From positions 86,977 through 150,976 of the forward strand of contig JAKAWR010000006.1 of NCBI GenBank assembly GCA_021816935.1: a stretch of 64,000 bases of DNA, in the 5' to 3' direction. The notes below the pieces were generated by a model. It ran no database searches. It saw only the letters and a list, made by a program, of their open reading frames with translations, and was not told where the DNA came from. Numbering within the stretch: position 1 is the stretch's first letter; the number at the start of each line of letters is the position of its first letter. This stretch comes from Actinomycetes bacterium. Lineage in GTDB: Bacteria; Actinomycetota; Acidimicrobiia; Acidimicrobiales; JAMCPL01. A program made the translations under genes and the position numbers. Shown here piece by piece: positions 1 to 64,000 of the stretch.

Positions 1-1221
1 TTCGAAGCTCATCTGGTTCTCGAGACCGGCCACCTTGACCACCGCACCCTCCGGGGCAAGCGATCCCCGCAGGATCGCGATCCCGCCGTCCTGGTGGATG
101 GGAGCGGTGAGCGGGTGCATGACCTCGCCGTCAGGGGCCGGTGGTTGCAGCTCGTCGAGGTTCTCGGACACGGTCCTGCCCGTCACGGTGAGGCAGTCGC
201 CGTCGAGGAGCCCCGCGCCGAGCAGCTCCCGCATCACGGCGGGCACACCCCCTACGCGGTCCAGGTCGCTCATGTGGAAGCGGCCGTGCGGCTTCATGTC
301 GCAGAGGTGGGGGACCCTCTTGCCTATCCGCTCGAAATCGTCGAGAGAGAGCGGCACCTCGGCCTCGCGGGCGATGGCGAGCAGGTGGAGGACCGCGTTG
401 GTCGAGCCTCCGATCGCCATCACTACAGCGATCGCATTCTCGAAGGCTGCCTTCGTCATGATCTTGCGCGGCGTCAGTCTCTTTTCGAGGAGGCCGACGA
501 CCGCTGTGCCGCAACTGTAGGCGAAGCCATCCCGCCGCTCGTCCACGGCGGGAGCGGAGGCGCTTCCAGGGAGGCACATACCCAACGCCTCGGCTGCCGA
601 CGACATCGTGTTGGCGGTGAACATTCCCGCACAGGAGCCCTCGGTCGGGCAGGCGTTCCGCTCGATCTCGTCGAGCTCGGCATCGGACATCCGGCCCGTA
701 GCGTGGGCGCCGACTGCTTCGAAAACGCTGACGATGTCGAGGGCTTCGCCCCTCCGATGTCCCGGCATGATCGTGCCCGCGTACAGGAAAACAGCGGGTA
801 CGTCGATGCGGGCGGCGGCCATCAGCATGCCGGGGAGAGACTTGTCGCAACCCGCCAGGGTGACCATTGCGTCGAAGCGCTCAGCGTGCATCATCGTCTC
901 GACTGAATCGGCGATCACCTCTCGTGACACGAGCGAAGCACGCATCCCCTCGTGGCCCATAGAGATGCCGTCGGACACCGCTATCGTGGTGAACTCGATC
1001 GGGTAGCCGCCCGCCGCCCGGACGCCCTCCTTTGCTTTCTTGGCGAGGCGATCGAGAGGCATGTTGCAGGGTGTGACCTCGTTCCACGACGAGGCGACTG
1101 CCACTTGCGGCTTGTCCCAGTCGGCGTCGGTCATCCCGATGGCGCGGAGCATTGCACGCGCGGGTGCCCGCTTGGGGCCGTCCGTGACTTCGTAGCTGCG
1201 TATCTTGAGCGGGTTACTCAT
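1..1221 (-). CDS. ilvD: Dihydroxy-acid dehydratase; N-terminal ~407 aa, C-terminus cut by the window edge
   Basis: My reverse-strand translation from the ATG at 1221-1219 reads [56 protein letters not shown]...[34 protein letters not shown]...[21 protein letters not shown]. These are IlvD/Edd family signatures. It is absent from the ORF track because there is no stop codon inside the window. Confidence 0.9.
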
Positions 1222-1413
1222 AGTGACGAGGTTAGCCTCTCCGCGGATGCCCTTTGGTTGGCGGGAGCAGCTACTGCGGCGTGTTAAGGTGCCCGGGAGG
1301 CGGCGGAAGCCGCCGGAATGCCGAGACGCCGGAGCGATGCCCGGACTTCGCGGGCCGGTGCAATTTATGGAGGCGACCACGTGGTAGCAGGTGAGAAGCA
1401 GGCGGCGGCAGGA

Positions 1414-2175
1414 GTGAAGAGATCGTCCGGCCGCGAGGCGGATGAGTTGCGCTCGGTCAGCTACGAGCGGGATTTCACAGCGGCGGTTGCGGGTTCAGTC
1501 CTCGTCCGGATGGGCGACACCGCAGTGCTTTGCACCGCATCGGTCGAGCCGGGTGTACCGCCGTGGCTGAGGGGAACCGGCCGGGGATGGGTAACGGCGG
1601 AGTACTCGCTGTTGCCAGGCTCCACGCCTGAGCGGGCGAGGCGGGAGGCGGCGAAGGGTCGTCCGTCAGGGCGAACCCAGGAGATCCAGCGCCTGATCGG
1701 CCGCTCACTCCGTGCGGTGGTCGATCTGAGGGAGTTGTCCGAGATGCAGGTGACGGTCGACTGTGATGCTCTGCAAGCGGACGGAGGGACACGCACGGCC
1801 TCGATCTGTGGCGGCTACCTGGCGCTTCACGATGCTTTTGTCAGGCTCGTGGATCAGGGAGCTCTAGCGCGTAATCCCATTGTCGAAACGGTTGCCGCTA
1901 TATCGGTGGGCGTCGTGGACGGGATGTGCCTGCTCGACCTCGACTACGCCGAGGATTCCCGGGCCGACGTCGACATGAACGTCGTCCAGACCGGCTCGGG
2001 CCGTTTCGTGGAGGTCCAGGGCACTGCCGAAGGCCAGCCTTTCGGTCGCGAGCAACTGGACGAGTTGCTCGAGTTGGCCGGTACCGGCATTGCAGAGCTC
2101 ACCGCCCTCGAAGCCGCGTATGTGGCGACGCCGCCCGAGCCGCGCCCGATCATTACAGGACGCGATCGCAGGTGA
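1414..2175 (+). CDS. rph: Ribonuclease PH
   Basis: The ORF 1318-2175 contains [17 protein letters not shown]...[47 protein letters not shown]...[23 protein letters not shown], typical of RNase PH. The in-frame GTG at 1414 gives a normal length. The start could lie anywhere between 1318 and 1414. Confidence 0.9.
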
Positions 2176-2274
2176 GTCCTGGGCACGGCCATTTGCCGCG
2201 TCCCGTGTTGACCTGACGATCGCGATTTGGGAGGTCTGGCGGAGCCGTCCAGCGGTTGACGCTCCGGCGAGGGG

Positions 2275-4047
2275 TCAGCCGGGAGTTGACCAGCTCGGTA
2301 GGTTGATCTCGTAGCCCGGATCGGCGGCGCCGTCCGAGAGGGGAAGCGCCCTGGCCTGAGCCTCGGCAATCCTCGACGGCCTGTTCCCCTCGTCGGATAT
2401 CCTCACGAGGATCGCTATCAGCACGTAGTTGCCCACGAGCGAGGAGCCTCCGTATGCGATGAAGGGGAGCGCGAGGCCGGTGAAAGGGAAAAGCCTCGTG
2501 ATTCCTCCCATGATGAAGAACGCCTGCATGGACAGTATTACCACGAGCCCGGTGGCGAGCAGCTTCGAGAAGTCGGATCGTGCCTGCTGCGCGGCGCGAA
2601 GCCCCGTTCCCAGGAAGAGCAGGAAGAGGAAGACCACCGTTGCGGCGCCGAGGAGCCCGAGCTCCTCCCCGATAATCGAGAAGATCATGTCTGTCGAGGC
2701 GAAGGGGACGAAGCGTGGTTGGCCCAGGCCGAGCCCGGTGCCGGCTATTCCCCCCGTACCGAGAGAGTAAAGACCCTGGACTATCTGGTAGCCGCTGGTC
2801 TGAGCGTGGCTGAAGGGGTGGATCCAGGCCGTGATCCGCTCCTGGACCTGAGGCAGCAGCCTGATTCCCACCTCTAGGCCGGCGGCAAACAGGGCCGTCC
2901 CGAAGACGATCCAGCGGTACTGGCCGGTGGCAACCCAGAAGATCGCCACGAAAAATGCGAAGAGCAGTATCCCGAAGCCTACGTTGCGCTCGGCGACGAG
3001 GACGAGAAGGCTGAGAGCGGCCGCTGCAACTATCGGGCCGAGCGGTGCGGGATCGACTACCAGGCGGTTGCCGAAGCGTCGAGTAGGGATTCGCAGCATC
3101 TCCTGCTTCTCGCTGAAGTACGACGCGAAGAAGATCGCGAGGAGTATTTTCGCAAGCTCGATCGGCTGGCCCTCGATCGGTCCGGCGTGGACGAACAGCC
3201 TCTCACCGTAGATGTCGACGCCCAAGCCGGGCACGAGCGGCGCGAGGATGAGTCCGATCGCTGCTAGCAGGAGTATGTAGCGGTAGCGGTCGAGATCCCG
3301 GGAGCGCCGTACGACCAGCAGGGTCAGGCCGTAGAGGATCAGGCTGACGCCCGTCCATACCGCCTGCAACTTAGCCTCGGCGGGGTCGATCCGCAGGATC
3401 ATCACGCCCCCGAGCCCGTTGCCCAGTGCGGCAAGCGGGAGGAAGGCGGCGCTGGCATCGGGGGCCAGGAAGCGGTTGATCATGTGGGCCACAAAGGCCA
3501 CGCCGAGCAGCGCACCGATGAATACTCCGAGATGGGCCGGCGGCCGGCTTCGGGTGTCGAGCTCCAGGATGGTATAGAGGCCCGCGATGATCAGGGCGAC
3601 TAGGACGAGCAGGCCGAGCTCGGTGCGCCGTTTCGGCTTCCGGCGGCGCACTTTCTTCTCGCGTTCCTGTGTCCTGATCCCGCCCGTGACGGCTCCGCCC
3701 GTGACGGCTCCGCCCGTGACGGCTCCGCCCGTGACGGCTCCGCCCGTGACGGCTCCGCCCGTGACGGCTCCGCCCGTGACGGCTCCGCCTCCGGCAACGG
3801 AGGCCGCCCCCCCAGACCTTCTGCTGCCGGCCTGCGTGGAGGAAGCCTTCACGGAGAACGTTGCAGAGCTACTGCCGGCAACCCGGCTCACGGGACGTTG
3901 GCTCGTCGTGCCGTCGTGCCGTCCGGCGTCAGGCGAACGGGATTCGCGCTGCACGCGATCTTTGCTGTCCACCGGACCTAGCCTAATGCCTGCAAGGTCT
4001 GCGTAAAGGGTCCGCTCAGTCTCGTAACCACCGGGGAAGGAGTACAA
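2275..4047 (-). CDS. SEDS-family peptidoglycan polymerase (FtsW/RodA/SpoVE) with a long low-complexity N-terminal tail
   Basis: It is polytopic and carries the SEDS motifs GQPIELAKILLAIFFASYF and DMIFSIIGEELGLLGAA. About 140 aa of N-terminal extension include GGAVT x7. The longest-ORF start at 4047 is only 8 nt from the longest-ORF start of the divergent ppk gene, so the true start of at least one of the two is probably internal. Confidence 0.85.
   Translation of the reverse strand: MYSFPGGYETERTLYADLAGIRLGPVDSKDRVQRESRSPDAGRHDGTTSQRPVSRVAGSSSATFSVKASSTQAGSRRSGGAASVAGGGAVTGGAVTGGAVTGGAVTGGAVTGGAVTGGAVTGGIRTQEREKKVRRRKPKRRTELGLLVLVALIIAGLYTILELDTRSRPPAHLGVFIGALLGVAFVAHMINRFLAPDASAAFLPLAALGNGLGGVMILRIDPAEAKLQAVWTGVSLILYGLTLLVVRRSRDLDRYRYILLLAAIGLILAPLVPGLGVDIYGERLFVHAGPIEGQPIELAKILLAIFFASYFSEKQEMLRIPTRRFGNRLVVDPAPLGPIVAAAALSLLVLVAERNVGFGILLFAFFVAIFWVATGQYRWIVFGTALFAAGLEVGIRLLPQVQERITAWIHPFSHAQTSGYQIVQGLYSLGTGGIAGTGLGLGQPRFVPFASTDMIFSIIGEELGLLGAATVVFLFLLFLGTGLRAAQQARSDFSKLLATGLVVILSMQAFFIMGGITRLFPFTGLALPFIAYGGSSLVGNYVLIAILVRISDEGNRPSRIAEAQARALPLSDGAADPGYEINLPSWSTPG
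3681..3785. repeat. Perfect 15-bp tandem repeat x7 (cgcccgtgacggctc), in frame within the SEDS gene
   Basis: Read directly: seven identical 15-bp units from 3681 to 3785, followed by a partial eighth (cgcc). On the minus strand they encode (AVTGG)x7. Confidence 0.95.
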
Positions 4048-4055
4048 TCGGGCGC

Positions 4056-6305
4056 GTGACGTCTACACCAGAGGGTGCTCCTGCCGGCGTCGCTCTTACT
4101 ATTGGAGCGGTCGCGGTACCGACATGGCAGGATCAATATGGGGGAGCGGAAGTGCAGGCGACCGACCGCGATGACCGGTACGCAGCCGTCGGGGAAGATC
4201 AGGCCGCTACGGGATCGGGTGATCCGGTCCGCAGCTTCGACCCGGCCGACCTCGGTCCGTCGCGCTTTTCCAATAGGGAGACCTCATGGCTGGCGTTCGC
4301 CTCCCGCCTGCTCGACCTCGTGGCGGACAGGGCACTACCGCTGCTCGAGCGGGTGAAGTTCATGGCCATTTTCTCGGAGGGCATGGACGAGTTCTTCCAG
4401 GTCAGGGTGGCGGGCCTCGAAGACCAGGTGGACGCTGGCGTGAGGACCAGGCAGGCGGATGGGATGCGCCCGCAGGAGGTCCTGGACGCGGTCCGTTCCG
4501 CGGTAATCGAGCTGATGCGGAGGCAGGACGCTCTTTACTACGACGAGCTCATCCCATCGCTCGAGGAGGTGGGAATCAGCGTCTCGGACTGGTCGACGCT
4601 CGGTGCAGATCAGCAGGACTATCTCAACGCGCTGTTCGAGCGGGATATCTTTCCGGTACTCACACCACTGTCGGTCGATCCGGGCCACCCCTTCCCCTAC
4701 ATCTCCAACTTGTCGCTCAATCTGATGGTGTACGTGGCCGACCAGGATAGCGATGAGGAGCGCATAGCCAGGGTGAAGGTCCCCCCGAGCCTGCCGCGGT
4801 TCCTCTCGACTCCCGACGGGGTCCACAACGTGGCGCTGGAGCAGGTCATTGCGGCCCAGCTGCAGCGGCTTTTCCCGGGGATGGAGGTGGGCGATACCTG
4901 TTTCTTCCGCGTCACCCGGAACTCGGACCTGAACGTGGCGGAGGACGAGGCCGACGATCTTCTCGATGCGGTCGAACTGGAGCTGCATAGGCGGCGCTTC
5001 GGTGCCGTCGCCAGGCTGGAAGTGCAGGCCGGAATGCCGGATCGGCTTCGGGAGATCCTGCGCGGCGAGCTGGCACTCGACGAAGGCGACATCTACGAGT
5101 CAGCTGCACCTCTCGGGCTGGGCGGCCTGTGGGCCCTGTACAGTCTCGACCGTCCCGACCTCCATGAGGAGACGTGGTCCCCGACGACGCCTTACCCGCT
5201 GGCGGACGGGGCTGCCTACCAGCCGGATCTTTTCTCGGCAGTTCGCAGAGAGGACCTCCTCGTTCACCATCCATACGACTCCTTTGCCGCATCCGTGGAG
5301 GCGTTCCTGTCGCAGGCCGCTGCCGATCCCCAGGTGGTGGCGATCAAGCAGACCCTCTACCGGACCTCGGGCGACAGCCCGATCGTCAGCTCTCTCGTAG
5401 ACGCGGCGAGAGCCGGCAAGCAGGTAGCTGCGGTGATCGAGCTGAAAGCCCGCTTCGATGAGGAGAACAACATCAGCTGGGCAAGAACGCTTGAAGAGGC
5501 GGGAGTCCATGTTGTGTACGGGATCGCCGGGTTGAAGGTCCACTCGAAGACGCTGCTTGTGGCCCGGCGCGAGGACGACGGCATCCGGCGGTACTGCCAT
5601 GTGGGCACCGGCAACTACAATCCCAAGACTGCGAGGACTTACGAGGACCTTGGGTTGCTCTCGGCGGACCCGCAGCTGGTTCAGGACGTGGGTGACCTAT
5701 TCAACTTCCTGACGGGCTTCTCCAAGCAGGTCGACTACGGGCGCCTGGTGGTGTCGCCTGCGCAGACCCGGAAGCGGCTCATCGAGCTTATCCAAGGTGA
5801 GCAGGCAAAGGGGGAGTCCGGCCGAATAGTGATGAAGGTGAACGGGCTGACCGATGTGGAGATAATCGATGCTCTCTACCGGGCTTCGTCGGCGGGGGTC
5901 CGCACCGACCTGATTGTTCGGGGTGTCTGCTCCCTGCGTCCACAGGTTCCTCAGTTGTCGGAGAGTATCCGGGTGAAGTCAATCGTCGGGCGCTTCCTGG
6001 AACACTCGCGGATCTACGCTTTCGGTCAGGAGGGAGACGTTGGTCGCGTTCTTCTAATTGGATCGGCCGACCTGATGGAGCGAAACCTTGATCGGCGCAT
6101 CGAGGCGCTCGTGCCGCTCAGCACGCCCGCCACGAGAGCACGTGTTGAGGAGGTGCTCTCGCTGTGCCTTGCCGACGACGTGAGCTCGTGGTGCCTCGGC
6201 CCGGACGGCATGTGGTCGAAGGAGGCGGCGATCGCGGGGGTGAGCGTCCAGCGGGAGCTGCAGCAGCTGGCACTGAGCCGTGTCCGGGCCAATGCCGTCC
6301 ATTGA
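4056..6305 (+). CDS. ppk: Polyphosphate kinase 1
   Basis: SRFSNRETSWLAFASRLLDLVADRALPLLERVKFMAIFSEGMDEFFQVRVAGL, plus the C-terminal HKD-type region (KVHSKTLLVARRE...HVGTGNYNPKTARTYEDLGLL; RFLEHSRIYAF). The ~70 aa upstream of the conserved core are unconfirmed, so the start is uncertain. Confidence 0.9.
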   Translation: MTSTPEGAPAGVALTIGAVAVPTWQDQYGGAEVQATDRDDRYAAVGEDQAATGSGDPVRSFDPADLGPSRFSNRETSWLAFASRLLDLVADRALPLLERVKFMAIFSEGMDEFFQVRVAGLEDQVDAGVRTRQADGMRPQEVLDAVRSAVIELMRRQDALYYDELIPSLEEVGISVSDWSTLGADQQDYLNALFERDIFPVLTPLSVDPGHPFPYISNLSLNLMVYVADQDSDEERIARVKVPPSLPRFLSTPDGVHNVALEQVIAAQLQRLFPGMEVGDTCFFRVTRNSDLNVAEDEADDLLDAVELELHRRRFGAVARLEVQAGMPDRLREILRGELALDEGDIYESAAPLGLGGLWALYSLDRPDLHEETWSPTTPYPLADGAAYQPDLFSAVRREDLLVHHPYDSFAASVEAFLSQAAADPQVVAIKQTLYRTSGDSPIVSSLVDAARAGKQVAAVIELKARFDEENNISWARTLEEAGVHVVYGIAGLKVHSKTLLVARREDDGIRRYCHVGTGNYNPKTARTYEDLGLLSADPQLVQDVGDLFNFLTGFSKQVDYGRLVVSPAQTRKRLIELIQGEQAKGESGRIVMKVNGLTDVEIIDALYRASSAGVRTDLIVRGVCSLRPQVPQLSESIRVKSIVGRFLEHSRIYAFGQEGDVGRVLLIGSADLMERNLDRRIEALVPLSTPATRARVEEVLSLCLADDVSSWCLGPDGMWSKEAAIAGVSVQRELQQLALSRVRANAVH

Positions 6306-6557
6306 GCCGTGTCCGGGCCGGCGCTCCATATCGAGCGTGCCCGGGTCGATGCCTCCTGACGATGCCGACCTGGGGTAGGTGCCAAGGCCCGTTGACGTGG
6401 CTTCTCCGAGTGTCACTACCTGGGGCATCCAGCCGGATCGCGTGGAGTGCCGACGGAACGTTCGTATGCGCCAGGATCACGACTCCGACAGGTCCGCCCC
6501 TCGAGCGCGGCGTTGTGCACCTGCCTGGACACCGGGAGACGAGGCTGTCGCGGCCGG

Positions 6558-7718
6558 TCAGGCGGGCCCGGCCGGCCCGAAGAGGTCCCGATCTCGTAGC
6601 CGCCCGTGGCCGTTTCTCCTCGACACCCTCAGCGAGAGGTAGGTAATCCCCCCGGCGGGGATCGGCAGCCAGAAGTTCACGAACCGGTACCCGAGTACGG
6701 CGAGGATCGCCGCCGTCTTCGGTACGCCGAAGCCGTGAAGCGTTGGGATGAGCACTCCCTCGATGATGCCGAGGCCGCCCGGTGTGATCGGCAGGACGGC
6801 GAGGATGTTCGCCAGGCCGTAGGCGACAAGCAGGTCTATCGGCATGAGGGTCTTGCCGAAAGCGAGAATGAAAACCCAGAGCGAGGCGGCATCGAGGAGC
6901 CAGTTCGCCGCCGCCCACATGATGGCTCTTCTCATCAGGCGGGGGTTTACAAGAAGACTGTGAAACCTGTCTGCGATCTGGCGGAGCAGGTTGGTGAGCT
7001 TTGCCTCCGGAAGCAGGGGAATCTTTCTCGCCAACCGGCCGGCCAGCTGGACCGTGCGCTCTCTTCCTTTCATGGTGAGGTAAACCACCGCCCCGAAGAT
7101 GGCGAGCATCAAGGTGCCGATGCCGGCGGCTATGCCGTAGAGCGGTTGGTACCCGTAGAGCGGAATCGATACGACAAGGGCCACCCAGAAGATGCCGTTC
7201 AGCACGATTGCCGAGCCGACGCCCTGGATGGTGAGCGCATAGGTGGCGTTGACAGGCGTGACGTCCTCCTGGGTGAGTAGCCGGTAGCCGAGAGCGGTCC
7301 CCGGGCCCGTACCTCCCGGCACGATGTGGCTGAGGGCGAGTGTCGACAGGTTGATCCTTGCCAGCCGGGTCCTTCGTGGCTTCGGGTCGGGCATTACCGT
7401 GTGGGTGAGCTGAACGTAGGCAACCAGAGCCGCGACCTCTAGACCGAGACCGAGAACGAGTATGCCCACGTTTGCGGACCCGAGCGCATGAAGGGATTTC
7501 TTGATACCGGGTATCAGGGGAAGGACGGCGTACTCGACCACGAGGGCCATGATCAAGAGGACCGCCATGTGGCGGATCAGGCGGAGAATCCGCCGGCCGA
7601 GGGAGCGGACCGGGCGGTGCGCTGTCGGGACAGCCGTAGCTGCGTCATCCGGCTCCGGGGTTCCGTCCACGGCGTGCTCACGGCCTGTGGAGCCTTCCTG
7701 CAGGTCGTCGTAGCCCAC
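6558..7718 (-). CDS. Polytopic membrane protein, UPF0104 / lysyl-PG-synthase transmembrane-region-like (flippase-like) family
   Basis: Multiple TM helices and the family-typical C-terminal motif LANILAVLPITPGGLGIIEGVLIP. The longest ORF reaches 8054 but overlaps the divergent transporter gene. An in-frame GTG at 7718 or the Met at 7568 is more plausible. Confidence 0.6.
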   Translation of the reverse strand: MGYDDLQEGSTGREHAVDGTPEPDDAATAVPTAHRPVRSLGRRILRLIRHMAVLLIMALVVEYAVLPLIPGIKKSLHALGSANVGILVLGLGLEVAALVAYVQLTHTVMPDPKPRRTRLARINLSTLALSHIVPGGTGPGTALGYRLLTQEDVTPVNATYALTIQGVGSAIVLNGIFWVALVVSIPLYGYQPLYGIAAGIGTLMLAIFGAVVYLTMKGRERTVQLAGRLARKIPLLPEAKLTNLLRQIADRFHSLLVNPRLMRRAIMWAAANWLLDAASLWVFILAFGKTLMPIDLLVAYGLANILAVLPITPGGLGIIEGVLIPTLHGFGVPKTAAILAVLGYRFVNFWLPIPAGGITYLSLRVSRRNGHGRLRDRDLFGPAGPA

Positions 7719-7814
7719 CCGTCTATGTTGCCACGCCGCAGTACCGGCGAGCGGGATCCCTGCCGGGTTAGAGCATTCGCGGGCGGGTCGGCCAAAAGGT
7801 GCAAAGCTGGTGGG

Positions 7815-9089
7815 ATGATCGAATCGGGAGACCCGCCGGCGCAGGGTTCCCAGCGTGACTCGATGCTGTCCCGGTTCGTATCGGGATCGGGCGACCGTCC
7901 GGGAGTCGTTCGCACGATCCTTGCTGCTGATGGGATCCTCGTTGCCACCGTGGTCGCCGGGTGGCTCGTGGTCCAGCTTCGCCACATCATCCTCGAGGCC
8001 GTTATTGCCGCCTTTGCGGCGATGCTGCTCAACCCGTTCGTGCGCCTGCTGCAACAGCGCCGGTTAAGGAGGGGAGCAGCAGCAGGTTTGGTCTTCGCGG
8101 CGGGGGTTCTCGTGCTGCTGGGCTTGGCGGGGCTATTCGGATACCCTCTCGTCACGGCCGTGACTCACTTCGCTAAGGAGATCCCGAAGCTCGTATCGGA
8201 TGCCGAGCACCACAGGGGCAGGATCGGGCATCTGATCGGTCGGTACCACATCGACAGCTGGGTGAAGAAGAACGCGCCGAAGCTGACGGATCTGGCGAAG
8301 AAGATATCGGCACCCGCGCTCTCCATTGGCAAGGCGACGATTTCGGCATTGACGACCCTCGTGACGATGGCAATGCTTACCCTGCTCATCATGCTGGAGG
8401 CTCCGAAAATCTCCCGGAGCATCCTTTCGTCTGTCCGTCTCGACCGTGCGGAAAGGATGAAGGCAACCGGTAAGGCCATCGAGCGGGCAGCGGTCGGCTA
8501 CATGTTCGGCGACATGCTGACGTCGGCAATTGCAGGTGTCGTGATGCTGGTGTTCATGCTGATTCTCGGGGTTCCCTTTGCCGTCCTACTCGCAGGGTGG
8601 GTTGCGCTCGTGGACATGCTTCCCCTGGTGGGCGGGCTGCTTGCGGGGATCGTGGTTGTGATAGTGGCGCTCATCCATTCGCTCGTGGCCGGGATCGTGA
8701 TCCTCGTGGCTTTTCTCGTTTACCAGCAGGTAGAGAACCACGTGCTGAATCCCGTGGTGATGTCGAAGACGGTGCGGGTAAGCCCGCTCTGGGTCTTGGT
8801 GGCGGTCCTGGTGGGAGTCAATCTCGGAGGTGAGATCGACTCCGCCATCGGAGCGTTCTTCGGGGCGATCATGGCCATACCGGCCGCCGGGGCCATCCAG
8901 GTGATCGGTCGGGAGGTGTCGGCGACGGTGCGCCAGAGGCGTGAGGCGCGATCTGTGTCTCCGGTGCAGGTCGCTGGCGACGATCATGGGGGTAGTGTGG
9001 AGCCGGCGGCACCGGCCGCCTCGGCGGGCTCAGTGGAACTGGCGGCCTCGGCGGGTTCGGGGAGTCCGGTGGAGCCGGCGGGGCTGTGA
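7815..9089 (+). CDS. AI-2E family transporter (PerM/UPF0118)
   Basis: TM-rich sequence: LNPFVRLLQQRRLRRGAAAGLVF...LPLVGGLLAGIVVVIVALIHS...LVYQQVENHVLNPVVMSKTVRVSPLWVLVAV. The ATG at 7815 (MIESGD...) was chosen because the longest ORF (7488) overlaps the neighbouring gene. The C-terminal tail is Ala/Ser/Pro-rich. Confidence 0.8.
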   Translation: MIESGDPPAQGSQRDSMLSRFVSGSGDRPGVVRTILAADGILVATVVAGWLVVQLRHIILEAVIAAFAAMLLNPFVRLLQQRRLRRGAAAGLVFAAGVLVLLGLAGLFGYPLVTAVTHFAKEIPKLVSDAEHHRGRIGHLIGRYHIDSWVKKNAPKLTDLAKKISAPALSIGKATISALTTLVTMAMLTLLIMLEAPKISRSILSSVRLDRAERMKATGKAIERAAVGYMFGDMLTSAIAGVVMLVFMLILGVPFAVLLAGWVALVDMLPLVGGLLAGIVVVIVALIHSLVAGIVILVAFLVYQQVENHVLNPVVMSKTVRVSPLWVLVAVLVGVNLGGEIDSAIGAFFGAIMAIPAAGAIQVIGREVSATVRQRREARSVSPVQVAGDDHGGSVEPAAPAASAGSVELAASAGSGSPVEPAGL

Positions 9090-9117
9090 AGTCTGGGAGC
9101 TGGTGAGGAGATCAGGC

Positions 9118-9903
9118 GTGCGGGTACTGGTAGTACTGCCTACCTACAACGAAGCGGAGAACATAGAAGCAATCCTGAGAGCGATCGATGCGGCGCGGGA
9201 GCGCGGCGGCTCGATCGAGGTGTCCGTTCTAGTGGTGGACGACGGGAGCCCGGACGGCACCGCCGCTATCGCACGGCGCGTGGCAGGCGAGATCGACGGC
9301 ATCCACGTCATGCTGCGGCCTGGTAAGGCCGGGCTCGGTACGGCCTACAAGGAGGGTTTCGTTTGGGGACTGGAAAGGGGTTTCGATTGCCTTCTAGAGA
9401 TGGACTCGGACTTCTCCCACGATCCCGGCGACATCCTGCGTCTCGTGGAGCCTCTCGCGGAGGGGTTCGATCTGGCTGTCGGTTCACGTTACGTGCCGGG
9501 AGGTGAGATCCCCGACTGGCCCTGGTACCGGTGGGCGATATCGCGGGGCGGCAACGTCTACGCAGCTGCGGTCCTCGGGTTCGGAATAAGGGACGCAACC
9601 TCCGGGTACCGGGCGTACAGCGCGGCGATCCTCTCCGAGATCGACCTTCCGAAGGTGAAAGCCGAGGGCTACGGTTTCCAGATCGAGATGGTGAGAGCGG
9701 TTCTGGACTCCGGCGGCAAGGCGACAGAGGTACCCATCAGGTTCGTCGACCGCCAGAAGGGCAAGTCGAAGATGTCTTCGAAGATCGTTATCGAGGCGTT
9801 CCTCCTCGTATCGTGGTGGGGCTTGAAGAAGGCCTTCGGCGCGGGCGCACTTTCTTGCCGCAGGGGCCGGGTCGCGGTCAGCTCGGGCGGCGAGGCGGGA
9901 TAG
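9118..9903 (+). CDS. Polyprenol-phosphate mannosyltransferase (GT2, Ppm1/DPM1-like)
   Basis: VLVVLPTYNEAENIEAILRAI...VLVVDDGSPDGTAAIA...GKAGLGTAYKEGF...EMDSDFSHDP...GSRYVPGG...SGYRAYS...GYGFQIEM. The GTG at 9118 is preceded by GAGGAG at 7 nt. A GTG at 9103 is also possible. Confidence 0.8.
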   Translation: MRVLVVLPTYNEAENIEAILRAIDAARERGGSIEVSVLVVDDGSPDGTAAIARRVAGEIDGIHVMLRPGKAGLGTAYKEGFVWGLERGFDCLLEMDSDFSHDPGDILRLVEPLAEGFDLAVGSRYVPGGEIPDWPWYRWAISRGGNVYAAAVLGFGIRDATSGYRAYSAAILSEIDLPKVKAEGYGFQIEMVRAVLDSGGKATEVPIRFVDRQKGKSKMSSKIVIEAFLLVSWWGLKKAFGAGALSCRRGRVAVSSGGEAG

Positions 9904-9930
9904 TAATGCACTGAATCCCGCCGCCGGCGG

Positions 9931-10290
9931 TCAGTGGAACCAGACGCGCTCGTAACCTCTTGTCATCGGGTGCAGTAGGAGTGCCACGAGGGCGACGCTG
10001 AAAAGTAGCCCGAAGACGTTGATGCCGCCGTTCCACGCCAGCCACGCGACGAGAGTCAGCATGAGGTAGATGACCGAAGCGGCGACCGCAGTGACGTAGC
10101 CCCAGCGCTCGGAGTTGGCTATCCCGTTAGCGGCCACCCCCTCCGCCACGAGAAGCATCGCCGTCGGGATGAAGTAAGCGGCCCCGACTATCATAAAAAG
10201 TACGGTGAGCGCGGCGTTGATGTACAGCAGGATGACCGCAATTTGCAGGGTCTGAGGATGTGCGGCATCGAACCAGCGCCGTTGGGGCAT
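9931..10290 (-). CDS. Small integral membrane protein, unknown function
   Basis: Four predicted hydrophobic helices (MPQRRWFDAAHPQTLQIAVILLYINAALTVLFMIVGAAYF...). The start was set at the internal Met to avoid overlap with the divergent esterase gene. Confidence 0.45.
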   Translation of the reverse strand: MPQRRWFDAAHPQTLQIAVILLYINAALTVLFMIVGAAYFIPTAMLLVAEGVAANGIANSERWGYVTAVAASVIYLMLTLVAWLAWNGGINVFGLLFSVALVALLLHPMTRGYERVWFH

Positions 10291-10357
10291 GCAGCCAGTC
10301 TTACACAGCGGATCGGCCAATGGTGCGCATGGTCCGGAGGGTGAAGGGAGCGACGTG

Positions 10358-11305
10358 ATGGCAAGCGAGCAGATGGCGGCAACCATCGACCTGTTGAAGC
10401 AGATCGGCCCGCTTGATGTAAACATGATGACGGTGGAGTCCATGCGCGCCGTCTACGACCAGATCGGCGATGCGTACCCGCCTGCTGCCGAGACGTTGAT
10501 CGAGGAGGTGGACCTGGCTGGCATCGCCGCAGAGAAGATCACTCGCGGCACCTGCGACTCGTCGCGCGCCATCCTCTACCTGCACGGTGGTGGGTACGTC
10601 ATCGGAAGCCTGAAATCTCACAGGGAGCTCGCCTCTCGCCTCGCCCTTGTAGCGGGATGCGTGGTGTACCTGCTCGACTACCCGCTCGCCCCGGAACATC
10701 CCTATCCGGCAGCCCTGGATGCCGCAAGAGCGGGCTTCGGCGCAATCGCCGGCTCGCTGCCCGCGGGCCTGTCCGTAGCGGGCGACTCGGCCGGCGGGGG
10801 GCTGGCTGCGGCGCTCCTGCTTGCGATGCGCGACGCCGGCGGGCCCCAGCCTCGCGCATGCGCACTCCTTTCACCCTGGCTCGATATGACCATGAGCGGA
10901 CAGTCCTTCAAGACCCGTGCGGCGGCGGATCCCCTGGTGGATCTGGCCCAACTTGAGCAATGGGTGACGTACTACGCCGTCGACCTGGATTCGAGGACCC
11001 CTCTCGTGTCACCGCTTTTCGGCGATCTGGCCGGCCTTCCGCCCGTATACGCGCAGGTGGGAACGCGGGAGGTCCTCTACGATGACGCTGTCCGGTTCAT
11101 CGACCGTGCTCGGGAGGCCGGCGTGGACGCGACGATGGACGCCTTCGACGGGTGTATCCACGTTTTCCAGCAGTTCTCTCCCGATGCCCCCGAATCGCAG
11201 GACGCGCTTGGACGGCTGAGCCGGTTCTTCGGGAGGCACTGGGGATCTGCCGACGAGCTGGCCAGTGGCCACGGACTCGGCCGATGGTCGAGTCCGTCGA
11301 GTTGA
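10358..11305 (+). CDS. Alpha/beta hydrolase fold-3 esterase/lipase (hormone-sensitive-lipase family)
   Basis: HGGG oxyanion motif (ILYLHGGGYVIGS), nucleophile elbow GDSAGG, and a C-terminal His region (CIHVF). The ATG at 10358 has an upstream GAAGGGAG. Confidence 0.8.
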   Translation: MASEQMAATIDLLKQIGPLDVNMMTVESMRAVYDQIGDAYPPAAETLIEEVDLAGIAAEKITRGTCDSSRAILYLHGGGYVIGSLKSHRELASRLALVAGCVVYLLDYPLAPEHPYPAALDAARAGFGAIAGSLPAGLSVAGDSAGGGLAAALLLAMRDAGGPQPRACALLSPWLDMTMSGQSFKTRAAADPLVDLAQLEQWVTYYAVDLDSRTPLVSPLFGDLAGLPPVYAQVGTREVLYDDAVRFIDRAREAGVDATMDAFDGCIHVFQQFSPDAPESQDALGRLSRFFGRHWGSADELASGHGLGRWSSPSS

Positions 11306-11454
11306 CCACGGTCCGATTGCATTCAGCGGCACGAGCCGTTGTAGGATGGCAGCGGCAGTAGTTCGGTTGCTGCCTGCGGGAACGGTCCGGCACGGTCCGG
11401 GTGGCCCGGTGGCATCGCGGATGCCCGGGATCCTGAGTTCAGGAGGTTGCGGTT

Positions 11455-12873
11455 ATGGATGTTCGTGACAAGGTGTACATAGACGGCGCCTGGGTACCGT
11501 CGACGAGCGGTTCGGTGATCGAGGTGATCAACGCTTCGACGGAAGAGGTGATGGGGACGATCCCCGACGGCACGGTTGAAGACGTCAACAAGGCGGTCGA
11601 AGCGGCGCGGAGGGCGTTTCCCTCCTGGTCGGAGACTTCCAGGGAGGAAAGAGGGAAGTCCCTTCGCCGCATCCAGGAGGCGTTGAGCGCCCGTACGAGC
11701 GAGATCGCCGAACTCATTGCACGAGAGGTCGGGACGCCACTGCCCATAGCGAACCTTGTACAGCTCGGTCTGCCGATCATGAGCTTCGCCTCGATGGCCG
11801 ATCTTGCGACGAGTTTCCAGTACGAAGAGGAGATCGGCAACTCCCTGGTGGTGCGCGAGCCCATCGGTGTCGTGGGGGCGATCAGCCCGTGGAACTACCC
11901 GCTGCACCAGATAGCGGCAAAGGTGGCTCCGGCAATGGCGGCCGGCTGCACGGTCGTCGTCAAGCCTTCCCAGGTGGCTCCGTTGAACGCGTTCGTTCTT
12001 GCGGAGATCATCGAGGAAGTCGGCCTTCCGCCGGGCGTCTTCAACCTGGTGTCCGGTGCGGGCAGCGTCATCGGTGAGGCGCTCGCGTCGCATCCCGGGG
12101 TCGACATGGTGTCGCTCACGGGTTCCACTCCGGCTGGGAGGCGAGTCATGATCCAGGCTGCGGACACCATCAAGCGGGTCACGCTGGAACTGGGAGGCAA
12201 GTCGGCTTGCGTAATCCTGCCCGGTGCAGACTTGAAGACCGCCGTTGCGAGCGGGCTCTCCTTCTGCTGGCTCAACTCCGGCCAGACCTGTTCGGCCCAG
12301 ACCCGGATGGTCGTGCCGCGAAGCTCGCTATCCGAGGTAGAAGAATTAGTGCTGGCTGAGGCCGAGAACTACAACCTGGGCGACCCGCTTGACTTCAGCA
12401 CGCGGCTCGGCCCGCTGATCTCGGCTGCCCAGCGCGAGAGCGTGCGCGGCTACATCACGAAGGGCATCGACGAGGGGGCCACCCTGCTAAGGGGTGGGGC
12501 CGAGGCGCCGGAGGAGTTCGATCGCGGGTACTACGTGAAACCGACCGTCTTTACGAACGTCGGTGCGAAGATGACCATAGCCCAGGAGGAGATTTTCGGG
12601 CCCGTGCTCTCGATCCTGCCTTACGACAGCGAAGAAGAGGCGGTGGAGATTGCGAACGACTCGACATACGGGCTCGGAGGTTCGGTATGGGCTTCCGACA
12701 AGTCAGAGGCAGAGCGTGTAGCAAGGAAGATCCGGACCGGCCAGGTCGACCTCAACGGCGGGTCTTTCAACCCGCTTGCGCCGTTCGGCGGGTACAAGCA
12801 GTCGGGTATCGGGCGCGAGCTTGGCCACTTCGGGCTCGAGGAGTACCTGGAGGTGAAGTCGCTCCAGCGCTGA
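11455..12873 (+). CDS. NAD(P)-dependent aldehyde dehydrogenase
   Basis: The ALDH motifs [10 protein letters not shown] and the catalytic-Cys region [11 protein letters not shown], plus [14 protein letters not shown] lies upstream of the ATG. Confidence 0.9.
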
Positions 12874-12883
12874 GGCGCTTGCG

Positions 12884-12901
12884 GCGTTTCCGTGGAAACG
12901 C
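12884..12901 (+). terminator. Weak hairpin just after the aldehyde dehydrogenase stop
   Basis: GCGTTTCC-GT-GGAAACGC, 11 nt after the TGA. There is no clear U-tract, so it is only a candidate. Confidence 0.25.
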
Positions 12902-13074
12902 TATCACTGGGCCCGGCGCTATAATTGGGCGGGGCGCAAAGCCCGGGCTTAGAGCCGTGCCGTCTTTGCGGTGGAGGGGAGGGTGGCTTACCAATGGTAG
13001 TCGCAGGCGATTGTCCTGCACGTTTGTGATTTCGCGTGGTTCTGCGAGGTCGTGTATTGAGAGGTCTCGTTGCT

Positions 13075-13416
13075 ATGAACATCTCCGAGGTTGTGGACAG
13101 CCGGTATACTAAAGATGACATTCCCGAGTTCGGGCCGGGTGACACTGTCAAGGTGCACGTCCGGGTTGTCGAGGGAAGCCGCGAGAGGGTCCAGACGTTC
13201 CAGGGAGTCGTTATCAAGCGGCGCGGTGAGGGAGCGCGCTCGAGTTTCACGGTCAGGAAGATCAGCTTCGGTGTGGGCGTCGAGCGGACTTTCCCTGTTC
13301 ATTCCCCGGTGATCTCGGGCATCGAGCGGGTCACCCGGGGCGACGTCAGGCGGGCGAAGCTCTATTATCTGCGGGATCGAATCGGGAAGGCCGCCAAGGT
13401 CAAGGAGAAGCGCTGA
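13075..13416 (+). CDS. rplS: 50S ribosomal protein L19
   Basis: [51 protein letters not shown]...[43 protein letters not shown]. Confidence 0.95.
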
Positions 13417-13480
13417 GGCTTTGAGCAGCCGGGCGAGGGCGAGATCGACGGTCGCTGAATAGCTAATCATCACTAGAAAG

Positions 13481-13510
13481 CAATCAGCCTGCCTTGCGGC
13501 AGGCTGATTG
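13481..13510. terminator. Perfect 13-bp-stem hairpin, candidate bidirectional terminator
   Basis: CAATCAGCCTGCC-TTGC-GGCAGGCTGATTG, 65 nt after the rplS stop. On the minus strand it is followed by CTTTCT. There is no long U-tract. Confidence 0.5.
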
Positions 13511-13734
13511 CAGTGTACCGGCCTCTCCCGGGGCAGGGGATAGACCGGAAGGGGAACCGTCTTGGGGGCTGTACGGATTCCCCTGGAACTGGCGCTTAGA
13601 GACTCGCTATTCGCTGAGGCTCGTTACAGTGAGGTGTGATCACGCCGGTTCGTTCGTAGAGAGCCTGGCACATCGAGGGATCGGGTCCACCGGAAGGCGC
13701 ACGCGCCCGGTGGCTGTGCCAGTTGCCCTCGGAC

Positions 13735-14118
13735 TCAAGCGGCGAGGGTCGCGATGATCTTCTCGCGTACCTGCTTCCCGACCTGGCGTGCCTGTGCTTG
13801 CGCCTTGGTGACTGCGGTACGAGCCTGCTCGGGGAGGCGGGCCTCTATGGGACCGAGCCCGGCCTCGATGCGGTCCAGCAACTGCTCGACCCGCGTGTCG
13901 GCCTTCTCGACCTGCTTTGCGAGTTCGGCCTTCGCCGCGTCAATCGTTGCCTGGATGTTATCGCCGGAACCGCCAAAGCGCTCCGAGAACTCCTTCGACA
14001 GCTCCTGCCTACGGACCTGAGCCCGCTGGAAGCCGATCACTCCAAGCCCGATGGCCACGTATGCGGCATTCTTGGCTGCGTCCGCCACGCTCTCAGTACT
14101 TTCCTTCAGGTTAGGCAT
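13735..14118 (-). CDS. Hypothetical small protein, one N-terminal hydrophobic segment followed by a predicted coiled coil
   Basis: 127-aa ORF: MPNLKESTESVADAAKNAAYVAIGLGVIGF...AKAELAKQVEKADTRVEQLLDRIEAGLGPIEARLPEQART. I recognise no family. An AT-rich promoter-like region lies upstream (14190-14260). Confidence 0.5.
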   Translation of the reverse strand: MPNLKESTESVADAAKNAAYVAIGLGVIGFQRAQVRRQELSKEFSERFGGSGDNIQATIDAAKAELAKQVEKADTRVEQLLDRIEAGLGPIEARLPEQARTAVTKAQAQARQVGKQVREKIIATLAA

Positions 14119-14365
14119 TCAAACCCTCCCGCTCATATGCGGCAAGCGGTGCTGCATCTTTACGACGCTCTGCTTTCCCGCCTGCATCCGATTCTTCCTG
14201 CTAATTATTATATCCGGGCAGTTAAACAATTGCAAGCACGAACATGAAAATGCTCTGTGAACAGGCATGGCAGTTGCGGCTTGCTGGGAATCGGCCTGCT
14301 GCACGACGGCCCGCAGAGCGGTATCGTCTTGGCCGGGGTTACGGCGAAGTGGTAGGGTGCTCGGA

Positions 14366-17300
14366 GTGAATGGAACCGCTGACGCCTCGCCGGGCGGCGA
14401 GACCGATGCGCTGGCGCCGGCAGTTGGGATCGTGGTAGTTGCAAGTGATCCCGGCGATTGGTTCGAGACTACGCTCGAATCGCTTGGCGACCAGGATTAC
14501 CCGGAGACTGTGACCATTGTCGTGGACTCCGGCAACAGGGAGCGGGAGAGCGGCGAATCTCTGGCGAGACGCGTAGCAGGTATCCTTCCGGAAGCCTACG
14601 TGGTCGATGCTGCGGGCAATGTCGGGTTCGCGGCAGCGGTGGACCTCGCTCTCGAGAAGGTAGAGGGGGCAGATTACCTGCTTCTCTGCCATGACGACGT
14701 AGCACTCGATCCCGATTCGTTGAGGCGGATGGTGACCGAGGCGTACCATTCCAATGCCGGGATAGTAACCCCGAAGTTCGTGGAGTGGAACGACGAAACG
14801 GCGCTCCAGCACGTTGGGGTACTGGTCGACAAGTGCGGGGTGGCGGTCGAAAGGGTGGAGCCCGACGAGAAGGATCATGGTCAGCACGACGGCGTGTTCG
14901 AGGTCTTCTCGGCACCGGGGGGATGCACCCTTGTCAGGGGCGATCTCCTCCGTGAACTTGGAGGGCTCGACCCGGCGATGGTGGCTATGGGGGAGGACGT
15001 CAATCTCTGCTGGAGGGCGCGGGTGGCGGGATCTCGCGTGCTTTTCTGCTCGTCTGCGCGGGTGCGCCATCTGGAGGCTATGGCGGCCGGCCTGCGGCCC
15101 TTCTCCGTGTGGGAGACGGGTACGTGGGTCAGGGGAGCGGCGGGGGAAGACGGTTCCGGCAGGGGCAATGACAACGGCGGTGTAGACGGTTCCGACAGGG
15201 GCGAAGGCCACAACGGCGACTCCGGTCCAGGGGGCGACTCCGGTCCAGGGGGCGACTCCGGTCCAGGCGCCCACAGCGGGCAGGCAGCAGGTGCATCGCA
15301 GGACGCGGGTTCGCTTGCATCGGCGCACCCGCCGGGCAGCGGAAGGTGGCCGAGCGGACGGGAGGTAAGCACGCGTTTCGACGAGGCTGCTCTGATGGCC
15401 GACCTGAAGAGGCGCCACGAGCTGAAGACTGTTCTATCTGTCTACGATGGGTGGCACCTGATGCTAGTGCTTCCGGTCCTGGCGGTTCTCCACCTGGTCG
15501 AGATGGCTCTCGCTTTCGTAGGGGGGCAAAGGACGCGCTCCAGAGCAGTTGCCCGCGCATGGCAATGGAACCTCGGCCACTTGAAGGCAATATCTGAAGC
15601 CAGGGCTGCGGTGGCTGCCACACGGAGAGTGACCGACCACGACGTAATGCGGTTCCAGCTGGGGGGCTTTGCTCGTGCATCGGCTTATGTGAAGCGAGTT
15701 TCCCTGCACGGCCTGACCGGAGCGCATCTGGCGGAGCCGCCGGCTGCCATGGCACCGGACGAACGCCCGTGGTGGGTGGGGTGGCGCAGCAAGTCGCTCG
15801 TTGCCGGCTGGATCGTAGCGATTGTTGTCCTTCTTTACGGGAGTCGGGATCTCCTCAGAGGCCACTTGCCCGCCGTCGGGTCTTTCCTGCCGCCTCCGAG
15901 CTGGACCGCAGGGATATCTCACTTCTTTACGGGATGGGGTATTGCCAGCCTCGGGCCCCGCGTTCCCTCGTCGCCTGCGAGCCTTGCCTTCGGGATCGTG
16001 AGCTTCCTGCTGGCGGGTTCGTCCGGCCTCGCATTGAAAGTGCTGATCCTGGGAACGGTTCCGGCCGGTGCGTTCGGCATGTGGATACTGGCGCGCCCGT
16101 TGGCGTCCAGGTTGGCCCGGACGGTGGCAACGCTCATGTACCTCTCGATTCCCGCGGTCTACGGCGACATTTCGGCAGGTCACCTGCAGGGACTGGTCGC
16201 CTTTGCGGCGGCGCCGTTTGTGGTTCTTGCCGCGACGCCAGATCGTCTTACTGGCCGCCGGGCAGGTCATAGCGAACGCTCCCGAGAGGCGGCCGGCGCC
16301 GATATGTCGTGGCGAGAGCTTGTACGGAGCAGCCTTCCCACCATTGCGCGGCGCGGCATCACGGTGGGCCTTGTCACGGCCGTCTTTGCAATGGTGTCGC
16401 CGGCCGTGCTCGACTTTCCGCTCCTTCTCGCCCTGGCCGGTGCGGCCGGCTTTCCGGACATCGGTGAACGTCGAGAGCGACTCTGCCGATGCCTGGGGAC
16501 CCTCGCGGGCTGGTTTGTGGCCGTGCTCCTACTCGTCCCGTGGTCCATTTACTCGCTGGCCGGGTTGAGTCCGCTCGCGGTGTTCAAGGGCGGCTCCCTT
16601 GTGCCGGGATCGATTGGTTCGTGGACCAGCCTGCTCAGGTTCCACACGGGCAGCTTCGCAGCCAACCCGTTATCGTACGGGTTTGTTGCCCTGGCACTGG
16701 CGGCGATTCTCGTGCTGCGTGGTAGGCGTCTGAGCTGGGCGTTCTGGGCGTGGACCGTGGCACTTATCGCTCTCGCCGGCGGCTGGCTGACCGGGCGCAA
16801 CTGGCTGGGTCCGGTTGGCCTGGTACCGGGCGTCGTGGAATTGCTGGCCGCACTTGCCTTATGCGCCGTAATCGGGTTGGGGGTCGATGAGCTCGTGGAG
16901 AGGTTCCATAAGATGGAGCGAGCAAGGTCAAGACCCGGGGTCGCGTTTCTCGCAGCGGGAGCCGTGATTGCCGCGCTGGCGGTTACCGTGACCCCTACGG
17001 TGGCGGACGCGGCGGGGGGTGCATGGGGCCTCGTTCAGTACGGTTTCGGCACGGTCTCGCCGGTGCACGGTGCGGTCGCCGTGGTGCCGGCTTCTGGCGG
17101 CGGGTCTTCTCGAGGCGGGACCCTCTGGCTCGCCAATCCCGCGGTACTGCCGTATGCCCACGGGGTAACGCAGGGTCTCGGCTATGCGGTCTCCGGGGGT
17201 TGGCTCCCGGACTACGGCTGGCTTTGGAGCGCCTCGGTACCCGCAGGGGGAGGGAGGGTGATGGGTGACGTTCAGGCGGCCGGCAGCGGGAAGGTTGCGA

Positions 17301-17620
17301 CGCTCGGTCAGATGCTCGGGAAGCTCGGGATCAGATATGTCGTGGAGGCTAACTCGTATGCCCCCCAGGTGCCGGGCGTCCAGACCACGGCCATTCAGCG
17401 TCCGATTCCGAACCTGGTGGACGAGTTGAGGGCACAGACCGATCTCGTGGAGGTGGCGGGGACGAGCGGGTACGAACTGTTCGTGGTCACGGCACCGCAC
17501 CGGGGCAGGTCCCGGGGATCGGTCATACCGTGGTACGTGCCGGTTCTGGCAGTTCTCGAACTGGCGCTATGGGTCGTCGGCGTCATTGCGCTGGCCCGGC
17601 TGCGGAGGAGGGGAGGGTGA
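14366..17620 (+). CDS. Large bifunctional-looking protein: N-terminal GT2 glycosyltransferase, disordered repeat linker, and a polytopic membrane domain
   Basis: GT2 core: VGIVVVASDPGDWFETTLESLGDQDYP...LLLCHDDVALDPDSL...GGCTLVRGDLLRELGGLDP...EDVNLCWRARVAGSRV. It is followed by >10 hydrophobic helices. The start is uncertain (GTG at 14357 or 14366, or as far upstream as 14267). Confidence 0.75.
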   Translation: MNGTADASPGGETDALAPAVGIVVVASDPGDWFETTLESLGDQDYPETVTIVVDSGNRERESGESLARRVAGILPEAYVVDAAGNVGFAAAVDLALEKVEGADYLLLCHDDVALDPDSLRRMVTEAYHSNAGIVTPKFVEWNDETALQHVGVLVDKCGVAVERVEPDEKDHGQHDGVFEVFSAPGGCTLVRGDLLRELGGLDPAMVAMGEDVNLCWRARVAGSRVLFCSSARVRHLEAMAAGLRPFSVWETGTWVRGAAGEDGSGRGNDNGGVDGSDRGEGHNGDSGPGGDSGPGGDSGPGAHSGQAAGASQDAGSLASAHPPGSGRWPSGREVSTRFDEAALMADLKRRHELKTVLSVYDGWHLMLVLPVLAVLHLVEMALAFVGGQRTRSRAVARAWQWNLGHLKAISEARAAVAATRRVTDHDVMRFQLGGFARASAYVKRVSLHGLTGAHLAEPPAAMAPDERPWWVGWRSKSLVAGWIVAIVVLLYGSRDLLRGHLPAVGSFLPPPSWTAGISHFFTGWGIASLGPRVPSSPASLAFGIVSFLLAGSSGLALKVLILGTVPAGAFGMWILARPLASRLARTVATLMYLSIPAVYGDISAGHLQGLVAFAAAPFVVLAATPDRLTGRRAGHSERSREAAGADMSWRELVRSSLPTIARRGITVGLVTAVFAMVSPAVLDFPLLLALAGAAGFPDIGERRERLCRCLGTLAGWFVAVLLLVPWSIYSLAGLSPLAVFKGGSLVPGSIGSWTSLLRFHTGSFAANPLSYGFVALALAAILVLRGRRLSWAFWAWTVALIALAGGWLTGRNWLGPVGLVPGVVELLAALALCAVIGLGVDELVERFHKMERARSRPGVAFLAAGAVIAALAVTVTPTVADAAGGAWGLVQYGFGTVSPVHGAVAVVPASGGGSSRGGTLWLANPAVLPYAHGVTQGLGYAVSGGWLPDYGWLWSASVPAGGGRVMGDVQAAGSGKVATLGQMLGKLGIRYVVEANSYAPQVPGVQTTAIQRPIPNLVDELRAQTDLVEVAGTSGYELFVVTAPHRGRSRGSVIPWYVPVLAVLELALWVVGVIALARLRRRGG
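15147..15268. repeat. Nested in-frame tandem repeats in the GT2 linker (about 36 bp x2, then 18 bp x3)
   Basis: ggcgactccggtccaggg x3 at 15215-15268 encodes GDSGPG x3. It is preceded by two diverged ~36-bp units encoding DGSGRGNDNGGV / DGSDRGEGHNGD. Confidence 0.85.
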
Positions 17621-19383
17621 CGGGGACCGCGTGGCGCCTTTCCGGGTTGCTTCACCGCCTGGGGCGCAAGGTCCCGGCGGCACCTGACGGCCCATCCCTT
17701 GCCGGGCCGCTGCAGCGCCTCCGGCGCCCGGAGGAGATCGGGATGCGGGATCGGGTGCTTGTTGTCGCGGGCGCCCTTCTCGTCCTCGTAGGGGTCGGGC
17801 TGATCGATGCCGCCGTGGGGAGGAGCGCCGGCCAGCAGCTCCCGGGCGGTGGGGGCGCGCTGGCACTGTCGGAGGTGTCTGCTGGCGGGTCGAGATCCTC
17901 AGCGTGGTACTGTCCCGGAGCGACCGGGGCAAAAGGAGCGGCGCCGGTGAGCCTCATTATTACATCGGACAGCGCGAAGCCGGTCCAGGCCACCGTGCGA
18001 GCCGTGTCATCCATAGGTATCGAGCGCTACTCCGTGATGCCGGTGCGGCCTGGTGCGCAGGTCACGGTTAACCTGTTCAGCATGCTCTCCGGGCCATTCC
18101 TGGGAGCCTCCGTCGTTGTGCAGGGCGGCGGCGTGGCGGTGAGTGAGGCTGCGGCGGGCTTTACCGGGTGGTCGGTAGCTCCCTGCGCCCCTGCCGGCGC
18201 GACGTCATGGTACCTGCCGGACGGATCTACGGCAGGAGGGGCTCACCTCTTCGTCGAGCTGCTCAATCCCGAGCCGAGCGCGGCCGTGGTGGACCTGTCG
18301 TTCTCCGATCCCGCCGGCAGCGTTTCTCCGCCTGCATTCCAGGGGATAGAGGTACCGGCCGACGGCCTTGACGTAATCGACTCGGGTGAGCACGTTGTGT
18401 CGGAAGGCCCGATTGCCACGACCGTCAGCGCGGTAACGGGTACCATCGTTGCGGCCGAATTGCAGGCGGGAGCGGAGGGGTCCTCCAGTGTCAGGGACAG
18501 CGGTATGGCCCTGGTGCTCGGCTCACCGGTGGCGTCGCCACGGTGGTCGATCCCGGCCACCGCCGATGTAGCAGGTTCGCAGGTTGCGTTCCACGTGTTC
18601 GATCCCGCCGCATCGAGTGCAAAGGTTCGGTTGACATTTGCCTGGATTGGGGGATCCCAGAGTGTCGAGATCACCGTTCCCGCCGGAGCGACAACCGTAG
18701 TGCTCCCCACCTCTGTTCAGGGCATTCCCGCAGGTACCGTATACCAGGTATCGGCGACTTCGCTCAACGGGGTGGACGTGGTGGTGAGCCGGTCGGAAGC
18801 CCTTGCTGCGGCGGCGCTTGCGCATCCTCCCACGACGGCCTTCGGGATGGTCCTCGGCTACGCCACGGGAGCGCGAGACTGGCTCATTCCCGCGTTGCCG
18901 GTGGAGGGTACGAGCATTGCTCGGATGGCCGTGGTCGACCTCTCGTCGAAGCCTGCGAGCATCAGCCTGTACCTGGCGGGGAACGCGCCGGTGCCTTCCG
19001 CGTCGTCTTCGTCAGCACCGCCGCCCCAGTCTTTGCCTGACCCTGCGGGCTCGTCCGCGTCCGCAGGGTCGGCCGGATCGAGCCCACTTACCGAGGACAG
19101 CGTATCGCCATCGGCTCCGTTGATTCTCGTGCCCGCCCCTGACGGCACAACCTCGTCGCAGGCGGGCAGCGGAGGAGGCGCGGGCTCCCCGGGCAGTCCG
19201 GTTGCTGCGGGGTCGACAGTCAGCACCGCCGGTGCAGGCTTTTCCGGGAACGCTCCTGACGTCCCGGGCCTGGGGGCCGTACCACTCGTGATGCGAGCGA
19301 ACCACCGGGTAGCCGTTGAGATCGACCTGGGTCCTGCCGCCACTGCGGGCATTGTCACGATGCCGGGGCTCGTGGTCCGCTGA
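17617..19383 (+). CDS. Membrane-anchored, beta-rich extracytoplasmic protein, DUF5719-like (assignment from memory, unverified)
   Basis: GTG at 17617 overlaps the upstream TGA (GTGA). An alternative start is the ATG at 17743 (MRDRVLVVAGALLVLVGV = TM anchor). It has a SSAWYCPGATG motif followed by long beta-rich sequence and a Ser/Ala/Gly-rich C-terminal region. The position directly after a >1000-aa GT2 membrane protein matches an arrangement I recall as conserved in Actinomycetota. Confidence 0.5.
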   Translation: MTGTAWRLSGLLHRLGRKVPAAPDGPSLAGPLQRLRRPEEIGMRDRVLVVAGALLVLVGVGLIDAAVGRSAGQQLPGGGGALALSEVSAGGSRSSAWYCPGATGAKGAAPVSLIITSDSAKPVQATVRAVSSIGIERYSVMPVRPGAQVTVNLFSMLSGPFLGASVVVQGGGVAVSEAAAGFTGWSVAPCAPAGATSWYLPDGSTAGGAHLFVELLNPEPSAAVVDLSFSDPAGSVSPPAFQGIEVPADGLDVIDSGEHVVSEGPIATTVSAVTGTIVAAELQAGAEGSSSVRDSGMALVLGSPVASPRWSIPATADVAGSQVAFHVFDPAASSAKVRLTFAWIGGSQSVEITVPAGATTVVLPTSVQGIPAGTVYQVSATSLNGVDVVVSRSEALAAAALAHPPTTAFGMVLGYATGARDWLIPALPVEGTSIARMAVVDLSSKPASISLYLAGNAPVPSASSSSAPPPQSLPDPAGSSASAGSAGSSPLTEDSVSPSAPLILVPAPDGTTSSQAGSGGGAGSPGSPVAAGSTVSTAGAGFSGNAPDVPGLGAVPLVMRANHRVAVEIDLGPAATAGIVTMPGLVVR

Positions 19384-19407
19384 TACCATGGCCGACCTGC
19401 TGGTCGG

Positions 19408-19695
19408 TTGCTGCCGGCCAGGGCACCCTTCGCTCTCCCGGTTCGTCGCAACCTTGACCAGGCACAGGCCGACATGCGCGACCACTTCACATGGCGGCCG
19501 ATTGTTCCTAACCGGGCGACGATCGAGAGAGCGTGGCACGTAGAGAACTGCTTCCACCTTTCTTACTGGGACTCACTGATCGTTGCTGCTGAGCGCGAAG
19601 CGGGTTACGAGCGCTTGCTCAGTGAATACCTCCAGGATGGTCAGGACCTGGACGGTGTGAGGGTGGTAAATCCGTTCCGCCACGCCCCGGACTGA
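19408..19695 (+). pseudogene. Remnant of a PIN-domain (VapC-like) toxin gene; only the C-terminal half is recognisable
   Basis: The C-terminal ~60 aa, IERAWHVENCFHLSYWDSLIVAAEREAGYERLLSEYLQDGQDLDGVRVVNPF, match the usual PIN pattern SxWDxLIxAAA...L(L/Y)(S/T)EDLQxGQ...NPF, but with Y in place of the acidic residue (SEYL versus SEDL). No N-terminal DxNVL-type motif and no upstream antitoxin ORF are present. Confidence 0.45.
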
Positions 19696-19731
19696 CGTCG
19701 GCGAGGTTGCGAGCCGGAACCGCCGGGTGGG

Positions 19732-21219
19732 TCAGCGGGTCGAGCGCAGCCGCTGGAGCTCGGCCACGACTGCCTTGCCGTCCGCCTTGCCGCGGGTGGC
19801 CTTCATAACCTGGCCGATGAAAAACTGGGCGAGCTTGTCCTCCCCGCTGCAGTACCGGTCCCACTCGGCAGCGTTCGAGGCGACGACCTCCTCTACGGAT
19901 GCGTTAATGGATCCGGCGCCCATCGTCTCGAAACCGAGACGCTTTGCAATCGCAGCCGGGTCCCCCCTGCCTTCATCCAGCATCTCAGACAGGACAGCCT
20001 TCACCTGAGTGGCCGTGAGCTTACCGGCCTCCTCCATGACGAGGAGGCGGCCGTAGGATTCCGGGTCGAGCGCCAGCGCCTCGTCGATGCGGGACGCCGC
20101 CTCGTTGGCGGTCCGGGCCAGTGCCTTCTCCGGGGACACTCCGCCGTTCACGGCGGCAAGGAGCAAGCCGTCGAGCCCGTTCTCTACCAGGCCGGCGATC
20201 TGGTCTTCCCTTGCGCCGCCGGCTCCCGCCCCGCCGCCGGTGCCCGCGCCTGCGCTGGAGAACAGAGCCGCGATCTCACTGCGGCGCTGCGCCGGCATGG
20301 CAGGCAGCCCGGCAGCGATAGCGTCCACACGCTCCTGTCCCGGAACGAGTCTCAGGAGGTCCGGCTCCTCGAAGTAACGGTAGTCGTGCGCCTCCTCCTT
20401 GGAGCGGAGCGAGGCGGTCCTGCCGGTATCCTCGTCGAAGTGGCGGGTCTCCTGGACGACCGAACCACCGGATCTGTAGACCTCGGCCTGCCTTGCGATC
20501 TCGTATTCCAGCGCCCGGACGAGGGAGCGCAGCGAGTTCAGGTTCTTGATCTCGCACCGAGTGGCAAGACTTGCAGACCCGGCGGGACGCACGGAAATGT
20601 TGACGTCCACCCGCATGGAGCCCTCTTCCATTCGTGCCTTCGACGCGCCGGCGGCGACAAGTATGGCTCTCAATTCCGCCACGTACTCGCGGGCCTCCTG
20701 CGGGGAACGGATGTCGGGCTCAGATACGATCTCCAGGAGCGGGACGCCGGCCCTGTTGTAGTCGACCAGGCTGAAAGTCGCGTCGTGTATCCGTCCGGTG
20801 CCCCCCATGTGAACCGTCTTGCCGGTGTCCTCTTCGAGGTGAGCTCTCGTGACCCCCACCCGGGTGCCGGATGGAAGATCCAGCCATCCGCCTGCGTTGA
20901 GCGGTTCGTCGTATTGGCTGATCTGGTAGTCCTTCGGCATGTCCGGGTAGAAGTAGTTCTTGCGGTGGAAGGTGCATTGGCGCACATCGCTGTGGAGCGC
21001 AAGCCCCACCCGGATGGCGAGGTCGACCGCACGTTCGTTGAGAACCGGCAGCGAACCTGGCAGTGCCAGGCAGACCGGGCACACGTTGGTGTTCGGCTCA
21101 TCGCCGAAGGAGTTCGGGCAGGAACAGAAGAGCTTCGTTGCGGTGGCAAGCTCGCAGTGCACCTCCAGCCCGATTACGGGTTCGTAGCCTACCGATCCGC
21201 CGCTGGCGTCGACGGCCAT
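19732..21219 (-). CDS. gatB: Asp/Glu-tRNA amidotransferase subunit B
   Basis: YEPVIGLEVHCELATATKLFCSCPNSFGDEPNTNVCPVCLALPGSLPVLN, plus a C-terminal YqeY-like tail. Confidence 0.95.
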   Translation of the reverse strand: MAVDASGGSVGYEPVIGLEVHCELATATKLFCSCPNSFGDEPNTNVCPVCLALPGSLPVLNERAVDLAIRVGLALHSDVRQCTFHRKNYFYPDMPKDYQISQYDEPLNAGGWLDLPSGTRVGVTRAHLEEDTGKTVHMGGTGRIHDATFSLVDYNRAGVPLLEIVSEPDIRSPQEAREYVAELRAILVAAGASKARMEEGSMRVDVNISVRPAGSASLATRCEIKNLNSLRSLVRALEYEIARQAEVYRSGGSVVQETRHFDEDTGRTASLRSKEEAHDYRYFEEPDLLRLVPGQERVDAIAAGLPAMPAQRRSEIAALFSSAGAGTGGGAGAGGAREDQIAGLVENGLDGLLLAAVNGGVSPEKALARTANEAASRIDEALALDPESYGRLLVMEEAGKLTATQVKAVLSEMLDEGRGDPAAIAKRLGFETMGAGSINASVEEVVASNAAEWDRYCSGEDKLAQFFIGQVMKATRGKADGKAVVAELQRLRSTR

Positions 21220-21274
21220 CAGAGCTCCTGCCTCCCGGACGCCCGCCCCCCGAGCGTATGCGAACCGAAGGCCG

Positions 21275-22893
<1,619 letters not shown>

Positions 22894-22897
<4 letters not shown>

Positions 22898-23199
22898 GGT
22901 GCCTCCCCGAGGATCCGTGGAACGAGGAACATGCCGTCCATCGACTCCGGAGCCTCTCGGAGCACGTCGTCCCGTTCCAGGCATTCGCCCGGTTCGTCTT
23001 TGCGCATGACGTTCTCGGCGGGCGTCGCGTGAGCGGTGGGCTGGACGGAAGACGTATCGACCGCTGCCACCTGACCTGCGTACTCGAGAACGGCCTCGAG
23101 TTGCATCGTGTACAGCGCCAGCTCGTCGCCGGTGACGTCCAGGCGCGCCAAGCGGGCAACGTGCGCGGCCTGCTCTATCGTGATCCGTTCCCCGGTCAC
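22894..23199 (-). CDS. gatC: Asp/Glu-tRNA amidotransferase subunit C
   Basis: [44 protein letters not shown]...; 101 aa, located directly upstream of gatA. Confidence 0.9.
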
Positions 23200-23200
23200 G

Positions 23201-24091
23201 CTACGCGCCCAGCGACCGCACTATCTCCACCATCAGCCAGCCAGCCTCGGTTGGGTTCTTAGCGACCTGGACCCCTGCTGCAGACAGGGCATCCATCTTT
23301 CCCTGGGCAGTCCCAGCTGATCCGGAGATGATCGCGCCTGCGTGGCCCATCCTTCTCCCTGGCGGGGCGGTCTGGCCGGCAATATAGGCAACGACCGGCT
23401 TCGTCATGGTTCCGGCGATGTACTCCGCAGCCTGCTCCTCGGCCGATCCCCCGATCTCACCGATCATGAGCACGGCCTTCGTCTCGGGATCCTTCTCGTA
23501 TGCTTCGAGGCAGTCGAGGAAGCTCGTGCCGGGAACCGGATCGCCGCCTATACCAACGCAGGTCGTCTGGCCGATCCCCTGCTGGGTCAGCTCGTGGAGT
23601 GCCTGGTATGTGAGCGTCCCCGAGCGGCTGACGATGCCGACCGGTCCGCCTGCCAGTGCGATGTCCCCCGGGGTTATGCCGATGTTCGCTTTGCCCGGAG
23701 CGATGATCCCGGGGCAGTTCGGGCCTATGAGGCGGGTTTCAGGGTAGTGATCCTTCAGCATGTTGATCGCCCGCGCCTCGTCCTGCGCAGGAATGCCCTC
23801 GGTAATGCAGACCGAGAGCCTGATGCCCGCTTCGGCGTCGTCGACGATCGCGCCTGCAGCGGCCTTCGGCGGTACGACTACGAAGGAGACACTCGCACCC
23901 GTGGCTTCGATCGCCTCGGTCATCGTATTGAAGACCGGTATGCCGTCAACGTCCGTATCGCCCTTGCCCGGGGTTACGCCGGCCACGACTTTCGTGCCGT
24001 AATCCCTGTTCCTGAGACCGTGGAAGCGGCCCTGGTTCCCCGTGAGTCCCCTTACCGCCACTCTCTCCGTACCGTCGAGGAAAATACTCAC
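23201..24091 (-). CDS. sucD: Succinyl-CoA synthetase alpha subunit
   Basis: [32 protein letters not shown]...[11 protein letters not shown]...SRSGTLTYQ...MGHAGAII (phospho-His loop). Confidence 0.95.
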
Positions 24092-25344
24092 CTAAGACCT
24101 CCCGCGTTCACGTTGGCTGTATCGACCGACTCGCCGTCAGCACTATCGCCGTCCCTGTTGACTCCCGCCGCCGCCCCGGCCCCTTCAGGGGCGCTCGACC
24201 TCCCTCCGGACGCCAGGGCGACCGCCCTTGCCGCCGCTTCGAGCATGGTCGTCTCCGCGATCAGCCTGCCCGAGAGGTGGGGGGCCAGCAGGGCTCTTCC
24301 CGTTTCGGCGTTCGTGCCATCGAGGCGCAGCACGATGGGGGAGTGGAGGTCGACCCTGACGATGGCGTCCAGGATGCCTTTCGCGATCTCGTCACAGCGG
24401 GTGATGCCACCGAAAATATTGACGAGGATCGACGATACGTTCTGATCCGAGTTGATCAGGTCGAGGGCGGAAGCCATCATGTCGGCGCTTGCTCCACCGC
24501 CGATGTCCAGGAAGTTGGCCGCAGTGCCGCCCGCCTGAGCCACTACATCGAGGGTGCTCATGGCAAGCCCGGCACCGTTGGCGATGATCCCGACGTTTCC
24601 CGACAGGCCGACGTAGTTGAGCCCGCGCTCCTTCGCCTCCTTCTCGCGCCTGTCGGTCGTCTCCGTGGCGGCGAAATCTGCCCATTCGGGGTGGCGGAAT
24701 GCGGCATTGTCATCGAGGGTGATTTTCGCGTCCAGGGCATGGACAGTCCCGTCCGGCGTCAGTATCAGCGGGTTGATCTCGGCAAGATCGCAGTCGCCCT
24801 CTACGAAGCACTTGTAGAGACTGGCGAGGAGATCCGCCGCCTGCTGCCGGGCCGCCTCGTCTATGCCGGCATCGGACAGCGCTGCGGCTGCATCCTCGGG
24901 AGAGAACCCTCTCGCCGGATCGACATGGCGGCGCACTATCGCCTCGGGGTCGGTCCGCGCCACCTCTTCGATGTCCACGCCACCTTTCGTCGAGAGCATG
25001 AGAAGGTGCTGCTGTGCCGATCTGTCCAGCGTGAAGCTTGCATACCACTCCTTAGATATGTCACTTGCATGCTCGACCCAGAGACGCTCGACCTTGTGGC
25101 CTTTGATGTCCATCCCGAGTATCGCTCCAGCGTGCTCCGAGACCTCCGCGGGCGTGGCAGCGAGCTTCACGCCTCCGGCCTTTCCCCTGCCGCCCACTTT
25201 GACCTGGGCCTTGAGTACGACCGGGTAGCCGGCCTTGCCCGCTTCTTCCAGTGCTTCCTCGACAGTTACGGCGACGCCGCCCGGCGAAACCGGTATGCCG
25301 TACCCGGCGAAGTACTGCTTGCCCTGGTACTCGAACAGATCCAT
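24088..25344 (-). CDS. sucC: Succinyl-CoA synthetase beta subunit (with an ~40-aa low-complexity C-terminal tail)
   Basis: MDLFEYQGKQYFAGYGIPV...VVLKAQVKVGGRGKAGGVKLA...NIFGGITRCDEIAKGI. It overlaps sucD by 4 nt. Confidence 0.95.
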   Translation of the reverse strand: MDLFEYQGKQYFAGYGIPVSPGGVAVTVEEALEEAGKAGYPVVLKAQVKVGGRGKAGGVKLAATPAEVSEHAGAILGMDIKGHKVERLWVEHASDISKEWYASFTLDRSAQQHLLMLSTKGGVDIEEVARTDPEAIVRRHVDPARGFSPEDAAAALSDAGIDEAARQQAADLLASLYKCFVEGDCDLAEINPLILTPDGTVHALDAKITLDDNAAFRHPEWADFAATETTDRREKEAKERGLNYVGLSGNVGIIANGAGLAMSTLDVVAQAGGTAANFLDIGGGASADMMASALDLINSDQNVSSILVNIFGGITRCDEIAKGILDAIVRVDLHSPIVLRLDGTNAETGRALLAPHLSGRLIAETTMLEAAARAVALASGGRSSAPEGAGAAAGVNRDGDSADGESVDTANVNAGGLR

Positions 25345-25794
25345 TTACGCTCCTTTCGCATTCCCGCCGCTCGCGGTAGTTCCAGCCCTCTCGAGATCTC
25401 GGCCGTCTAGAGCCTCTTCGAGCCAGCCGGTAACCGAACCGAGAGGGCTGCCGGGGGTGAATACATGAGAAACCCCCATCTCCCGAAGGGCCGGGAAGTC
25501 TCCCTCCGGGATGATCCCGCCCACCATAACGAGGACGTCTCCTAGACCGCTCTCCCTCAGGCCATTGACGATTCGCGGAACTATCGTCATGTGGGCGCCG
25601 GAGAGGAGGGATACCCCGAGAGCGTCGGCGTCTTCCTGGAGGACGGCCTGGACCACCTGCTCCGGGGTCTGGTGCAGTCCGGTGTAGATCACCTCGAAGC
25701 CGGCATCGCGCATCGCCCGTGATATAACCTTGGCTCCGCGGTCGTGGCCGTCGAGCCCCGGCTTGGCCATCACCACTCGGTACTTCCTTAACAT
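25345..25794 (-). CDS. Cobalamin-binding domain protein (stand-alone small subunit of a methylmalonyl-CoA-mutase-type acyl-CoA mutase)
   Basis: VVMAKPGLDGHDRGAKVISRAMRDAGFEVIYTGLHQTPEQVVQAVLQEDADALGVSLLSGAH = the DxHxxG B12-binding motif. Its stop abuts the sucC start with zero gap. No large mutase subunit lies in the window. Confidence 0.85.
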   Translation of the reverse strand: MLRKYRVVMAKPGLDGHDRGAKVISRAMRDAGFEVIYTGLHQTPEQVVQAVLQEDADALGVSLLSGAHMTIVPRIVNGLRESGLGDVLVMVGGIIPEGDFPALREMGVSHVFTPGSPLGSVTGWLEEALDGRDLERAGTTASGGNAKGA

Positions 25795-25926
25795 TCAGCC
25801 TTCCACTCTTCCCATCCCGCCATCCTGCGCCCGTCCTGCGCCAGGATAACCACAATAGAGGAGACCCATCGCCTGCCACCACTCCGGGCGGCACTCTCCG
25901 GCGCCGTCGTGGGCGGCCGACTGGGC

Positions 25927-27117
25927 TCAACAGGCCGCCGGTTCAGAGCCCCAGATCGAGACGAAGGAGACGGCTGCGCCGGGCATCCCACCCAGATTGT
26001 GCGTGAGAGCGAGCTTCCTGCCATTGCCTATCTGCCGGTCGCCTGCATCCCCCCGGAGCTGCAGCCACGCCTCGAACAGCATTCTCAGCCCGGAGGCTCC
26101 CAGTGGGTGGCCAAACGACTTGAGACCGCCGTCGGGGTTGATCGGCAGCGTTCCGTCCAGGTCGAACGTACCGGCGAGCACCTCCTTCCAGGCGGTGCCC
26201 CGCGGTGCGAAACCCAGGTCCTCCATGAGGACCATCTCAGTCGGCGTAAAGCAGTCGTGGACTTCGGCGAACGCCAGCTCTGCCCTCGGATCGGTGACGC
26301 CGGCCTGGCTGTAGGCGTCCTCAGCCGATGCGACTACCTCGGTGAAGGTCGTGTAGTCGTAGCCGGGGTCGATGGGTCCTTTCCCGGCGCCCGCGACGAA
26401 GGAGAGCGCCTTTACGTAGAGCGGCTTCTCCTGGTATCGGGGAGCGTCCTCCGCCCTTACGATCACGGCTGCCGCCGACCCGTCCGACACGCCGGACGCA
26501 TCGAAAATCCCCAGCATGCCAGCGATCGGTGGCGAAGCCTTGATCACCTCCTTAGGGACCTCCCTGCGGAACTGTGCCCGGGGGTTGAGAGCTCCGTTGC
26601 GATGGTTTTTCCAGGCTATATGCGTGAAGACATCCTTCAGCGTGTCCATGTCCACTCCGTACTTGCCCGAGTAGGCGGGTGCCAGGAGAGAGAACATGGC
26701 GGGAGCGGTCAACTCCGCCTCGGTCCCATCGGTCCAGCCGGTCGCGAGAACGAGCCCCGAGTAGCCGCTGTCCTTCAGCTTCTCGACCCCGATGGCCATG
26801 ACGACGTCGTAGGCCCCGGAGGCAACCGCGTATGAGGCATTGCGCAGAGCTTCAGAGCCCGTAGCGCAGAAGTTCTCGACCCGGGTCACGGGCTTGTTGT
26901 CGATCTTGAGGGGCTTGGACAGCGTCAGGCCGCTGTAGTTGCCGACCGTCCCGAGCCAGAAGGCGTCGATGTCGCCAAGGCTCATGCCGGCCGAATCGAG
27001 AGCTTCGGTTGCAGCGTCGACCAACATCTCGTCCACGCCGGCATCCCACCGCTCACCGAAGCGGGTACACCCCATACCTACGACGGCGACTTTGTCGCGG
27101 ATCCCGTTCGATGCCAT
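25927..27117 (-). CDS. SCP-x/archaeal-type thiolase (acetyl-CoA acetyltransferase-like)
   Basis: VAVVGMGCTRFGERW..., a nucleophile Cys in VENFCATGSEAL, and C-terminal GHPLGASGLRM and HNLGG motifs. Confidence 0.85.
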   Translation of the reverse strand: MASNGIRDKVAVVGMGCTRFGERWDAGVDEMLVDAATEALDSAGMSLGDIDAFWLGTVGNYSGLTLSKPLKIDNKPVTRVENFCATGSEALRNASYAVASGAYDVVMAIGVEKLKDSGYSGLVLATGWTDGTEAELTAPAMFSLLAPAYSGKYGVDMDTLKDVFTHIAWKNHRNGALNPRAQFRREVPKEVIKASPPIAGMLGIFDASGVSDGSAAAVIVRAEDAPRYQEKPLYVKALSFVAGAGKGPIDPGYDYTTFTEVVASAEDAYSQAGVTDPRAELAFAEVHDCFTPTEMVLMEDLGFAPRGTAWKEVLAGTFDLDGTLPINPDGGLKSFGHPLGASGLRMLFEAWLQLRGDAGDRQIGNGRKLALTHNLGGMPGAAVSFVSIWGSEPAAC

Positions 27118-27154
27118 CAGGAACCTCCTTTGAGCCCAAGAGTCTCAGCGTGTC

Positions 27155-28615
27155 TCAGCGTGCGGGGAGCCTTGGACTCGCCGCACCGCTACCCCTGATC
27201 GGGCGCGCCTTCCAGAAGTAGTTGTGAACACCGCCCGCAGTGAAAACCCGTCGGAAGGTCATCTCGACGCGTGTGCCGATGGCGACCTGGCCTGGATCGA
27301 CGTCGGTGAGCTCGCAGGTATACCTTCCCCCTCCGTCGAAGTCGACGACTGCCACGACGGCAGGTGGGCTTTCGGAGTAGGCGAGGTGGTCGATCGTGAA
27401 CGTTGCCACGGTTCCCGGTACGCCGGCCAGGGGTTCGCTCACCATATGGTCGACCGCCCCGCATGACATGCATACGCGTGACGGCGGGAGGTGGCGGGTC
27501 CCGCAATCGCACCTGGACCCGACGAAGGCGAACTTCCACTCCTCCGATCGGTACGACGGGGGAGCTGCAGGGGGGACCGGATCCGGCCGGCGCGGCGGTT
27601 CGAGGCGGTAGACGCCTCGCCACGTCTGCATTTTCGCGTAGGCCAGGTCATCACGCGTGGCTGCGATCTGGCCTGCCAGGCCACCGTCCCGCCTGCCGAC
27701 GCCTTGCGTGACAGCCTCGGTAGTGCGGAAGAGCAGCACGTCCACGCCGTCGGCGAGCACGACGAGAGCGATGGTCTCGTCCGCCCCTGCGCTGTCCAGC
27801 ATCGAGCAGAGCAGGAGTCCGGGATGCGCCGCGCCGGTATTGCCGACCACGGCTCCCAGGTCGTCTGCGAGCGCCCCAGGCGAGACGCCCGAGCCCGCGA
27901 GCTGCTTTGTAAACTGCCTAGCGGACCGTGCGTGCGTACCGGCGACGGCGACGTGGTCGATCTCGGCAGGCGCAAGACCAACTTCCTTAAAGGCGTTCGT
28001 AACGGCACTTTCGGCAAGCGGGAGATACGCGAACTCCCCGAAGCGCTCTTCCCAGCTCCGGGAGGCAAGGTCGCCCGGTTGGCGCCAGCGGTCCAGGACT
28101 TCGGCCGTGGCGCTCGCTCCTCCGAGGTACTCGGCGACGAGAGGAAGGTCGCCGCCTCCGTTCCCGCACAGGATTGCTGCAGCTCCGTCGCCTCCGTCAC
28201 GCTCGTCGGCACCTCCGGGCAGGCCGGTCCTCCAGTCGGCCGCCACCGCAAGGGTCGGCTGAGCCGAATCCAGCGCGGCCTTCAACGCGCCGGCAGCCGA
28301 TCTGACCGCGCCGATCATGTCGTATGCAGGAGCGTCGGCACCGAGCTGGAGCGCAGCGTGGATCACCGTCGCGTTGGTCTTGTCCAGGTAAGCCGGCCTC
28401 GTAGTCGAGAAGTACAGAGCGCGAGGTTGGGCGCTTTCCGGCACGCCACGGAGCGCCGCCCGCCCCGCTTCCACTGCCATCGAGGTCGAGTCCTCGTCGT
28501 ACGAAGCTACCGACCGGGTACCCTTGCCCCCGAGGGTGCCGAGAGCGGCTGCTATGGCCTCCCGCCGCAGGCGGAAGTAGGGAATGTAGGAACCGTACGA
28601 AATGACCCCGGGCAT
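27155..28615 (-). CDS. Fusion protein: HMG-CoA-synthase-like (thiolase-fold) domain plus a C-terminal DUF35 zinc-ribbon/OB-fold domain
   Basis: The N-terminus, VISYGSYIPYFRLRREAI...SVASYDEDSTSMAVEAGRAAL, resembles archaeal HMGCS. The C-terminus, FVGSRCDCGTRHLPPSRVCMSCG...GTVATFTIDH...VVAVVDFDGGGRYTCELTDV...GTRVEMTFRR, is a DUF35 (4-Cys ribbon plus OB fold). The start was set at the Met at 28615; the longest ORF starts at 28705. Confidence 0.7.
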   Translation of the reverse strand: MPGVISYGSYIPYFRLRREAIAAALGTLGGKGTRSVASYDEDSTSMAVEAGRAALRGVPESAQPRALYFSTTRPAYLDKTNATVIHAALQLGADAPAYDMIGAVRSAAGALKAALDSAQPTLAVAADWRTGLPGGADERDGGDGAAAILCGNGGGDLPLVAEYLGGASATAEVLDRWRQPGDLASRSWEERFGEFAYLPLAESAVTNAFKEVGLAPAEIDHVAVAGTHARSARQFTKQLAGSGVSPGALADDLGAVVGNTGAAHPGLLLCSMLDSAGADETIALVVLADGVDVLLFRTTEAVTQGVGRRDGGLAGQIAATRDDLAYAKMQTWRGVYRLEPPRRPDPVPPAAPPSYRSEEWKFAFVGSRCDCGTRHLPPSRVCMSCGAVDHMVSEPLAGVPGTVATFTIDHLAYSESPPAVVAVVDFDGGGRYTCELTDVDPGQVAIGTRVEMTFRRVFTAGGVHNYFWKARPIRGSGAASPRLPAR

Positions 28616-28723
28616 CGACGCGACGTTACCGTTCGCGCCGTCCGAGGCGCAAAGCGGCCCTGGATAGGACGGGTACGCTCTGTGGGACCTAAGCTGCTCG
28701 GTCACCTAAGCTGCTCGGTCACC

Positions 28724-31206
<2,483 letters not shown>

Positions 31207-31366
31207 GGGCCCGTGTCATAATTAGTGGGATGATATCCGGCGAGTCAGGGGCGTCATCTGGCAAGGACGAGGACGCAGATGTACCAGGGAGTACATCGAG
31301 GACGAGGACACAGCCAGGGGCGTCATCTGGCCGTCGGGATCGCTCAATTAATTATGACACGGGCCC
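31207..31366 (+). mobile_element. MITE-like non-autonomous element, copy A (160 bp, 18-bp perfect terminal inverted repeats)
   Basis: GGGCCCGTGTCATAATTA ... TAATTATGACACGGGCCC, flanked by TAA on both sides. It has no coding capacity. It is 160/160 identical to the reverse complement of 44934-45093 (checked base by base). Confidence 0.85.
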
Positions 31367-31564
31367 TAAGCAGGGCCGGGGCGGAGAGAGGGGGGTCGGA
31401 AGTTCCGCAGGGCCGGGGATGACGATAGCGGAGAGGGCGGCGTGGGTAGCGTATGTGGAAGATGGAATGGGACGTGCAAGTGCAGCGGGAAGCGTAAGCG
31501 GAGCGCCGGAGCGGGAAACGTAAGTGGAGGGGAGAGTGCCTGGAAGAGGAGATAGGAAAATCCA

Positions 31565-33142
31565 ATGGGAGTAGTCCTGGTAGCCGAGAAGATAGCCGAC
31601 AGCGGGTTGGCGTTGCTCCGGGAGGGCGGCCATGAAGTACGTGTCGAGCTGAGCCTGTCGCCCGAGGATCTCCTCTTGGCGCTCCCCGGCGTCAACGCGA
31701 TCATCATACGGTCCGCCACCCAGGTGACGGCCGAGGTGATCGCCGCTGGCTCCGCCTTGCAGGTGGTCGGCCGCGCAGGTATCGGGCTCGACAATGTGGA
31801 CGTGGCCGCTGCGACGAAGAAGGGCGTCATGGTGGTGAATGCTCCGCAGTCGAATATCCTTTCGGCAGCCGAGCATGCTCTCGGCTTACTGATCGCCCAG
31901 GCACGCAACATTCCCCAGGCGCATGCCGCACTGGTTGCCGGCTCATGGGAGCGTTCCAAGTGGGAAGGCGTGGAGCTCTACGGCAAGACCCTGGGAGTAG
32001 TAGGTCTCGGCCACGTTGGTGCTCTTGTGGCTCAGAGGGCTCTTGCATTCGGGATGAAGCTGGTTGCTTACGACCCCTATATAACGGGGGAGCGTGCGAG
32101 GCGGATGGGAGTGGAGCTGCTGGCCTCACTCGAAGACCTTATGGCACGATCGGATTTCGTCACGATACATCTGCCGAAGACGAAGGAGACCATGGGCTTG
32201 ATCGGGCGCGACCTGCTCTTCAAGGCGAAGACGGGCGTGAGGATCGTGAACGCCGCGCGGGGAGGGATCATTGACGAGGAGGCGCTGGCCGAGGCCATCG
32301 AGGCGGGCCATGTCGGAGGCGCTGGCCTGGACGTCTACGCTAGCGAGCCATGTACCGACTCACCCCTGTTCGGCCTTCCGGGTGTCGTGGCGACGCCCCA
32401 CCTCGGGGCATCGACGACCGAGGCCCAGGACAAGGCCGGCATCACCATAGCCGAGCAGGTGAACCTCGCTCTCGCCGGGGAGCTGGTCCCCTTCGCCGTG
32501 AACCTCGCCGCGGGTGAGCTGCCCGAGGCGGCCAAACCCTTCCTGCCCATGGCGGAGACCATGGGCCGCATCATGGCATCGCTGCACGAGGGAGTGCCCG
32601 GGAGTCTCAAGATCGCCTACCAGGGAGCTCTGGCCGGTGAGGGAGGGGGCAGGCCGTCGGTGCTGAAGCTTTCGGCGTTGAAGGGCTTGTTCGCAGCCGG
32701 CACCGAGGAGCCTGTCTCCTACGTCAATGCCCCGAGGCTTGCCGAAGAGAAGGGGCTGGTGATCGAGGAGATCTCCAGCACCTCATCGAAGGACTACGTC
32801 AGCCTTCTCACCCTGAGGTCGCCCGGGCATTCGATTGCCGGAACGCTTGCGGGTGCTCGCTCCGAGCCGAGAATAGTTATGCTCGACGACCACTCCGTCG
32901 AGATCCCTCCGGCGCCGAACATGCTTGTCGTGACCAACGACGACCGTCCGGGCATGATCGGCGTGGTCGGTACGGTGCTCGGGGACGGCGGCATCTCGAT
33001 ATCGTCGATGGCCGTCGGGCCCTCGACAGCGGGCCCGACGGCTCTCATGGTGCTCTCGACCGAAACCCCGGTCGAGAATGCGGTGCTGGCGGCTCTGAGG
33101 GCGTCCGAGGGAATCCTGGAGGTCCACCGCGTCAGCTCCTGA
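31565..33142 (+). CDS. serA: D-3-phosphoglycerate dehydrogenase (long form with a C-terminal ACT domain)
   Basis: GRAGIGLDNVDVAAATKKGVMVVNAPQSN...GKTLGVVGLGHVGALVAQRA...HLPKTKET...TPHLGASTTEAQ, plus a C-terminal ACT-like region. Confidence 0.9.
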   Translation: MGVVLVAEKIADSGLALLREGGHEVRVELSLSPEDLLLALPGVNAIIIRSATQVTAEVIAAGSALQVVGRAGIGLDNVDVAAATKKGVMVVNAPQSNILSAAEHALGLLIAQARNIPQAHAALVAGSWERSKWEGVELYGKTLGVVGLGHVGALVAQRALAFGMKLVAYDPYITGERARRMGVELLASLEDLMARSDFVTIHLPKTKETMGLIGRDLLFKAKTGVRIVNAARGGIIDEEALAEAIEAGHVGGAGLDVYASEPCTDSPLFGLPGVVATPHLGASTTEAQDKAGITIAEQVNLALAGELVPFAVNLAAGELPEAAKPFLPMAETMGRIMASLHEGVPGSLKIAYQGALAGEGGGRPSVLKLSALKGLFAAGTEEPVSYVNAPRLAEEKGLVIEEISSTSSKDYVSLLTLRSPGHSIAGTLAGARSEPRIVMLDDHSVEIPPAPNMLVVTNDDRPGMIGVVGTVLGDGGISISSMAVGPSTAGPTALMVLSTETPVENAVLAALRASEGILEVHRVSS

Positions 33143-33319
33143 CTCGGAGCGCGCGCGAGAGCGGCGCAACAGAACCGGGAAAGATACGCGAGGGCCGGCA
33201 GTGGAACCGTTTCGGAATCCAGTGCCATCCGCCAGGTGCTCCTGAGTATGGCTGGACCGATCCCATATCGTGCCTCGCACGCCGGGCACGTGCCGGGCCG
33301 GCCGTGATGAGTATCGGCA

Positions 33320-36154
33320 GTGACCCGCCGATTGCCGTATCATTTGAGCGTGGCGCGTCTCGTCGAGCGGGAGCAGGTTATTGCAGCAGTGGGGGGTGCG
33401 CTGTATCGCGCCCATGAAGGCAAGGGAACGGCGCTGTTTGTAATCGGTGAGCCAGGTTTGGGCAAGACCTCCGTTCTCCACGAGGCCAGATTGATGGCTG
33501 AGGACTTCATAGCGGCGTCGGCCGGTTGCTTCGAGAACGAGACGTCGCTGCCGTTCGGCTTGCTGGATCGCCTCTTCGAAGGACTCGGAGCACCGCTCAG
33601 CGGTGACTGCCGCGAAGCCGCTGGCGGTGATGCCGGCGACCGGCGGGCCACCCGTTACAGCGCGCTGATGGGATGGCTCCGGGGCAGCGCGCCCTCCAAG
33701 CTGCTTCTCTGCGTGGACGATGTTCACTGGGCCGACCCTGACTCGCTGACCCTGCTGTCGATGATCTGTCGTAGGCTGGAGGGGCTGGGAGTTGCGCTGG
33801 TCGCGGCCATGCGTCCCTGGCCATCCGCGGCAGCCGATTGCGCCAGAGGCCTTGCCGCAGACGGGTGTGCCGTCGTCGAGAAGTTGGCCGTCCTTTCGCC
33901 CGAAGGAGCCGAAGGCCTCCTGTTGGGAGGTGGGGCCCAGCTCCAGCGTACGCCCGGCGAGATCCGCGATGCGGTTGTGGCATGTGCGGGCAACCCGCTC
34001 TTACTGAGGGAGGTGGCGGAAGCCTGGAGTCGCGGTGACGATGTGCTGGGAGATGGGTCAGCCGGAATGCTGCAGGAAAGGATATTGCTGCCGAGGTTCG
34101 CAGGTACGGGCCAGTCCGGTTATGAGTTGGCCCGCTGTGCCGCCATTCTCGGCACTCGCTTTGATATGACAGCCGCGGCCGCAATCGCACAGTTGCCGGG
34201 ATCCGAAGTTGCCGAGGCGCTGGAGGCACTCTTACGGACCGGCCTCGTGAGGGAGGCAGGCGCTGAGTGCTGCGACTTCGTCCACCCGCTCTTCAGGCAG
34301 GCACTTTACGATGGCATGCCCGCTCCACTGCGCGAAAGCCTGCATGTCCGTGCCTTCGAGGTGCTGCTTGCCCGGGGGAGTCCGGCTGAGGCTGCACCGC
34401 ACGCGGTTGCCGGCCGGATGCTGGGCGACGGCAAGGCCGTGGATACGATGCTGTCGGTTGGCCGGGCAGCTCTTGCGGCTGGAGCGCCTGCGAGCGGGGC
34501 CCGTGATCTTGCCAGCGCGATCGAATTGGCCGGCGGCAACGTATCCCCAGCGCTGCACGTCGAGCTCGCTCAGGCTCGGCTCGTCGCGGGCCAGGTGGAC
34601 GAAGCAATCGAGGGATTGAACAGTGTCCTTTCGCGTAACGGGCTTTCTGACGACGATCGCCTGATGGCGCTCAGGATGCTCGTGCAGGCGTACTTCGGTC
34701 TGGGCAACAGCCGGGATGTGGACCGCTTGGAGGCCCAAGCGGTCGAGCTGGCAGTACGGGTCGACGTGAGCGCAGCGTGCGATATCCTGCTCGATTCGTC
34801 CTTCGTAGGATGGCTGACGGAGGGCCCTGTTGCTGCGCAGCGGAAGGTTAGCCAGGTTATGGACTTGATCGCCGAGCACGGGATCGATGACGAGCGCCTG
34901 CTGGCAACGGTGAGCGCGGCCCGCGCAAACCTCGCCTTCATCCAGGGGAACCCGACAGGGGATGAGGTACTGTCAGAGCTTTACCTTGTCAAGAGCGGAA
35001 GGTCAGTGCTCCCGGGGACCTGGGACGCGACATTCGGCTACGTCAACTTATCGAAGCTGGCTGAGCGGTTCGACGAGGATTCGGAGGAGTACCTTGCGAT
35101 GGCGACGGCAGCGGAGAACGAGGGCGCCGTTCTCGCATTCCAGACGTACTCCATTAACTACGCTGACACGCTGTGGAGGATCGGGCGGATTCAGGAGGCG
35201 TACGAGCTTGTGGGCCGTGCCTCCGACCTGGCCGACCTGGTCCCGGGGCTGATGCCATTCGCATGGGTCGGGATGGCGCATCTCTCCCAGGAGCTGGGTC
35301 TCGACGAGCAGAGCCGAGAGTGGGCTCGCCGCCTTGACGAGTTACTTGGCTTCATTGGCGAGTCTGCCTACCTGCGCCTGTGGCTGACCATGTTCGAAGT
35401 ACGGGATCGCCTCAGGACAGGCCATGTCGATGATGCGGCAGATGCCGCTCTGCGCCTGGCGGAGCTGGCCGAGGCGTCGTCCATACGTGAGCCCTGCGTG
35501 GTGCCGTGGCATGCCACGGCAATCGAGGCTCTTGTGACTGCGGGTCGCCTCGACGGTGCGGCAAAGCTCATCGAGGACCTCGAAAAGGTTAACGAGCGAC
35601 TGCCGTGCCACACCCCGAAGGCCGCCGCGGCCGCGGGGAGGGCTATGATCGCTTGGCGCGCCGGCGACGAGGAAGGGGCAGAACGGCTTTTTGATAAGGC
35701 TCTTACTCACAACGCCGCCGTGCCGATGCCGCTGGCGCACGCCGAGACCCTGATCGCAAAGGGACGGTTTCTGCGTCAAACGGGCCGGGCAGTGGAGGCG
35801 AGGGGGGTGCTGCGCCAGGCACTCGAGATTGTGGATCCGCTGGGAGCGGTAAGGCTGCAACGCATCGCCCAGATCGAGCTGTCGGCAGCCGGAGGGCGGC
35901 GCAGCCGAGCCGGGGGGCGTCCGGGAGCGAACGACCTGACCGCTCAGGAGGCCCGGGTAGCGGAGCTCGCCGCCGGAGGACTGACGAACAAGCAGATTGC
36001 ATTGCAGATGTTCCTCTCTCCGAAGACTGTCGATCACCACCTCTCGCGTGCCTACAGCAAGCTTGGCATCAGCTCCCGCCGTGAGCTGATGCTCAGAGCC
36101 TCAGAGTTGCTTGCCTGGCGCGACCGCACCGAGAGTGCTGGGAACCGGGCCTGA
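33320..36154 (+). CDS. LAL-type regulator: N-terminal P-loop ATPase, helical repeat region, and a C-terminal LuxR HTH
   Basis: Walker A GEPGLGKTS, Walker B-like LLLCVDDVHWADPDS, and C-terminal LTAQEARVAELAAGGLTNKQIALQMFLSPKTVDHHLSRAYSKLGISSRREL. Confidence 0.85.
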   Translation: MTRRLPYHLSVARLVEREQVIAAVGGALYRAHEGKGTALFVIGEPGLGKTSVLHEARLMAEDFIAASAGCFENETSLPFGLLDRLFEGLGAPLSGDCREAAGGDAGDRRATRYSALMGWLRGSAPSKLLLCVDDVHWADPDSLTLLSMICRRLEGLGVALVAAMRPWPSAAADCARGLAADGCAVVEKLAVLSPEGAEGLLLGGGAQLQRTPGEIRDAVVACAGNPLLLREVAEAWSRGDDVLGDGSAGMLQERILLPRFAGTGQSGYELARCAAILGTRFDMTAAAAIAQLPGSEVAEALEALLRTGLVREAGAECCDFVHPLFRQALYDGMPAPLRESLHVRAFEVLLARGSPAEAAPHAVAGRMLGDGKAVDTMLSVGRAALAAGAPASGARDLASAIELAGGNVSPALHVELAQARLVAGQVDEAIEGLNSVLSRNGLSDDDRLMALRMLVQAYFGLGNSRDVDRLEAQAVELAVRVDVSAACDILLDSSFVGWLTEGPVAAQRKVSQVMDLIAEHGIDDERLLATVSAARANLAFIQGNPTGDEVLSELYLVKSGRSVLPGTWDATFGYVNLSKLAERFDEDSEEYLAMATAAENEGAVLAFQTYSINYADTLWRIGRIQEAYELVGRASDLADLVPGLMPFAWVGMAHLSQELGLDEQSREWARRLDELLGFIGESAYLRLWLTMFEVRDRLRTGHVDDAADAALRLAELAEASSIREPCVVPWHATAIEALVTAGRLDGAAKLIEDLEKVNERLPCHTPKAAAAAGRAMIAWRAGDEEGAERLFDKALTHNAAVPMPLAHAETLIAKGRFLRQTGRAVEARGVLRQALEIVDPLGAVRLQRIAQIELSAAGGRRSRAGGRPGANDLTAQEARVAELAAGGLTNKQIALQMFLSPKTVDHHLSRAYSKLGISSRRELMLRASELLAWRDRTESAGNRA

Positions 36155-36260
36155 AAACCCTGCCGCCTGGTGCCGTCTGGTACGGTCCCGACCAATGGCG
36201 CCTTGCCGTCCGGCTCCTCGCAGCCTGCCGTCTCGCCAGGTGCGTGACCACGCCGAGGCG

Positions 36261-36692
36261 TCAGGAGGGTGCGGGGCCACCTTGCAAGTCGGCACCACCT
36301 TGCGAACCTGGAGCTGGCGCTGGAGCTGGCGCTGGCGATCCGGTGGGTGTCCAGACCGGGGCGGGACCACTCTGCACGCCGCCGCTTGGCATGCCGCCGC
36401 CCTGTGCGCCCGGTGATCCGGGAGGTGTCCAGGTGGTCGGTGCGGGGGCGTTCTGTATGTCTCCATGTGTTGCAACGAACTGGTCGAGTGCCGAAAGGGC
36501 AGACGCGACCGCCTCGCTCGACCCCCCTTTGCGCTGCTCCGCGTAACAGGCCGCCCCAAGGTCGTGCAACAACGCGTCGTGTTGGCGTTTCAGTTGAACC
36601 TGGTCCAGTTTGGCCTGTCCCTGGGCCACGCCCTCTTTGGCTTTTGCCATGGCCACTTCGGCTTGCGCCTTCACCTTGTCCATTAAACCCAT
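36261..36692 (-). CDS. Hypothetical small protein: N-terminal helical/coiled-coil region plus a Pro/Gly-rich tail
   Basis: MGLMDKVKAQAEVAMAKAKEGVAQGQAKLDQVQLKRQHDALLHDLG...; the tail contains PAPAPAPAP encoded by a short tandem repeat (ctggagctggcg). No family recognised. Confidence 0.5.
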   Translation of the reverse strand: MGLMDKVKAQAEVAMAKAKEGVAQGQAKLDQVQLKRQHDALLHDLGAACYAEQRKGGSSEAVASALSALDQFVATHGDIQNAPAPTTWTPPGSPGAQGGGMPSGGVQSGPAPVWTPTGSPAPAPAPAPGSQGGADLQGGPAPS

Positions 36693-37008
36693 TGCAGGTC
36701 TCCTTTTACTCGTTGCCCATCCCGTGCTGCCAGGCGTTCGCCAGTGGCACCTACCAGAGAATACACCGCCGCCCGGTCCCACCGTGAGGTTCCTGATGCG
36801 CGTAACCAGTGAGATCTGGGGCTCGGGACGGACCGAAGCGCTCGTCGGCCGACAGGCCGCTCGACACTATGCCGAGGTTGGCGTTGAGGACGCTCGCGTT
36901 CTGTGGGGCGAAAGCCACTTGGATCGTCACGCTCTGGCCGGGGCGACTGTACCGTGGCGGCACAAGACTTAGCAGTCACACCTAGCGCCTCGGCCAATCA
37001 ATGCCTCA

Positions 37009-40000
37009 TCACTGGTACCAGCCAACGATGTCGACTATCACGTCGACCGAACCGGCAAGGTTGTAGATAGAGACCTGGCCCGAGGAGCCGAGTTTCGTTA
37101 TTACGAGGTTCGGAGTCGTCTTGCCAGCGACCCAGTTGAGATCGGAGGCAGTGGGCTGCTTCTGGCCTGCTGGCCAAACCGTGAGGTAAGAGCTTCCCGT
37201 AGTATCCGTAGCCGTGACATTCATAACGGCAGCGGTGGCATTAGCCGGGATCGAATTGATGCCTGCGACCGAGATAGTGAGGGTGGCCTTTGAGCCAAGC
37301 GTCGTGGCAAGGCCGTTTGCAGGCGGGAGGTTTTCTTTGTTGCAGAAGGGAGGTGCGAGCATTCCTGCACCGCAGCGCGTATCGGCGATGCGGGAGGGCG
37401 CAATGGGCGTGTAGCTCGTACCCGTTGACGAGAAATACCCCGACACGTCTACCACGGCGTTCGTAGCTGTGTTGGAGACGAGATCAATGGCTCCCCCCGA
37501 GAGCTCGACGACGACTCGGTTCGGCACCGTCTCGCTCTTCGCAAAGTTGAGGCTCGAGGCGACCGGAGGCGAAGCCCCCGCTGGATAGGCCGTGAGGTAG
37601 CCGGCGGCGGACGGACCAGTAGCGGTCAGGTTCAGGACCACTGCCATGGCTGACGCCGGGATCGAACCCACTCCTGCAACATTCACCTTGAGCGGTAGGC
37701 CCGGATTCAGCGTCTTGCCGCCGCACTGCGCCTGGGCACCCGAGAGGTCGGAGGGATTGTTCGGCCTCGTATCGCAGATTCTTACAGGGCTAAGCGCCTG
37801 GAAGAGGGATCCGCCAGAGGAGCTTACGTAGCCCTCGACGTCAACTACTACGTCGGCCGGAGCCGCCGAGCCGTTGTAGATCGATACCTGCCCGGTTGAG
37901 GGAAGGGCAACCTCGACTAGATTTGCCACCACCTCGCCCTTTGCGAAGTTCAGGCTGGACGTTGCAGGCCGAGTGGTCCCCGCAGGGTAGACGGTGAGAT
38001 ATCCGGAGCCTCGTGGGGACACGACGGTTACGTTGAGCACCGCGGCAGTTGCGCTCAGAGAGACGCCCCCGAGGCCGGTTGCCTGTATGTCGAGCGTGGA
38101 ACACGAGTGAATCGTCTCTCCGTCGTAGAGGCTTCCAGAGCCTGGCCTCGTATCGGCGATGCGGTAGGGTCTAACGGGGCTGTAGCTTCCCGCCGCCGGT
38201 GCCGGTGCAGCTGAGGCTGTGTAGCTGACAGCGCATGGAGACGGGCCCATTCCGACAGGTAGGTCCGAGCCTGTGCCGAAGATCGCACCTGAGATCTGGG
38301 AGATCGACGGCGTGGACGAGGAGGTGGCGGTGAAGTTGAGACAGCCGCTTACCGGATCGAAAACCGCCGGAGGATTAACCGGGATCCAAGCCCCGCCTGC
38401 GAACCCGGCGGCAGTAGCGGTTCCGTCGAACCACTCCATCGTTTGACCGAGCGCCACGCCGCACTGCGTCACGGTTACGTCGTTAAAGGTTGCACCTCCG
38501 GACAGGTTGACATCGAAGTAGCTCCCTCCGGCCTGGAATGGGGAGCCCCCCCCGGGATTTCCCGAATAGCTTGTCACGTAGACGGTGCCGGTACCCCCGG
38601 TTGCGGTGGCGGCCGTGTCGGGTACTGCGGTTCCAGGGCCCCCCGCAGAGGCACTTTCCCGAGAGTTGGCGCTCGTTGCTGAATCGGTTCCGGTAACCTG
38701 AGGTCCGCCGGAGGGCGCCGATGTCGCATCCAGAGTAAGGGTGGCAACCGCCGAGGCACCCGCGCTGTCGGTCGCCTCGACGGCTACGGACGTCGTGCCA
38801 GCAGTCGTGGGTGTGCCCGAAAAAGTTCCCTCGGGAGAGAAGCTCAGCCACGAGGGTAGTGAAGCGCCTGGCTGGACTGACCACCTGTAGGGCGCCGTTC
38901 CGCCTCCAGCGGAAAGCGTGGCGGTGTAGGCCGCCCCGACGGTCGCGCCCGGAAGCGGAGAGGTGGTGGTCACCTGCAGGTTCTGGGGGTAGCCATCCCA
39001 GACGTCGACGTTCTGGATGTACGGTCCGCCCCAGAGCCCGGCTGCAACGGTCGTGCCGCTTTGGCCGGAGCCCCCGTCATTGCCATCTGCCTCGGGTGGG
39101 CCGGGGACGAAAGCAGCGGTATATGTGCCGCCGCCTTGTCCACCTGCACCTCCGGTGCCGCCCGAGCCAGCCTCGAGTGTGGCGCCCGAAAACGTGTTGC
39201 CGCTAAGAATGGCGCTGCCCATCGACGGGGGCAGTCCCCCGGCAAAGATCGACGAGCCGAGTGCATCGCCGCCGGCACCACCGCCCCCTCCGTCGGCCCC
39301 GCTGCCCGCCGTTCCGCACGGCACCAGGTTGGTCGGTGGACCGCACAGGGACATGGAAGCGCCTTGGCCACTACCACTGACGAGATTGTTCGGATCGTCG
39401 CCCGCCCCGCCCTCGCCGCCACCCCCACCGGTTGCCCAATTGTCCTTGAAGGTACTGGAGGACACAACGAGCACCGGCGGGGAGCCGATCCCGAAGTTGG
39501 CGAGGTTGAAAGAGGGCCCGCTGTATATCGCCCCGCCGTAGCCGTAGCTTCCCTTGCCGCCGCTGCCGCCCTTGCCTCCGCTGCCACCGTCACCGGGTAC
39601 GGTCGTATCAGACCCTCCGCCTCCGCCTGCCCCGCCACCACTGCCACCTGCCCAATCGTTCTCGAAGGTCGAACCCGTTACGGTGAGTGTGCCGGTGTTG
39701 TATATGGCACCGCCCTTGCCCGCGCCCCCTGATCCGCCCTTGCCGGCATCGTAGCCGGGCTCGTTGTCGAGGCCGTTGCACGGGCCGTTATACCCGTCAC
39801 CGCCCACGCCCCCGCCGCCCCCGAAAGCCTCGTCAGCGTTGAAGGTGGATCCCGTTACAGTGAGCGCCCCTGCGTTGTAGATAGCGCCGCCCTCGCCGCT
39901 ACCACCGTGGCCTCCCTTTCCCCCCTTGATCATGTCGCTGTCGCTGCAGCCGCCGGTGCCTGCGTTCTCGCCCTGCACCTCCCCAGCGCCCAATCCGGCG

Positions 40001-40725
40001 TTTACGATGGCAACGGTCGAGTGTTGGGCTATGTAGATTATGCCACCCTTGTGGTAGTTGAAGGGCCCCTTGCCGGCGTCAGGGGCGTCGTTGTCGTTGG
40101 GAGCCGCCGGGTCGAACTGCTGGAAGTAGGGGTTCCCCGTGATACGGAGGCCCGGTCCATAAGTCGACGTTCCCCCGTTCAGATCGAGGGTTCCCCCGTT
40201 CACATCGAACGCCTGCCAGTCGTCGCCTATGGGGCAGAGATTGACTGATCCAACGGTCGGGATCGATACCGGTGCTGCCTGGCACGCGGCGGGAGCTGTC
40301 CATTCCGGAGCATGGATTGCGACGTGGTTCCCCATCCCGTAGGTGCCTGTGGGGGAAACGGATACCGTGAGGGCCTGGCCTGCCTCGATGACCACGGTCG
40401 AGGGAAGCCTGAAGCCGCCGGAACACGCCATGACGATCGTCCCACCGAGCGCGCTGTCCGGAGAGGTAGTGACGGTGTTCCACGAAGGGCCGAGCAGTGT
40501 CGTGAGGGCCTGGTCGAAGCCCGAGTTGTCCGAGCAATCCGTCACCGTTACGGTCGGGCTGGCAGGACTGCCGGATCGAGGACTGAACGTGGCGCTCTCG
40601 GGAGCGGATCCGGTCGGCGAAAGGGACCACGCCGGTCCACTGGTGGTGGTGAGAAGGACGATTCCGAGCACGGAAAGGCTTGCCGACGCGAGGCCGCTCC
40701 TCAGCTGCCACCTCACTGGTACCAT
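37009..40725 (-). CDS. Giant secreted protein A: Gly-rich Pmp-like (GGAI/FxxN) beta-helix region, Ig-like domain, an unassigned domain, and three C-terminal DTR...GWY repeats
   Basis: Signal-peptide-like start MVPVRWQLRSGLASASLSVLGIVLLTTTSGPAWS. Pmp-type repeats GGAIYNAGALTVTGSTFNADEA and GGAIYNTGTLTVTGSTFENDWA. Ig-like PLPGATVGAAYTATLSAGGGTAPYRWSV. Three ~125-aa C-terminal repeats; the protein ends in VGWYQ. The longest ORF extends to 40806 and overlaps gene B. Confidence 0.8.
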   Translation of the reverse strand: MVPVRWQLRSGLASASLSVLGIVLLTTTSGPAWSLSPTGSAPESATFSPRSGSPASPTVTVTDCSDNSGFDQALTTLLGPSWNTVTTSPDSALGGTIVMACSGGFRLPSTVVIEAGQALTVSVSPTGTYGMGNHVAIHAPEWTAPAACQAAPVSIPTVGSVNLCPIGDDWQAFDVNGGTLDLNGGTSTYGPGLRITGNPYFQQFDPAAPNDNDAPDAGKGPFNYHKGGIIYIAQHSTVAIVNAGLGAGEVQGENAGTGGCSDSDMIKGGKGGHGGSGEGGAIYNAGALTVTGSTFNADEAFGGGGGVGGDGYNGPCNGLDNEPGYDAGKGGSGGAGKGGAIYNTGTLTVTGSTFENDWAGGSGGGAGGGGGSDTTVPGDGGSGGKGGSGGKGSYGYGGAIYSGPSFNLANFGIGSPPVLVVSSSTFKDNWATGGGGGEGGAGDDPNNLVSGSGQGASMSLCGPPTNLVPCGTAGSGADGGGGGAGGDALGSSIFAGGLPPSMGSAILSGNTFSGATLEAGSGGTGGAGGQGGGTYTAAFVPGPPEADGNDGGSGQSGTTVAAGLWGGPYIQNVDVWDGYPQNLQVTTTSPLPGATVGAAYTATLSAGGGTAPYRWSVQPGASLPSWLSFSPEGTFSGTPTTAGTTSVAVEATDSAGASAVATLTLDATSAPSGGPQVTGTDSATSANSRESASAGGPGTAVPDTAATATGGTGTVYVTSYSGNPGGGSPFQAGGSYFDVNLSGGATFNDVTVTQCGVALGQTMEWFDGTATAAGFAGGAWIPVNPPAVFDPVSGCLNFTATSSSTPSISQISGAIFGTGSDLPVGMGPSPCAVSYTASAAPAPAAGSYSPVRPYRIADTRPGSGSLYDGETIHSCSTLDIQATGLGGVSLSATAAVLNVTVVSPRGSGYLTVYPAGTTRPATSSLNFAKGEVVANLVEVALPSTGQVSIYNGSAAPADVVVDVEGYVSSSGGSLFQALSPVRICDTRPNNPSDLSGAQAQCGGKTLNPGLPLKVNVAGVGSIPASAMAVVLNLTATGPSAAGYLTAYPAGASPPVASSLNFAKSETVPNRVVVELSGGAIDLVSNTATNAVVDVSGYFSSTGTSYTPIAPSRIADTRCGAGMLAPPFCNKENLPPANGLATTLGSKATLTISVAGINSIPANATAAVMNVTATDTTGSSYLTVWPAGQKQPTASDLNWVAGKTTPNLVITKLGSSGQVSIYNLAGSVDVIVDIVGWYQ

Positions 40726-40783
40726 CCCGCGACGCCCGCTATCACCCTGCGCCTGGCCATGCTCTGCGGCCACTGGCGCCACC

Positions 40784-43462
40784 TCACTGGTACCAGCCCA
40801 CGACATCGGCTATTACGTCTGTCGATCCTGCGTTGTTGAAGATGGATACATCGCCTCCGGCCCCGAGCATTACGATCACGAGGTTCGGAACCGTCTCGCC
40901 AGGTGACCAGTTGAGATCGGAAGCCGTAGGGCGTTTCTGGCCTGCAGGCCACATGGTGAGGTAACTTGCCGCTACCGTGTGGGTGACCGTCACGTTCAGA
41001 ACGACGGCGGTAGCCCCTGCCGGTACCCCGCCGACCCCTTGCACCTGGACGGTGAGAGAACCCCCTGGAGGGATCGTCTGGCCCTCGTAGGGCTCTCCGG
41101 ACCCCTGGCGGGTATCCAGGATTCTGGCAGGAGTGATCCCGGAGAACTGGGTAAGCGCGCTCCCCGTGCCACCTGGAAGGGTGTACCACCCCCCCACATC
41201 CACTATCACGTTCGCCTGTCCTGAATTGTTGTAGATGGACACCTCGCCTGTGGGTCCGACCGGTACGGATACCCTGTTCGGTGCCGTCACGCCTTTCGTC
41301 CAGTTCAAGTTGGAGGCGGTAGGCCTGTTTGCACCCTGGGGCCACACCGTCAGGTAGCTCGATGCAGTGGTTCCGCTCACCGTCACGTTCAGAACGACCC
41401 CCTCCGCCTTGCCCGCCGGCACTCCGCCCGCTCCTGCCACCTGTATGGTCATGGTTCCCCCTGGCCCCAGCGGGCCGTCGGCGTTGCACTGGGCTTCGGT
41501 GCCGGAGAGCTGGGAGGGGTTTCCCGCCCTCGTGTCGCAGATACGGGCAGGTGCAAGCGGGTTGTACAGACCGGCTCCGGAAGCGGCCGGTCCCACGTAG
41601 CCTTCTACGTCCACGATCACATTTGCAGATGTGACGCTCGTATAGATCGAAACCTGTCCGGATTGGCCGAGCGCGACCTCTACGAGGTTCGGGACCACCT
41701 CTCCCGCTTGGAAGTTCAGATTCGACGACAAAGGCTCCTGGGTCCCGCTCGGGTATATCGTGAAGAAACCGGTAGTGGATGCGCCGGCCGCCGTCACGTT
41801 CAAGACGACGGCCGTGGCACCTGTGGAGGGGACGCCTCCTGAGGTCGCACCGTCAGGGTTCGTTCCCGCCACCTGGATCGTAAGTGGATTGCCTGTACTC
41901 AGGGTTACGCCCGCGCACTGGGCATCGGTGCCGGAGAGGTTGGAGGGGTTTCCCGCCCTCGTGTCGCATATCCGGTACGGGGTGAGCGGGTTGTATGGCG
42001 CAGGCACTGTCGGCTGGGAGGGGATGACGGGTTGCGAGGCAAGAGAGGCGGTGCCGTTTCCGTCGCAGTTGGTGGCCGCTACCGTGAAGGTGTACTTCGT
42101 GCCGTTCGCAAGCCCGCTGACCGTATAGGTGGTGGAAGTGGAGCCGGTCTGCTCCGAGTTCACGAGGGTGGTTCCCGAGTAGATGTCCACCTCGTAGCTC
42201 GTGATCGGGCACTCGCCGGCAAACGATGGAGCGGTCCAGGTGAGGTTGGCCGTTGCGTTGGCCGGGGTGGCTATCACGTTGGTTGGAGCGCCGGGCACGG
42301 TGTTCGTGTTGGCGTAGAGGAAAATGTTGCCCCCGGTGTAGGTGTCTCCTGCGGCGCAGAAGGAGATCGAAGGGCACGAGATCGCTGACAGGTTCCCCTG
42401 GGAGTCGACGGCGACGGCGCTGGACCACGACGTGCCGTCGAAGTACGAGACGTGGCCGCTGTAGGTTCCCCCCGTGCCCGCGATCCCGGCCACGCAGAAC
42501 TTCGCGCTGGCGCACGACACGGCCTCCACCGGCGAGTTGTCCGGAGCGACCAGGACAGGAGCCGCCCACGACGTGCCGTCAAAGGTGACTGCGTACCCGA
42601 GATTGTCGACGGCGGCGCAGAACGACGGCGTCGGGCACGACACGGAATAGAGCATTTCCGCGTTTCCCTGGTAGGAGTCGATCACCTGTGGCGCGCTCCA
42701 GGTCGAACCGTCCCAGCTGAGAGCGTTGCCGAATGAGTCGACGGCGATGCACATGGTCGCGCCCGCGCACGACACGGACTCGAGAGTATGGCCGCTGTTC
42801 GGCGTGCTGTCTACGAACGCCGGTGCCGTCCATGCGGTCCCGTTGAACATCATCGCGTCCCCGTTCTGGTCGACGGCAGCGCAGAACGTCGCGCTCGTGC
42901 ACGATACCGAGTCGATCGCGACGGCGTTCTGGAACTGGTTGGCACTCCCCTGACCGTCGATCAGAGAGGGCGTGCCCCACGTGCCGCTCGAGTACTCGGT
43001 CGCGTAGCCCACGCTGTCGACGACCATGCAGAATGCCGTCGTGGGGCAGGAGATTGTGGCCGTTGTGCCGTTGCCGTTGATCTCGGGGTCGACGGACTTC
43101 GGAGTGCTCCACGACGATCCGTCGTAGTACGTGGCATAGGCGGACTCGTCGAGCCCCACGCAGAACGTCGTGGTTGGGCACGACATTCCCTGGAACGCCG
43201 GAGCCTCCGGGTAGGTCGTCCCGTACACGTTGATCGGGCCGCTCCAGGTTCCGGTCGAAGCAGCCGCCTGCCCGCCTCCGATCAACGCCAGTGTGCCGCC
43301 GACGGTGGCCGGCACCATTGCGGCCAGTGCCAGGGCAAGGCGGACTGCCCAGGCGACGCCCGTCTCGCCGGGATACTGCCACATGCTTCCGTGGGCCTCC
43401 TGAGAACTCTCGTTAACTGAGCTTGCTGGGCCTTGGTGTCGACGCACCTTGCCGGCTTTCAT
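40784..43462 (-). CDS. Giant secreted protein B: 7-blade Cys-pair beta-propeller-like region, FN3, and three C-terminal DTR...GWY repeats
   Basis: Hydrophobic signal-like segment WAVRLALALAAMVPATVGGTLALIGG. Seven ~45-aa units (SCPTTTFCVGLD...YYDGSSWSTP and similar). FN3: PGAPTNVIATPANATANLTWTAP...YEVDIYSG...GTKYTFTVAATN. Three C-terminal repeats ending in VGWYQ. The ATG at 43462 lies 1 nt after the upstream stop; the Met at 43384 is an alternative start. Confidence 0.8.
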   Translation of the reverse strand: MKAGKVRRHQGPASSVNESSQEAHGSMWQYPGETGVAWAVRLALALAAMVPATVGGTLALIGGGQAAASTGTWSGPINVYGTTYPEAPAFQGMSCPTTTFCVGLDESAYATYYDGSSWSTPKSVDPEINGNGTTATISCPTTAFCMVVDSVGYATEYSSGTWGTPSLIDGQGSANQFQNAVAIDSVSCTSATFCAAVDQNGDAMMFNGTAWTAPAFVDSTPNSGHTLESVSCAGATMCIAVDSFGNALSWDGSTWSAPQVIDSYQGNAEMLYSVSCPTPSFCAAVDNLGYAVTFDGTSWAAPVLVAPDNSPVEAVSCASAKFCVAGIAGTGGTYSGHVSYFDGTSWSSAVAVDSQGNLSAISCPSISFCAAGDTYTGGNIFLYANTNTVPGAPTNVIATPANATANLTWTAPSFAGECPITSYEVDIYSGTTLVNSEQTGSTSTTYTVSGLANGTKYTFTVAATNCDGNGTASLASQPVIPSQPTVPAPYNPLTPYRICDTRAGNPSNLSGTDAQCAGVTLSTGNPLTIQVAGTNPDGATSGGVPSTGATAVVLNVTAAGASTTGFFTIYPSGTQEPLSSNLNFQAGEVVPNLVEVALGQSGQVSIYTSVTSANVIVDVEGYVGPAASGAGLYNPLAPARICDTRAGNPSQLSGTEAQCNADGPLGPGGTMTIQVAGAGGVPAGKAEGVVLNVTVSGTTASSYLTVWPQGANRPTASNLNWTKGVTAPNRVSVPVGPTGEVSIYNNSGQANVIVDVGGWYTLPGGTGSALTQFSGITPARILDTRQGSGEPYEGQTIPPGGSLTVQVQGVGGVPAGATAVVLNVTVTHTVAASYLTMWPAGQKRPTASDLNWSPGETVPNLVIVMLGAGGDVSIFNNAGSTDVIADVVGWYQ

Positions 43463-43463
43463 G

Positions 43464-44174
43464 TCAGTCGGAGGGCGTGGCCGTTGCCACGCTCAAAATG
43501 AGCGCACATTCCCCGCTCCTCAGCCCGCTGCTGCTTGCTCCGGCCCCGGTTCCTCCGAACTTGGCCGAAAAGGTCGCGCTGACTCCCCACTTCGCCGACT
43601 TGGCAATTACGACCTCCTCACCGTACGCGCCCCCCGAAGACGTGATGGTGAAGCCGGCAGACCGCAGCTTGGCGGTATAGGCGGCATCCGCCGCCGCAGG
43701 CTTCCCCGGGACGCCTAAGGTAAGGTAAAAGTAGGCTCCGCCATTGTTGGAGCCGGAGCCGGGCGCACTGACTCCGTTGAGGTTCGTCAGCACACGGTAG
43801 CCCGAGGGCAACGGGACTGCCGACGGGAAGTCGGAAGGAAGGCTGGTGCCCTCGGACAGGGTGTTGCCACCCGTTGAGACGGTATAGCTGTTACCGGTCC
43901 CGTTTGACTTGATGGTGCCGCCGCCGGGAATCACTATCGTCTTCGGTGTCGACCCACCGCAGGCCGCAAGGCCCGCAGCAACGGCCGCAACCACGAACCC
44001 GATAGCGATAGCCCGTACGGCAAGGACGGAGGCCAGATGCCCCCTTGCCGCGACCGGCAACGTCCGCCGTGCCTCGCGAGCTCCGGAATCGGCGCCTGCC
44101 CGTCCGAGTGCCACCGCCTCCGGTGCCGGCAGCGCAAGCCTCTCTTGAACTGCTCGAACTCGACTTCCCATCAC
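43464..44174 (-). CDS. Putative lipoprotein, unknown function, first gene of the B-A operon
   Basis: Lipobox AAGLAAC-GG after the hydrophobic stretch AIAIGFVVAAVAAGLAAC. The mature part is Gly/Ser/Thr-rich. The true start is probably internal (for example TTG at 44060). Confidence 0.55.
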   Translation of the reverse strand: MMGSRVRAVQERLALPAPEAVALGRAGADSGAREARRTLPVAARGHLASVLAVRAIAIGFVVAAVAAGLAACGGSTPKTIVIPGGGTIKSNGTGNSYTVSTGGNTLSEGTSLPSDFPSAVPLPSGYRVLTNLNGVSAPGSGSNNGGAYFYLTLGVPGKPAAADAAYTAKLRSAGFTITSSGGAYGEEVVIAKSAKWGVSATFSAKFGGTGAGASSSGLRSGECALILSVATATPSD

Positions 44175-44407
44175 GTTGCCACCTCCTGGCTACCTTTTCT
44201 TGTTCATTGACACCTGCACCAGACTTGCCCGTTGCAGGGATGGACCGTGTGCGAAGCGAGTCTCTGCTCGCCTGACGCACCTGTCAGGGGGCGGCCTTTC
44301 GTCGCATATTGGCCCGTTTGTCCGTGCTTAGTGTACGTACAGAGCGGCACGATAACATCGGGAAGATGCCCTAATGATAAGGACCTGTAAAGCCGCCACG
44401 TTCGCCG

Positions 44408-44902
44408 GTGAGCACCTCCAAGCCGTGGCTCAGCGGTAGCATTGCCGGCGTGAGAGAGGATTGCGAGCATTTCCAGAGCAGGACCTATCCGGACGGCGAG
44501 GCGGCCCGGTTCTGCGAGCTGAACCTGGCTCCTGAGGCTCCCTGGAGGTGCCCCAAGGACTGCAAGGCATACGAGAGGCGCCTTGTCGACCTGAGTTTCG
44601 ACAGGGGAAGCCTTGCTTACCGGCAGGTGGAGGAGGATCCGGTGGCGAACGAGGATGAGCTGGCGGTGTTGGCCCAGGCAGAAGAGCTGGTCGAAGAGGC
44701 GATTCCCGAGATGTTGCATGAGCTTGGCCGGGACGGCGAGGGAGGCTCGGACGGGTCGTTCAAGCCAGATTCGCTTTCGGACGACCCGTTACGACCCACG
44801 GGGCCAGGAGGGCAACTCAGGAGGGATCGCTCCGGGGCCGCCAGCCGCGGCTCGGGTGCGTTATCCCGTCTTTTCGGTCGCAGAAAGCGATACAACTCCT
44901 GA
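44408..44902 (+). CDS. Hypothetical protein with a 4-Cys N-terminal motif and an acidic/disordered C-terminus
   Basis: The 164-aa ORF has four Cys: DCEHF...FCELN...WRCPKDC. No family recognised. Confidence 0.45.
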   Translation: MSTSKPWLSGSIAGVREDCEHFQSRTYPDGEAARFCELNLAPEAPWRCPKDCKAYERRLVDLSFDRGSLAYRQVEEDPVANEDELAVLAQAEELVEEAIPEMLHELGRDGEGGSDGSFKPDSLSDDPLRPTGPGGQLRRDRSGAASRGSGALSRLFGRRKRYNS

Positions 44903-44933
44903 TCACGGGATAGCCTGGCCTCGGGAGGCGTTA

Positions 44934-45093
44934 GGGCCCGTGTCATAATTAATTGAGCGATCCCGACGGCCAGATGACGCCCCTGGCTGTGTCCTCGTCC
45001 TCGATGTACTCCCTGGTACATCTGCGTCCTCGTCCTTGCCAGATGACGCCCCTGACTCGCCGGATATCATCCCACTAATTATGACACGGGCCC
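44934..45093 (-). mobile_element. MITE-like element, copy B (inverted relative to copy A)
   Basis: It is the exact reverse complement of 31207-31366. It is flanked by TTA on both sides, which is TAA in the element's own orientation. Confidence 0.85.
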
Positions 45094-45243
45094 TTACCGT
45101 TCAGTCGATCGCGAGAATGCGGTAGCTGCGGTCGCCCATGGCACCGAAGGAATGCGCAAGGCACGTCGGCCAGCGGGCCGTTGCTGGCTGATACCGCGGG
45201 CAGCGCTCTGGCCCGGCGGGGACGGTGCCGGGCCGGGCAGGGT

Positions 45244-47736
45244 TCAGCCTGCGGGGAGGTTGGTCGACTGGGCGAGGGTGAAGCTGTCCTGAAGCGGCAG
45301 GTTCACCAGGGCTGAAGAGTCACCGACGTAGACACGGTAGGTACCCGGTGCGTCGGTCCAGGTGCCGGCTGTAGAGTTATTGGCAGCTCCCGAGCTGTCG
45401 CCGGCTGAGGTTTGGAAGTAAGCGAGGCTCCTTGCGTCGAGGTGGAAAGTGACAGCCTCCGACTGTCCGCGTGCCAGGGTTACCCGCTGGAAGCCCTTCA
45501 ATTGCAGCGGGGGTTCACCGGTCGAGGCCGGATCACCCACGTACAGCTGTACCACGTCGGATCCCGCCGTACGGCCGGTGTTCGTCACCTGGGCGCTGAC
45601 GGTAGCGACGGTCGGGGATCCGGTTGATTGTACCCCCGCCCTCCCACTTCCCGCCCTCGCACTCTCGCTACTACCACCCGTCCCACTCGTGTCACCCCCC
45701 CCGTTGCCCCCGCCCCGGCTGACCAAGAGGTGCGAAAAAGAGAACGTGGTATAGGAGAGACCGAAACCGAAGGGGAAAAGCGGGACGAGATCGTGTTCGT
45801 CGTAGTATCGGTACCCGACGAAGATCCCCTCCGAGTAATCGACGTTGCCGCCCACGCCGGGGAATTGGGCAGGCGAGCTGACAGGGCTCTCGGAGTAGCT
45901 GGTGGGAAAGGTGATGGTGAGGTGCCCGGAGGGGTTGGTTTGCCCGAAGATCACCGAGGCAATGGCGGTGCCGTCCTCCTCTCCAGGGTATCCCGCATAG
46001 ATCACGCCTGCGACGCTTCCCAGCCAGGGCATTGTTACGGGGGTGCCGCTGTTGAGGACCACGATCGTGCGCGGATTCGCTGTCGCGACGGCCTCGACCA
46101 GGGCCGTATCGGTAGCGGAGAGCGCCATGGACGTCGCGTCGTCCATGCCCTCGAAGTCGAGGTTGGACACGAATACGATCGCGAAGCGAGAAGCTCTGGC
46201 AACCCGCGAGGCTGCCGTTGGGTCGTCGGAGGTGTCGCAGGTCACCGCTACCCCGTGGGGAGCTACCGCCTTGATGCCGTCGCAGGGAGTCACGATGAAC
46301 GGAGCGTTCACATGGGCACTGCTGATCGCGGGCGTAGCTGTAACAGCGCTTTCGCCGGCGTCGGAGCCGATCACTGCAACAGACCCGGCGGAGCTGCCGA
46401 GAGGGAGGAGCCCCCCCTCGTTCCGGAGCAGAACGGTGCCCTCCTCCGCCACCTTCCTGGCGAAGGCGGCATGGGAAGGCGTGTCAACGCTGCTCGAGGA
46501 GCTTCCGGTCGGCCGCCGGTCGAAAAGCCCAAAGCGGAACATCTGCGAAAGTATCTCGCCAACCAAAGTGTCGATGGTCGATACGGACACCCGGTGATGC
46601 TTCACTGCGTCGTAGAGCTGGCCCAGGTCGTAGTAGCTGGAACTCTGTGTAAGTCCGAGCTGAGAGAAGTTGAGCCCGGCATTGGCCGAGGCGGCCGTCG
46701 CGTGAGTCGCGCCGTAATCCGAACCGACGAACCCGCTGAAGTGGTACGTGTCCCTGAGCACGTTGGTAAGCAGGTAGTGGTCGTTGCAGGCAAACTGGCC
46801 GTTCGGGTGGCTGTAGGAACACATGATCGATGCCGGCGACGCCTGCTCGACCACCGCCCGCCAGGCGGGTAGGTAGATCTCCTGGAGCGCCCGCTCGCTC
46901 ACGATTACGTTGTCGCTCGCTGTGTTGCGGTGCGTTTCCTGGTTGTAGAGAGCAAAGTGCTTGACCTGAGCCATCATGCCCTCCGATTGGATGCCCTCGA
47001 CGTTGGCGACCCCGAGCTGCGCTGTGAGATATGGGTCCTCGCTGTAAGTCTCGAACGAGCGTCCCCAAACCGGAACCCGGTCAATGTTGATGGTCGGTCC
47101 GAAGATCATGCCGACGCCTTGCCCCCAGTGCTCCTTAGCATTCAGCTGCCCGTACTCGTACGAAAGTTGCGGGTCCCAGGTCTGGGCGAGCACCTGCGGG
47201 TCGGGGAGCTGGGTTACGTTGACGGCGCCGCCGCCCACTCCTGCGGAATCGTCCTCCGAGGTGAGCGACGGAATGCACAGGCTCGGCATTCCCAGGAGGT
47301 ATCCTTCCTGGCCGTTTCTCGTCGTGGTCGGGTGCATTATCGCGATCTTCTGCTTCAACGTCATTCTCGCAAGGAGCATGCCGACCCGCTTGCCGACGGG
47401 GAGCCGCGGGTCGAGCCACGGGCACTTGCCGAGCTCGGCGGGCGTGGGCAGCATTACCCTTGTCCCGGGTATCCGGCCGAAGGGCACGTCCGACGCAGAC
47501 AGCCCACTTACCCCGTTGCCGGTTCCCGAGGAGCACGAGGCGAGTCCGGCGGCAAGTACCAGGGCGGCACTGGTCGTAGCGGCAGTGAGCAGCACGGAGC
47601 GCCGGATCAGCCGGGCGCATCGGGTGGACGGGCGAGAGCCGGGCGGATCCGCCTCGCCGGATCTTGCTACGTATGCTGCGAGCATCGTGTCGGCCTCATG
47701 GCTTCTCATACTGTCATACCGGCGTGCTGGTGCCAA
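45244..47736 (-). CDS. Glycoside hydrolase family 3 (beta-glucosidase-like), probably a lipoprotein
   Basis: GPTINIDRVPVWGRSFETYSEDPYL...KHFALYNQE...IMCSYS...GFVGSDYGA (nucleophile Asp region), a C-terminal FnIII-like domain, and the N-terminal lipobox LAAGLASC. The start is uncertain. Confidence 0.9.
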   Translation of the reverse strand: MAPARRYDSMRSHEADTMLAAYVARSGEADPPGSRPSTRCARLIRRSVLLTAATTSAALVLAAGLASCSSGTGNGVSGLSASDVPFGRIPGTRVMLPTPAELGKCPWLDPRLPVGKRVGMLLARMTLKQKIAIMHPTTTRNGQEGYLLGMPSLCIPSLTSEDDSAGVGGGAVNVTQLPDPQVLAQTWDPQLSYEYGQLNAKEHWGQGVGMIFGPTINIDRVPVWGRSFETYSEDPYLTAQLGVANVEGIQSEGMMAQVKHFALYNQETHRNTASDNVIVSERALQEIYLPAWRAVVEQASPASIMCSYSHPNGQFACNDHYLLTNVLRDTYHFSGFVGSDYGATHATAASANAGLNFSQLGLTQSSSYYDLGQLYDAVKHHRVSVSTIDTLVGEILSQMFRFGLFDRRPTGSSSSSVDTPSHAAFARKVAEEGTVLLRNEGGLLPLGSSAGSVAVIGSDAGESAVTATPAISSAHVNAPFIVTPCDGIKAVAPHGVAVTCDTSDDPTAASRVARASRFAIVFVSNLDFEGMDDATSMALSATDTALVEAVATANPRTIVVLNSGTPVTMPWLGSVAGVIYAGYPGEEDGTAIASVIFGQTNPSGHLTITFPTSYSESPVSSPAQFPGVGGNVDYSEGIFVGYRYYDEHDLVPLFPFGFGLSYTTFSFSHLLVSRGGGNGGGDTSGTGGSSESARAGSGRAGVQSTGSPTVATVSAQVTNTGRTAGSDVVQLYVGDPASTGEPPLQLKGFQRVTLARGQSEAVTFHLDARSLAYFQTSAGDSSGAANNSTAGTWTDAPGTYRVYVGDSSALVNLPLQDSFTLAQSTNLPAG

Positions 47737-47847
47737 TTGTGGCGGGGGACCGGGGACCCGGCCGGCGGGGGACCGGGGATCCTGTGGTGGGGCGTCTACG
47801 CTGGAACCTGTGCAATCTCATGATGTGGTGCGTCCGAAAGTAGGCGA

Positions 47848-50800
47848 ATGGCGATCGGACGGATGAACATCCTGGTCGACGTTTGGGAGCCCGGCGAGCC
47901 CGCCCCGGCAGTTCTGGCGGCTCTGGAGCAGGTTCAGCCGCTTGTGGCGGCGGTATGGGCTCGCAGCGGTACGTACCGGAGCGTGCTCGTCGTCACGCCG
48001 ACGGCGGGCGAGGCCGAAAGGATCGCACGCGACGCGAGAGTGTGGCTCGGGTCGGTCGTCGTCGGCGGGCAGCGTGCGGCCGCGGCCGGCGCAGGTCGAG
48101 AAGGCAACGCGGAGCCGGCCGGGCACACCAGCACGACCGGACCCGCCAGCACGGCGGGTGTGGCGAGGGGAGACCGGAAGGATCGGCGCCAGGTGAGGGT
48201 GATGGAGTTCCCCGCCTGGGATACGTTGCCCTTCGAGCGGGTCTCTCCGAGGGTGGAGTCGATGGGAGAGAGGGTACGGGTTCTTCACGCTTTGCAGGAT
48301 GGCGGGTCGGCCGAGCCAAGCGACGGGGGCAGGCTGATGGTCGTCGCCTCCGTGAGGGCCGTGCTCCAGCGGCTCTGCCCGGGTCAGCCGTCGGCGCCGG
48401 TCGGGATCGCGGTGGGCGATACGGTCGACCTTTCCGGGCTCGCAGCGGAGCTTTCCCGTATGGGCTACCGGCGGGAGTACATGGCCGAGCACCGGGGTGA
48501 GTATGCGGTGCGGGGCGGGATACTCGACATCTATCCCTCCACATCGGACATGCCGGTGAGGGTGGACCTACTCGGGGACGAGATCGAGTCCGTATTCGAG
48601 CTGGATCCGGTCGATCAACGGTCGAAGCGGGAGATCGGCCGGGTGGAGGTTTTCCCCGCAAGGGAGTTCCTGCCCACGCCCGAGGTGCGTGCAATGGCTG
48701 CAGAATTGGTCGCTGAGCTGCCTGGAGCGGCCGGGCCGCTCGAGAAGATTGCAGAAGGGCAGCTTTTCGACGGGATGGAGACGTTCATGCCGGTACTCGT
48801 CGGCCAAGAGCGGCTGATAGCGGATCTCCTCGGCGAGGACAGCCTCGTTGTGCTTGCCGATCCCGGGAGGATCGAGGCTCGCTCAGAGGAACTTGCCAGC
48901 GATGAGGCAGCGCTTGCCGCAGCGCTCGCTCCCACATGGGGTATCGGAGCGGTTGAACCGATCGGAAAGGCGAGTGCTGGCGGTGAGCCGGCGAGTGGTG
49001 GTGGCGGTGACCCGCCGGCTGATGCGGGCGGTGATCCGGCAAGTGGCCTGCCTCGCCTCCACCTCGACCACCAAAGGATGCTGGCTAGAACGCCTGCGCA
49101 CGCCTGCGCTCTCGTCAGCGTATCAACGGGACCGGCGGTCCCGACCGTAGAGGCTAGCCAGGTCGACCTCCCCCGAGCCGATCCGGAAGCCCTTGTTTCC
49201 CGGTTGGCATCCCATGTCGCGGAGGGCTGGCGAGTGGTTGTGGCCGCCCAGGGCGAGGGGTCGGCCGAGCGCCTTTCCGAGCGGCTTATGGATCTGAGGC
49301 CCCGCTCGATCGAGCCGGCGAGCCCGGTAATGGATCTACTCGACGGTGATCCGGGTCTGGCCATTGCCGTCGCGCCACTCGAACAGGGCTTCGTCATGCC
49401 CGGCCAGCGGACTATGGTTATTGCAGAGCCTGACCTCACTGGCCATCGTCCGTTCAGGCGCCCCGCCAGGAACCGGGGGAGGCGAGGGACCGGGCGGCCG
49501 AGCGCTGCGCGCGACAGCGGTGAGACCACCTTCTTCGACGACCTTGCTCCCGGATCGTACGTCGTCCACAGCGATTACGGAGTGGCCAGGTACGAGGGGA
49601 TGGTCGTTCGCACCATGGCGGGTTCCACTCGGGACTACCTGCTCCTCGCATTCAGGGGAAGCGACAGGCTGTACCTCCCCACCGACCAGATCGATATGCT
49701 CACGGCCTACAGCGGCGGTGAGACCCCCACGCTCTCGAAGTTGGGCGGCGGCGACTGGCAGAAAACGAGGTCGCGGGCGAGGGCGGCGGTGCACGAGCTG
49801 GCGCGTGACCTGGTCGAGCTGTACAGGGAGCGATCCCAGGTGGCAGGGCACGCATTCTCAGAGGACGGCCCGTGGCAGGGCGAGCTGGAGGATTCGTTTC
49901 CATACGTGATGACACCCGGCCAGGCCGGTGCCATAGCGGCGGTTAAGGAGGACATGGAATCCGAGCGGCCGATGGATCGCCTCGTCTGCGGCGACGTCGG
50001 TTTCGGTAAGACCGAGGTTGCCGTGCAGGCCGTCTTCAAGGCGGTCGTTGAGGGCAGGCAGGCGGCCGTTCTGGCGCCTACGACCCTCCTCGCCCAGCAG
50101 CACACCCAGACTTTCGCAGAGAGGTTGTCGGGTTTCCCGGTCACCATAGGGACCCTATCCCGCTTCACGCCTCCTGCCGAGGCGAGGCGGCTGGCGCAGG
50201 AACTTGCCGCCGGTAAGGTTGACGTCGTGATCGGCACGCACCGCATCCTCCAGGAGGCGGTCCGCTTCAAGAACCTGGGGCTCATAGTTGTCGACGAGGA
50301 GCATCGCTTCGGGGTCAATCACAAGGAGGCGCTCAAACACCTTTTCGTCGGGGTGGACGTGCTCACGTTGACGGCGAACCCTATCCCGCGCACCCTCGAG
50401 ATGGCTTTGACCGGGATCCGTGAACTGTCAGTGATCGACACCCCCCCCGAGGAGCGCCAACCGATCCTCACATTTGTCGGGAAGTACGACGAGGCGGCGG
50501 TCGTGGAAGCCGTGCGAAGGGAGATGTTGCGTGAAGGGCTCGTCTTCTACGTCCACAATCATGTCGCCGATATCGAACGGGTCGGCGCGAGACTTTCCGA
50601 GCTCGTGCCATCTGCCCGCGTGGCGGTGGCGCACGGGCAGATGGAAGAGGGCAGGCTGGAGCGCATCATGATGGATGTCTGGGAGCGCCGCTACGACGTG
50701 CTGGTCGCCACGACCATTATTGAGGCGGGGATCGATGTTCCCTCCGCGTCCACGCTGGTGGTCGATACGGCTCACCGGCTCGGTCTCGGCCAGCTCCATC

Positions 50801-51552
50801 AGTTGCGGGGCCGGGTGGGCAGGGCCGGCCAGCGGGCTTACGCCTACTTCATGTACCCGCCGGGCAGGACGCTTACGGAGGCGGCCTACGAGCGCCTGCG
50901 CACCATCGGCGAGAACACGGAGCTCGGAGCAGGCTTCAAGATCGCGATGCGCGACCTGGAGATACGGGGCGCCGGCAACCTGCTGGGGCGAAGCCAGTCC
51001 GGCCACATGGCCGCCGTTGGCTACGACCTCTACGTGCAGATGGTCGCAGAGGAGGTGGCCGAGCTCAAGGGGGAGAGAATGCCCGAACCACCTCGGGTCG
51101 CGATCGACCTGCCGGTAAAGGCTGCGCTGCCCGCCGATTACGTGGAAAGGGAGGATCTGCGCCTGGAGGCTTACAGGCTGCTTGCGACAGCATCGGCAGC
51201 GGAGGAGGTGGATGAGGTGCGGGATTCCCTCGTTGATCGTTTCGGGCCGCTTCCGGCGTTGGCGGCCGAGCTGGTGAATATCGCGCAGCTGAGGGTCCTC
51301 TGCATCGAGCGGGGGGTGACGGATGTGAGCGCCGGGCCGGAACGTTACGGGGGGCGCAGGGAGGTCGAGATTACCCCGGTGAGGCTGCCCGCCTCGGCGC
51401 AGGTGCGGCTCAGGCGACTACATCCGCACGCGATATATGTTGAGCACGCTGCGAGGCTCGTTCTCCGGCTCGACAGTGAAGAGCAGCAGAGGCCTGTCGA
51501 CATCGTCTCCGCGGCGCTTCGGGACCTAATGCCCGCCGTTCCGCCGGTGTGA
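47848..51552 (+). CDS. mfd: Transcription-repair coupling factor
   Basis: UvrB-homology N-terminus, an RNAP-interacting region, and superfamily-2 helicase motifs (GDVGFGKTEVA, VVDEEHRFGV, TANPIPRTL, QLHQLRGRVGR); 1234 aa. Confidence 0.95.
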   Translation: MAIGRMNILVDVWEPGEPAPAVLAALEQVQPLVAAVWARSGTYRSVLVVTPTAGEAERIARDARVWLGSVVVGGQRAAAAGAGREGNAEPAGHTSTTGPASTAGVARGDRKDRRQVRVMEFPAWDTLPFERVSPRVESMGERVRVLHALQDGGSAEPSDGGRLMVVASVRAVLQRLCPGQPSAPVGIAVGDTVDLSGLAAELSRMGYRREYMAEHRGEYAVRGGILDIYPSTSDMPVRVDLLGDEIESVFELDPVDQRSKREIGRVEVFPAREFLPTPEVRAMAAELVAELPGAAGPLEKIAEGQLFDGMETFMPVLVGQERLIADLLGEDSLVVLADPGRIEARSEELASDEAALAAALAPTWGIGAVEPIGKASAGGEPASGGGGDPPADAGGDPASGLPRLHLDHQRMLARTPAHACALVSVSTGPAVPTVEASQVDLPRADPEALVSRLASHVAEGWRVVVAAQGEGSAERLSERLMDLRPRSIEPASPVMDLLDGDPGLAIAVAPLEQGFVMPGQRTMVIAEPDLTGHRPFRRPARNRGRRGTGRPSAARDSGETTFFDDLAPGSYVVHSDYGVARYEGMVVRTMAGSTRDYLLLAFRGSDRLYLPTDQIDMLTAYSGGETPTLSKLGGGDWQKTRSRARAAVHELARDLVELYRERSQVAGHAFSEDGPWQGELEDSFPYVMTPGQAGAIAAVKEDMESERPMDRLVCGDVGFGKTEVAVQAVFKAVVEGRQAAVLAPTTLLAQQHTQTFAERLSGFPVTIGTLSRFTPPAEARRLAQELAAGKVDVVIGTHRILQEAVRFKNLGLIVVDEEHRFGVNHKEALKHLFVGVDVLTLTANPIPRTLEMALTGIRELSVIDTPPEERQPILTFVGKYDEAAVVEAVRREMLREGLVFYVHNHVADIERVGARLSELVPSARVAVAHGQMEEGRLERIMMDVWERRYDVLVATTIIEAGIDVPSASTLVVDTAHRLGLGQLHQLRGRVGRAGQRAYAYFMYPPGRTLTEAAYERLRTIGENTELGAGFKIAMRDLEIRGAGNLLGRSQSGHMAAVGYDLYVQMVAEEVAELKGERMPEPPRVAIDLPVKAALPADYVEREDLRLEAYRLLATASAAEEVDEVRDSLVDRFGPLPALAAELVNIAQLRVLCIERGVTDVSAGPERYGGRREVEITPVRLPASAQVRLRRLHPHAIYVEHAARLVLRLDSEEQQRPVDIVSAALRDLMPAVPPV

Positions 51553-51634
51553 GCGTTGGAGCCGGTGCGACCGGTTTGCCAGCGTTACCCGGCCGGCCAC
51601 TTGACGGGCGGGGCTTACTTGAACAGTGCGCCGG

Positions 51635-54600
51635 CTACTTGGCGGGGAGGGCTGTGTACCAGCCGGTCACGTCGATGGCGAGAGCGGTGGTACCGCTCAG
51701 GTTGAAAACTTCGACGGCGCCCCCCTGGCCCCCCTGGCCGCTCCCCGCGGCGACAGGCAGCAGGACCATATTGGCTTTGATCGTCCCCGGGCTCCAGTTG
51801 AGGTTCGATGTGTCCGGCTTGGTTGTACCCAACTGGTAGATCGTAAGGTAGCTGTTCGTCGTCGTCAGGGTCACGGTCACGTTGGCGGTCACCGAGACCG
51901 CATCGGCCGGCAGGGAGCCTGCTCCGATTACCTGTGCTGCCAGTTCACCCGCCGTACCGGCACCTACAGGGGTCCCGGAATTGGCGCATTGACGCGAGGC
52001 GCCGCTTGCCGCGTCCGGTGCTCCGCCGATTTGAGCGGCGGAGCGCGTGTCGCATATCCGGAACGGCGAGCTGGGTGTGAACGCGTAGCCACTTGGCGAG
52101 AACCATGCGCTCACGTCGACGATGACCTGGGACGTGCCCGATGAGTTGTAGATTTCTATCTTGCCGAGGCCGGTGCCCTGGCCCAGGGCGACCATGACGC
52201 TGTCCGACGCGGTGCGATGCACGAAGTTGACGCTGGACGTCGTGGTCCGGGTCGTTCCCGCGGGCCACACCGTGAGATAGCCGTTGGCAGTCGGCGGCCC
52301 GGCTGCTGTGACGTTGAGCATCACGGCGCTCACGCCCGAGGAGGGGATTCCATTTACCCCCGCCACCTGGATCGTGATGGTCCCACCGGGTCCGGGAGCC
52401 GTTATAGCGGAGTTGGGCGCGGGTATGGCCTCGCCGGTGCAGTACGCGGGCAGGCTACGCGGCGGGTTCGTCGTCGTGCAACGGGTGTCGAGGATCCTGA
52501 CGGGAGACGTTAGTGGATCAAGATAGGTTCCACCGGGAGCCGCAGGCGCGTAGTAACCTTCAACGTCCACGATGACGTTGACTCCGGCGCTGGACGAGAG
52601 AACGGAGATCTTACCGAGCGACCCGACTGCGACAGTGACGAGGTTCGGGACCGGCTCCGCCGGAGTGTAGTTGAGGCTCGACGTCGTCGGAGGAGCAGTG
52701 CCTGCCGGGTACGCCGACAGGAAGCCGTTATGCGCCTGCGCCGGCGCGACGGCGGTCAGCGTGATGACGACCGCCTCAGCGTTGTTCGGGACGGCACCGG
52801 CCCCGGGCCCGGTGCCGGTGGTACTCGTGATCTGTATCTCTATGGATCCGCCGGCTGCAGGCGGGTTGAGAGCGGCGTTGGCCGTCGGGAGGCGCTCGCT
52901 CTGGCATTCGGAAGCGGGCAGAACTGGCGGGCTGGAGCTGCAGCGGGTGTCGGCCTCGCGGAAGGGGTTTACGGGCACGTAGGGGAGTGACGGTGTTACG
53001 TAGACGAAACCCACTGCAGCGCTCGTGCCCGATGGCGTCGTTACCGTGACCCCCACGACGCCGGGCGACGCATAGGAGGGCACGGTAACAGTTACCTCGC
53101 TTGCCGATACGACGGTAAGAGACGGTGCTGTTCCGGCGGGGCCGAACGTTGCTGCCGTAGCGGAGAGGAGGTACGTGCCCATGATGGTCGCGCTGGCTCC
53201 GCCGGTCAGCGGGGACGAATCCGGCGTGATGAAGGTGATCGACGGAGGCGGTGCCTGTTTCTCCAGGATCACCTGGTCGTTCGTGGTTGCACCGGTGGCG
53301 AAGCATACCTCCGTGCCCGGCGGGCACTCTATAGAGTAGATCGTGACCACGCCGGTGGGGAGCGGTTCGCCTGCCCACGTCCGGCCCCCGTCGGTCGTGC
53401 CCATGGCCACGGGGACCGATCCTGGGGACCCGGCCATGCCCACCATGCTGCAGTACTCGCCAGCGGAGCAGGAGACCCCAAGGACGGCGCTTGTGCCCGG
53501 CGGCGACTTGACGGCGGTCCACGTGGCTCCGCCGTCCGACGTGGTGACGATCTCGGCGGCGGACGTACTTCCCACTGCAATGCAATCGGTCGCGGTCGGG
53601 CACGAGACGCTGAAGAGCGGCGGCATGCCCTGCGGAGTCGAACCGAGCTTCCAGGTCGCTCCGCCGTCCGACGTGTACACCGCGTACCCCACGCTATGGC
53701 CAGAATCGAACCCCACCGCTGCGCAGTGAGTCGTGTCGGCGCACGACACGGCTATAAGTATGCCGATCGGTGCCTGCGTGCCGCCTCGAGCGACCACGTC
53801 CGGCGGTGTCGACGTCGACCAGGTGGCACCGGCGTCGGTCGACTTGTAGATGTAGGCCTGGTTCTCCCCCGAGGCGGAACCGACGGCGAAGCATTCCGAA
53901 GTTGAGGGACACGACACCCATTCCATCGACTGCTTGCCCGTGGGAACAGTGCCGGCGGTCCAGGTGAGGCCTGCGTTCACCGTCGTGGCCGCGTGCGAGG
54001 TGGAGTCGGTATTGTCGTCCCCTACGGCAGTGCACTGCGAAGGGGCGGGGCAGGAAACGCTCTCCAAGCTCATTGGAGAAGGTGGCGGGGTCTGCGAAGA
54101 CCACGTGGCACCACCGTCGCCTGTCGCCTCTATGAATGCGGTCGTTCTTGCGGCATCGTATCCGACAGCGGTGCAGCGGAACGTTCCGTAACAGCCTATG
54201 GCGGGAAGCTGTGCCATCCCTTCGGGTGCCGCCTTGGTCGACCAGGTCTTGCCGCCGTCGGTGGTCTGGAGGATGGTGGCCACCTGCCCCAGCCGCGCGG
54301 CCCCTACAGCAGTGCACCCTGTGGCGGTGGGGCAGGAGATGCCGTCGAGTGCGCCTGCACCAGAAGGGAAACCGGTAAGCGACGTCCAGGACGATCCTCC
54401 GTCGGTAGTCTCGATCGCGATTGGAGTGGTGGTGTCGTAATTGCCCGGGCTCACGGCAAGGCACGTCGTAGAGGAGGTGCAGCTCACCGATGTGAGTGCA
54501 TCGAGCCCCGGAGGCGTCGAGGGAGGCGTCGAGGTGGTCCACGACGTGCCGCCATTCGCTGTGTCGACGATCCATGGAGTGGCGGTCCCTCCTCCGGCCG

Positions 54601-55642
54601 GCAGGGCGGTACCTGTCGCTACGCAGGTAGTGGAGCTCGGGCAACTCATAGAGAGAGCATCGTCACTGCTCGTCCCGGGCATAGGGTAAGCGGCCCAGGT
54701 AGATCCTCCGTCGGTCGACACGAAGCCCGCAGGGCCTACGGCGTTGCTCCCGGCCTGCGCCATCCCTGCAGCCACGCAGCGGGTCGCGGAGTAACAGGAG
54801 ACGACCTGCATGGCAGCCCCGGCAATCGCCGCCGGATGCGTGCTCCACGTTGTTCCGCCGTCGGTCGTTGTCACCGATCCCGCCGAGACGGTCTTCACGC
54901 CCCCGGCGCCCACCTGCGACAGGAGCCCGACCGCGACGCAGGTGCTGGCGGTCGGGCATGAAACGGTGAAGATCTGCTGTGCAGCCGAAGGCAGGGTTGC
55001 CGCCGTCCAGGTTGAGCCTCCGTTACGGGTGACGATCAATGCCGCCCGAGGTATGTTTCCGTATTGCTCGGGGACGGCCACGCACGTCGTCGTACTGCCG
55101 CAGGAGATGTCTCCGATCAGTTGCGTGCCGTCCGGGAGGGTGCCGGCACTCCACGACGCTCCCGAGTCCGTAGTCGAGATCGTCGCCCCGTACATGGCGT
55201 AGTTGTAACCGGTAGCGACGCATGTGCTTGCCGACGGGCAGCTCACTGCCTCGAGGGGACCTATCTGGCTGGGGTATTGCGAGACCATCTGCCACGAACC
55301 GTTCGGAGCGGCCACCTTCGAAGAAAGGGTCGTGCGCCGCGCGGCCACTGTACCCGGCGAGGGAGGAGATGCACTTGAAGTGGCGGCAGAGCTTCCCGAG
55401 GTGAGACGAGTGGTTGCCAGGCTCGGGCTCGGGCCGCCCGCCGTGCGGGTGCCGTAAGCAGCCGTACCTCCACCGGGCACCGTCGCCCCGGGCATCGTCG
55501 CCCCGGGCACCGTCGCCCCGGGCACCGCCATTCCGAGAGCGAGGAGGCTGAGGCGAGCCCTGCCACGAGCAAGTTTCCACGAGTCCAACAGCCGTCTCAG
55601 GAGCGTTCCGGCGGCCGCTGTTTCGAGTGCTGGAGTGGGCAT
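51635..55642 (-). CDS. Giant secreted protein C: 14 Cys-pair BNR/Asp-box-like blades (two 7-blade propellers), an IPT/TIG domain, and three C-terminal DTR...GWY repeats
   Basis: Fourteen units of the type VSCPSASTCVATG...TTDSGASWS. IPT/TIG-like ITFITPDSSPLTGGASATIMGTYL...VTVTVPS...GVVGVTVTTPSGTS. Three C-terminal repeats ending in TGWYTALPAK. The start is uncertain: ATG at 55642, TTG at 55588 (which gives MDSWKLARGRARLSLLALGMAVPGA), or the longest ORF at 55885. Confidence 0.8.
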   Translation of the reverse strand: MPTPALETAAAGTLLRRLLDSWKLARGRARLSLLALGMAVPGATVPGATMPGATVPGGGTAAYGTRTAGGPSPSLATTRLTSGSSAATSSASPPSPGTVAARRTTLSSKVAAPNGSWQMVSQYPSQIGPLEAVSCPSASTCVATGYNYAMYGATISTTDSGASWSAGTLPDGTQLIGDISCGSTTTCVAVPEQYGNIPRAALIVTRNGGSTWTAATLPSAAQQIFTVSCPTASTCVAVGLLSQVGAGGVKTVSAGSVTTTDGGTTWSTHPAAIAGAAMQVVSCYSATRCVAAGMAQAGSNAVGPAGFVSTDGGSTWAAYPMPGTSSDDALSMSCPSSTTCVATGTALPAGGGTATPWIVDTANGGTSWTTSTPPSTPPGLDALTSVSCTSSTTCLAVSPGNYDTTTPIAIETTDGGSSWTSLTGFPSGAGALDGISCPTATGCTAVGAARLGQVATILQTTDGGKTWSTKAAPEGMAQLPAIGCYGTFRCTAVGYDAARTTAFIEATGDGGATWSSQTPPPSPMSLESVSCPAPSQCTAVGDDNTDSTSHAATTVNAGLTWTAGTVPTGKQSMEWVSCPSTSECFAVGSASGENQAYIYKSTDAGATWSTSTPPDVVARGGTQAPIGILIAVSCADTTHCAAVGFDSGHSVGYAVYTSDGGATWKLGSTPQGMPPLFSVSCPTATDCIAVGSTSAAEIVTTSDGGATWTAVKSPPGTSAVLGVSCSAGEYCSMVGMAGSPGSVPVAMGTTDGGRTWAGEPLPTGVVTIYSIECPPGTEVCFATGATTNDQVILEKQAPPPSITFITPDSSPLTGGASATIMGTYLLSATAATFGPAGTAPSLTVVSASEVTVTVPSYASPGVVGVTVTTPSGTSAAVGFVYVTPSLPYVPVNPFREADTRCSSSPPVLPASECQSERLPTANAALNPPAAGGSIEIQITSTTGTGPGAGAVPNNAEAVVITLTAVAPAQAHNGFLSAYPAGTAPPTTSSLNYTPAEPVPNLVTVAVGSLGKISVLSSSAGVNVIVDVEGYYAPAAPGGTYLDPLTSPVRILDTRCTTTNPPRSLPAYCTGEAIPAPNSAITAPGPGGTITIQVAGVNGIPSSGVSAVMLNVTAAGPPTANGYLTVWPAGTTRTTTSSVNFVHRTASDSVMVALGQGTGLGKIEIYNSSGTSQVIVDVSAWFSPSGYAFTPSSPFRICDTRSAAQIGGAPDAASGASRQCANSGTPVGAGTAGELAAQVIGAGSLPADAVSVTANVTVTLTTTNSYLTIYQLGTTKPDTSNLNWSPGTIKANMVLLPVAAGSGQGGQGGAVEVFNLSGTTALAIDVTGWYTALPAK
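55473..55529. repeat. 15-bp tandem repeat x3.8 (ccgggcaccgtcgcc), in frame near the N-terminus of protein C
   Basis: It encodes VPGATVPGATMPGATVPGG. Read directly; one unit has a single substitution. Confidence 0.9.
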
Positions 55643-55663
55643 CGCCCGCAGGCCGTGGCGGCA

Positions 55664-55731
55664 ACCTCGGAGAGTTCGTCGTCCAGCCTGCTCGCCGACC
55701 TCGGAGAGCTCGTCGTCCAGCCTGCCCGCCG
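55664..55731. repeat. 34-bp tandem duplication x2 (2 mismatches) upstream of the probable start of protein C
   Basis: acctcggagagttcgtcgtccagcctgctcgccg / acctcggagagctcgtcgtccagcctgcccgccg, followed by a partial acct. The unit length is not a multiple of 3. Confidence 0.9.
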
Positions 55732-56149
55732 ACCTAGCGAAGCGCGTAGTTCGCTGCCTCGTAGTGCGCACGACTCCAGTGTATAGTTTTTCAGGAGACG
55801 AGTCCGGCGGTCGGTCCCTGGCTGGCCGGTGGGCGGTCGTAGCCGGAGATGCCGGGTGAGACCGGTCGAGATGAGTCGGTTTCATGGGTTGGCATACCGG
55901 GATCTGAAGTCGGCGAGGAATGCCTTGGTATTACCGGGCCGTCGAGCGCCCGGTGATTGCGTTCGTGTTGGGAGTCTCAGGGATTAACGGTAAGATGAGG
56001 CTCATGGCGTACGGGAGCGAAGCCCTTTACGTACGGTTGATCAAGGCGGGCTCTGGCGCGGCATCGGGCGAGGTGGGTGGACTGCGGTGGCTGCGCGCCT
56101 CCACAGTCCTCGGTTGGTGCTTTACAGGTCGGGAGCAGGGGACATTTAC

Positions 56150-57862
56150 ATGAGCGCACTGGACACACTTGCGGCCATGAGTGAGGAGCGGAGCCGCTCC
56201 CACCCGCGGCGGTGGATTGTCTCCGTGGGGATCGCCCTTGGCGCCTTGGTGGTGGCGGGGGGCCTTGCGGTTGCAGCCTTGCTGCTCTTCGGCAGGCCGG
56301 CGGTTTCCATCGTCAATTCGGATAGAGCACTGGCGCAGGTGCGGCCCGGCGGCTTCGGTGCGCGAGTGGTTTTTGTGGATGCGCGGGTGGCTTCGGTTAA
56401 TGGCGCGGGCGGTTCGGGTAGCTCCATCACGATTGATCGACGGGGGGATCAGCTGTGGCCGGCCGAGGACGTCCGGCCGGGGGAGATGGTGACGGTGACG
56501 GCACGTGTGGCGAGCCCGTCATGGCTGAGGTGGCTTTATGGCAAACCCGTGACGGCATCGTTGACTGTTGAGGCGCCATCGGCGAAGCTGCTTACCAAGC
56601 GGGAGTTCTCGCTCGCCGATCACAAGCTTCCATTGGACTTCACTGCACCGGTTGCTACGGTCAGTTACAGTACGGGCGGTTCGGGCGACCCGATGGTCAC
56701 CCTCCAGTCGCCGGAGGCGAATGTGAACGTCGCGGTACCTTCGGGCCAGGAGAATGGAACGGTCAACGTGAGGTATTCCGCCCGATCCTGGGAGCCGCTG
56801 ATTTCGGTTCCGCAACGGGTTCAGTGGTTTGCCCCGGTGCCCGGTCCGGTGCCAACCGTGGCTGTGAGCCCGGTTCCCGGCAGCGGTTCGGCCCACCCGA
56901 TCACTCCGATCAGGTTGGCCTTCTCGGTTCCGGTAGTGCAGGCGCTCGGTGGGACGATGCCCTCGGTCTCTCCGCCGATCAAGGGCTCCTGGTTGCAGAC
57001 ATCGCTGACGAGCGTGGCCTTCCAGCCTGCGTCGGTATTCGATCCGGGGGCCCAAGAAAAGGTGGTACTGCCTCATACGTTCTGGCTGGCCGCCCCGGGA
57101 GAAGTGCCGAACAAGTCCTCCTCGTTCAGTTTCTCGGTTGCGAGCGGGTCGGTCCTTCGTGCTCAGCAGATCCTCGCCCAGCTCGGCTACCTGCCGCTGG
57201 TTTTCACGCCGGCGGCCGGGGTGAGGCAGCCGGACAGCCTGGCTTCCGAAGAGGCGAGCACCTTCTCGCCGCTCGCCGGGTCATTCTCGTGGCGCTGGTC
57301 GAACACGCCCTCGTCGCTCGTAGCGATGTGGGATCCGGGGTCGTCGTCGTCGATGGTCCAGGGCGCGTTGATGACCTTCGCGTTGGATGCGGGTTTGTAC
57401 GTTTCGGAGATGCGCTTCGAGAGCGCACAGCAGATCCTGACGCGGCAGGTGTGGATGGCCCTGTTGCAGGCCGCTCTCGCAGGGAAGAGTGATCCGCATC
57501 CGTACTCCTATGTATACGTCCAGGAGGCCTTGCCGCAAACGCTCACGCTCTGGGAGAACGGCAGCGTCGTGCTCACGACGCTCGCGAACACGGGGATATC
57601 CGTCGATCCGACGGCAACCGGTGTCTACCCGATCTACGTGCGCTATGCGGAGAACTGGATGAGCGGAACGAACCCGAACGGCAGCTACTACCACGATCTC
57701 GTACACTGGATCAACTACTTCAACGGTGGCGATGCCGTACATGGGTTCGTTCGCGCGTCTTACGGGTGGCCGCAGAGCCTCGGCTGCGTCGAATTGCCGC
57801 TCGGGGCCGCCCAAACCGCCTTCAACGACTTGGCGGTCGGTGATCTCGTAAACGTTGTCTGA
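56150..57862 (+). CDS. L,D-transpeptidase (YkuD domain) with an N-terminal TM anchor and long Ig-like/PG-binding-like spacer domains
   Basis: C-terminal catalytic motif DAVHGFVRASYGWPQSLGCVELP (His ... SxGC). TM anchor WIVSVGIALGALVVAGGLAVAALLLF. The start was set at the Met at 56150. Confidence 0.8.
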   Translation: MSALDTLAAMSEERSRSHPRRWIVSVGIALGALVVAGGLAVAALLLFGRPAVSIVNSDRALAQVRPGGFGARVVFVDARVASVNGAGGSGSSITIDRRGDQLWPAEDVRPGEMVTVTARVASPSWLRWLYGKPVTASLTVEAPSAKLLTKREFSLADHKLPLDFTAPVATVSYSTGGSGDPMVTLQSPEANVNVAVPSGQENGTVNVRYSARSWEPLISVPQRVQWFAPVPGPVPTVAVSPVPGSGSAHPITPIRLAFSVPVVQALGGTMPSVSPPIKGSWLQTSLTSVAFQPASVFDPGAQEKVVLPHTFWLAAPGEVPNKSSSFSFSVASGSVLRAQQILAQLGYLPLVFTPAAGVRQPDSLASEEASTFSPLAGSFSWRWSNTPSSLVAMWDPGSSSSMVQGALMTFALDAGLYVSEMRFESAQQILTRQVWMALLQAALAGKSDPHPYSYVYVQEALPQTLTLWENGSVVLTTLANTGISVDPTATGVYPIYVRYAENWMSGTNPNGSYYHDLVHWINYFNGGDAVHGFVRASYGWPQSLGCVELPLGAAQTAFNDLAVGDLVNVV

Positions 57863-58024
57863 TAATCCTGCAACCGTCACCCTCCCTCCCTTCACGGGAT
57901 AAACCCCTACGGAGCCGGTCGCGGGTGCGTACGTGGCATACGTACCCGGCCACCGGGAATTACGGGCGGGCCTTCGGAGATCCCTACGTTCAATTACCGG
58001 CGTCGTCTGGAACATGCTTATGGT

Positions 58025-58939
58025 ATGGAACCAACCGCTCCGGAGTACCGATCGGGAACAAGTACGCATTCATCGTTGTCGCCCGGGGCGGCGAACCCAT
58101 CGCGGCACCCCGGTGCGCCGCGCCCGCACGATAACGGCCTGTCCAGGCGACGGTTCCTCAAGAGAGTTGGTGCCGGTGCCGCGGGCGTATCTATCCTGGC
58201 GGCCGGCGGAGCGGACCTGCTGCCGAGCAGTGCCTCCGCAGCACCCGGGGCCGGCGCGGGCTCGCCGGCCAAGCCCAAGGCATCGCACCAGTGGTGCATG
58301 GTTATCGACCTTCGTTATTGCGATGGGTGCAAGCAGTGCACGGCGGCGTGCCAGAAGGCGCACTATCTGCACGAGGACCAGACGTGGATACGGGTTTTCA
58401 CGATGGAGGGCGAGAGCGGGAACACCTACCACATGCCGCGTCCCTGTATGATGTGCGAGGACCCTCCGTGCGTTCCCGTCTGCCCCGTCAGCGCGAATTT
58501 CAGGACCGACGAGGGGCTGACGCTCGTGAACCAGCAGCGCTGCATCGGAACCCGGATATGTATGAACGCATGTCCCTACCAGGCGCGCTATTTCAACTGG
58601 ACCAGTCCGGCTCCGGCGCCTCGCCAGCCGTTTGCCCAGACGCCGGAGTGGCCTGTTCCCCAGGTAAAGGGGACAGTGGGTAAGTGTGTCTTCTGTGCCG
58701 CGATGCTGCCGGCCGGCAAGATCCCTGAATGCGTGGCGGGATGCCCGATGGGTGTTCTGTACCTCGGGGACCTGGAGAGCGACGTCGCCGTGAACGGCTT
58801 CGGGAATGTGATCAAGCTGTCGCAGTTCCTTGCTGACAACGACGCGGTGAAGTTCAAGGAAGACTACGGGACCCACCCGAGGGTCTGGTACATCCTCGGG
58901 CACGGGCAGGATCTCGGGAGCGACTCGGAGGCCTCATGA
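58025..58939 (+). CDS. Tat-exported 4-cluster ferredoxin-like Fe-S subunit (NrfC/PsrB/DsrO/HybA family)
   Basis: Twin-arginine signal LSRRRFLKRVGAGAAGVSILAAG. Cys motifs: CDGCKQCTAAC, CMMCEDPPCVPVCP, CIGTRICMNACP (the second Cys of this group is replaced by Thr), and CVFCAAML...CVAGCP. Confidence 0.85.
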   Translation: MEPTAPEYRSGTSTHSSLSPGAANPSRHPGAPRPHDNGLSRRRFLKRVGAGAAGVSILAAGGADLLPSSASAAPGAGAGSPAKPKASHQWCMVIDLRYCDGCKQCTAACQKAHYLHEDQTWIRVFTMEGESGNTYHMPRPCMMCEDPPCVPVCPVSANFRTDEGLTLVNQQRCIGTRICMNACPYQARYFNWTSPAPAPRQPFAQTPEWPVPQVKGTVGKCVFCAAMLPAGKIPECVAGCPMGVLYLGDLESDVAVNGFGNVIKLSQFLADNDAVKFKEDYGTHPRVWYILGHGQDLGSDSEAS

Positions 58940-60678
58940 CTTCGACCACGACAACCGGGGCGGGTACAGCGGCCACGCAGGGCGAGCAGCGCCAGGCAGG
59001 CGATCCAATCGTACCGCGACCCGATATACGGCAGGCAGCGCTCAGATCCATAGGGAAGTCCGGGAGATCCTGGTGGGTTATCGTCACCACGCTCGGCGTG
59101 ATTGTCGTAGCAGGTGTGGTGGCATGGATCTTCCAGTTGAGAGACGGCCTCGGTGCCGCGGGCTACAACGACCGGGCGTTCTGGGCGGTATACGAGGCAG
59201 ACTTGGTGGCCTTCATCGGGGTCAGCTACGGCGGCGCCGTAGTGTCGGCAATCCTCCGGCTGACGAAGGCCTCCTGGCGGGCACCGCTCACGCGAATTGC
59301 CGAAGCCACCGCCCTCGTGACGTTGCCGATAGGGATGCTCTTTATAATCCCTCATCTCGGCAGTCCCGAGAAAATCTGGGAGCTGGTCTGGCCGCCCTAC
59401 TGGAACCTCTCGTCGCCGATCCTGTGGGACTTCTTCGCAGTGAGCACCTACCTGCTGGCGACGGCGGTATTCTTCTACCTTCCGCTCATTCCTGATGTGA
59501 AGGTCGCTATCAGTGGAGATGGTGTCCCGCCAGCTTGCGCCGGGCTGCGGTACCGCCTTATCCGCTGGCTATACGCAACTGTCGGGCGGAGTTGGGACGG
59601 CACGACGGGCCAGCGCCGGATACTCCATGGTGCACTCGGGCTGGTAGCAATCATGATCATTCCGATGGCGGTGTCGGTCCACTCCGTGCTGAGCTTCGCA
59701 TTCTCCTCTTCGAGCAGGGCAGGATACCTTGAGACCATCCTTCCCGTATATTTCGTGATAGCGGCACTCTACACAGGGGTCGCAATCGTCATCGTCGCGG
59801 TCGTGGCCTTCCGGCGCGCGTACCGGTTGGAGCGCTGGATCACGAAGCGCCACGTCGTGAGACTTGGCTTCATGATGGCTGCGCTTGGCGCGATATATCT
59901 CTACCTCACGTTCACCGAGTATCTCATCGACGGCTATTCGGGAACCGCCGGCAATGCGGCGTGGGTGCACCAGATCGTCGCAGGACGGTACTGGATTCCC
60001 TTCTGGTTCTACTTCGTCGCTGCAGGGGTGGTCCCGCTCCTTCTCATAGCGATTCCACGCACCCGCAACGTCAAGGGCATGACGGTTGCTTCCGTGCTCA
60101 TCCTCTTTGCAATGTGGGTCAAGCGCCTCGTGATCGTGGTCCCGGCAGCCACTGAACCGTTGGTCAGGTCGGCCATTACGCACGGCGGCGCGGTCAGCAG
60201 TGGAGTCGCTCCCGCTTCGCAGGGATCGCCCGCTCTCGGGATCGGCGGCGGAGTCGCCTGGGGAACCTACCACTTCACCTGGATCCCGATAGCCATCACG
60301 GTTGCGGCTACGGCGGCCATCCCCCTTCTGCTCATGATCCTGTTCAAGATCTTCCCCGTCATGTCCGTCACCGAGTTGGAAGAGGTGGCGCAGCTGGAAG
60401 GTTTGGAGGTCGACGTGGACGGTGTGGTCCGGGTGCTGAGCGGGGCGACGAGTGAGCGCCCGCGTGCCTGGCGGACCGGGTCAGGCGTGCCCGCAGCCCG
60501 GTCGGGTCCTCCGTTGCATGGAAGTGGGTCGGGTGCAGGCCTGAAGCGAGGCCGGTCAGATAAGCAGTTGCAACCCGAAAGCTCGCGAGCCCCCGCCAGG
60601 GAGGGCGCTGGAACGCTCTCTTCCCCGGATGCCGGCTCCGGTGCCGGCGGAACGACGATCGGAGGTGACGGTGAATGA
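58936..60678 (+). CDS. NrfD/PsrC/DsrP-family polytopic quinone-interacting membrane subunit, with an ~110-aa hydrophilic C-terminal tail
   Basis: ATGA overlap with the upstream gene. Family-like N-terminal region FWAVYEADLVAFIGVSYGGAVVSAILRL...RIAEATALVTL...PHLGSPEKIWEL. About 10 hydrophobic helices. Confidence 0.85.
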   Translation: MTSTTTTGAGTAATQGEQRQAGDPIVPRPDIRQAALRSIGKSGRSWWVIVTTLGVIVVAGVVAWIFQLRDGLGAAGYNDRAFWAVYEADLVAFIGVSYGGAVVSAILRLTKASWRAPLTRIAEATALVTLPIGMLFIIPHLGSPEKIWELVWPPYWNLSSPILWDFFAVSTYLLATAVFFYLPLIPDVKVAISGDGVPPACAGLRYRLIRWLYATVGRSWDGTTGQRRILHGALGLVAIMIIPMAVSVHSVLSFAFSSSSRAGYLETILPVYFVIAALYTGVAIVIVAVVAFRRAYRLERWITKRHVVRLGFMMAALGAIYLYLTFTEYLIDGYSGTAGNAAWVHQIVAGRYWIPFWFYFVAAGVVPLLLIAIPRTRNVKGMTVASVLILFAMWVKRLVIVVPAATEPLVRSAITHGGAVSSGVAPASQGSPALGIGGGVAWGTYHFTWIPIAITVAATAAIPLLLMILFKIFPVMSVTELEEVAQLEGLEVDVDGVVRVLSGATSERPRAWRTGSGVPAARSGPPLHGSGSGAGLKRGRSDKQLQPESSRAPAREGAGTLSSPDAGSGAGGTTIGGDGE

Positions 60679-61709
60679 GGCAGCTAGGGAATAATCCGGT
60701 AAGTGGAGCGGGCCCCACGCCGGGCGCAGGCGGCGGGAGTGGATCGCTGAGGTTGGCCGTGGTAATCGGGAGCAAGGCCCTGGGCATCCTTTTCGTGGTG
60801 GCGTGCGCTTTGGCACCCTTCGGCTATGGCGGTACCGCCGCGGCCGCTTCAACGGCTGCTGGTAGCACCCCGGGCAGCAGCGGCGGATCCGTGACGGCCG
60901 GCGGCGAATACGTCGGGCCTTCTTCGGCGAGCGGTTCAGGAGCGGCTTCGGGTTCGGTCAATTCAAGCGGCGAGTACGTGGGAGCAGGCGGCTCCTCTCC
61001 TGCAGGCGGTGTCAACTCTCCGGGGGGCAGCTCGGGGGCGTCTCTGCCTGGCTCGGGTTCCGCCTCGGGTTCCGCCTCGGGTTCTGGTTCGGTAAGCGGA
61101 TCCGGAGAGTACACGGGGCCGGGCACTGCCGCGCCTCCCGGTTCTGGTGCTGGGAGGTCCGGTTCGCCGTCAACGCAGGGAAGCGCGGCGAGTCCTGCCG
61201 GCCCTGTCGATACCATGACCCTGCAAGCCCAGGGAGCGTCCTCCGATCCGTCCAGCGTCGAGCTGGTTGCCACACTTAGGGGCGCCGGCGGGGCGGGAGC
61301 TGCAGCACCTGTACCGGTAGCCGGTGTTGCGGTGAAGTTCTACGTCGCTGCGAGCCAGTTCGCAGGGGCGTTCGGCGGCCAGGCGCCGGAGATGCTTGTC
61401 GGTACGGCAACGACGAGCGCGGCAGGGGTGGCTCAGGTTGCCTACCGGACGACGTGGAAAGGCACGCAGAGCTTCAGCGCTCAGGCCGCGGGGACCGGCA
61501 AGAATGCGAGTCCGCTCGCCACAGCGGCCGCCTCCTACGATGCGCTGTCCGCAAGCCGCCCGTTCGCAGGCCAGCTCGAGGCGTCGCGGCCAGACGGGAC
61601 AGTCGGGCGGTGGGCAGCAGGGTTGCTTCTCGCCGTAGTGGCACTCCTATGGATCGTGATGCTTGGCAGCGTCGGCAGGGTCCATCTACTGCTGGCAAGG
61701 CGGGTCTGA
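60675..61709 (+). CDS. Ser/Gly-rich protein with N-terminal and C-terminal hydrophobic anchors and an Ig-like beta domain
   Basis: ATGA overlap with the NrfD-like gene. Contains the GEY(V/T)G(P/A) triplet motif x3, a GSGSASGSASGSGS tract, a beta-rich segment (VELVATLRG...VAVKFYVAAS...VAQVAYRTTWKGTQSFSAQAAG), and a C-terminal TM (AAGLLLAVVALLWIVMLGSV). It has no CxxCH haem motif. Confidence 0.6.
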   Translation: MRQLGNNPVSGAGPTPGAGGGSGSLRLAVVIGSKALGILFVVACALAPFGYGGTAAAASTAAGSTPGSSGGSVTAGGEYVGPSSASGSGAASGSVNSSGEYVGAGGSSPAGGVNSPGGSSGASLPGSGSASGSASGSGSVSGSGEYTGPGTAAPPGSGAGRSGSPSTQGSAASPAGPVDTMTLQAQGASSDPSSVELVATLRGAGGAGAAAPVPVAGVAVKFYVAASQFAGAFGGQAPEMLVGTATTSAAGVAQVAYRTTWKGTQSFSAQAAGTGKNASPLATAAASYDALSASRPFAGQLEASRPDGTVGRWAAGLLLAVVALLWIVMLGSVGRVHLLLARRV

Positions 61710-61814
61710 TGTGGTGGGAGCTCGGTGGAATATCGGCTTGGGAAAAGTCGACTCGCGGATGGCGAGATCCGTTGGTTCGGCGTCTCGACGGCAATGATAT
61801 GGCAGGAGGCAATA

Positions 61815-62102
61815 ATGGAAGGTGAAGCAAGAACGGCACTGTTGGAAGCAGAAGAGGCAGAGGCAGGGACGGTTGCGCCCGGCACTGCAGTCGCTCAAAG
61901 CGAAGAGTTCCTCCCCCTGGAATTCGGAGCCGAGGACCCCGACGCCGCAGTACGTCGCGCTCCGAAAGCGAAGTTGATCGCTGTCACGTTGGCCATCATT
62001 GTCGGCGTGGTCGTGAGCCTCGTGGTCGGGGTCGTAGTGATCGCCTACGTTATCAAGGGGCTGCAGGCGCTCACCGCGGTCGTGGGTCCGCTTGCGCTGT
62101 AG
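61815..62102 (+). CDS. Small acidic protein with a C-terminal TM helix
   Basis: The ATG at 61815 is preceded by GGAGG at 5-6 nt. MEGEARTALLEAEEAEAG... followed by LIAVTLAIIVGVVVSLVVGVVVIAYVI. The longest ORF starts at 61725. Confidence 0.4.
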   Translation: MEGEARTALLEAEEAEAGTVAPGTAVAQSEEFLPLEFGAEDPDAAVRRAPKAKLIAVTLAIIVGVVVSLVVGVVVIAYVIKGLQALTAVVGPLAL

Positions 62103-62278
62103 CTCTCGGCGCCCCGGGTGGCGCTGAGGGTGCGGCCGGCCGGTTTTGCTGGGCGCGTCGCGGTCGGTCCTGATAGGGGGTTGTTGTTGACGGCAGGCGC
62201 GGCCCCGCCTCCGGCAGGCTGCGTGAGGTGCCCCTCCTCACTTTGTGCGTCGAGAGCGATCTAACTATACTGAGGAGT

Positions 62279-63187
62279 ATGCCTGATAGCGAAGCATCTG
62301 AGCGACCGGGCCCGGGCGTGCCCGGAGGGATCGAGAGGATCGGTGTCGTCGGATGCGGGCTCATGGGATCCGGGGTGGCCGAAGTGAGTGCGAGGGCTGG
62401 TCTCGCTGTCGTGGTTGTCGAGGCGGAGGACGAACTTGCGAAGGCCGGGCGCTTCCGCATTGAAGCGTCGCTTTCCAGGGGGCTGAAGAGCGGCAAGATC
62501 AGCCAGGAGGATCTCGACGGCGCGCTGGCTAAGATCGATGTCACATCGGACTACGATACGCTTGGTGCTTGCGACCTGATCGTCGAGGCGGTGACGGAAT
62601 CCGAGCCGGCTAAGGAGGAGGTCTTCCGGATCCTCGACAGGGTGGTGGAGAACCCGGAGGCGATACTTGCCTCCAATACCAGCTCCATCCCAATCATGAA
62701 GCTCGGGATGGTGACGGCCCGGCCGGAGAGGGTGGTGGGTCTGCACTTCTTCAATCCGGTTCCGGTACTGAAGCTGGTCGAGCTCGTTCCATCGTTGCTG
62801 ACGGGGGAGGATACGGTGTCGCGGGTAGAGGCATTCGCCACAGAGAGGCTCGGGAAACGGGTGATTCACTGCCAGGATCGTGCCGGGTTCGTTGTAAATG
62901 CACTTCTCATCCCGTACATTCTGTCGGCAGTGAGGATGATGGAGTCCGGGTTCGCGTCGGCAGGCGATATAGATACCGGAATGGTTGAGGGTTGCGCTCA
63001 TCCGATGGGCCCATTGGCGTTAGCGGACCTGATCGGGCTTGACACGACCGCTGCCGTGGCCCAGTCGCTTTACGAGGAGTTCAAGGAGCCGCTGTACGCG
63101 CCGCCGCCGCTCCTCCTTCGCATGGTGGAGGCGGGTCTCATGGGGCGGAAGGCCGGGCGGGGTTTCTTCGAGTACGCCCGGTTGTGA
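62279..63187 (+). CDS. 3-hydroxybutyryl/3-hydroxyacyl-CoA dehydrogenase
   Basis: Rossmann IGVVGCGLMGSGVAEV, followed by EAVTESEPAKEEVF...ASNTSSIPI...HFFNPVPVLKLVE...VNALLIPY. Confidence 0.9.
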   Translation: MPDSEASERPGPGVPGGIERIGVVGCGLMGSGVAEVSARAGLAVVVVEAEDELAKAGRFRIEASLSRGLKSGKISQEDLDGALAKIDVTSDYDTLGACDLIVEAVTESEPAKEEVFRILDRVVENPEAILASNTSSIPIMKLGMVTARPERVVGLHFFNPVPVLKLVELVPSLLTGEDTVSRVEAFATERLGKRVIHCQDRAGFVVNALLIPYILSAVRMMESGFASAGDIDTGMVEGCAHPMGPLALADLIGLDTTAAVAQSLYEEFKEPLYAPPPLLLRMVEAGLMGRKAGRGFFEYARL

Positions 63188-63233
63188 GCGATGGAATGAT
63201 TGCGCAGGTAGATCGAGAGAGGTTGGAGCCGCA

Positions 63234-64000
63234 GTGCTGACTGAGGAGCACAGGGAACTTAGGCAGGCGTTGAGAGCGTGGGCGGACTGCGAGGTGGCTC
63301 CCTTTGCCAAAGAGGTGGACCGGGACGCTAGGTTCCCGCGCGAGGCGTTCAAGTCGTATGTCGCCAATGGCTGGGTCCGGATGCAATACCCGGCCGAGTA
63401 CGGCGGAGACGGCGCAGACGCGGTGTCCAACGCGATCCTTATCGAGGAGATTGCTCGCGCGTGCGGGAGCTCCTCCCTGTTCGCGCTCATCTCAAAGCTG
63501 GGCATGATACCGGTTATCAACTGGGGAACCGGCGAACTGAAGGAGAAGTACGTTCCGAGGATTGCCGCCGGCGAGAGCCAGGCCAGCTACTGCCTTTCGG
63601 AGTCCGGCGCCGGCTCGGACGTCGCGTCGATGACGACCAGGGCCGTTCGTGACGGTGACGCTTACGTGCTCAACGGTGCAAAGTACTGGATTACCAACGC
63701 AGGGGTGTCCGATATCTACACTGTATTCGCAAAGACCGATCCGGATGCAGGGCATAGGGGAATATCGTGCTTTGTCGTCGAGAGAGACTGGGGGGTGAAG
63801 ATCGGCAAGCTGGAGGAGAAGATGGGCGTCAGGGGGAGCCCGACGGGCGAGGTATTGCTGGAGGACGTGCGGGTGCCGGCTGCCAACCTGGTCGGCGAAG
63901 AGGGGCAGGGATTTGCGATAGCGATGGGCACGCTGAACCGGAGTAGGCCCGGGATCGGCGCTCAGGCTGTGGGGATAGCTCAGGCCGCCCTGGATGCGGC
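63234..64000 (+). CDS. Acyl-CoA dehydrogenase (short/butyryl-CoA type); N-terminal ~255 aa, continues beyond the window
   Basis: My translation from the GTG at 63234 (GGAG upstream): VLTEEHRELRQALRAWADCEVAPFAKEVDRDARFP...YCLSESGAGSDVASMTTRAVRDGDAYVLNGAKYWITNAGVSDIYTVFAKT...GVRGSPTGEVLLEDVRVP. It is not in the ORF track because there is no stop codon in the window. Confidence 0.9.
   Translation, partial: MLTEEHRELRQALRAWADCEVAPFAKEVDRDARFPREAFKSYVANGWVRMQYPAEYGGDGADAVSNAILIEEIARACGSSSLFALISKLGMIPVINWGTGELKEKYVPRIAAGESQASYCLSESGAGSDVASMTTRAVRDGDAYVLNGAKYWITNAGVSDIYTVFAKTDPDAGHRGISCFVVERDWGVKIGKLEEKMGVRGSPTGEVLLEDVRVPAANLVGEEGQGFAIAMGTLNRSRPGIGAQAVGIAQAALDA

What the first reader, a model, noticed from the sequence alone, without database searches (positions are those of the whole stretch)
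31204..31369. Apparently novel 160-bp MITE with 18-bp perfect TIRs, TAA flanks and an unusual internal direct-repeat/hairpin layout
**Structure.** The element is GGGCCCGTGTCATAATTA ... TAATTATGACACGGGCCC. Its AT-rich termini stand out in a GC-rich genome.

Internally it is not a simple palindrome. Two copies of caggggcgtcatctgg flank two copies of aggacgaggac, and these in turn flank a short hairpin (gatgtac-caggga-gtacatc).

**Flanks.** Both copies are flanked by TAA in the element's own orientation: TAA/TAA at copy A and TTA/TTA on the plus strand at copy B. This fits a 3-bp target-site duplication with TAA (TWA) preference. From memory, that is the pattern of some IS5-family and PIF/Harbinger-type transposases. 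With only two copies, the alternative of an imperfect extended TIR cannot be excluded.

**Insertion site.** At copy A the left TAA is the stop codon of the aminotransferase gene. The element therefore appears to have inserted exactly at, and regenerated, a stop codon.

**Autonomy.** There is no transposase in the window.
Basis: partly seen in the sequence, partly recalled or inferred. Interest (0 to 1): 0.6.

Follow-up and report, generated by a model that had tools for sequence, protein, structure and literature searches.

The report
Small hairpin-forming mobile repeat (MITE)
The 160-bp sequence is real and is best read as a short, transposase-less mobile DNA repeat (a MITE) from a small new family in an uncultured Acidimicrobiia bacterium. 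One strand can fold into a long RNA hairpin, which is a useful detail, but this is an ordinary kind of element.

Summary
**Observation.** It is confirmed in every detail. There are two 100% identical 160-bp copies in opposite orientation. Each has perfect 18-bp terminal inverted repeats (TIRs) and TAA on both sides. At copy A the left TAA is the intact stop codon of an aspartate-aminotransferase gene.

**New findings.**
- The element belongs to a small family with at least 5 loci in this species.
- A third locus carries a longer form with the same ends (known only from a spurious ORF translation).
- Two further loci carry a second subfamily of 205-206 bp (213-214 with flanks), 80-85% identical. 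It has its own TIR (TGTACCGTCTCAYAAATA) and its own flanks (CTAG/CTAG).
- The window copies are internally deleted derivatives.
- The "odd internal direct repeats" are the two arms of a ~56-bp stem rich in G·U pairs. The stem forms on one strand only (-93.6 versus -68.6 kcal/mol). It is conserved between subfamilies, with compensatory changes and invariant G·U pairs.

**What was not found.** There is no Rfam match, no relative in plasmids, phages or viral contigs, and no transposase in the window. No empty site and no cognate insertion sequence (IS) could be reached, so mobility and target-site duplication (TSD) length remain inferred.

**Verdict.** This is a new member of a known kind: a low-copy MITE, probably of IS5/PIF-Harbinger type, less likely IS630 type. 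Long RNA stem-loops are a classic MITE trait. Interest is modest.

The parts
31204..31206 (+). Left flank TAA of copy A. It is the stop codon of the aspartate-aminotransferase gene and the putative left copy of the target-site duplication.
   Evidence: The C-terminus is intact compared with a homologue.
31207..31366 (+). Copy A of the 160-bp element (subfamily 1, short form). The strongly folding strand is the + strand.
31207..31224 (+). Left terminal inverted repeat of copy A, GGGCCCGTGTCATAATTA.
31225..31262 (+). 5' arm of the interior stem. It contains the first CAGGGGCGTCATCTGG and pairs with 31313-31348 through 10 G·U pairs.
31278..31297 (+). Apical hairpin GATGTAC-CAGGGA-GTACATC. It is conserved in subfamily 2 with one compensatory pair.
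   Evidence: helix 4.
31313..31348 (+). 3' arm of the interior stem. It contains the second CAGGGGCGTCATCTGG.
31349..31366 (+). Right terminal inverted repeat of copy A.
31367..31369 (+). Right flank TAA of copy A (putative right copy of the duplication).
44931..44933 (-). Flank of copy B. It reads TTA on the + strand, which is TAA in the element's orientation (right flank of the element).
44934..45093 (-). Copy B of the 160-bp element, identical to copy A. It lies between two convergent genes: ORF 44408-44902 (+) and the GH3 glycosidase 45244-47736 (-).
45094..45096 (-). Flank of copy B. It reads TTA on the + strand, which is TAA in the element's orientation (left flank of the element).

Best explanation
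[quoted passage not shown] It is a non-coding, internally deleted derivative of a TIR transposon and is moved in trans by a transposase encoded elsewhere in the genome.

**Inferred mechanism.** The transposase binds the 18-bp terminal inverted repeats and makes a staggered cut at a TAA target. Gap repair then leaves TAA on both sides. TAA is rare in this 65% GC genome, so insertions land in AT-richer intergenic spots. One of these was a TAA stop codon, which the duplication regenerates, leaving the gene intact.

**Shown here.**
- The element belongs to a small family in this Acidimicrobiia species, with two subfamilies that have co-varying TIR tips and flanking repeats (GGGCCC.../TAA and TGTACC.../CTAG).
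- The 160-bp form lacks a ~45-nt central segment present in the longer forms. It still exists as two identical copies, so the termini suffice for copying.

**Secondary property (structure shown, function inferred).** When transcribed in one orientation, the whole element folds into a ~56-bp hairpin rich in G·U pairs. This fold is conserved between subfamilies. It would act on the host mRNA as a 3'-end or 5'-UTR stem, for example as a terminator, a stabiliser or an RNase III substrate.
For: **Repeat and termini.**
- Two identical copies lie at unrelated loci in opposite orientation, with perfect 18-bp TIRs and TAA/TAA flanks.
- Chance is excluded: no shuffle gave a match, and TAA occupies only 0.23% of positions.
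- Short-read contigs of five independent assemblies break inside the element, as expected for a repeat.

**Third locus.** P0121 is a spurious 234-aa ORF that translates the element.
- Its arms are identical to the window element (20/20 and 29/29 aa).
- Its centre is 45 nt longer.
- Its flanks are compatible with T-N-A on the left and N-A-A on the right.

**Second subfamily.** It occurs at two further loci, L021 660-872 and L022 9998-10211.
- It is 80-85% identical to subfamily 1 over the whole length.
- Its TIR is TGTACCGTCTCAYAAATA.
- Both loci are flanked by CTAG/CTAG. CTAG occurs only 22 times in the 64-kb window.

**Not protein-coding.** A 1-nt indel between the two subfamily-2 copies shifts the only long frame.

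**Gene integrity.** The host gene's C-terminus is intact at the stop-codon insertion.

**Hairpin.**
- Minimum free energy (MFE) of the two strands is -93.6 / -68.6 kcal/mol for subfamily 1, and -103.5 / -75.2 and -96.8 / -81.6 for the two subfamily-2 copies.
- In interior shuffles that keep the TIRs, the plus strand has z = -4.5 (0 of 1000 shuffles reach it) and the minus strand z = +0.2.
- In the consensus structure 96.6% of cells are paired. Twelve pairs show compensatory changes, against 0-1 in the slid controls.
- Invariant G·U pairs sit at alignment columns 19/188, 25/182, 39/170, 43/166 and 45/163.

**Literature.**
- Long, very stable RNA stem-loops are described as a classic MITE feature (PMC3184786).
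- CTAG and YTAR targets are those of IS5 (4-bp TSD, PMC5493358) and IS630 (TA within CTAG, PMC2577343).
- PIF/Harbinger makes 3-bp TSDs (PMC2213677).
Against: **No empty site was seen.**
- Every assembly of the species carries the element at loci A, B and D.
- The nearest other genomes are only about 67-70% identical in flanking proteins, and synteny is broken.

**No cognate IS or transposase with matching TIRs was found.** Genome-wide and metagenome-wide scans could be run only once each.

**Copy number is low.** Five loci are known. There is none in the 116 kb to the left of copy A, and none in the 37 kb to the right of copy B.

**TAA may not be a duplication.** TAA has the same orientation relative to the element in all 3 subfamily-1 loci. 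It could therefore be part of the element rather than a duplication.

**Flank lengths differ.** The two subfamilies imply different duplication lengths: 3 bp versus 4 or 2 bp.

**The interior is constrained.** Covariation in the interior and conserved G·U pairs go beyond what transposase binding requires. Some structural selection therefore acts in addition to mobility.
Confidence: 0.7

Rival explanations
1. The element is a family of structured non-coding RNA genes or cis-regulatory RNA hairpins, not a transposon. On this view the long stem and the conserved central domain are the function. The copies arose by ordinary duplication or recombination, and the TAA/CTAG bases belong to the element.
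For: - The fold is strand-specific and depends on G·U pairs.
- Twelve compensatory pairs and five invariant G·U pairs are seen between the subfamilies.
- The central 57 nt is nearly invariant (18/19 codons) between the long form of subfamily 1 and subfamily 2, while the arms are only 80-85% identical.
- Both subfamily-2 copies end 9-20 nt upstream of a start codon, in the sense orientation.
Against: - No Rfam family matches, even at E <= 10.
- The two identical window copies lack the conserved centre altogether yet were copied.
- The copies lie in unrelated contexts: a 3' end, a convergent gap, and divergent promoter regions.
- TAA...TAA is a direct repeat, not an inverted one, so it does not extend the stem.
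- The terminal 6 nt and the flanking repeat change together between subfamilies. This is what a change of transposase or target predicts.
- Orientation relative to neighbouring genes is informative at only one locus.
Confidence: 0.17
2. The element is mobile but moves as single-stranded DNA. A strand-specific hairpin would be recognised by an HUH/Y1-type or similar enzyme, as in IS200/IS605-derived PATEs, REP/RAYT systems or attC-like substrates, rather than by a DDE transposase.
For: One strand folds far better than the other, and the asymmetry is conserved.
Against: - With DNA energy parameters the two strands are nearly equal: -38.2 / -35.8, -48.9 / -41.2 and -51.5 / -45.9 kcal/mol.
- IS200/IS605 derivatives and REPs lack long perfect TIRs and flanking direct repeats.
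- REPs are 20-40 bp and carry GTAG or CGTC tags (PMC3733652).
- There is no GTTRRRY/RYYYAAC core and no integrase context as for attC sites (gene tables).
- No Y1 or RAYT gene is present in the window.
Confidence: 0.08
3. The feature is a chance palindrome or an assembly artefact.
For: One contig tip (the end of L008, GGGCCCTTA) is an assembler artefact of the palindromic TIR.
Against: Identical junctions are found in five independent assemblies. No shuffle reproduced the 18-mer. Fold z-scores are -11 and -9.
Confidence: 0.01

Closest known systems
Bacterial MITEs that fold into long RNA hairpins, e.g. Chunjie of Geobacter, Correia/NEMIS of Neisseria, and ERIC/YPAL of enterobacteria (review PMC3184786)
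   Same: - Size is 100-250 bp, with no transposase.
- They have TIRs and short flanking direct repeats that contain TA.
- They are intergenic.
- The whole element folds into a very stable stem-loop at RNA level. Chunjie is quoted at about -98 to -130 kcal/mol; this element gives -94 to -112.
- Internal indel variants occur.
   Different: - There is no sequence similarity to anything searched.
- Copy number is very low (at least 5 loci, against tens to hundreds).
- The host is an uncultured Acidimicrobiia lineage.
- The flanks are TAA or CTAG rather than plain TA.
- The strand asymmetry and conserved G·U pairs are documented here, but I did not verify them for those families.
Tourist/mPing-type MITEs of the PIF/Harbinger superfamily and their prokaryotic relatives in the IS5 family (IS5, IS427, IS1031, ISL2 groups)
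   Same: - The target contains TA.
- PIF/Harbinger makes a 3-bp duplication (PMC2213677). IS5 makes a 4-bp Py-T-A-Pu duplication that is most often CTAG (PMC5493358). The superfamily is reported to make TSDs of 0, 2 or 3 bp (PMC12730594).
- From memory only: the TIR tip GGGCCCGTGTCATAAT resembles mPing/PIF tips of the GGCCAGTCACAAT type.
   Different: No transposase was identified, so membership is untested. The TIR resemblance is a recollection, not a test. TAA keeps the same orientation relative to the element in all three subfamily-1 loci.
IS630/Tc1-mariner-derived MITEs
   Same: IS630 inserts at TA within CTAG and duplicates TA (PMC2577343, Table 1). The subfamily-2 flanks (C-TA-G on both sides) fit this exactly if the element is read one base longer at each end.
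   Different: Subfamily 1 fits a TA duplication only if its two ends differ by one nucleotide and the target is still TAA. A 3-bp TAA duplication is the simpler reading.

Membership tests
MITE (non-autonomous TIR transposon) | Small size (tens to a few hundred bp) with no transposase or coding capacity. | tested here: met
   The elements are 160-206 bp. The only long open frame is broken by a 1-nt indel between the two subfamily-2 copies. Pfam finds nothing on neighbouring small ORFs.
MITE (non-autonomous TIR transposon) | Terminal inverted repeats. | tested here: met
   Subfamily 1 has perfect 18-bp TIRs. Subfamily 2 has TIRs matching at 16-17 of 18 positions.
MITE (non-autonomous TIR transposon) | Several dispersed copies at unrelated loci. 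| tested here: met
   At least five loci are known: A and B (window), the P0121 locus, L021 and L022. Copy number is low.
MITE (non-autonomous TIR transposon) | Target-site duplication, shown by comparison with an empty site. | tested here: inconclusive
   Direct repeats flank all copies: TAA/TAA twice and CTAG/CTAG twice. No empty site was found in any assembly or relative.
MITE (non-autonomous TIR transposon) | A cognate autonomous IS with the same TIRs. | not testable with these tools
   None is present in the window.
IS5 / PIF-Harbinger-derived element | A 3-bp TWA (or 4-bp YTAR) duplication made by a DDE transposase of that superfamily. | tested here: inconclusive
   The flanks have the right form: TAA, and CTAG which matches YTAR (PMC5493358, PMC2213677). 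The transposase is not identified.
IS630/Tc1-mariner-derived element | A TA duplication with symmetric ends. | tested here: inconclusive
   Subfamily 2 fits (C-TA-G). Subfamily 1 fits only with a 1-nt asymmetry between its ends.
Described RNA family (Rfam 15) | A match to a covariance model. | tested here: not met
   There is no hit at gathering score in the whole window. There is none at E <= 10 on either subfamily.
REP/BIME (RAYT-mobilised) | A 20-40 bp G+C-rich palindrome with a GTAG or CGTC tag, in high copy, with a RAYT gene. | tested here: not met
   The size is 160-206 bp, with AT-rich inner TIRs, no tag, low copy number and no Y1 gene in the window (PMC3733652).
Integron attC site | RYYYAAC / GTTRRRY core sites, an array downstream of cassettes, and an IntI nearby. 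| tested here: not met
   The cores are absent at copy A. The copies are 13.6 kb apart, inverted, and lie among housekeeping genes. No integron integrase is in the window.

The most novel reading that the evidence does not exclude
The family may be more than selfish DNA. It could be a mobile, strand-specific RNA module: a ~56-bp stem rich in G·U pairs capped by a strongly conserved ~57-nt core. Selection would maintain it at the RNA level, and it would install a ready-made regulatory hairpin or small-RNA precursor wherever it lands. The 160-bp window copies would then be core-less derivatives. The conserved G·U pairs, the compensatory changes in the interior, and a centre that evolves more slowly than the arms do not exclude this reading.
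Probability: 0.15. Interest if true: 0.55.

Novelty: new member of a known kind. Interest (0 to 1): 0.3.

Why it matters
- **New family.** It adds a previously undescribed MITE family, with two subfamilies and deletion derivatives, to a poorly studied and uncultured Acidimicrobiia lineage.
- **Assembly breaks.** It explains why short-read assemblies of this organism break at these points.
- **Harmless insertion.** It gives a clear example of an element targeting rare TAA or CTAG sites in a GC-rich genome. One insertion sits exactly at a stop codon without harming the gene.
- **Testable RNA case.** The conserved one-strand-only G·U hairpin makes this a compact case for asking whether MITE bodies are shaped by RNA-level selection.

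None of this changes how MITEs are understood.

Tried and rejected
1. **Exact TIR 18-mer scans.** Scans of species-representative genomes (2 hits), JGI metagenomes (5 hits) and viral contigs (0 hits) gave only isolated 18-24-mers, which are chance matches.
2. **Conserved-core scans.** Conserved-core patterns against viral contigs gave nothing.
3. **blastn searches.** Both subfamilies were searched against plasmids and subfamily 1 also against phages. Only short chance matches inside coding regions appeared.
4. **Rfam.** Searches at gathering score and at E <= 10 gave nothing.
5. **Empty-site search via orthologues.** The closest aminotransferase homologue (67%) has different downstream genes. 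The response regulator next to the L022 copy has no relative above 70% identity. All assemblies of the species carry the element at loci A, B and D.
6. **P0121 DNA.** The DNA of the P0121 locus could not be fetched. In some searches one contig was read but never shown, so the window's own assembly appears to be withheld. This is an inference.
7. **Small ORFs.** Small ORFs inside the element are not in the protein collection.
8. **L008 tip.** The 'TTA' tip at the end of contig L008 looked like a third junction. It is the reverse complement of the left junction, a palindrome artefact.
9. **Promoter in the TIR.** An inward extended -10-like motif (TGTCATAAT) occurs in the subfamily-1 TIR. It is not conserved in subfamily 2 (CTCATAAAT), so I did not adopt it as a function.
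10. **Protein-coding reading.** This is rejected because of the frameshift between the two subfamily-2 copies.
11. **nhmmer profile.** A profile of the family found no further copies in any held locus.

Full report
**1.

The sequence at 31204-31369 reads TAA-GGGCCCGTGTCATAATTA...TAATTATGACACGGGCCC-TAA. A second copy lies at 44931-45096 on the opposite strand. The two are identical over all 166 nt and diverge immediately outside the TAA triplets.

- The 18-mer terminal repeat occurs exactly four times in the window. None was found in any of 100 shuffles.
- The internal 16-mer CAGGGGCGTCATCTGG occurs twice per copy.
- AGGACGAGGAC also occurs twice per copy, around a GATGTAC/GTACATC hairpin.
- TAA occupies only 0.23% of window positions. 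It is the stop codon of only 2 of 32 genes.

The left TAA of copy A is the stop codon of an Aminotran_1_2 protein. Its 400-aa product aligns end to end, without gaps, with a 67%-identical homologue of the same length. The gene is therefore neither truncated nor extended.

Copy A sits between this gene and serA (31565-33142). Copy B sits between two convergent genes: a called 164-aa ORF (44408-44902, +) and a GH3 glycosidase (45244-47736, -).

No transposase is present in the window. It is a housekeeping chromosomal region holding gatCAB, sucCD, ppk, ftsW, mfd, serA and similar genes (gene tables).

**2. It is a real repeat of a real genome.**

The aminotransferase has an identical copy in public assemblies (P0001). 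Its best other hits are only 66-67% identical and are labelled Acidimicrobiales or Actinobacteria. The host is therefore an isolated, uncultured Acidimicrobiia lineage.

The window is 100% identical to contigs of ENA assembly ERZ27237336, and 99.8-100% identical to contigs of NCBI MAG GCA_027414435.1 and of the Logan assemblies of SRR13205815 and SRR13205817. In every one of these short-read assemblies the contigs stop inside the element:

- One 116-kb contig ends in copy A.
- A 13,841-bp contig runs exactly from copy A to copy B.
- A 37-kb contig starts in copy B.

This is the signature of a repeat longer than the assembler's k. It also shows that no further copy lies within 116 kb to the left of A or 37 kb to the right of B.

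One contig tip (GGGCCCTTA) that looked like a third junction is the reverse complement of the left junction. It is an artefact of the palindromic ends.

**3. Finding relatives.**

Direct DNA searches failed.

- The exact TIR gave only chance 18-24-mers in species-representative genomes, JGI metagenomes and viral contigs.
- blastn against plasmids and phages gave nothing.
- Rfam has no match.

I then joined the six-frame translation of the element into one pseudo-protein and searched the protein collection for spurious ORFs that read through copies. This found P0121.

P0121 is a 234-aa ORF on a 255.7-kb NCBI contig. Its middle translates the element. The two arms are identical to the window copy (20/20 and 29/29 residues). 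The four central residues EDAD are replaced by 19 residues, an increase of 45 nt. Its flanking codons allow T-N-A on the left and N-A-A on the right, which is compatible with TAA/TAA. Its flanks match none of the other loci, so this is a third locus. Its DNA could not be fetched.

An exhaustive phmmer search with P0121 then found two more spurious ORFs, P0122 and P0123. Their DNA could be fetched.

**4. A second subfamily.**

L021 660-872 comes from GCA_027414435.1, the same MAG that carries the window's loci A and B. The same locus is present in ERZ27233557. L022 9998-10211 comes from GCA_027321985.1, and the same locus is present in two ENA assemblies and in the same Logan runs. Both hold a 205-206-bp element that aligns with the window element over its whole length:

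| Region compared | Identity |
|---|---|
| Left arm | 80.7% |
| Right arm | 85.4% |

- The ends are TGTACCGTCTCAYAAATA / TATTTGTGAGACGGTRCA. They are homologous to the window's TIRs but differ in the outer six bases.
- Both loci are flanked by CTAG on each side. CTAG occurs only 22 times in the 64-kb window.
- The two subfamily-2 copies are 95.8% identical and lie in unrelated contexts. One is next to a tRNA-Val, 9 nt upstream of a 277-aa ORF. The other lies between a xerC-like gene and a response regulator, 20 nt upstream of its start codon.
- A 1-nt indel between them shifts the only long reading frame, so the element is not protein-coding.

The central segment missing from the window copies is present in subfamily 2. 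At the protein-translation level it matches P0121 at 18 of 19 codons. It includes the perfect hairpin GCGCAACAGTCC-GGT-GGACTGTTGCG.

The window's 160-bp form is therefore an internally deleted derivative of a ~205-bp element. The extra AGGACGAGGAC repeat lies at the site of that replacement.

**5. The 'odd' interior is a one-strand stem.**

| Element | MFE, + strand (kcal/mol) | MFE, - strand (kcal/mol) |
|---|---|---|
| Subfamily 1, copy A | -93.6 | -68.6 |
| Subfamily 2, L021 | -103.5 | -75.2 |
| Subfamily 2, L022 | -96.8 | -81.6 |

- The plus-strand fold is a nearly continuous stem of 56 pairs with 10 G·U pairs. The two CAGGGGCGTCATCTGG 'direct repeats' pair with each other.
- I kept the TIRs and the apical hairpin fixed and shuffled only the interior. 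The plus strand then lies 4.5 SD below expectation (0 of 1000 shuffles reach it). The minus strand is at expectation (z = +0.2).
- The interior is therefore not a DNA palindrome. Its complementarity exists only through G·U pairs on one strand.
- The same asymmetry holds in both subfamily-2 copies. It almost vanishes with DNA energy parameters, so it is RNA-type.

Across the three distinct sequences:

- The consensus structure keeps 96.6% of cells paired.
- Twelve pairs changed on both sides, against 0-1 when partners are slid by 1-3 columns.
- Four of the compensatory pairs lie inside the stem beyond the TIRs (columns 20/187, 22/184, 31/177, 36/172).
- Five G·U pairs are invariant.
- The minus-strand consensus fold does not form the interior stem (-57 versus -83 kcal/mol).

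Only three sequences were compared, two of them close to each other. This is suggestive, not conclusive.

**6. Interpretation.**

The following together are the anatomy of a MITE family:

- Perfect TIRs.
- Identical copies at unrelated loci in both orientations.
- Direct repeats at both ends that are very rare in this genome.
- Terminal bases and flanking repeats that change together between subfamilies.
- An internally deleted form that was nevertheless copied.

The long RNA hairpin does not argue against this. Reviews list long, very stable RNA stem-loops as a classic feature of bacterial MITEs (PMC3184786).

Mobility itself remains unproven. I found no empty site. All assemblies of the species carry the element at loci A, B and D. 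The nearest other genomes are about 67-70% identical in flanking proteins, with broken synteny. No IS with the same ends was found.

The duplication length is also open.

- TAA/TAA is most simply a 3-bp duplication. This fits PIF/Harbinger-type elements (PMC2213677) and, from my memory of ISfinder, the 3-bp groups of the IS5 family.
- CTAG/CTAG is either a 4-bp IS5-type duplication (Py-T-A-Pu, mostly CTAG; PMC5493358) or a TA duplication within CTAG as for IS630 (PMC2577343).
- A TA reading fits subfamily 1 only with a one-base asymmetry between its ends.
- The IS5/Harbinger superfamily is reported to make duplications of 0, 2 or 3 bp (PMC12730594). Two lengths within one lineage is therefore not absurd.

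I favour an IS5/PIF-Harbinger-type parent (roughly 0.45) over an IS630-type parent (0.2). The rest is unknown.

**7. Function.**

This part is inferred, not shown. At A and B the element lies in 3' regions. At the two subfamily-2 loci it lies just upstream of ribosome-binding sites. If transcribed in the folding orientation it would place a ~56-bp stem in the mRNA. That stem is a plausible terminator, 3'-end stabiliser or RNase III substrate.

Orientation relative to neighbouring genes is informative at only one locus (A), so no bias can be claimed. An extended -10-like motif in the subfamily-1 TIR is not conserved in subfamily 2, and I dropped it.

**8. Rivals.**

- **A non-mobile structured-RNA family (0.17).** The covariation and the slowly evolving centre favour it. 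The core-less yet duplicated window copies, the direct (not inverted) TAA repeats, and the co-change of termini and flanks argue against it.
- **A single-stranded-DNA mobile element (0.08).** The near-symmetric DNA-parameter folds and the TIR-plus-direct-repeat anatomy argue against it.
- **Artefact or chance.** This is excluded.

**9. Verdict.**

The feature is real, correctly described, and correctly suspected to be a MITE. It belongs to a new family: no sequence relative was found in anything searched, and there is no Rfam family. It is still of a well-known kind, at low copy number, in an obscure genome. The one feature of more than routine interest is the conserved hairpin that depends on G·U pairs and forms on one strand only, together with its conserved core. 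This leaves a minority possibility (about 0.15) of a mobile RNA module under RNA-level selection.

Noticed in passing
window 31370-31564: The 195-nt stretch between copy A and the serA start codon is strikingly purine-rich (G/A). It has a duplicated GCAGGGCCGGGG motif (31370-31381 and 31407-31418) and several GCGGAGAG-like repeats. It may be a structured or regulatory serA leader. Rfam finds nothing there.
   Followed up: partly
window 3665-3804: A perfect 15-bp tandem repeat (CCGCCCGTGACGGCT, about 8 units) lies inside the N-terminal region of the FtsW/RodA-family ORF (2275-4047, -). It would encode a repeated pentapeptide and is a likely length-variable tract.
   Followed up: no
window 37000-43460 and 51800-55700: There are very large ORFs (1265, 866/892 and about 1298 aa) with fn3, BNR or TIG hits or no Pfam hit. 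They share diverged internal repeats of about 400 bp period (repeat families D2-D9). They look like a family of repetitive surface proteins.
   Followed up: no
L021 471-545 (and L020 790-864): A tRNA-Val(CAC) gene lies 115 nt upstream of the subfamily-2 copy. The element's CTAG target is in the tRNA-proximal intergenic region.
   Followed up: partly
L022 8945-9853 and 10232-10909: The other subfamily-2 copy sits in a divergent promoter region, between a xerC-like tyrosine recombinase gene and an OmpR-family response regulator. It ends 20 nt before the regulator's start codon, so it must lie in or replace that gene's promoter or 5'-UTR.
   Followed up: partly
L018 1-1471: In the closest relative carrying the aminotransferase (67% identity, GCA_054636795.1), a TnpB-like gene (Cas12f1-like_TNB) lies about 2.5 kb upstream. 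It is unrelated to the element studied here.
   Followed up: no
In each contig look-up, one contig was read but never shown, always a long one (e.g. 169,398 bp). P0121's only contig (255,701 bp) was 'not on record'. The window's own source assembly seems to be withheld, which is why the third subfamily-1 locus could be seen only as protein.
   Followed up: partly
L010 end, L012/L014 starts (Logan, k=31): Logan contigs at copy A stop with 28 and 27 shared bases rather than the 30 expected for a two-copy repeat. At the subfamily-2 locus the break is at exactly 30 shared bases (L027). This could hint at further copies with similar flanks, or it could be contig trimming.
   Followed up: no

What the first reader, a model, noticed from the sequence alone, without database searches (positions are those of the whole stretch)
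58025..62102. Orphan, translationally coupled NrfC/NrfD-type quinone module with a Ser/Gly-rich tethered protein and no catalytic partner
**Organisation.** Three genes are joined by ATGA overlaps (58936 and 60675):
1. a Tat-signal Fe-S protein with four ferredoxin-like Cys groups;
2. an NrfD/PsrC/DsrP-like ~10-helix membrane protein with an unusual ~110-aa hydrophilic tail;
3. a 344-aa Ser/Gly-rich protein anchored at both ends, with an Ig-like beta domain and a GEY(V/T)G motif x3.

A small acidic single-TM protein with a strong SD follows.

**What is missing.** In characterised systems (Psr, Nrf, Ttr, Dsr, Qrc, ACIII) the NrfC/NrfD pair wires the quinone pool to a molybdopterin or multihaem partner. 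Here no such subunit and no CxxCH motif is present in the operon or its neighbours. Upstream is an L,D-transpeptidase gene and downstream are beta-oxidation genes.

**Fe-S detail.** The third Cys group reads CIGTRIC rather than CxxCxxC. It may therefore hold a 3Fe-4S cluster or be degenerate.

**Open question.** The extracytoplasmic electron donor or acceptor of this module is unknown. The tethered Ser/Gly-rich protein is a candidate novel partner. This is speculative.
Basis: partly seen in the sequence, partly recalled or inferred. Interest (0 to 1): 0.6.

Follow-up and report, generated by a model that had tools for sequence, protein, structure and literature searches.

The report
Haem-free ACIII-like quinol module, cupredoxin-linked
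The three overlapping genes are the membrane core of an undescribed respiratory complex of Acidimicrobiia, related to alternative complex III, which in about 70 related genomes is encoded next to copper (CuA-like cupredoxin) proteins instead of haem or molybdenum subunits; this genome's copy is unusual in having lost the adjacent copper-protein gene.

Summary
Three translationally coupled genes encode a Tat-exported four-cluster Fe-S protein, a 10-helix NrfD-like membrane protein and a Ser/Gly-rich Ig-like protein. No molybdopterin or c-type haem gene lies nearby.

- **Closest solved relatives.** The membrane subunit is closest to ActC of alternative complex III (ACIII). The odd Cys group CIGTRIC is the same motif as in ActB of ACIII, whose [3Fe-4S] cluster faces the quinol site.
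- **Conserved cluster.** In 84 related loci the order NrfC–NrfD–Ig/TM protein is kept (80/80). It comes with membrane-tethered CuA-like cupredoxins: CupA in 71/72 informative loci, CupB in 31/40. A NarL-type two-component system and often a 345-aa membrane protein are also present.
- **No other recurrent neighbour.** No haem or Mo subunit recurs.
- **Gene 3.** It is a cofactor-less accessory subunit, fused to NrfD in some relatives. Its Ser/Gly linker is lineage-specific. Gene 4 is not conserved.
- **This window.** It has no CupA. A CupB gene and the two-component system lie 2.4–5.7 kb beyond the window's end.

Best reading: a haem-free ACIII-like menaquinol:cupredoxin oxidoreductase core. That function is inferred, not shown. 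I found no paper describing this pairing.

The parts
58025..58939 (+). NrfC/ActB(B2)-like Fe-S subunit, 304 aa, exported by Tat; four Cys groups, predicted 1x[3Fe-4S] + 3x[4Fe-4S]
   Evidence: ORF. Pfam Fer4_11 at 59 bits. Best NCBIfam match is DsrO at 168.6 bits, below the cut-off of 200. PDB matches: ArrB 6cz7_B, PsrB 2vpw_B, and the B2 part of ActB in 6f0k_B, 8k9e_B and 6lod_B.
58142..58162 (+). Twin-arginine (Tat) motif S-R-R-R-F-L-K (residues 40-46)
   Evidence: Read from the sequence. The RRxFL motif is also present in the homologues.
58541..58576 (+). Third Cys group CIGTRICMNACP (residues 173-184): the second Cys is replaced by Thr (codon ACC), the [3Fe-4S] signature
   Evidence: The motif is CxGTRxC in 51 of 70 family members and CIGCRxC in 19. 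The same substitution (CIGTRYC or CVGTKYC) occurs in ActB of three ACIII structures. The [3Fe-4S] cluster of ACIII lies next to the ActC quinol site (PMC7439408). The codon was checked.
58936..60678 (+). NrfD/ActC-like quinone-interacting membrane subunit, 580 aa, 10 TM segments; start overlaps the gene 1 stop (ATGA)
   Evidence: Pfam NrfD at 95.9 bits. The only PDB matches at E<0.01 are ActC chains: 6f0k_C 9e-39, 6btm_C, 8k9e_C and 6lod_C. Ten hydrophobic segments. ActC residues His141, Asp171, His246 and Arg394 are kept as H140, D165, H249 and R397.
60391..60675 (+). Non-conserved hydrophilic, low-complexity C-terminal tail of the NrfD-like protein (residues ~486-580)
   Evidence: The tail does not align in the family alignment A1. 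At this position some relatives continue into a fused copy of the gene 3 protein.
60675..61709 (+). Accessory subunit 'IgTM', 344 aa: signal/anchor, Ser/Gly linker, Ig-like domain, RPDGxxGRW motif, C-terminal TM helix; start overlaps the gene 2 stop (ATGA)
   Evidence: A homologue follows NrfD directly in 80 of 80 loci. It is fused to NrfD in P0064, P0099, P0109 and P0119. The family is small, with 66 representatives.
60822..61199 (+). Lineage-specific Ser/Gly-rich linker with GEY(V/T)G x3 (residues ~50-175)
   Evidence: The linker is absent from homologues, which are 190-230 aa long. It contains one short 12-bp tandem array. It swamped a word-based homology search.
61206..61538 (+). Ig-like seven-strand beta sandwich (residues ~178-288)
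   Evidence: AlphaFold2 model m64dd7d924df3, pLDDT 79. Foldseek matches intimin Big_1, CARDB and macroglobulin domains at E about 1e-3. No conserved Cys, His or Met.
61575..61706 (+). Conserved juxtamembrane motif (ASRPDGTVGRW) plus C-terminal TM helix, the most conserved part of the subunit
   Evidence: Invariant R, G, L and W columns in alignment A6. This part is retained even in the short homologues that lack the Ig domain. The model has a helix at residues 137-174. Hydropathy segment at residues 315-333.
61815..62102 (+). Small acidic single-TM protein (95 aa) with AGGAGG Shine-Dalgarno; probably not part of the system
   Evidence: SD and ATG read from the sequence. Homologues occur only in the two other assemblies of the same locus. 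No family match.

Best explanation
Genes 1-3 encode the membrane core of a haem-free, molybdopterin-free relative of alternative complex III. It is found mainly in Acidimicrobiia.

**Proposed mechanism.**
1. Menaquinol binds the ActC-like subunit near the outer face, where a His140/Asp165 pair is conserved.
2. Electrons pass to the adjacent [3Fe-4S] cluster of the Tat-exported Fe-S subunit, then along its three [4Fe-4S] clusters.
3. They then reach membrane-tethered CuA-like cupredoxins (CupA, CupB) on the outer face, and from there an unidentified high-potential acceptor. The reverse direction is also possible.
4. The Ig/TM protein (gene 3) is a cofactor-less structural subunit that packs against NrfD.

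**This genome.** The cluster is rearranged. The CupA gene that normally precedes NrfC is absent from all 64 kb. One CupB gene remains, beside the NarL-type two-component system that accompanies the cluster in relatives. It lies 2.7-3.8 kb beyond the window's end on the other strand.

**Shown.** The homologies, the motif identity with ActB, the conserved gene neighbourhood, the gene fusion, and the export signals.

**Inferred.** That the cupredoxins bind copper, that they dock on the Fe-S subunit, the direction of electron flow, any proton coupling, and the terminal acceptor.
For: **Relation to ACIII.**
- The NrfD-like protein matches only ActC chains in the PDB, at 9e-39 to 4e-27.
- It keeps four of six functional ActC residues described for Roseiflexus ACIII (PMC7439408).
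- The Fe-S protein carries the CxGTRxC motif also present in ActB.
- It has a Tat motif.

**Conserved neighbourhood (84 relatives' loci).**
- IgTM follows NrfD in 80 of 80 loci.
- CupA is present in 71 of 72 informative loci, immediately upstream of NrfC in at least 65.
- CupB is present in 31 of 40 loci, and a HisKA_3 kinase in 34 of 40.
- An unbiased clustering of all other neighbouring ORFs found nothing in more than 11 loci.
- There are no CxxCH-bearing families.
- Look-ups starting from CupA returned the same cluster in 3 of 3 cases.

**The cupredoxins.**
- The CupB profile matches the CuA domain of NosZ at 5e-12.
- The CupA profile matches Thermus CuA at 8e-4.
- CupA and CupB are homologous, with HHalign probability 99.5%.
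- The CupA model is a cupredoxin. Foldseek matches NosZ CuA, ba3 subunit II, rusticyanin and auracyanin.
- Both carry TM or lipoprotein anchors.

**Gene 3 and this genome.**
- Gene 3 is fused to NrfD in several relatives.
- CupB, the response regulator and the kinase lie next to the module in this genome.

**Precedent.** ACIII of Roseiflexus reduces the blue-copper protein auracyanin (PMC7439408).
Against: - No experiment exists on any member. The function rests on gene neighbourhood and homology.
- The window's own locus lacks CupA and the 345-aa membrane protein (hmmsearch at E<=10 finds none). The proposed partner is therefore incomplete here, and the CupB gene is 5 kb away on the other strand.
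- The cupredoxin metal sites are not canonical. CupA has no second His after CxxxC, and CupB has one in only about half of its members. Copper binding and site type are unproven. The ligand loop is low-confidence in the model.
- Two ActC residues linked to quinol binding or proton transfer are replaced: His99 to Tyr98 and Asp252 to Ala255.
- By overall score the Fe-S subunit is nearer ArrB and PsrB than ActB.
- No terminal acceptor has been identified.
Confidence: 0.6

Rival explanations
1. One reading: a truly orphan NrfC/NrfD module whose novel redox partner is the tethered Ser/Gly-rich protein (gene 3).
For: Gene 3 is translationally coupled to NrfD. It is always present after NrfD. Its domain faces the same side as the Fe-S subunit.
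Against: The family has no conserved Cys, His or Met and no cofactor motif. Its Ig domain is missing in some members (L003, L087). The conserved part is a juxtamembrane motif plus the TM helix. The fold is a generic Ig-like sandwich. The Ser/Gly stretch is unique to this lineage. Relatives carry cupredoxin genes in the same operon.
Confidence: 0.05
2. In this genome the module is a decaying remnant. After loss of CupA and the 345-aa membrane protein, the NrfC-NrfD-IgTM genes no longer form a working complex.
For: This is the only locus of 73 with informative flanks that has no CupA. The neighbourhood is rearranged: an unrelated YkuD gene lies upstream, and beta-oxidation genes sit between the module and CupB/TCS. 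Low-complexity insertions occur in NrfD and gene 3.
Against: All three ORFs are intact and keep their ATGA coupling. All 15 cluster-ligand Cys residues, the Tat motif and every family-invariant NrfD residue are present. CupB with its full H/C/C/M/H/M set and the two-component system remain close by. CupA could be encoded elsewhere in the genome, which was not searchable.
Confidence: 0.12
3. The cluster serves copper handling rather than respiration. NrfCD would feed quinol electrons to Cys/Met-rich cupredoxin-like proteins that reduce or sequester Cu(II)/Cu(I), or that keep a CxxxC pair reduced for metallation.
For: CupA has a Met-rich CxxxC...M...M...M loop without the second His of CuA. Many loci come from metal-rich mine environments; examples are RAAP-2 from an acid-mine biofilm (PMC4714123) and Ferrimicrobium. 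The cluster is under two-component control.
Against: No copper exporter, chaperone or CopC/CopD-type gene recurs in the neighbourhood. The closest relatives of CupA and CupB are electron-transfer CuA domains. A four-cluster Fe-S wire plus an ActC-like subunit is typical of respiratory complexes.
Confidence: 0.12
4. A canonical catalytic subunit (Mo-bisPGD enzyme or multihaem cytochrome) encoded elsewhere in the genome pairs with this module.
For: Only 64 kb plus 7 kb of the genome could be read. The best NCBIfam matches are DsrO and DsrP.
Against: None of 84 related loci has such a gene within 7 kb. The DsrO and DsrP scores are below the cut-offs (168.6 against 200; 68 against 350). The conserved neighbours are cupredoxins instead.
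Confidence: 0.05

Closest known systems
Alternative complex III (ActABCDEF; structures 6F0K, 6BTM, 6LOD, 8K9E)
   Same: The membrane subunit is most similar to ActC. It has 10 TM helices and keeps His141, Asp171, His246 and Arg394. The Fe-S subunit aligns with the B2 part of ActB and shares its CxGT(R/K)xC [3Fe-4S] motif. The Fe-S subunit is periplasmic. In Chloroflexi, ACIII hands electrons to a blue-copper protein, auracyanin.
   Different: There is no ActA pentahaem, no ActE monohaem, no ActF, no B1 (molybdopterin-like) domain and no ActD homologue. The conserved neighbours are two families of membrane-tethered CuA-like cupredoxins, an Ig/TM subunit and often a 345-aa membrane protein. His99 is replaced by Tyr and Asp252 by Ala.
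DsrMKJOP (DsrO/DsrP) and QrcABCD (QrcC/QrcD) modules of sulfate reducers
   Same: These are the best NCBIfam matches (DsrO 1.4e-49, DsrP 7.8e-19, QrcC 6e-30). NrfD-like subunits have 8-10 TM helices (PMC8076601). QrcC also has a [3Fe-4S] cluster (PMC8076601).
   Different: The scores are below the curated cut-offs. No DsrM/K/J or QrcA/B genes are present, and no haem subunits. The host is an actinobacterium, with no sulfate-reduction context.
Polysulfide/arsenate/tetrathionate reductase-type PsrABC, ArrABC, TtrABC
   Same: The Fe-S subunit scores highest against ArrB (6cz7_B) and PsrB (2vpw_B). The general layout is the same: an Fe-S subunit on top of an NrfD-like anchor.
   Different: No Mo-bisPGD catalytic subunit occurs in the window or in 84 related loci. 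PsrC is not detected by the NrfD-like protein at E<0.01. These anchors have 8 rather than 10 helices.
NosGH menaquinol dehydrogenase of clade II nitrous-oxide reductase clusters (from my own knowledge)
   Same: An NrfC/NrfD-like pair is genetically linked to a protein carrying a CuA cupredoxin domain. CupB's best PDB match is the CuA domain of NosZ.
   Different: No NosZ beta-propeller (CuZ) domain is present; CupA and CupB are 180-260 aa single-domain proteins. No nosDFYL or NosC cytochromes are present.

Membership tests
NrfD/PsrC family of quinone-interacting membrane subunits (Pfam PF03916) | Profile match above the curated cut-off | tested here: met
   95.9 bits against a cut-off of 25.8, covering residues 78-404.
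NrfD/PsrC family of quinone-interacting membrane subunits (Pfam PF03916) | 8-10 TM helices and no redox-cofactor motifs | tested here: met
   Ten hydrophobic segments. The alignment to ActC covers TM1-TM10. No Cys or His cofactor motif is seen.
Four-cluster ferredoxin subunits (NrfC/PsrB/DmsB type, PF13247) | Four Cys groups and a Tat signal | tested here: met
   Four groups were found, the third being CxxTxxCxxxCP. Tat motif SRRRFLK. Fer4_11 at 59 bits.
Alternative complex III | ActC-like subunit with the quinol-site His/Asp pair and the Arg/His proton-path residues | tested here: inconclusive
   H140, D165, H249 and R397 are conserved. His99 is replaced by Tyr98 and Asp252 by Ala255 (residues from PMC7439408).
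Alternative complex III | ActB with [3Fe-4S] motif CxGT(R/K)xC in the B2 domain | tested here: met
   CIGTRIC in the window, against CIGTRYC in 6f0k_B and CVGTKYC in 8k9e_B and 6lod_B.
Alternative complex III | ActB B1 (molybdopterin-oxidoreductase-like) domain | tested here: not met
   The protein is 304 aa. It aligns only to ActB residues ~681-990 of 933-1039.
Alternative complex III | Haem c subunits ActA (pentahaem) and ActE (monohaem) | tested here: not met
   No CxxCH gene is in the operon or the window. No CxxCH-bearing conserved family occurs in 84 loci.
Alternative complex III | Second NrfD-like subunit ActF | tested here: not met
   Each locus has one NrfD HMM hit.
DsrMKJOP complex | DsrO and DsrP equivalog scores above cut-off, with DsrM/K/J genes adjacent | tested here: not met
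   DsrO scores 168.6 against 200 and DsrP 68.3 against 350. No such neighbours are present.
Mo-bisPGD respiratory reductases with NrfCD-type anchors (Psr, Ttr, Arr, Sre, Soe, Fqo) | Adjacent Mo-bisPGD catalytic subunit | tested here: not met
   None in the window among the proteins scanned. None recurs in 84 loci. The MoCoBD proteins near L003 and L041 are xanthine-dehydrogenase type and are not conserved neighbours.
Nrf / Mcc / Nhc / Qrc (multihaem partner) | Adjacent multihaem cytochrome c | tested here: not met
CuA-type cupredoxin domains (COX2, NosZ); applies to CupA/CupB of relatives and to CupB beyond the window's end | Ligand set H...C-x3-C-x3-H-x2-M | tested here: not met
   CupA has H, C-x3-C and 2-3 Met but no second His (2 of 98). 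CupB has C-x3-C-x4-M-x-H in about 52% of members. The fold and profile matches to CuA domains are positive. Metal content is not testable here.

The most novel reading that the evidence does not exclude
The complex is the missing quinone-pool link of iron respiration in acidophilic Acidimicrobiia such as Ferrimicrobium acidiphilum. Surface-exposed, Met-rich CuA-like cupredoxins would exchange electrons with soluble Fe(II)/Fe(III), or with the aa3 oxidase. The ACIII-like NrfCD core would couple this to menaquinone, either downhill for Fe(III) reduction or pmf-driven uphill for reducing power. The whole path would work without any haem c. It would also define a new copper-site variant of the CuA fold.
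Probability: 0.15. Interest if true: 0.85.

Novelty: new variant of a known kind. Interest (0 to 1): 0.62.

Why it matters
NrfC/NrfD pairs are a recurring building block of respiratory complexes. A 2021 survey lists 15 complex types, and all of them use molybdopterin, haem or Ni-Fe partners (PMC8076601).

A conserved version wired to CuA-like cupredoxins would add a new partner class. It would be a minimal, haem-free counterpart of alternative complex III.

The cluster occurs in a cultured organism, Ferrimicrobium acidiphilum. The route of electrons between extracellular iron and its membrane is explicitly described as unknown, and it lacks multihaem cytochromes (PMC8350767). The hypothesis can therefore be tested directly.

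The CupA family (about 225 sequences in 5.8 billion) also offers a natural CuA-fold variant that lacks the second His ligand.

Tried and rejected
- **Full-length gene 3 search.** The homology search returned nothing because the Ser/Gly stretch filled the candidate list. I repeated it with the C-terminal 175 aa.
- **Promoter and terminator scan of 57600-62400.** It found no promoter-like site, and terminator-like sites at chance level.
- **ACA codon reassignment.** Some RAAP-2-family Acidimicrobiales read ACA as Asp instead of Thr (bioRxiv 10.64898/2026.05.03.722492). That could have changed the CIGTRIC motif. It does not: the Thr is ACC, and the ACA codons in genes 1-3 align with conserved Thr or Ser in homologues, so the code is standard.
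- **Gene 3 as an ActD homologue.** A profile search of the PDB gave only weak Ig-like hits.
- **Gene 4 and the upstream YkuD gene as part of the system.** Neither is found in any relative.
- **MoCoBD (xanthine-dehydrogenase-type) proteins near the cluster in L003 and L041.** They are not recurrent and belong to what I know as a cytoplasmic enzyme type.
- **Histidine kinase identity.** Only generic HisKA_3 similarity was found (MctS, UhpB, NarX), far below cut-offs, so the signal remains unknown.
- **Literature.** Searches pairing NrfD or ACIII with cupredoxin, Acidimicrobiia or iron oxidation found no description of this cluster.

Full report
**1.

ORFs at 58025-58939, 58936-60678, 60675-61709 and 61725/61815-62102 all lie on the + strand. 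The first three are joined by ATGA start/stop overlaps.

- *Gene 1* has a twin-arginine motif (SRRRFLK) and four Cys groups. The third reads CIGTRICMNACP. It matches Pfam Fer4_11. Its best NCBIfam matches are DsrO, TtrB, ArrB, QrcC and NrfC, all below their curated cut-offs.
- *Gene 2* matches Pfam NrfD at 95.9 bits against a cut-off of 25.8. It has ten hydrophobic segments and a non-conserved tail of about 95 residues.
- *Gene 3* has no family match. An AlphaFold2 model of its C-terminal 175 residues (pLDDT 79) shows a seven-strand beta sandwich followed by a long TM helix. Foldseek finds only generic Ig-like folds: intimin Big_1, CARDB and macroglobulin domains.
- *Gene 4* most likely starts at 61815, behind AGGAGG.

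No c-type haem gene or Mo-bisPGD gene was found in the 64-kb window. The contig is from an uncultured Acidimicrobiales-like actinobacterium (MAG GCA_027414435.1).

**2. What the two core subunits resemble.**

Against all PDB sequences, the NrfD-like protein matches only the ActC subunit of alternative complex III (ACIII). The matches are Rhodothermus 6f0k_C at 9e-39, then Flavobacterium, Chloroflexus and Roseiflexus. PsrC is not found at E<0.01.

Six ActC residues are singled out in the Roseiflexus structure paper (PMC7439408). Four are kept:
- the quinol-binding His141 and Asp171, as H140 and D165;
- the proton-path His246 and Arg394, as H249 and R397.

Two are replaced throughout the family: His99 by Tyr98 and Asp252 by Ala255.

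By score the Fe-S protein is nearest ArrB and PsrB, then the B2 part of ActB. Its unusual third Cys group is the motif of ActB, however: CIGTRYC in Rhodothermus and CVGTKYC in Chloroflexus and Roseiflexus. In ACIII that subunit holds one [3Fe-4S] and three [4Fe-4S] clusters. The [3Fe-4S] cluster faces the quinol pocket, and its potential is reported as +140 mV in R. marinus (PMC7439408).

From my own knowledge, replacing the second Cys of group III is also what makes the quinol-proximal cluster a [3Fe-4S] in NarH and in DmsB mutants.

The Thr variant is present in 51 of 70 family members. A full CIGCRxC occurs in 19, nearly all in one subclade.

**3. The module is not an orphan in its relatives.**

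A protein search found hundreds of homologues of the NrfD-like protein at 47-68% identity. Those that carry a source name are mostly Acidimicrobiales or Actinomycetota MAGs, with one Dormibacteria MAG. A scan of species-representative genomes gave 218 relatives. Eighty loci were fetched, including the isolate Ferrimicrobium acidiphilum YE2023.

I built profiles from the first four neighbourhoods and searched all loci with them. This gave a sharply conserved cluster:

| Feature | Loci with feature / informative loci |
|---|---|
| Gene 3 homologue directly after NrfD | 80 / 80 |
| At least one 'CupA' gene | 71 / 72 (immediately upstream of NrfC in at least 65) |
| 'CupB' gene (loci with 5 kb on both sides) | 31 / 40 |
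| HisKA_3 kinase with a GerE-type regulator | 34 / 40 |
| 345-aa polytopic membrane protein without any family match | 53 / 86 |

An unbiased clustering of every other ORF within 7 kb found nothing present in more than 11 loci. CxxCH is absent from the conserved families apart from two chance hits. Starting from three CupA proteins instead, each lay next to NrfC, NrfD and the small downstream protein.

**4. What CupA and CupB are.**

Both are 180-260-aa proteins. Each has a TM anchor or a lipoprotein signal and a C-terminal beta domain.

- CupB matches Pfam Cupredoxin_1 and, weakly, COX2. Its profile hits the CuA domain of nitrous-oxide reductase at 5e-12.
- CupA has no Pfam match. Its profile reaches the Thermus CuA domain at 8e-4. 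It is homologous to CupB at HHalign probability 99.5%. Its AlphaFold2 model (pLDDT 78) is a cupredoxin; its best Foldseek matches are NosZ CuA domains and ba3 oxidase subunit II, with rusticyanin and auracyanin further down the list.
- UniRef labels the Ferrimicrobium protein as containing a CuA-binding domain.

The metal-site motifs are CuA-like but not canonical:
- CupA has H...W-x-C-x-A-P-C-G-x-G-x3-M-G-G-A-M-x5-M, with no second His.
- CupB has C-x2-P-C-G-x-W-x-M-x-H-x-G-Y-M, with the His in about half of its members.

CupA is a small family, with 225 sequences below E=1e-3 in a 5.8-billion-protein collection.

**5. What gene 3 is.**

Its C-terminal domain family is also small, with 66 representatives in 1.84 billion proteins. 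Most members are 190-230 aa, so the 125-residue Ser/Gly/GEY(V/T)G stretch is an insertion specific to this lineage.

The conserved part is a juxtamembrane (E/Q)xxRPDGxxGR(W) motif plus the TM helix. Two homologues (L003, L087) lack the Ig domain altogether. No Cys, His or Met is conserved.

In P0064, P0099, P0109 and P0119 the whole protein is fused to the C-terminus of NrfD through an extra TM segment. This points to a structural subunit bound to NrfD. In role it is comparable to ActD, although no sequence similarity to ActD was found. It does not look like a redox partner.

Gene 4 and the upstream YkuD gene occur only in this locus.

**6. What is special about this window.**

Profile searches of all six frames of the 64 kb find no CupA, CupB or 345-aa membrane protein, even at E<=10. 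A longer copy of the same contig (L001; window coordinate = L001 + 48935) shows the missing context. After two beta-oxidation genes come a HisKA_3 kinase, a GerE regulator and a 356-aa CupB, all on the minus strand. They sit at window-equivalent positions 64533-67788. This CupB keeps H, C-x3-C, M, H and M.

In a neighbour-joining tree the window's NrfD sits next to loci with the order CupA-NrfC-NrfD-IgTM-CupB. The present arrangement is therefore derived. CupA was lost or moved, and CupB plus the two-component system were inverted. The same arrangement appears in three assemblies, so it is not a mis-assembly. All cluster ligands and all family-invariant NrfD residues are intact.

**7. Most likely mechanism.**

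I propose a menaquinol:cupredoxin oxidoreductase. Quinol is oxidised at the outer-face pocket of the ActC-like subunit. Electrons run through the [3Fe-4S] and three [4Fe-4S] clusters of the exported Fe-S subunit. They then reach CuA-like cupredoxins tethered to the same face of the membrane. ACIII provides the precedent: it is a quinol oxidoreductase whose acceptor in Chloroflexi is a blue-copper protein. Here the haem wire is missing, and the copper proteins would dock on the Fe-S subunit directly.

- *Shown:* the homologies, the shared motif, the export signals, the fusion and the gene linkage.
- *Inferred:* copper binding, docking, direction of flow, proton coupling and the final acceptor.

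Each is weighed in its own section of this report.

**8. Novelty.**

[quoted passage not shown] None has a copper-protein partner, and the only actinobacterial group it mentions is FqoC. Seven literature searches found no paper linking NrfD or ACIII-type modules with cupredoxin genes in Acidimicrobiia.

I rate the family as a new variant of a known kind, and the window's copy as a reduced member of it.

Several loci come from acid-mine material: RAAP-2 (PMC4714123) and Ferrimicrobium. In F. acidiphilum the path of electrons between extracellular iron and the membrane is unresolved, and multihaem cytochromes are absent (PMC8350767). A role in iron respiration is therefore an attractive but unsupported extension.

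Noticed in passing
L041 8888-9925 (Ferrimicrobium acidiphilum); also 52 other loci, e.g. L009 8838-9971: A conserved ~345-aa polytopic membrane protein, apparently with an internal repeat (…EGLGGILTG… occurs twice). It has no Pfam or NCBIfam match. It belongs to the cluster in 53 of 86 loci and sits between NrfC and NrfD in about 20 of them. It is absent from the window.
   Followed up: partly
P0064, P0099, P0109, P0119; L005 8001-10079: Natural fusions of the NrfD-like subunit with the gene 3-type Ig/TM protein through an extra TM helix. One of them (P0119) carries Pfam Big_1 and Big_3_5 annotations.
   Followed up: yes
L001 17783-18853 (minus strand; window-equivalent 66718-67788, outside the window): This genome's CupB has an unusual ~190-residue N-terminal extension before its TM anchor. 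The extension contains repeated Trp/Arg-rich 'W..AGF' segments. CupB homologues elsewhere are 180-236 aa.
   Followed up: no
window 51635-55885 (-): A very large secreted protein (1298-1416 aa). It is built of about 14 repeats with a C-x-A/V-V-G...T-D-G-G-x-T-W pattern, gives faint BNR/Sortilin hits, and has a TIG domain followed by a C-terminal region of repeated beta domains. It lies directly upstream of the YkuD gene on the opposite strand.
   Followed up: no
window 37009-40806 (-) and 40784-43462 (-): Two adjacent very long ORFs of 1265 and 892 aa. The first has no Pfam match at 1e-5. The second has only one fn3 domain.
   Followed up: no
window 33320-36154 (+): A large LuxR-family regulator of the AAA_16-TPR-GerE (STAND/LAL) type. 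It is the only GerE-domain hit inside the window and is unrelated to the cluster's NarL-type regulators.
   Followed up: no
window-wide codon usage; genes at 58025-61709: A 2026 preprint reports ACA (Thr to Asp) reassignment in a clade of RAAP-2-family Acidimicrobiales. ACA makes up 10% of Thr codons here, and in genes 1-3 it aligns with conserved Thr or Ser. This organism appears to use the standard code.
   Followed up: yes
L003 13031-15349; L041 4554-6794: Xanthine-dehydrogenase/CoxL-type molybdenum hydroxylase genes lie a few kb from the cluster in two loci. They are not recurrent across loci, so this is probably coincidence.
   Followed up: partly
window 59190-60260 region of NrfD (residues ~419-440): The window's NrfD has an ~18-residue Gly/Ser/Ala-rich insertion (VSSGVAPASQGSPALGIGGGVA) in the loop before the last TM helix. 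All aligned relatives lack it. This parallels the low-complexity insertions in its tail and in gene 3.
   Followed up: no
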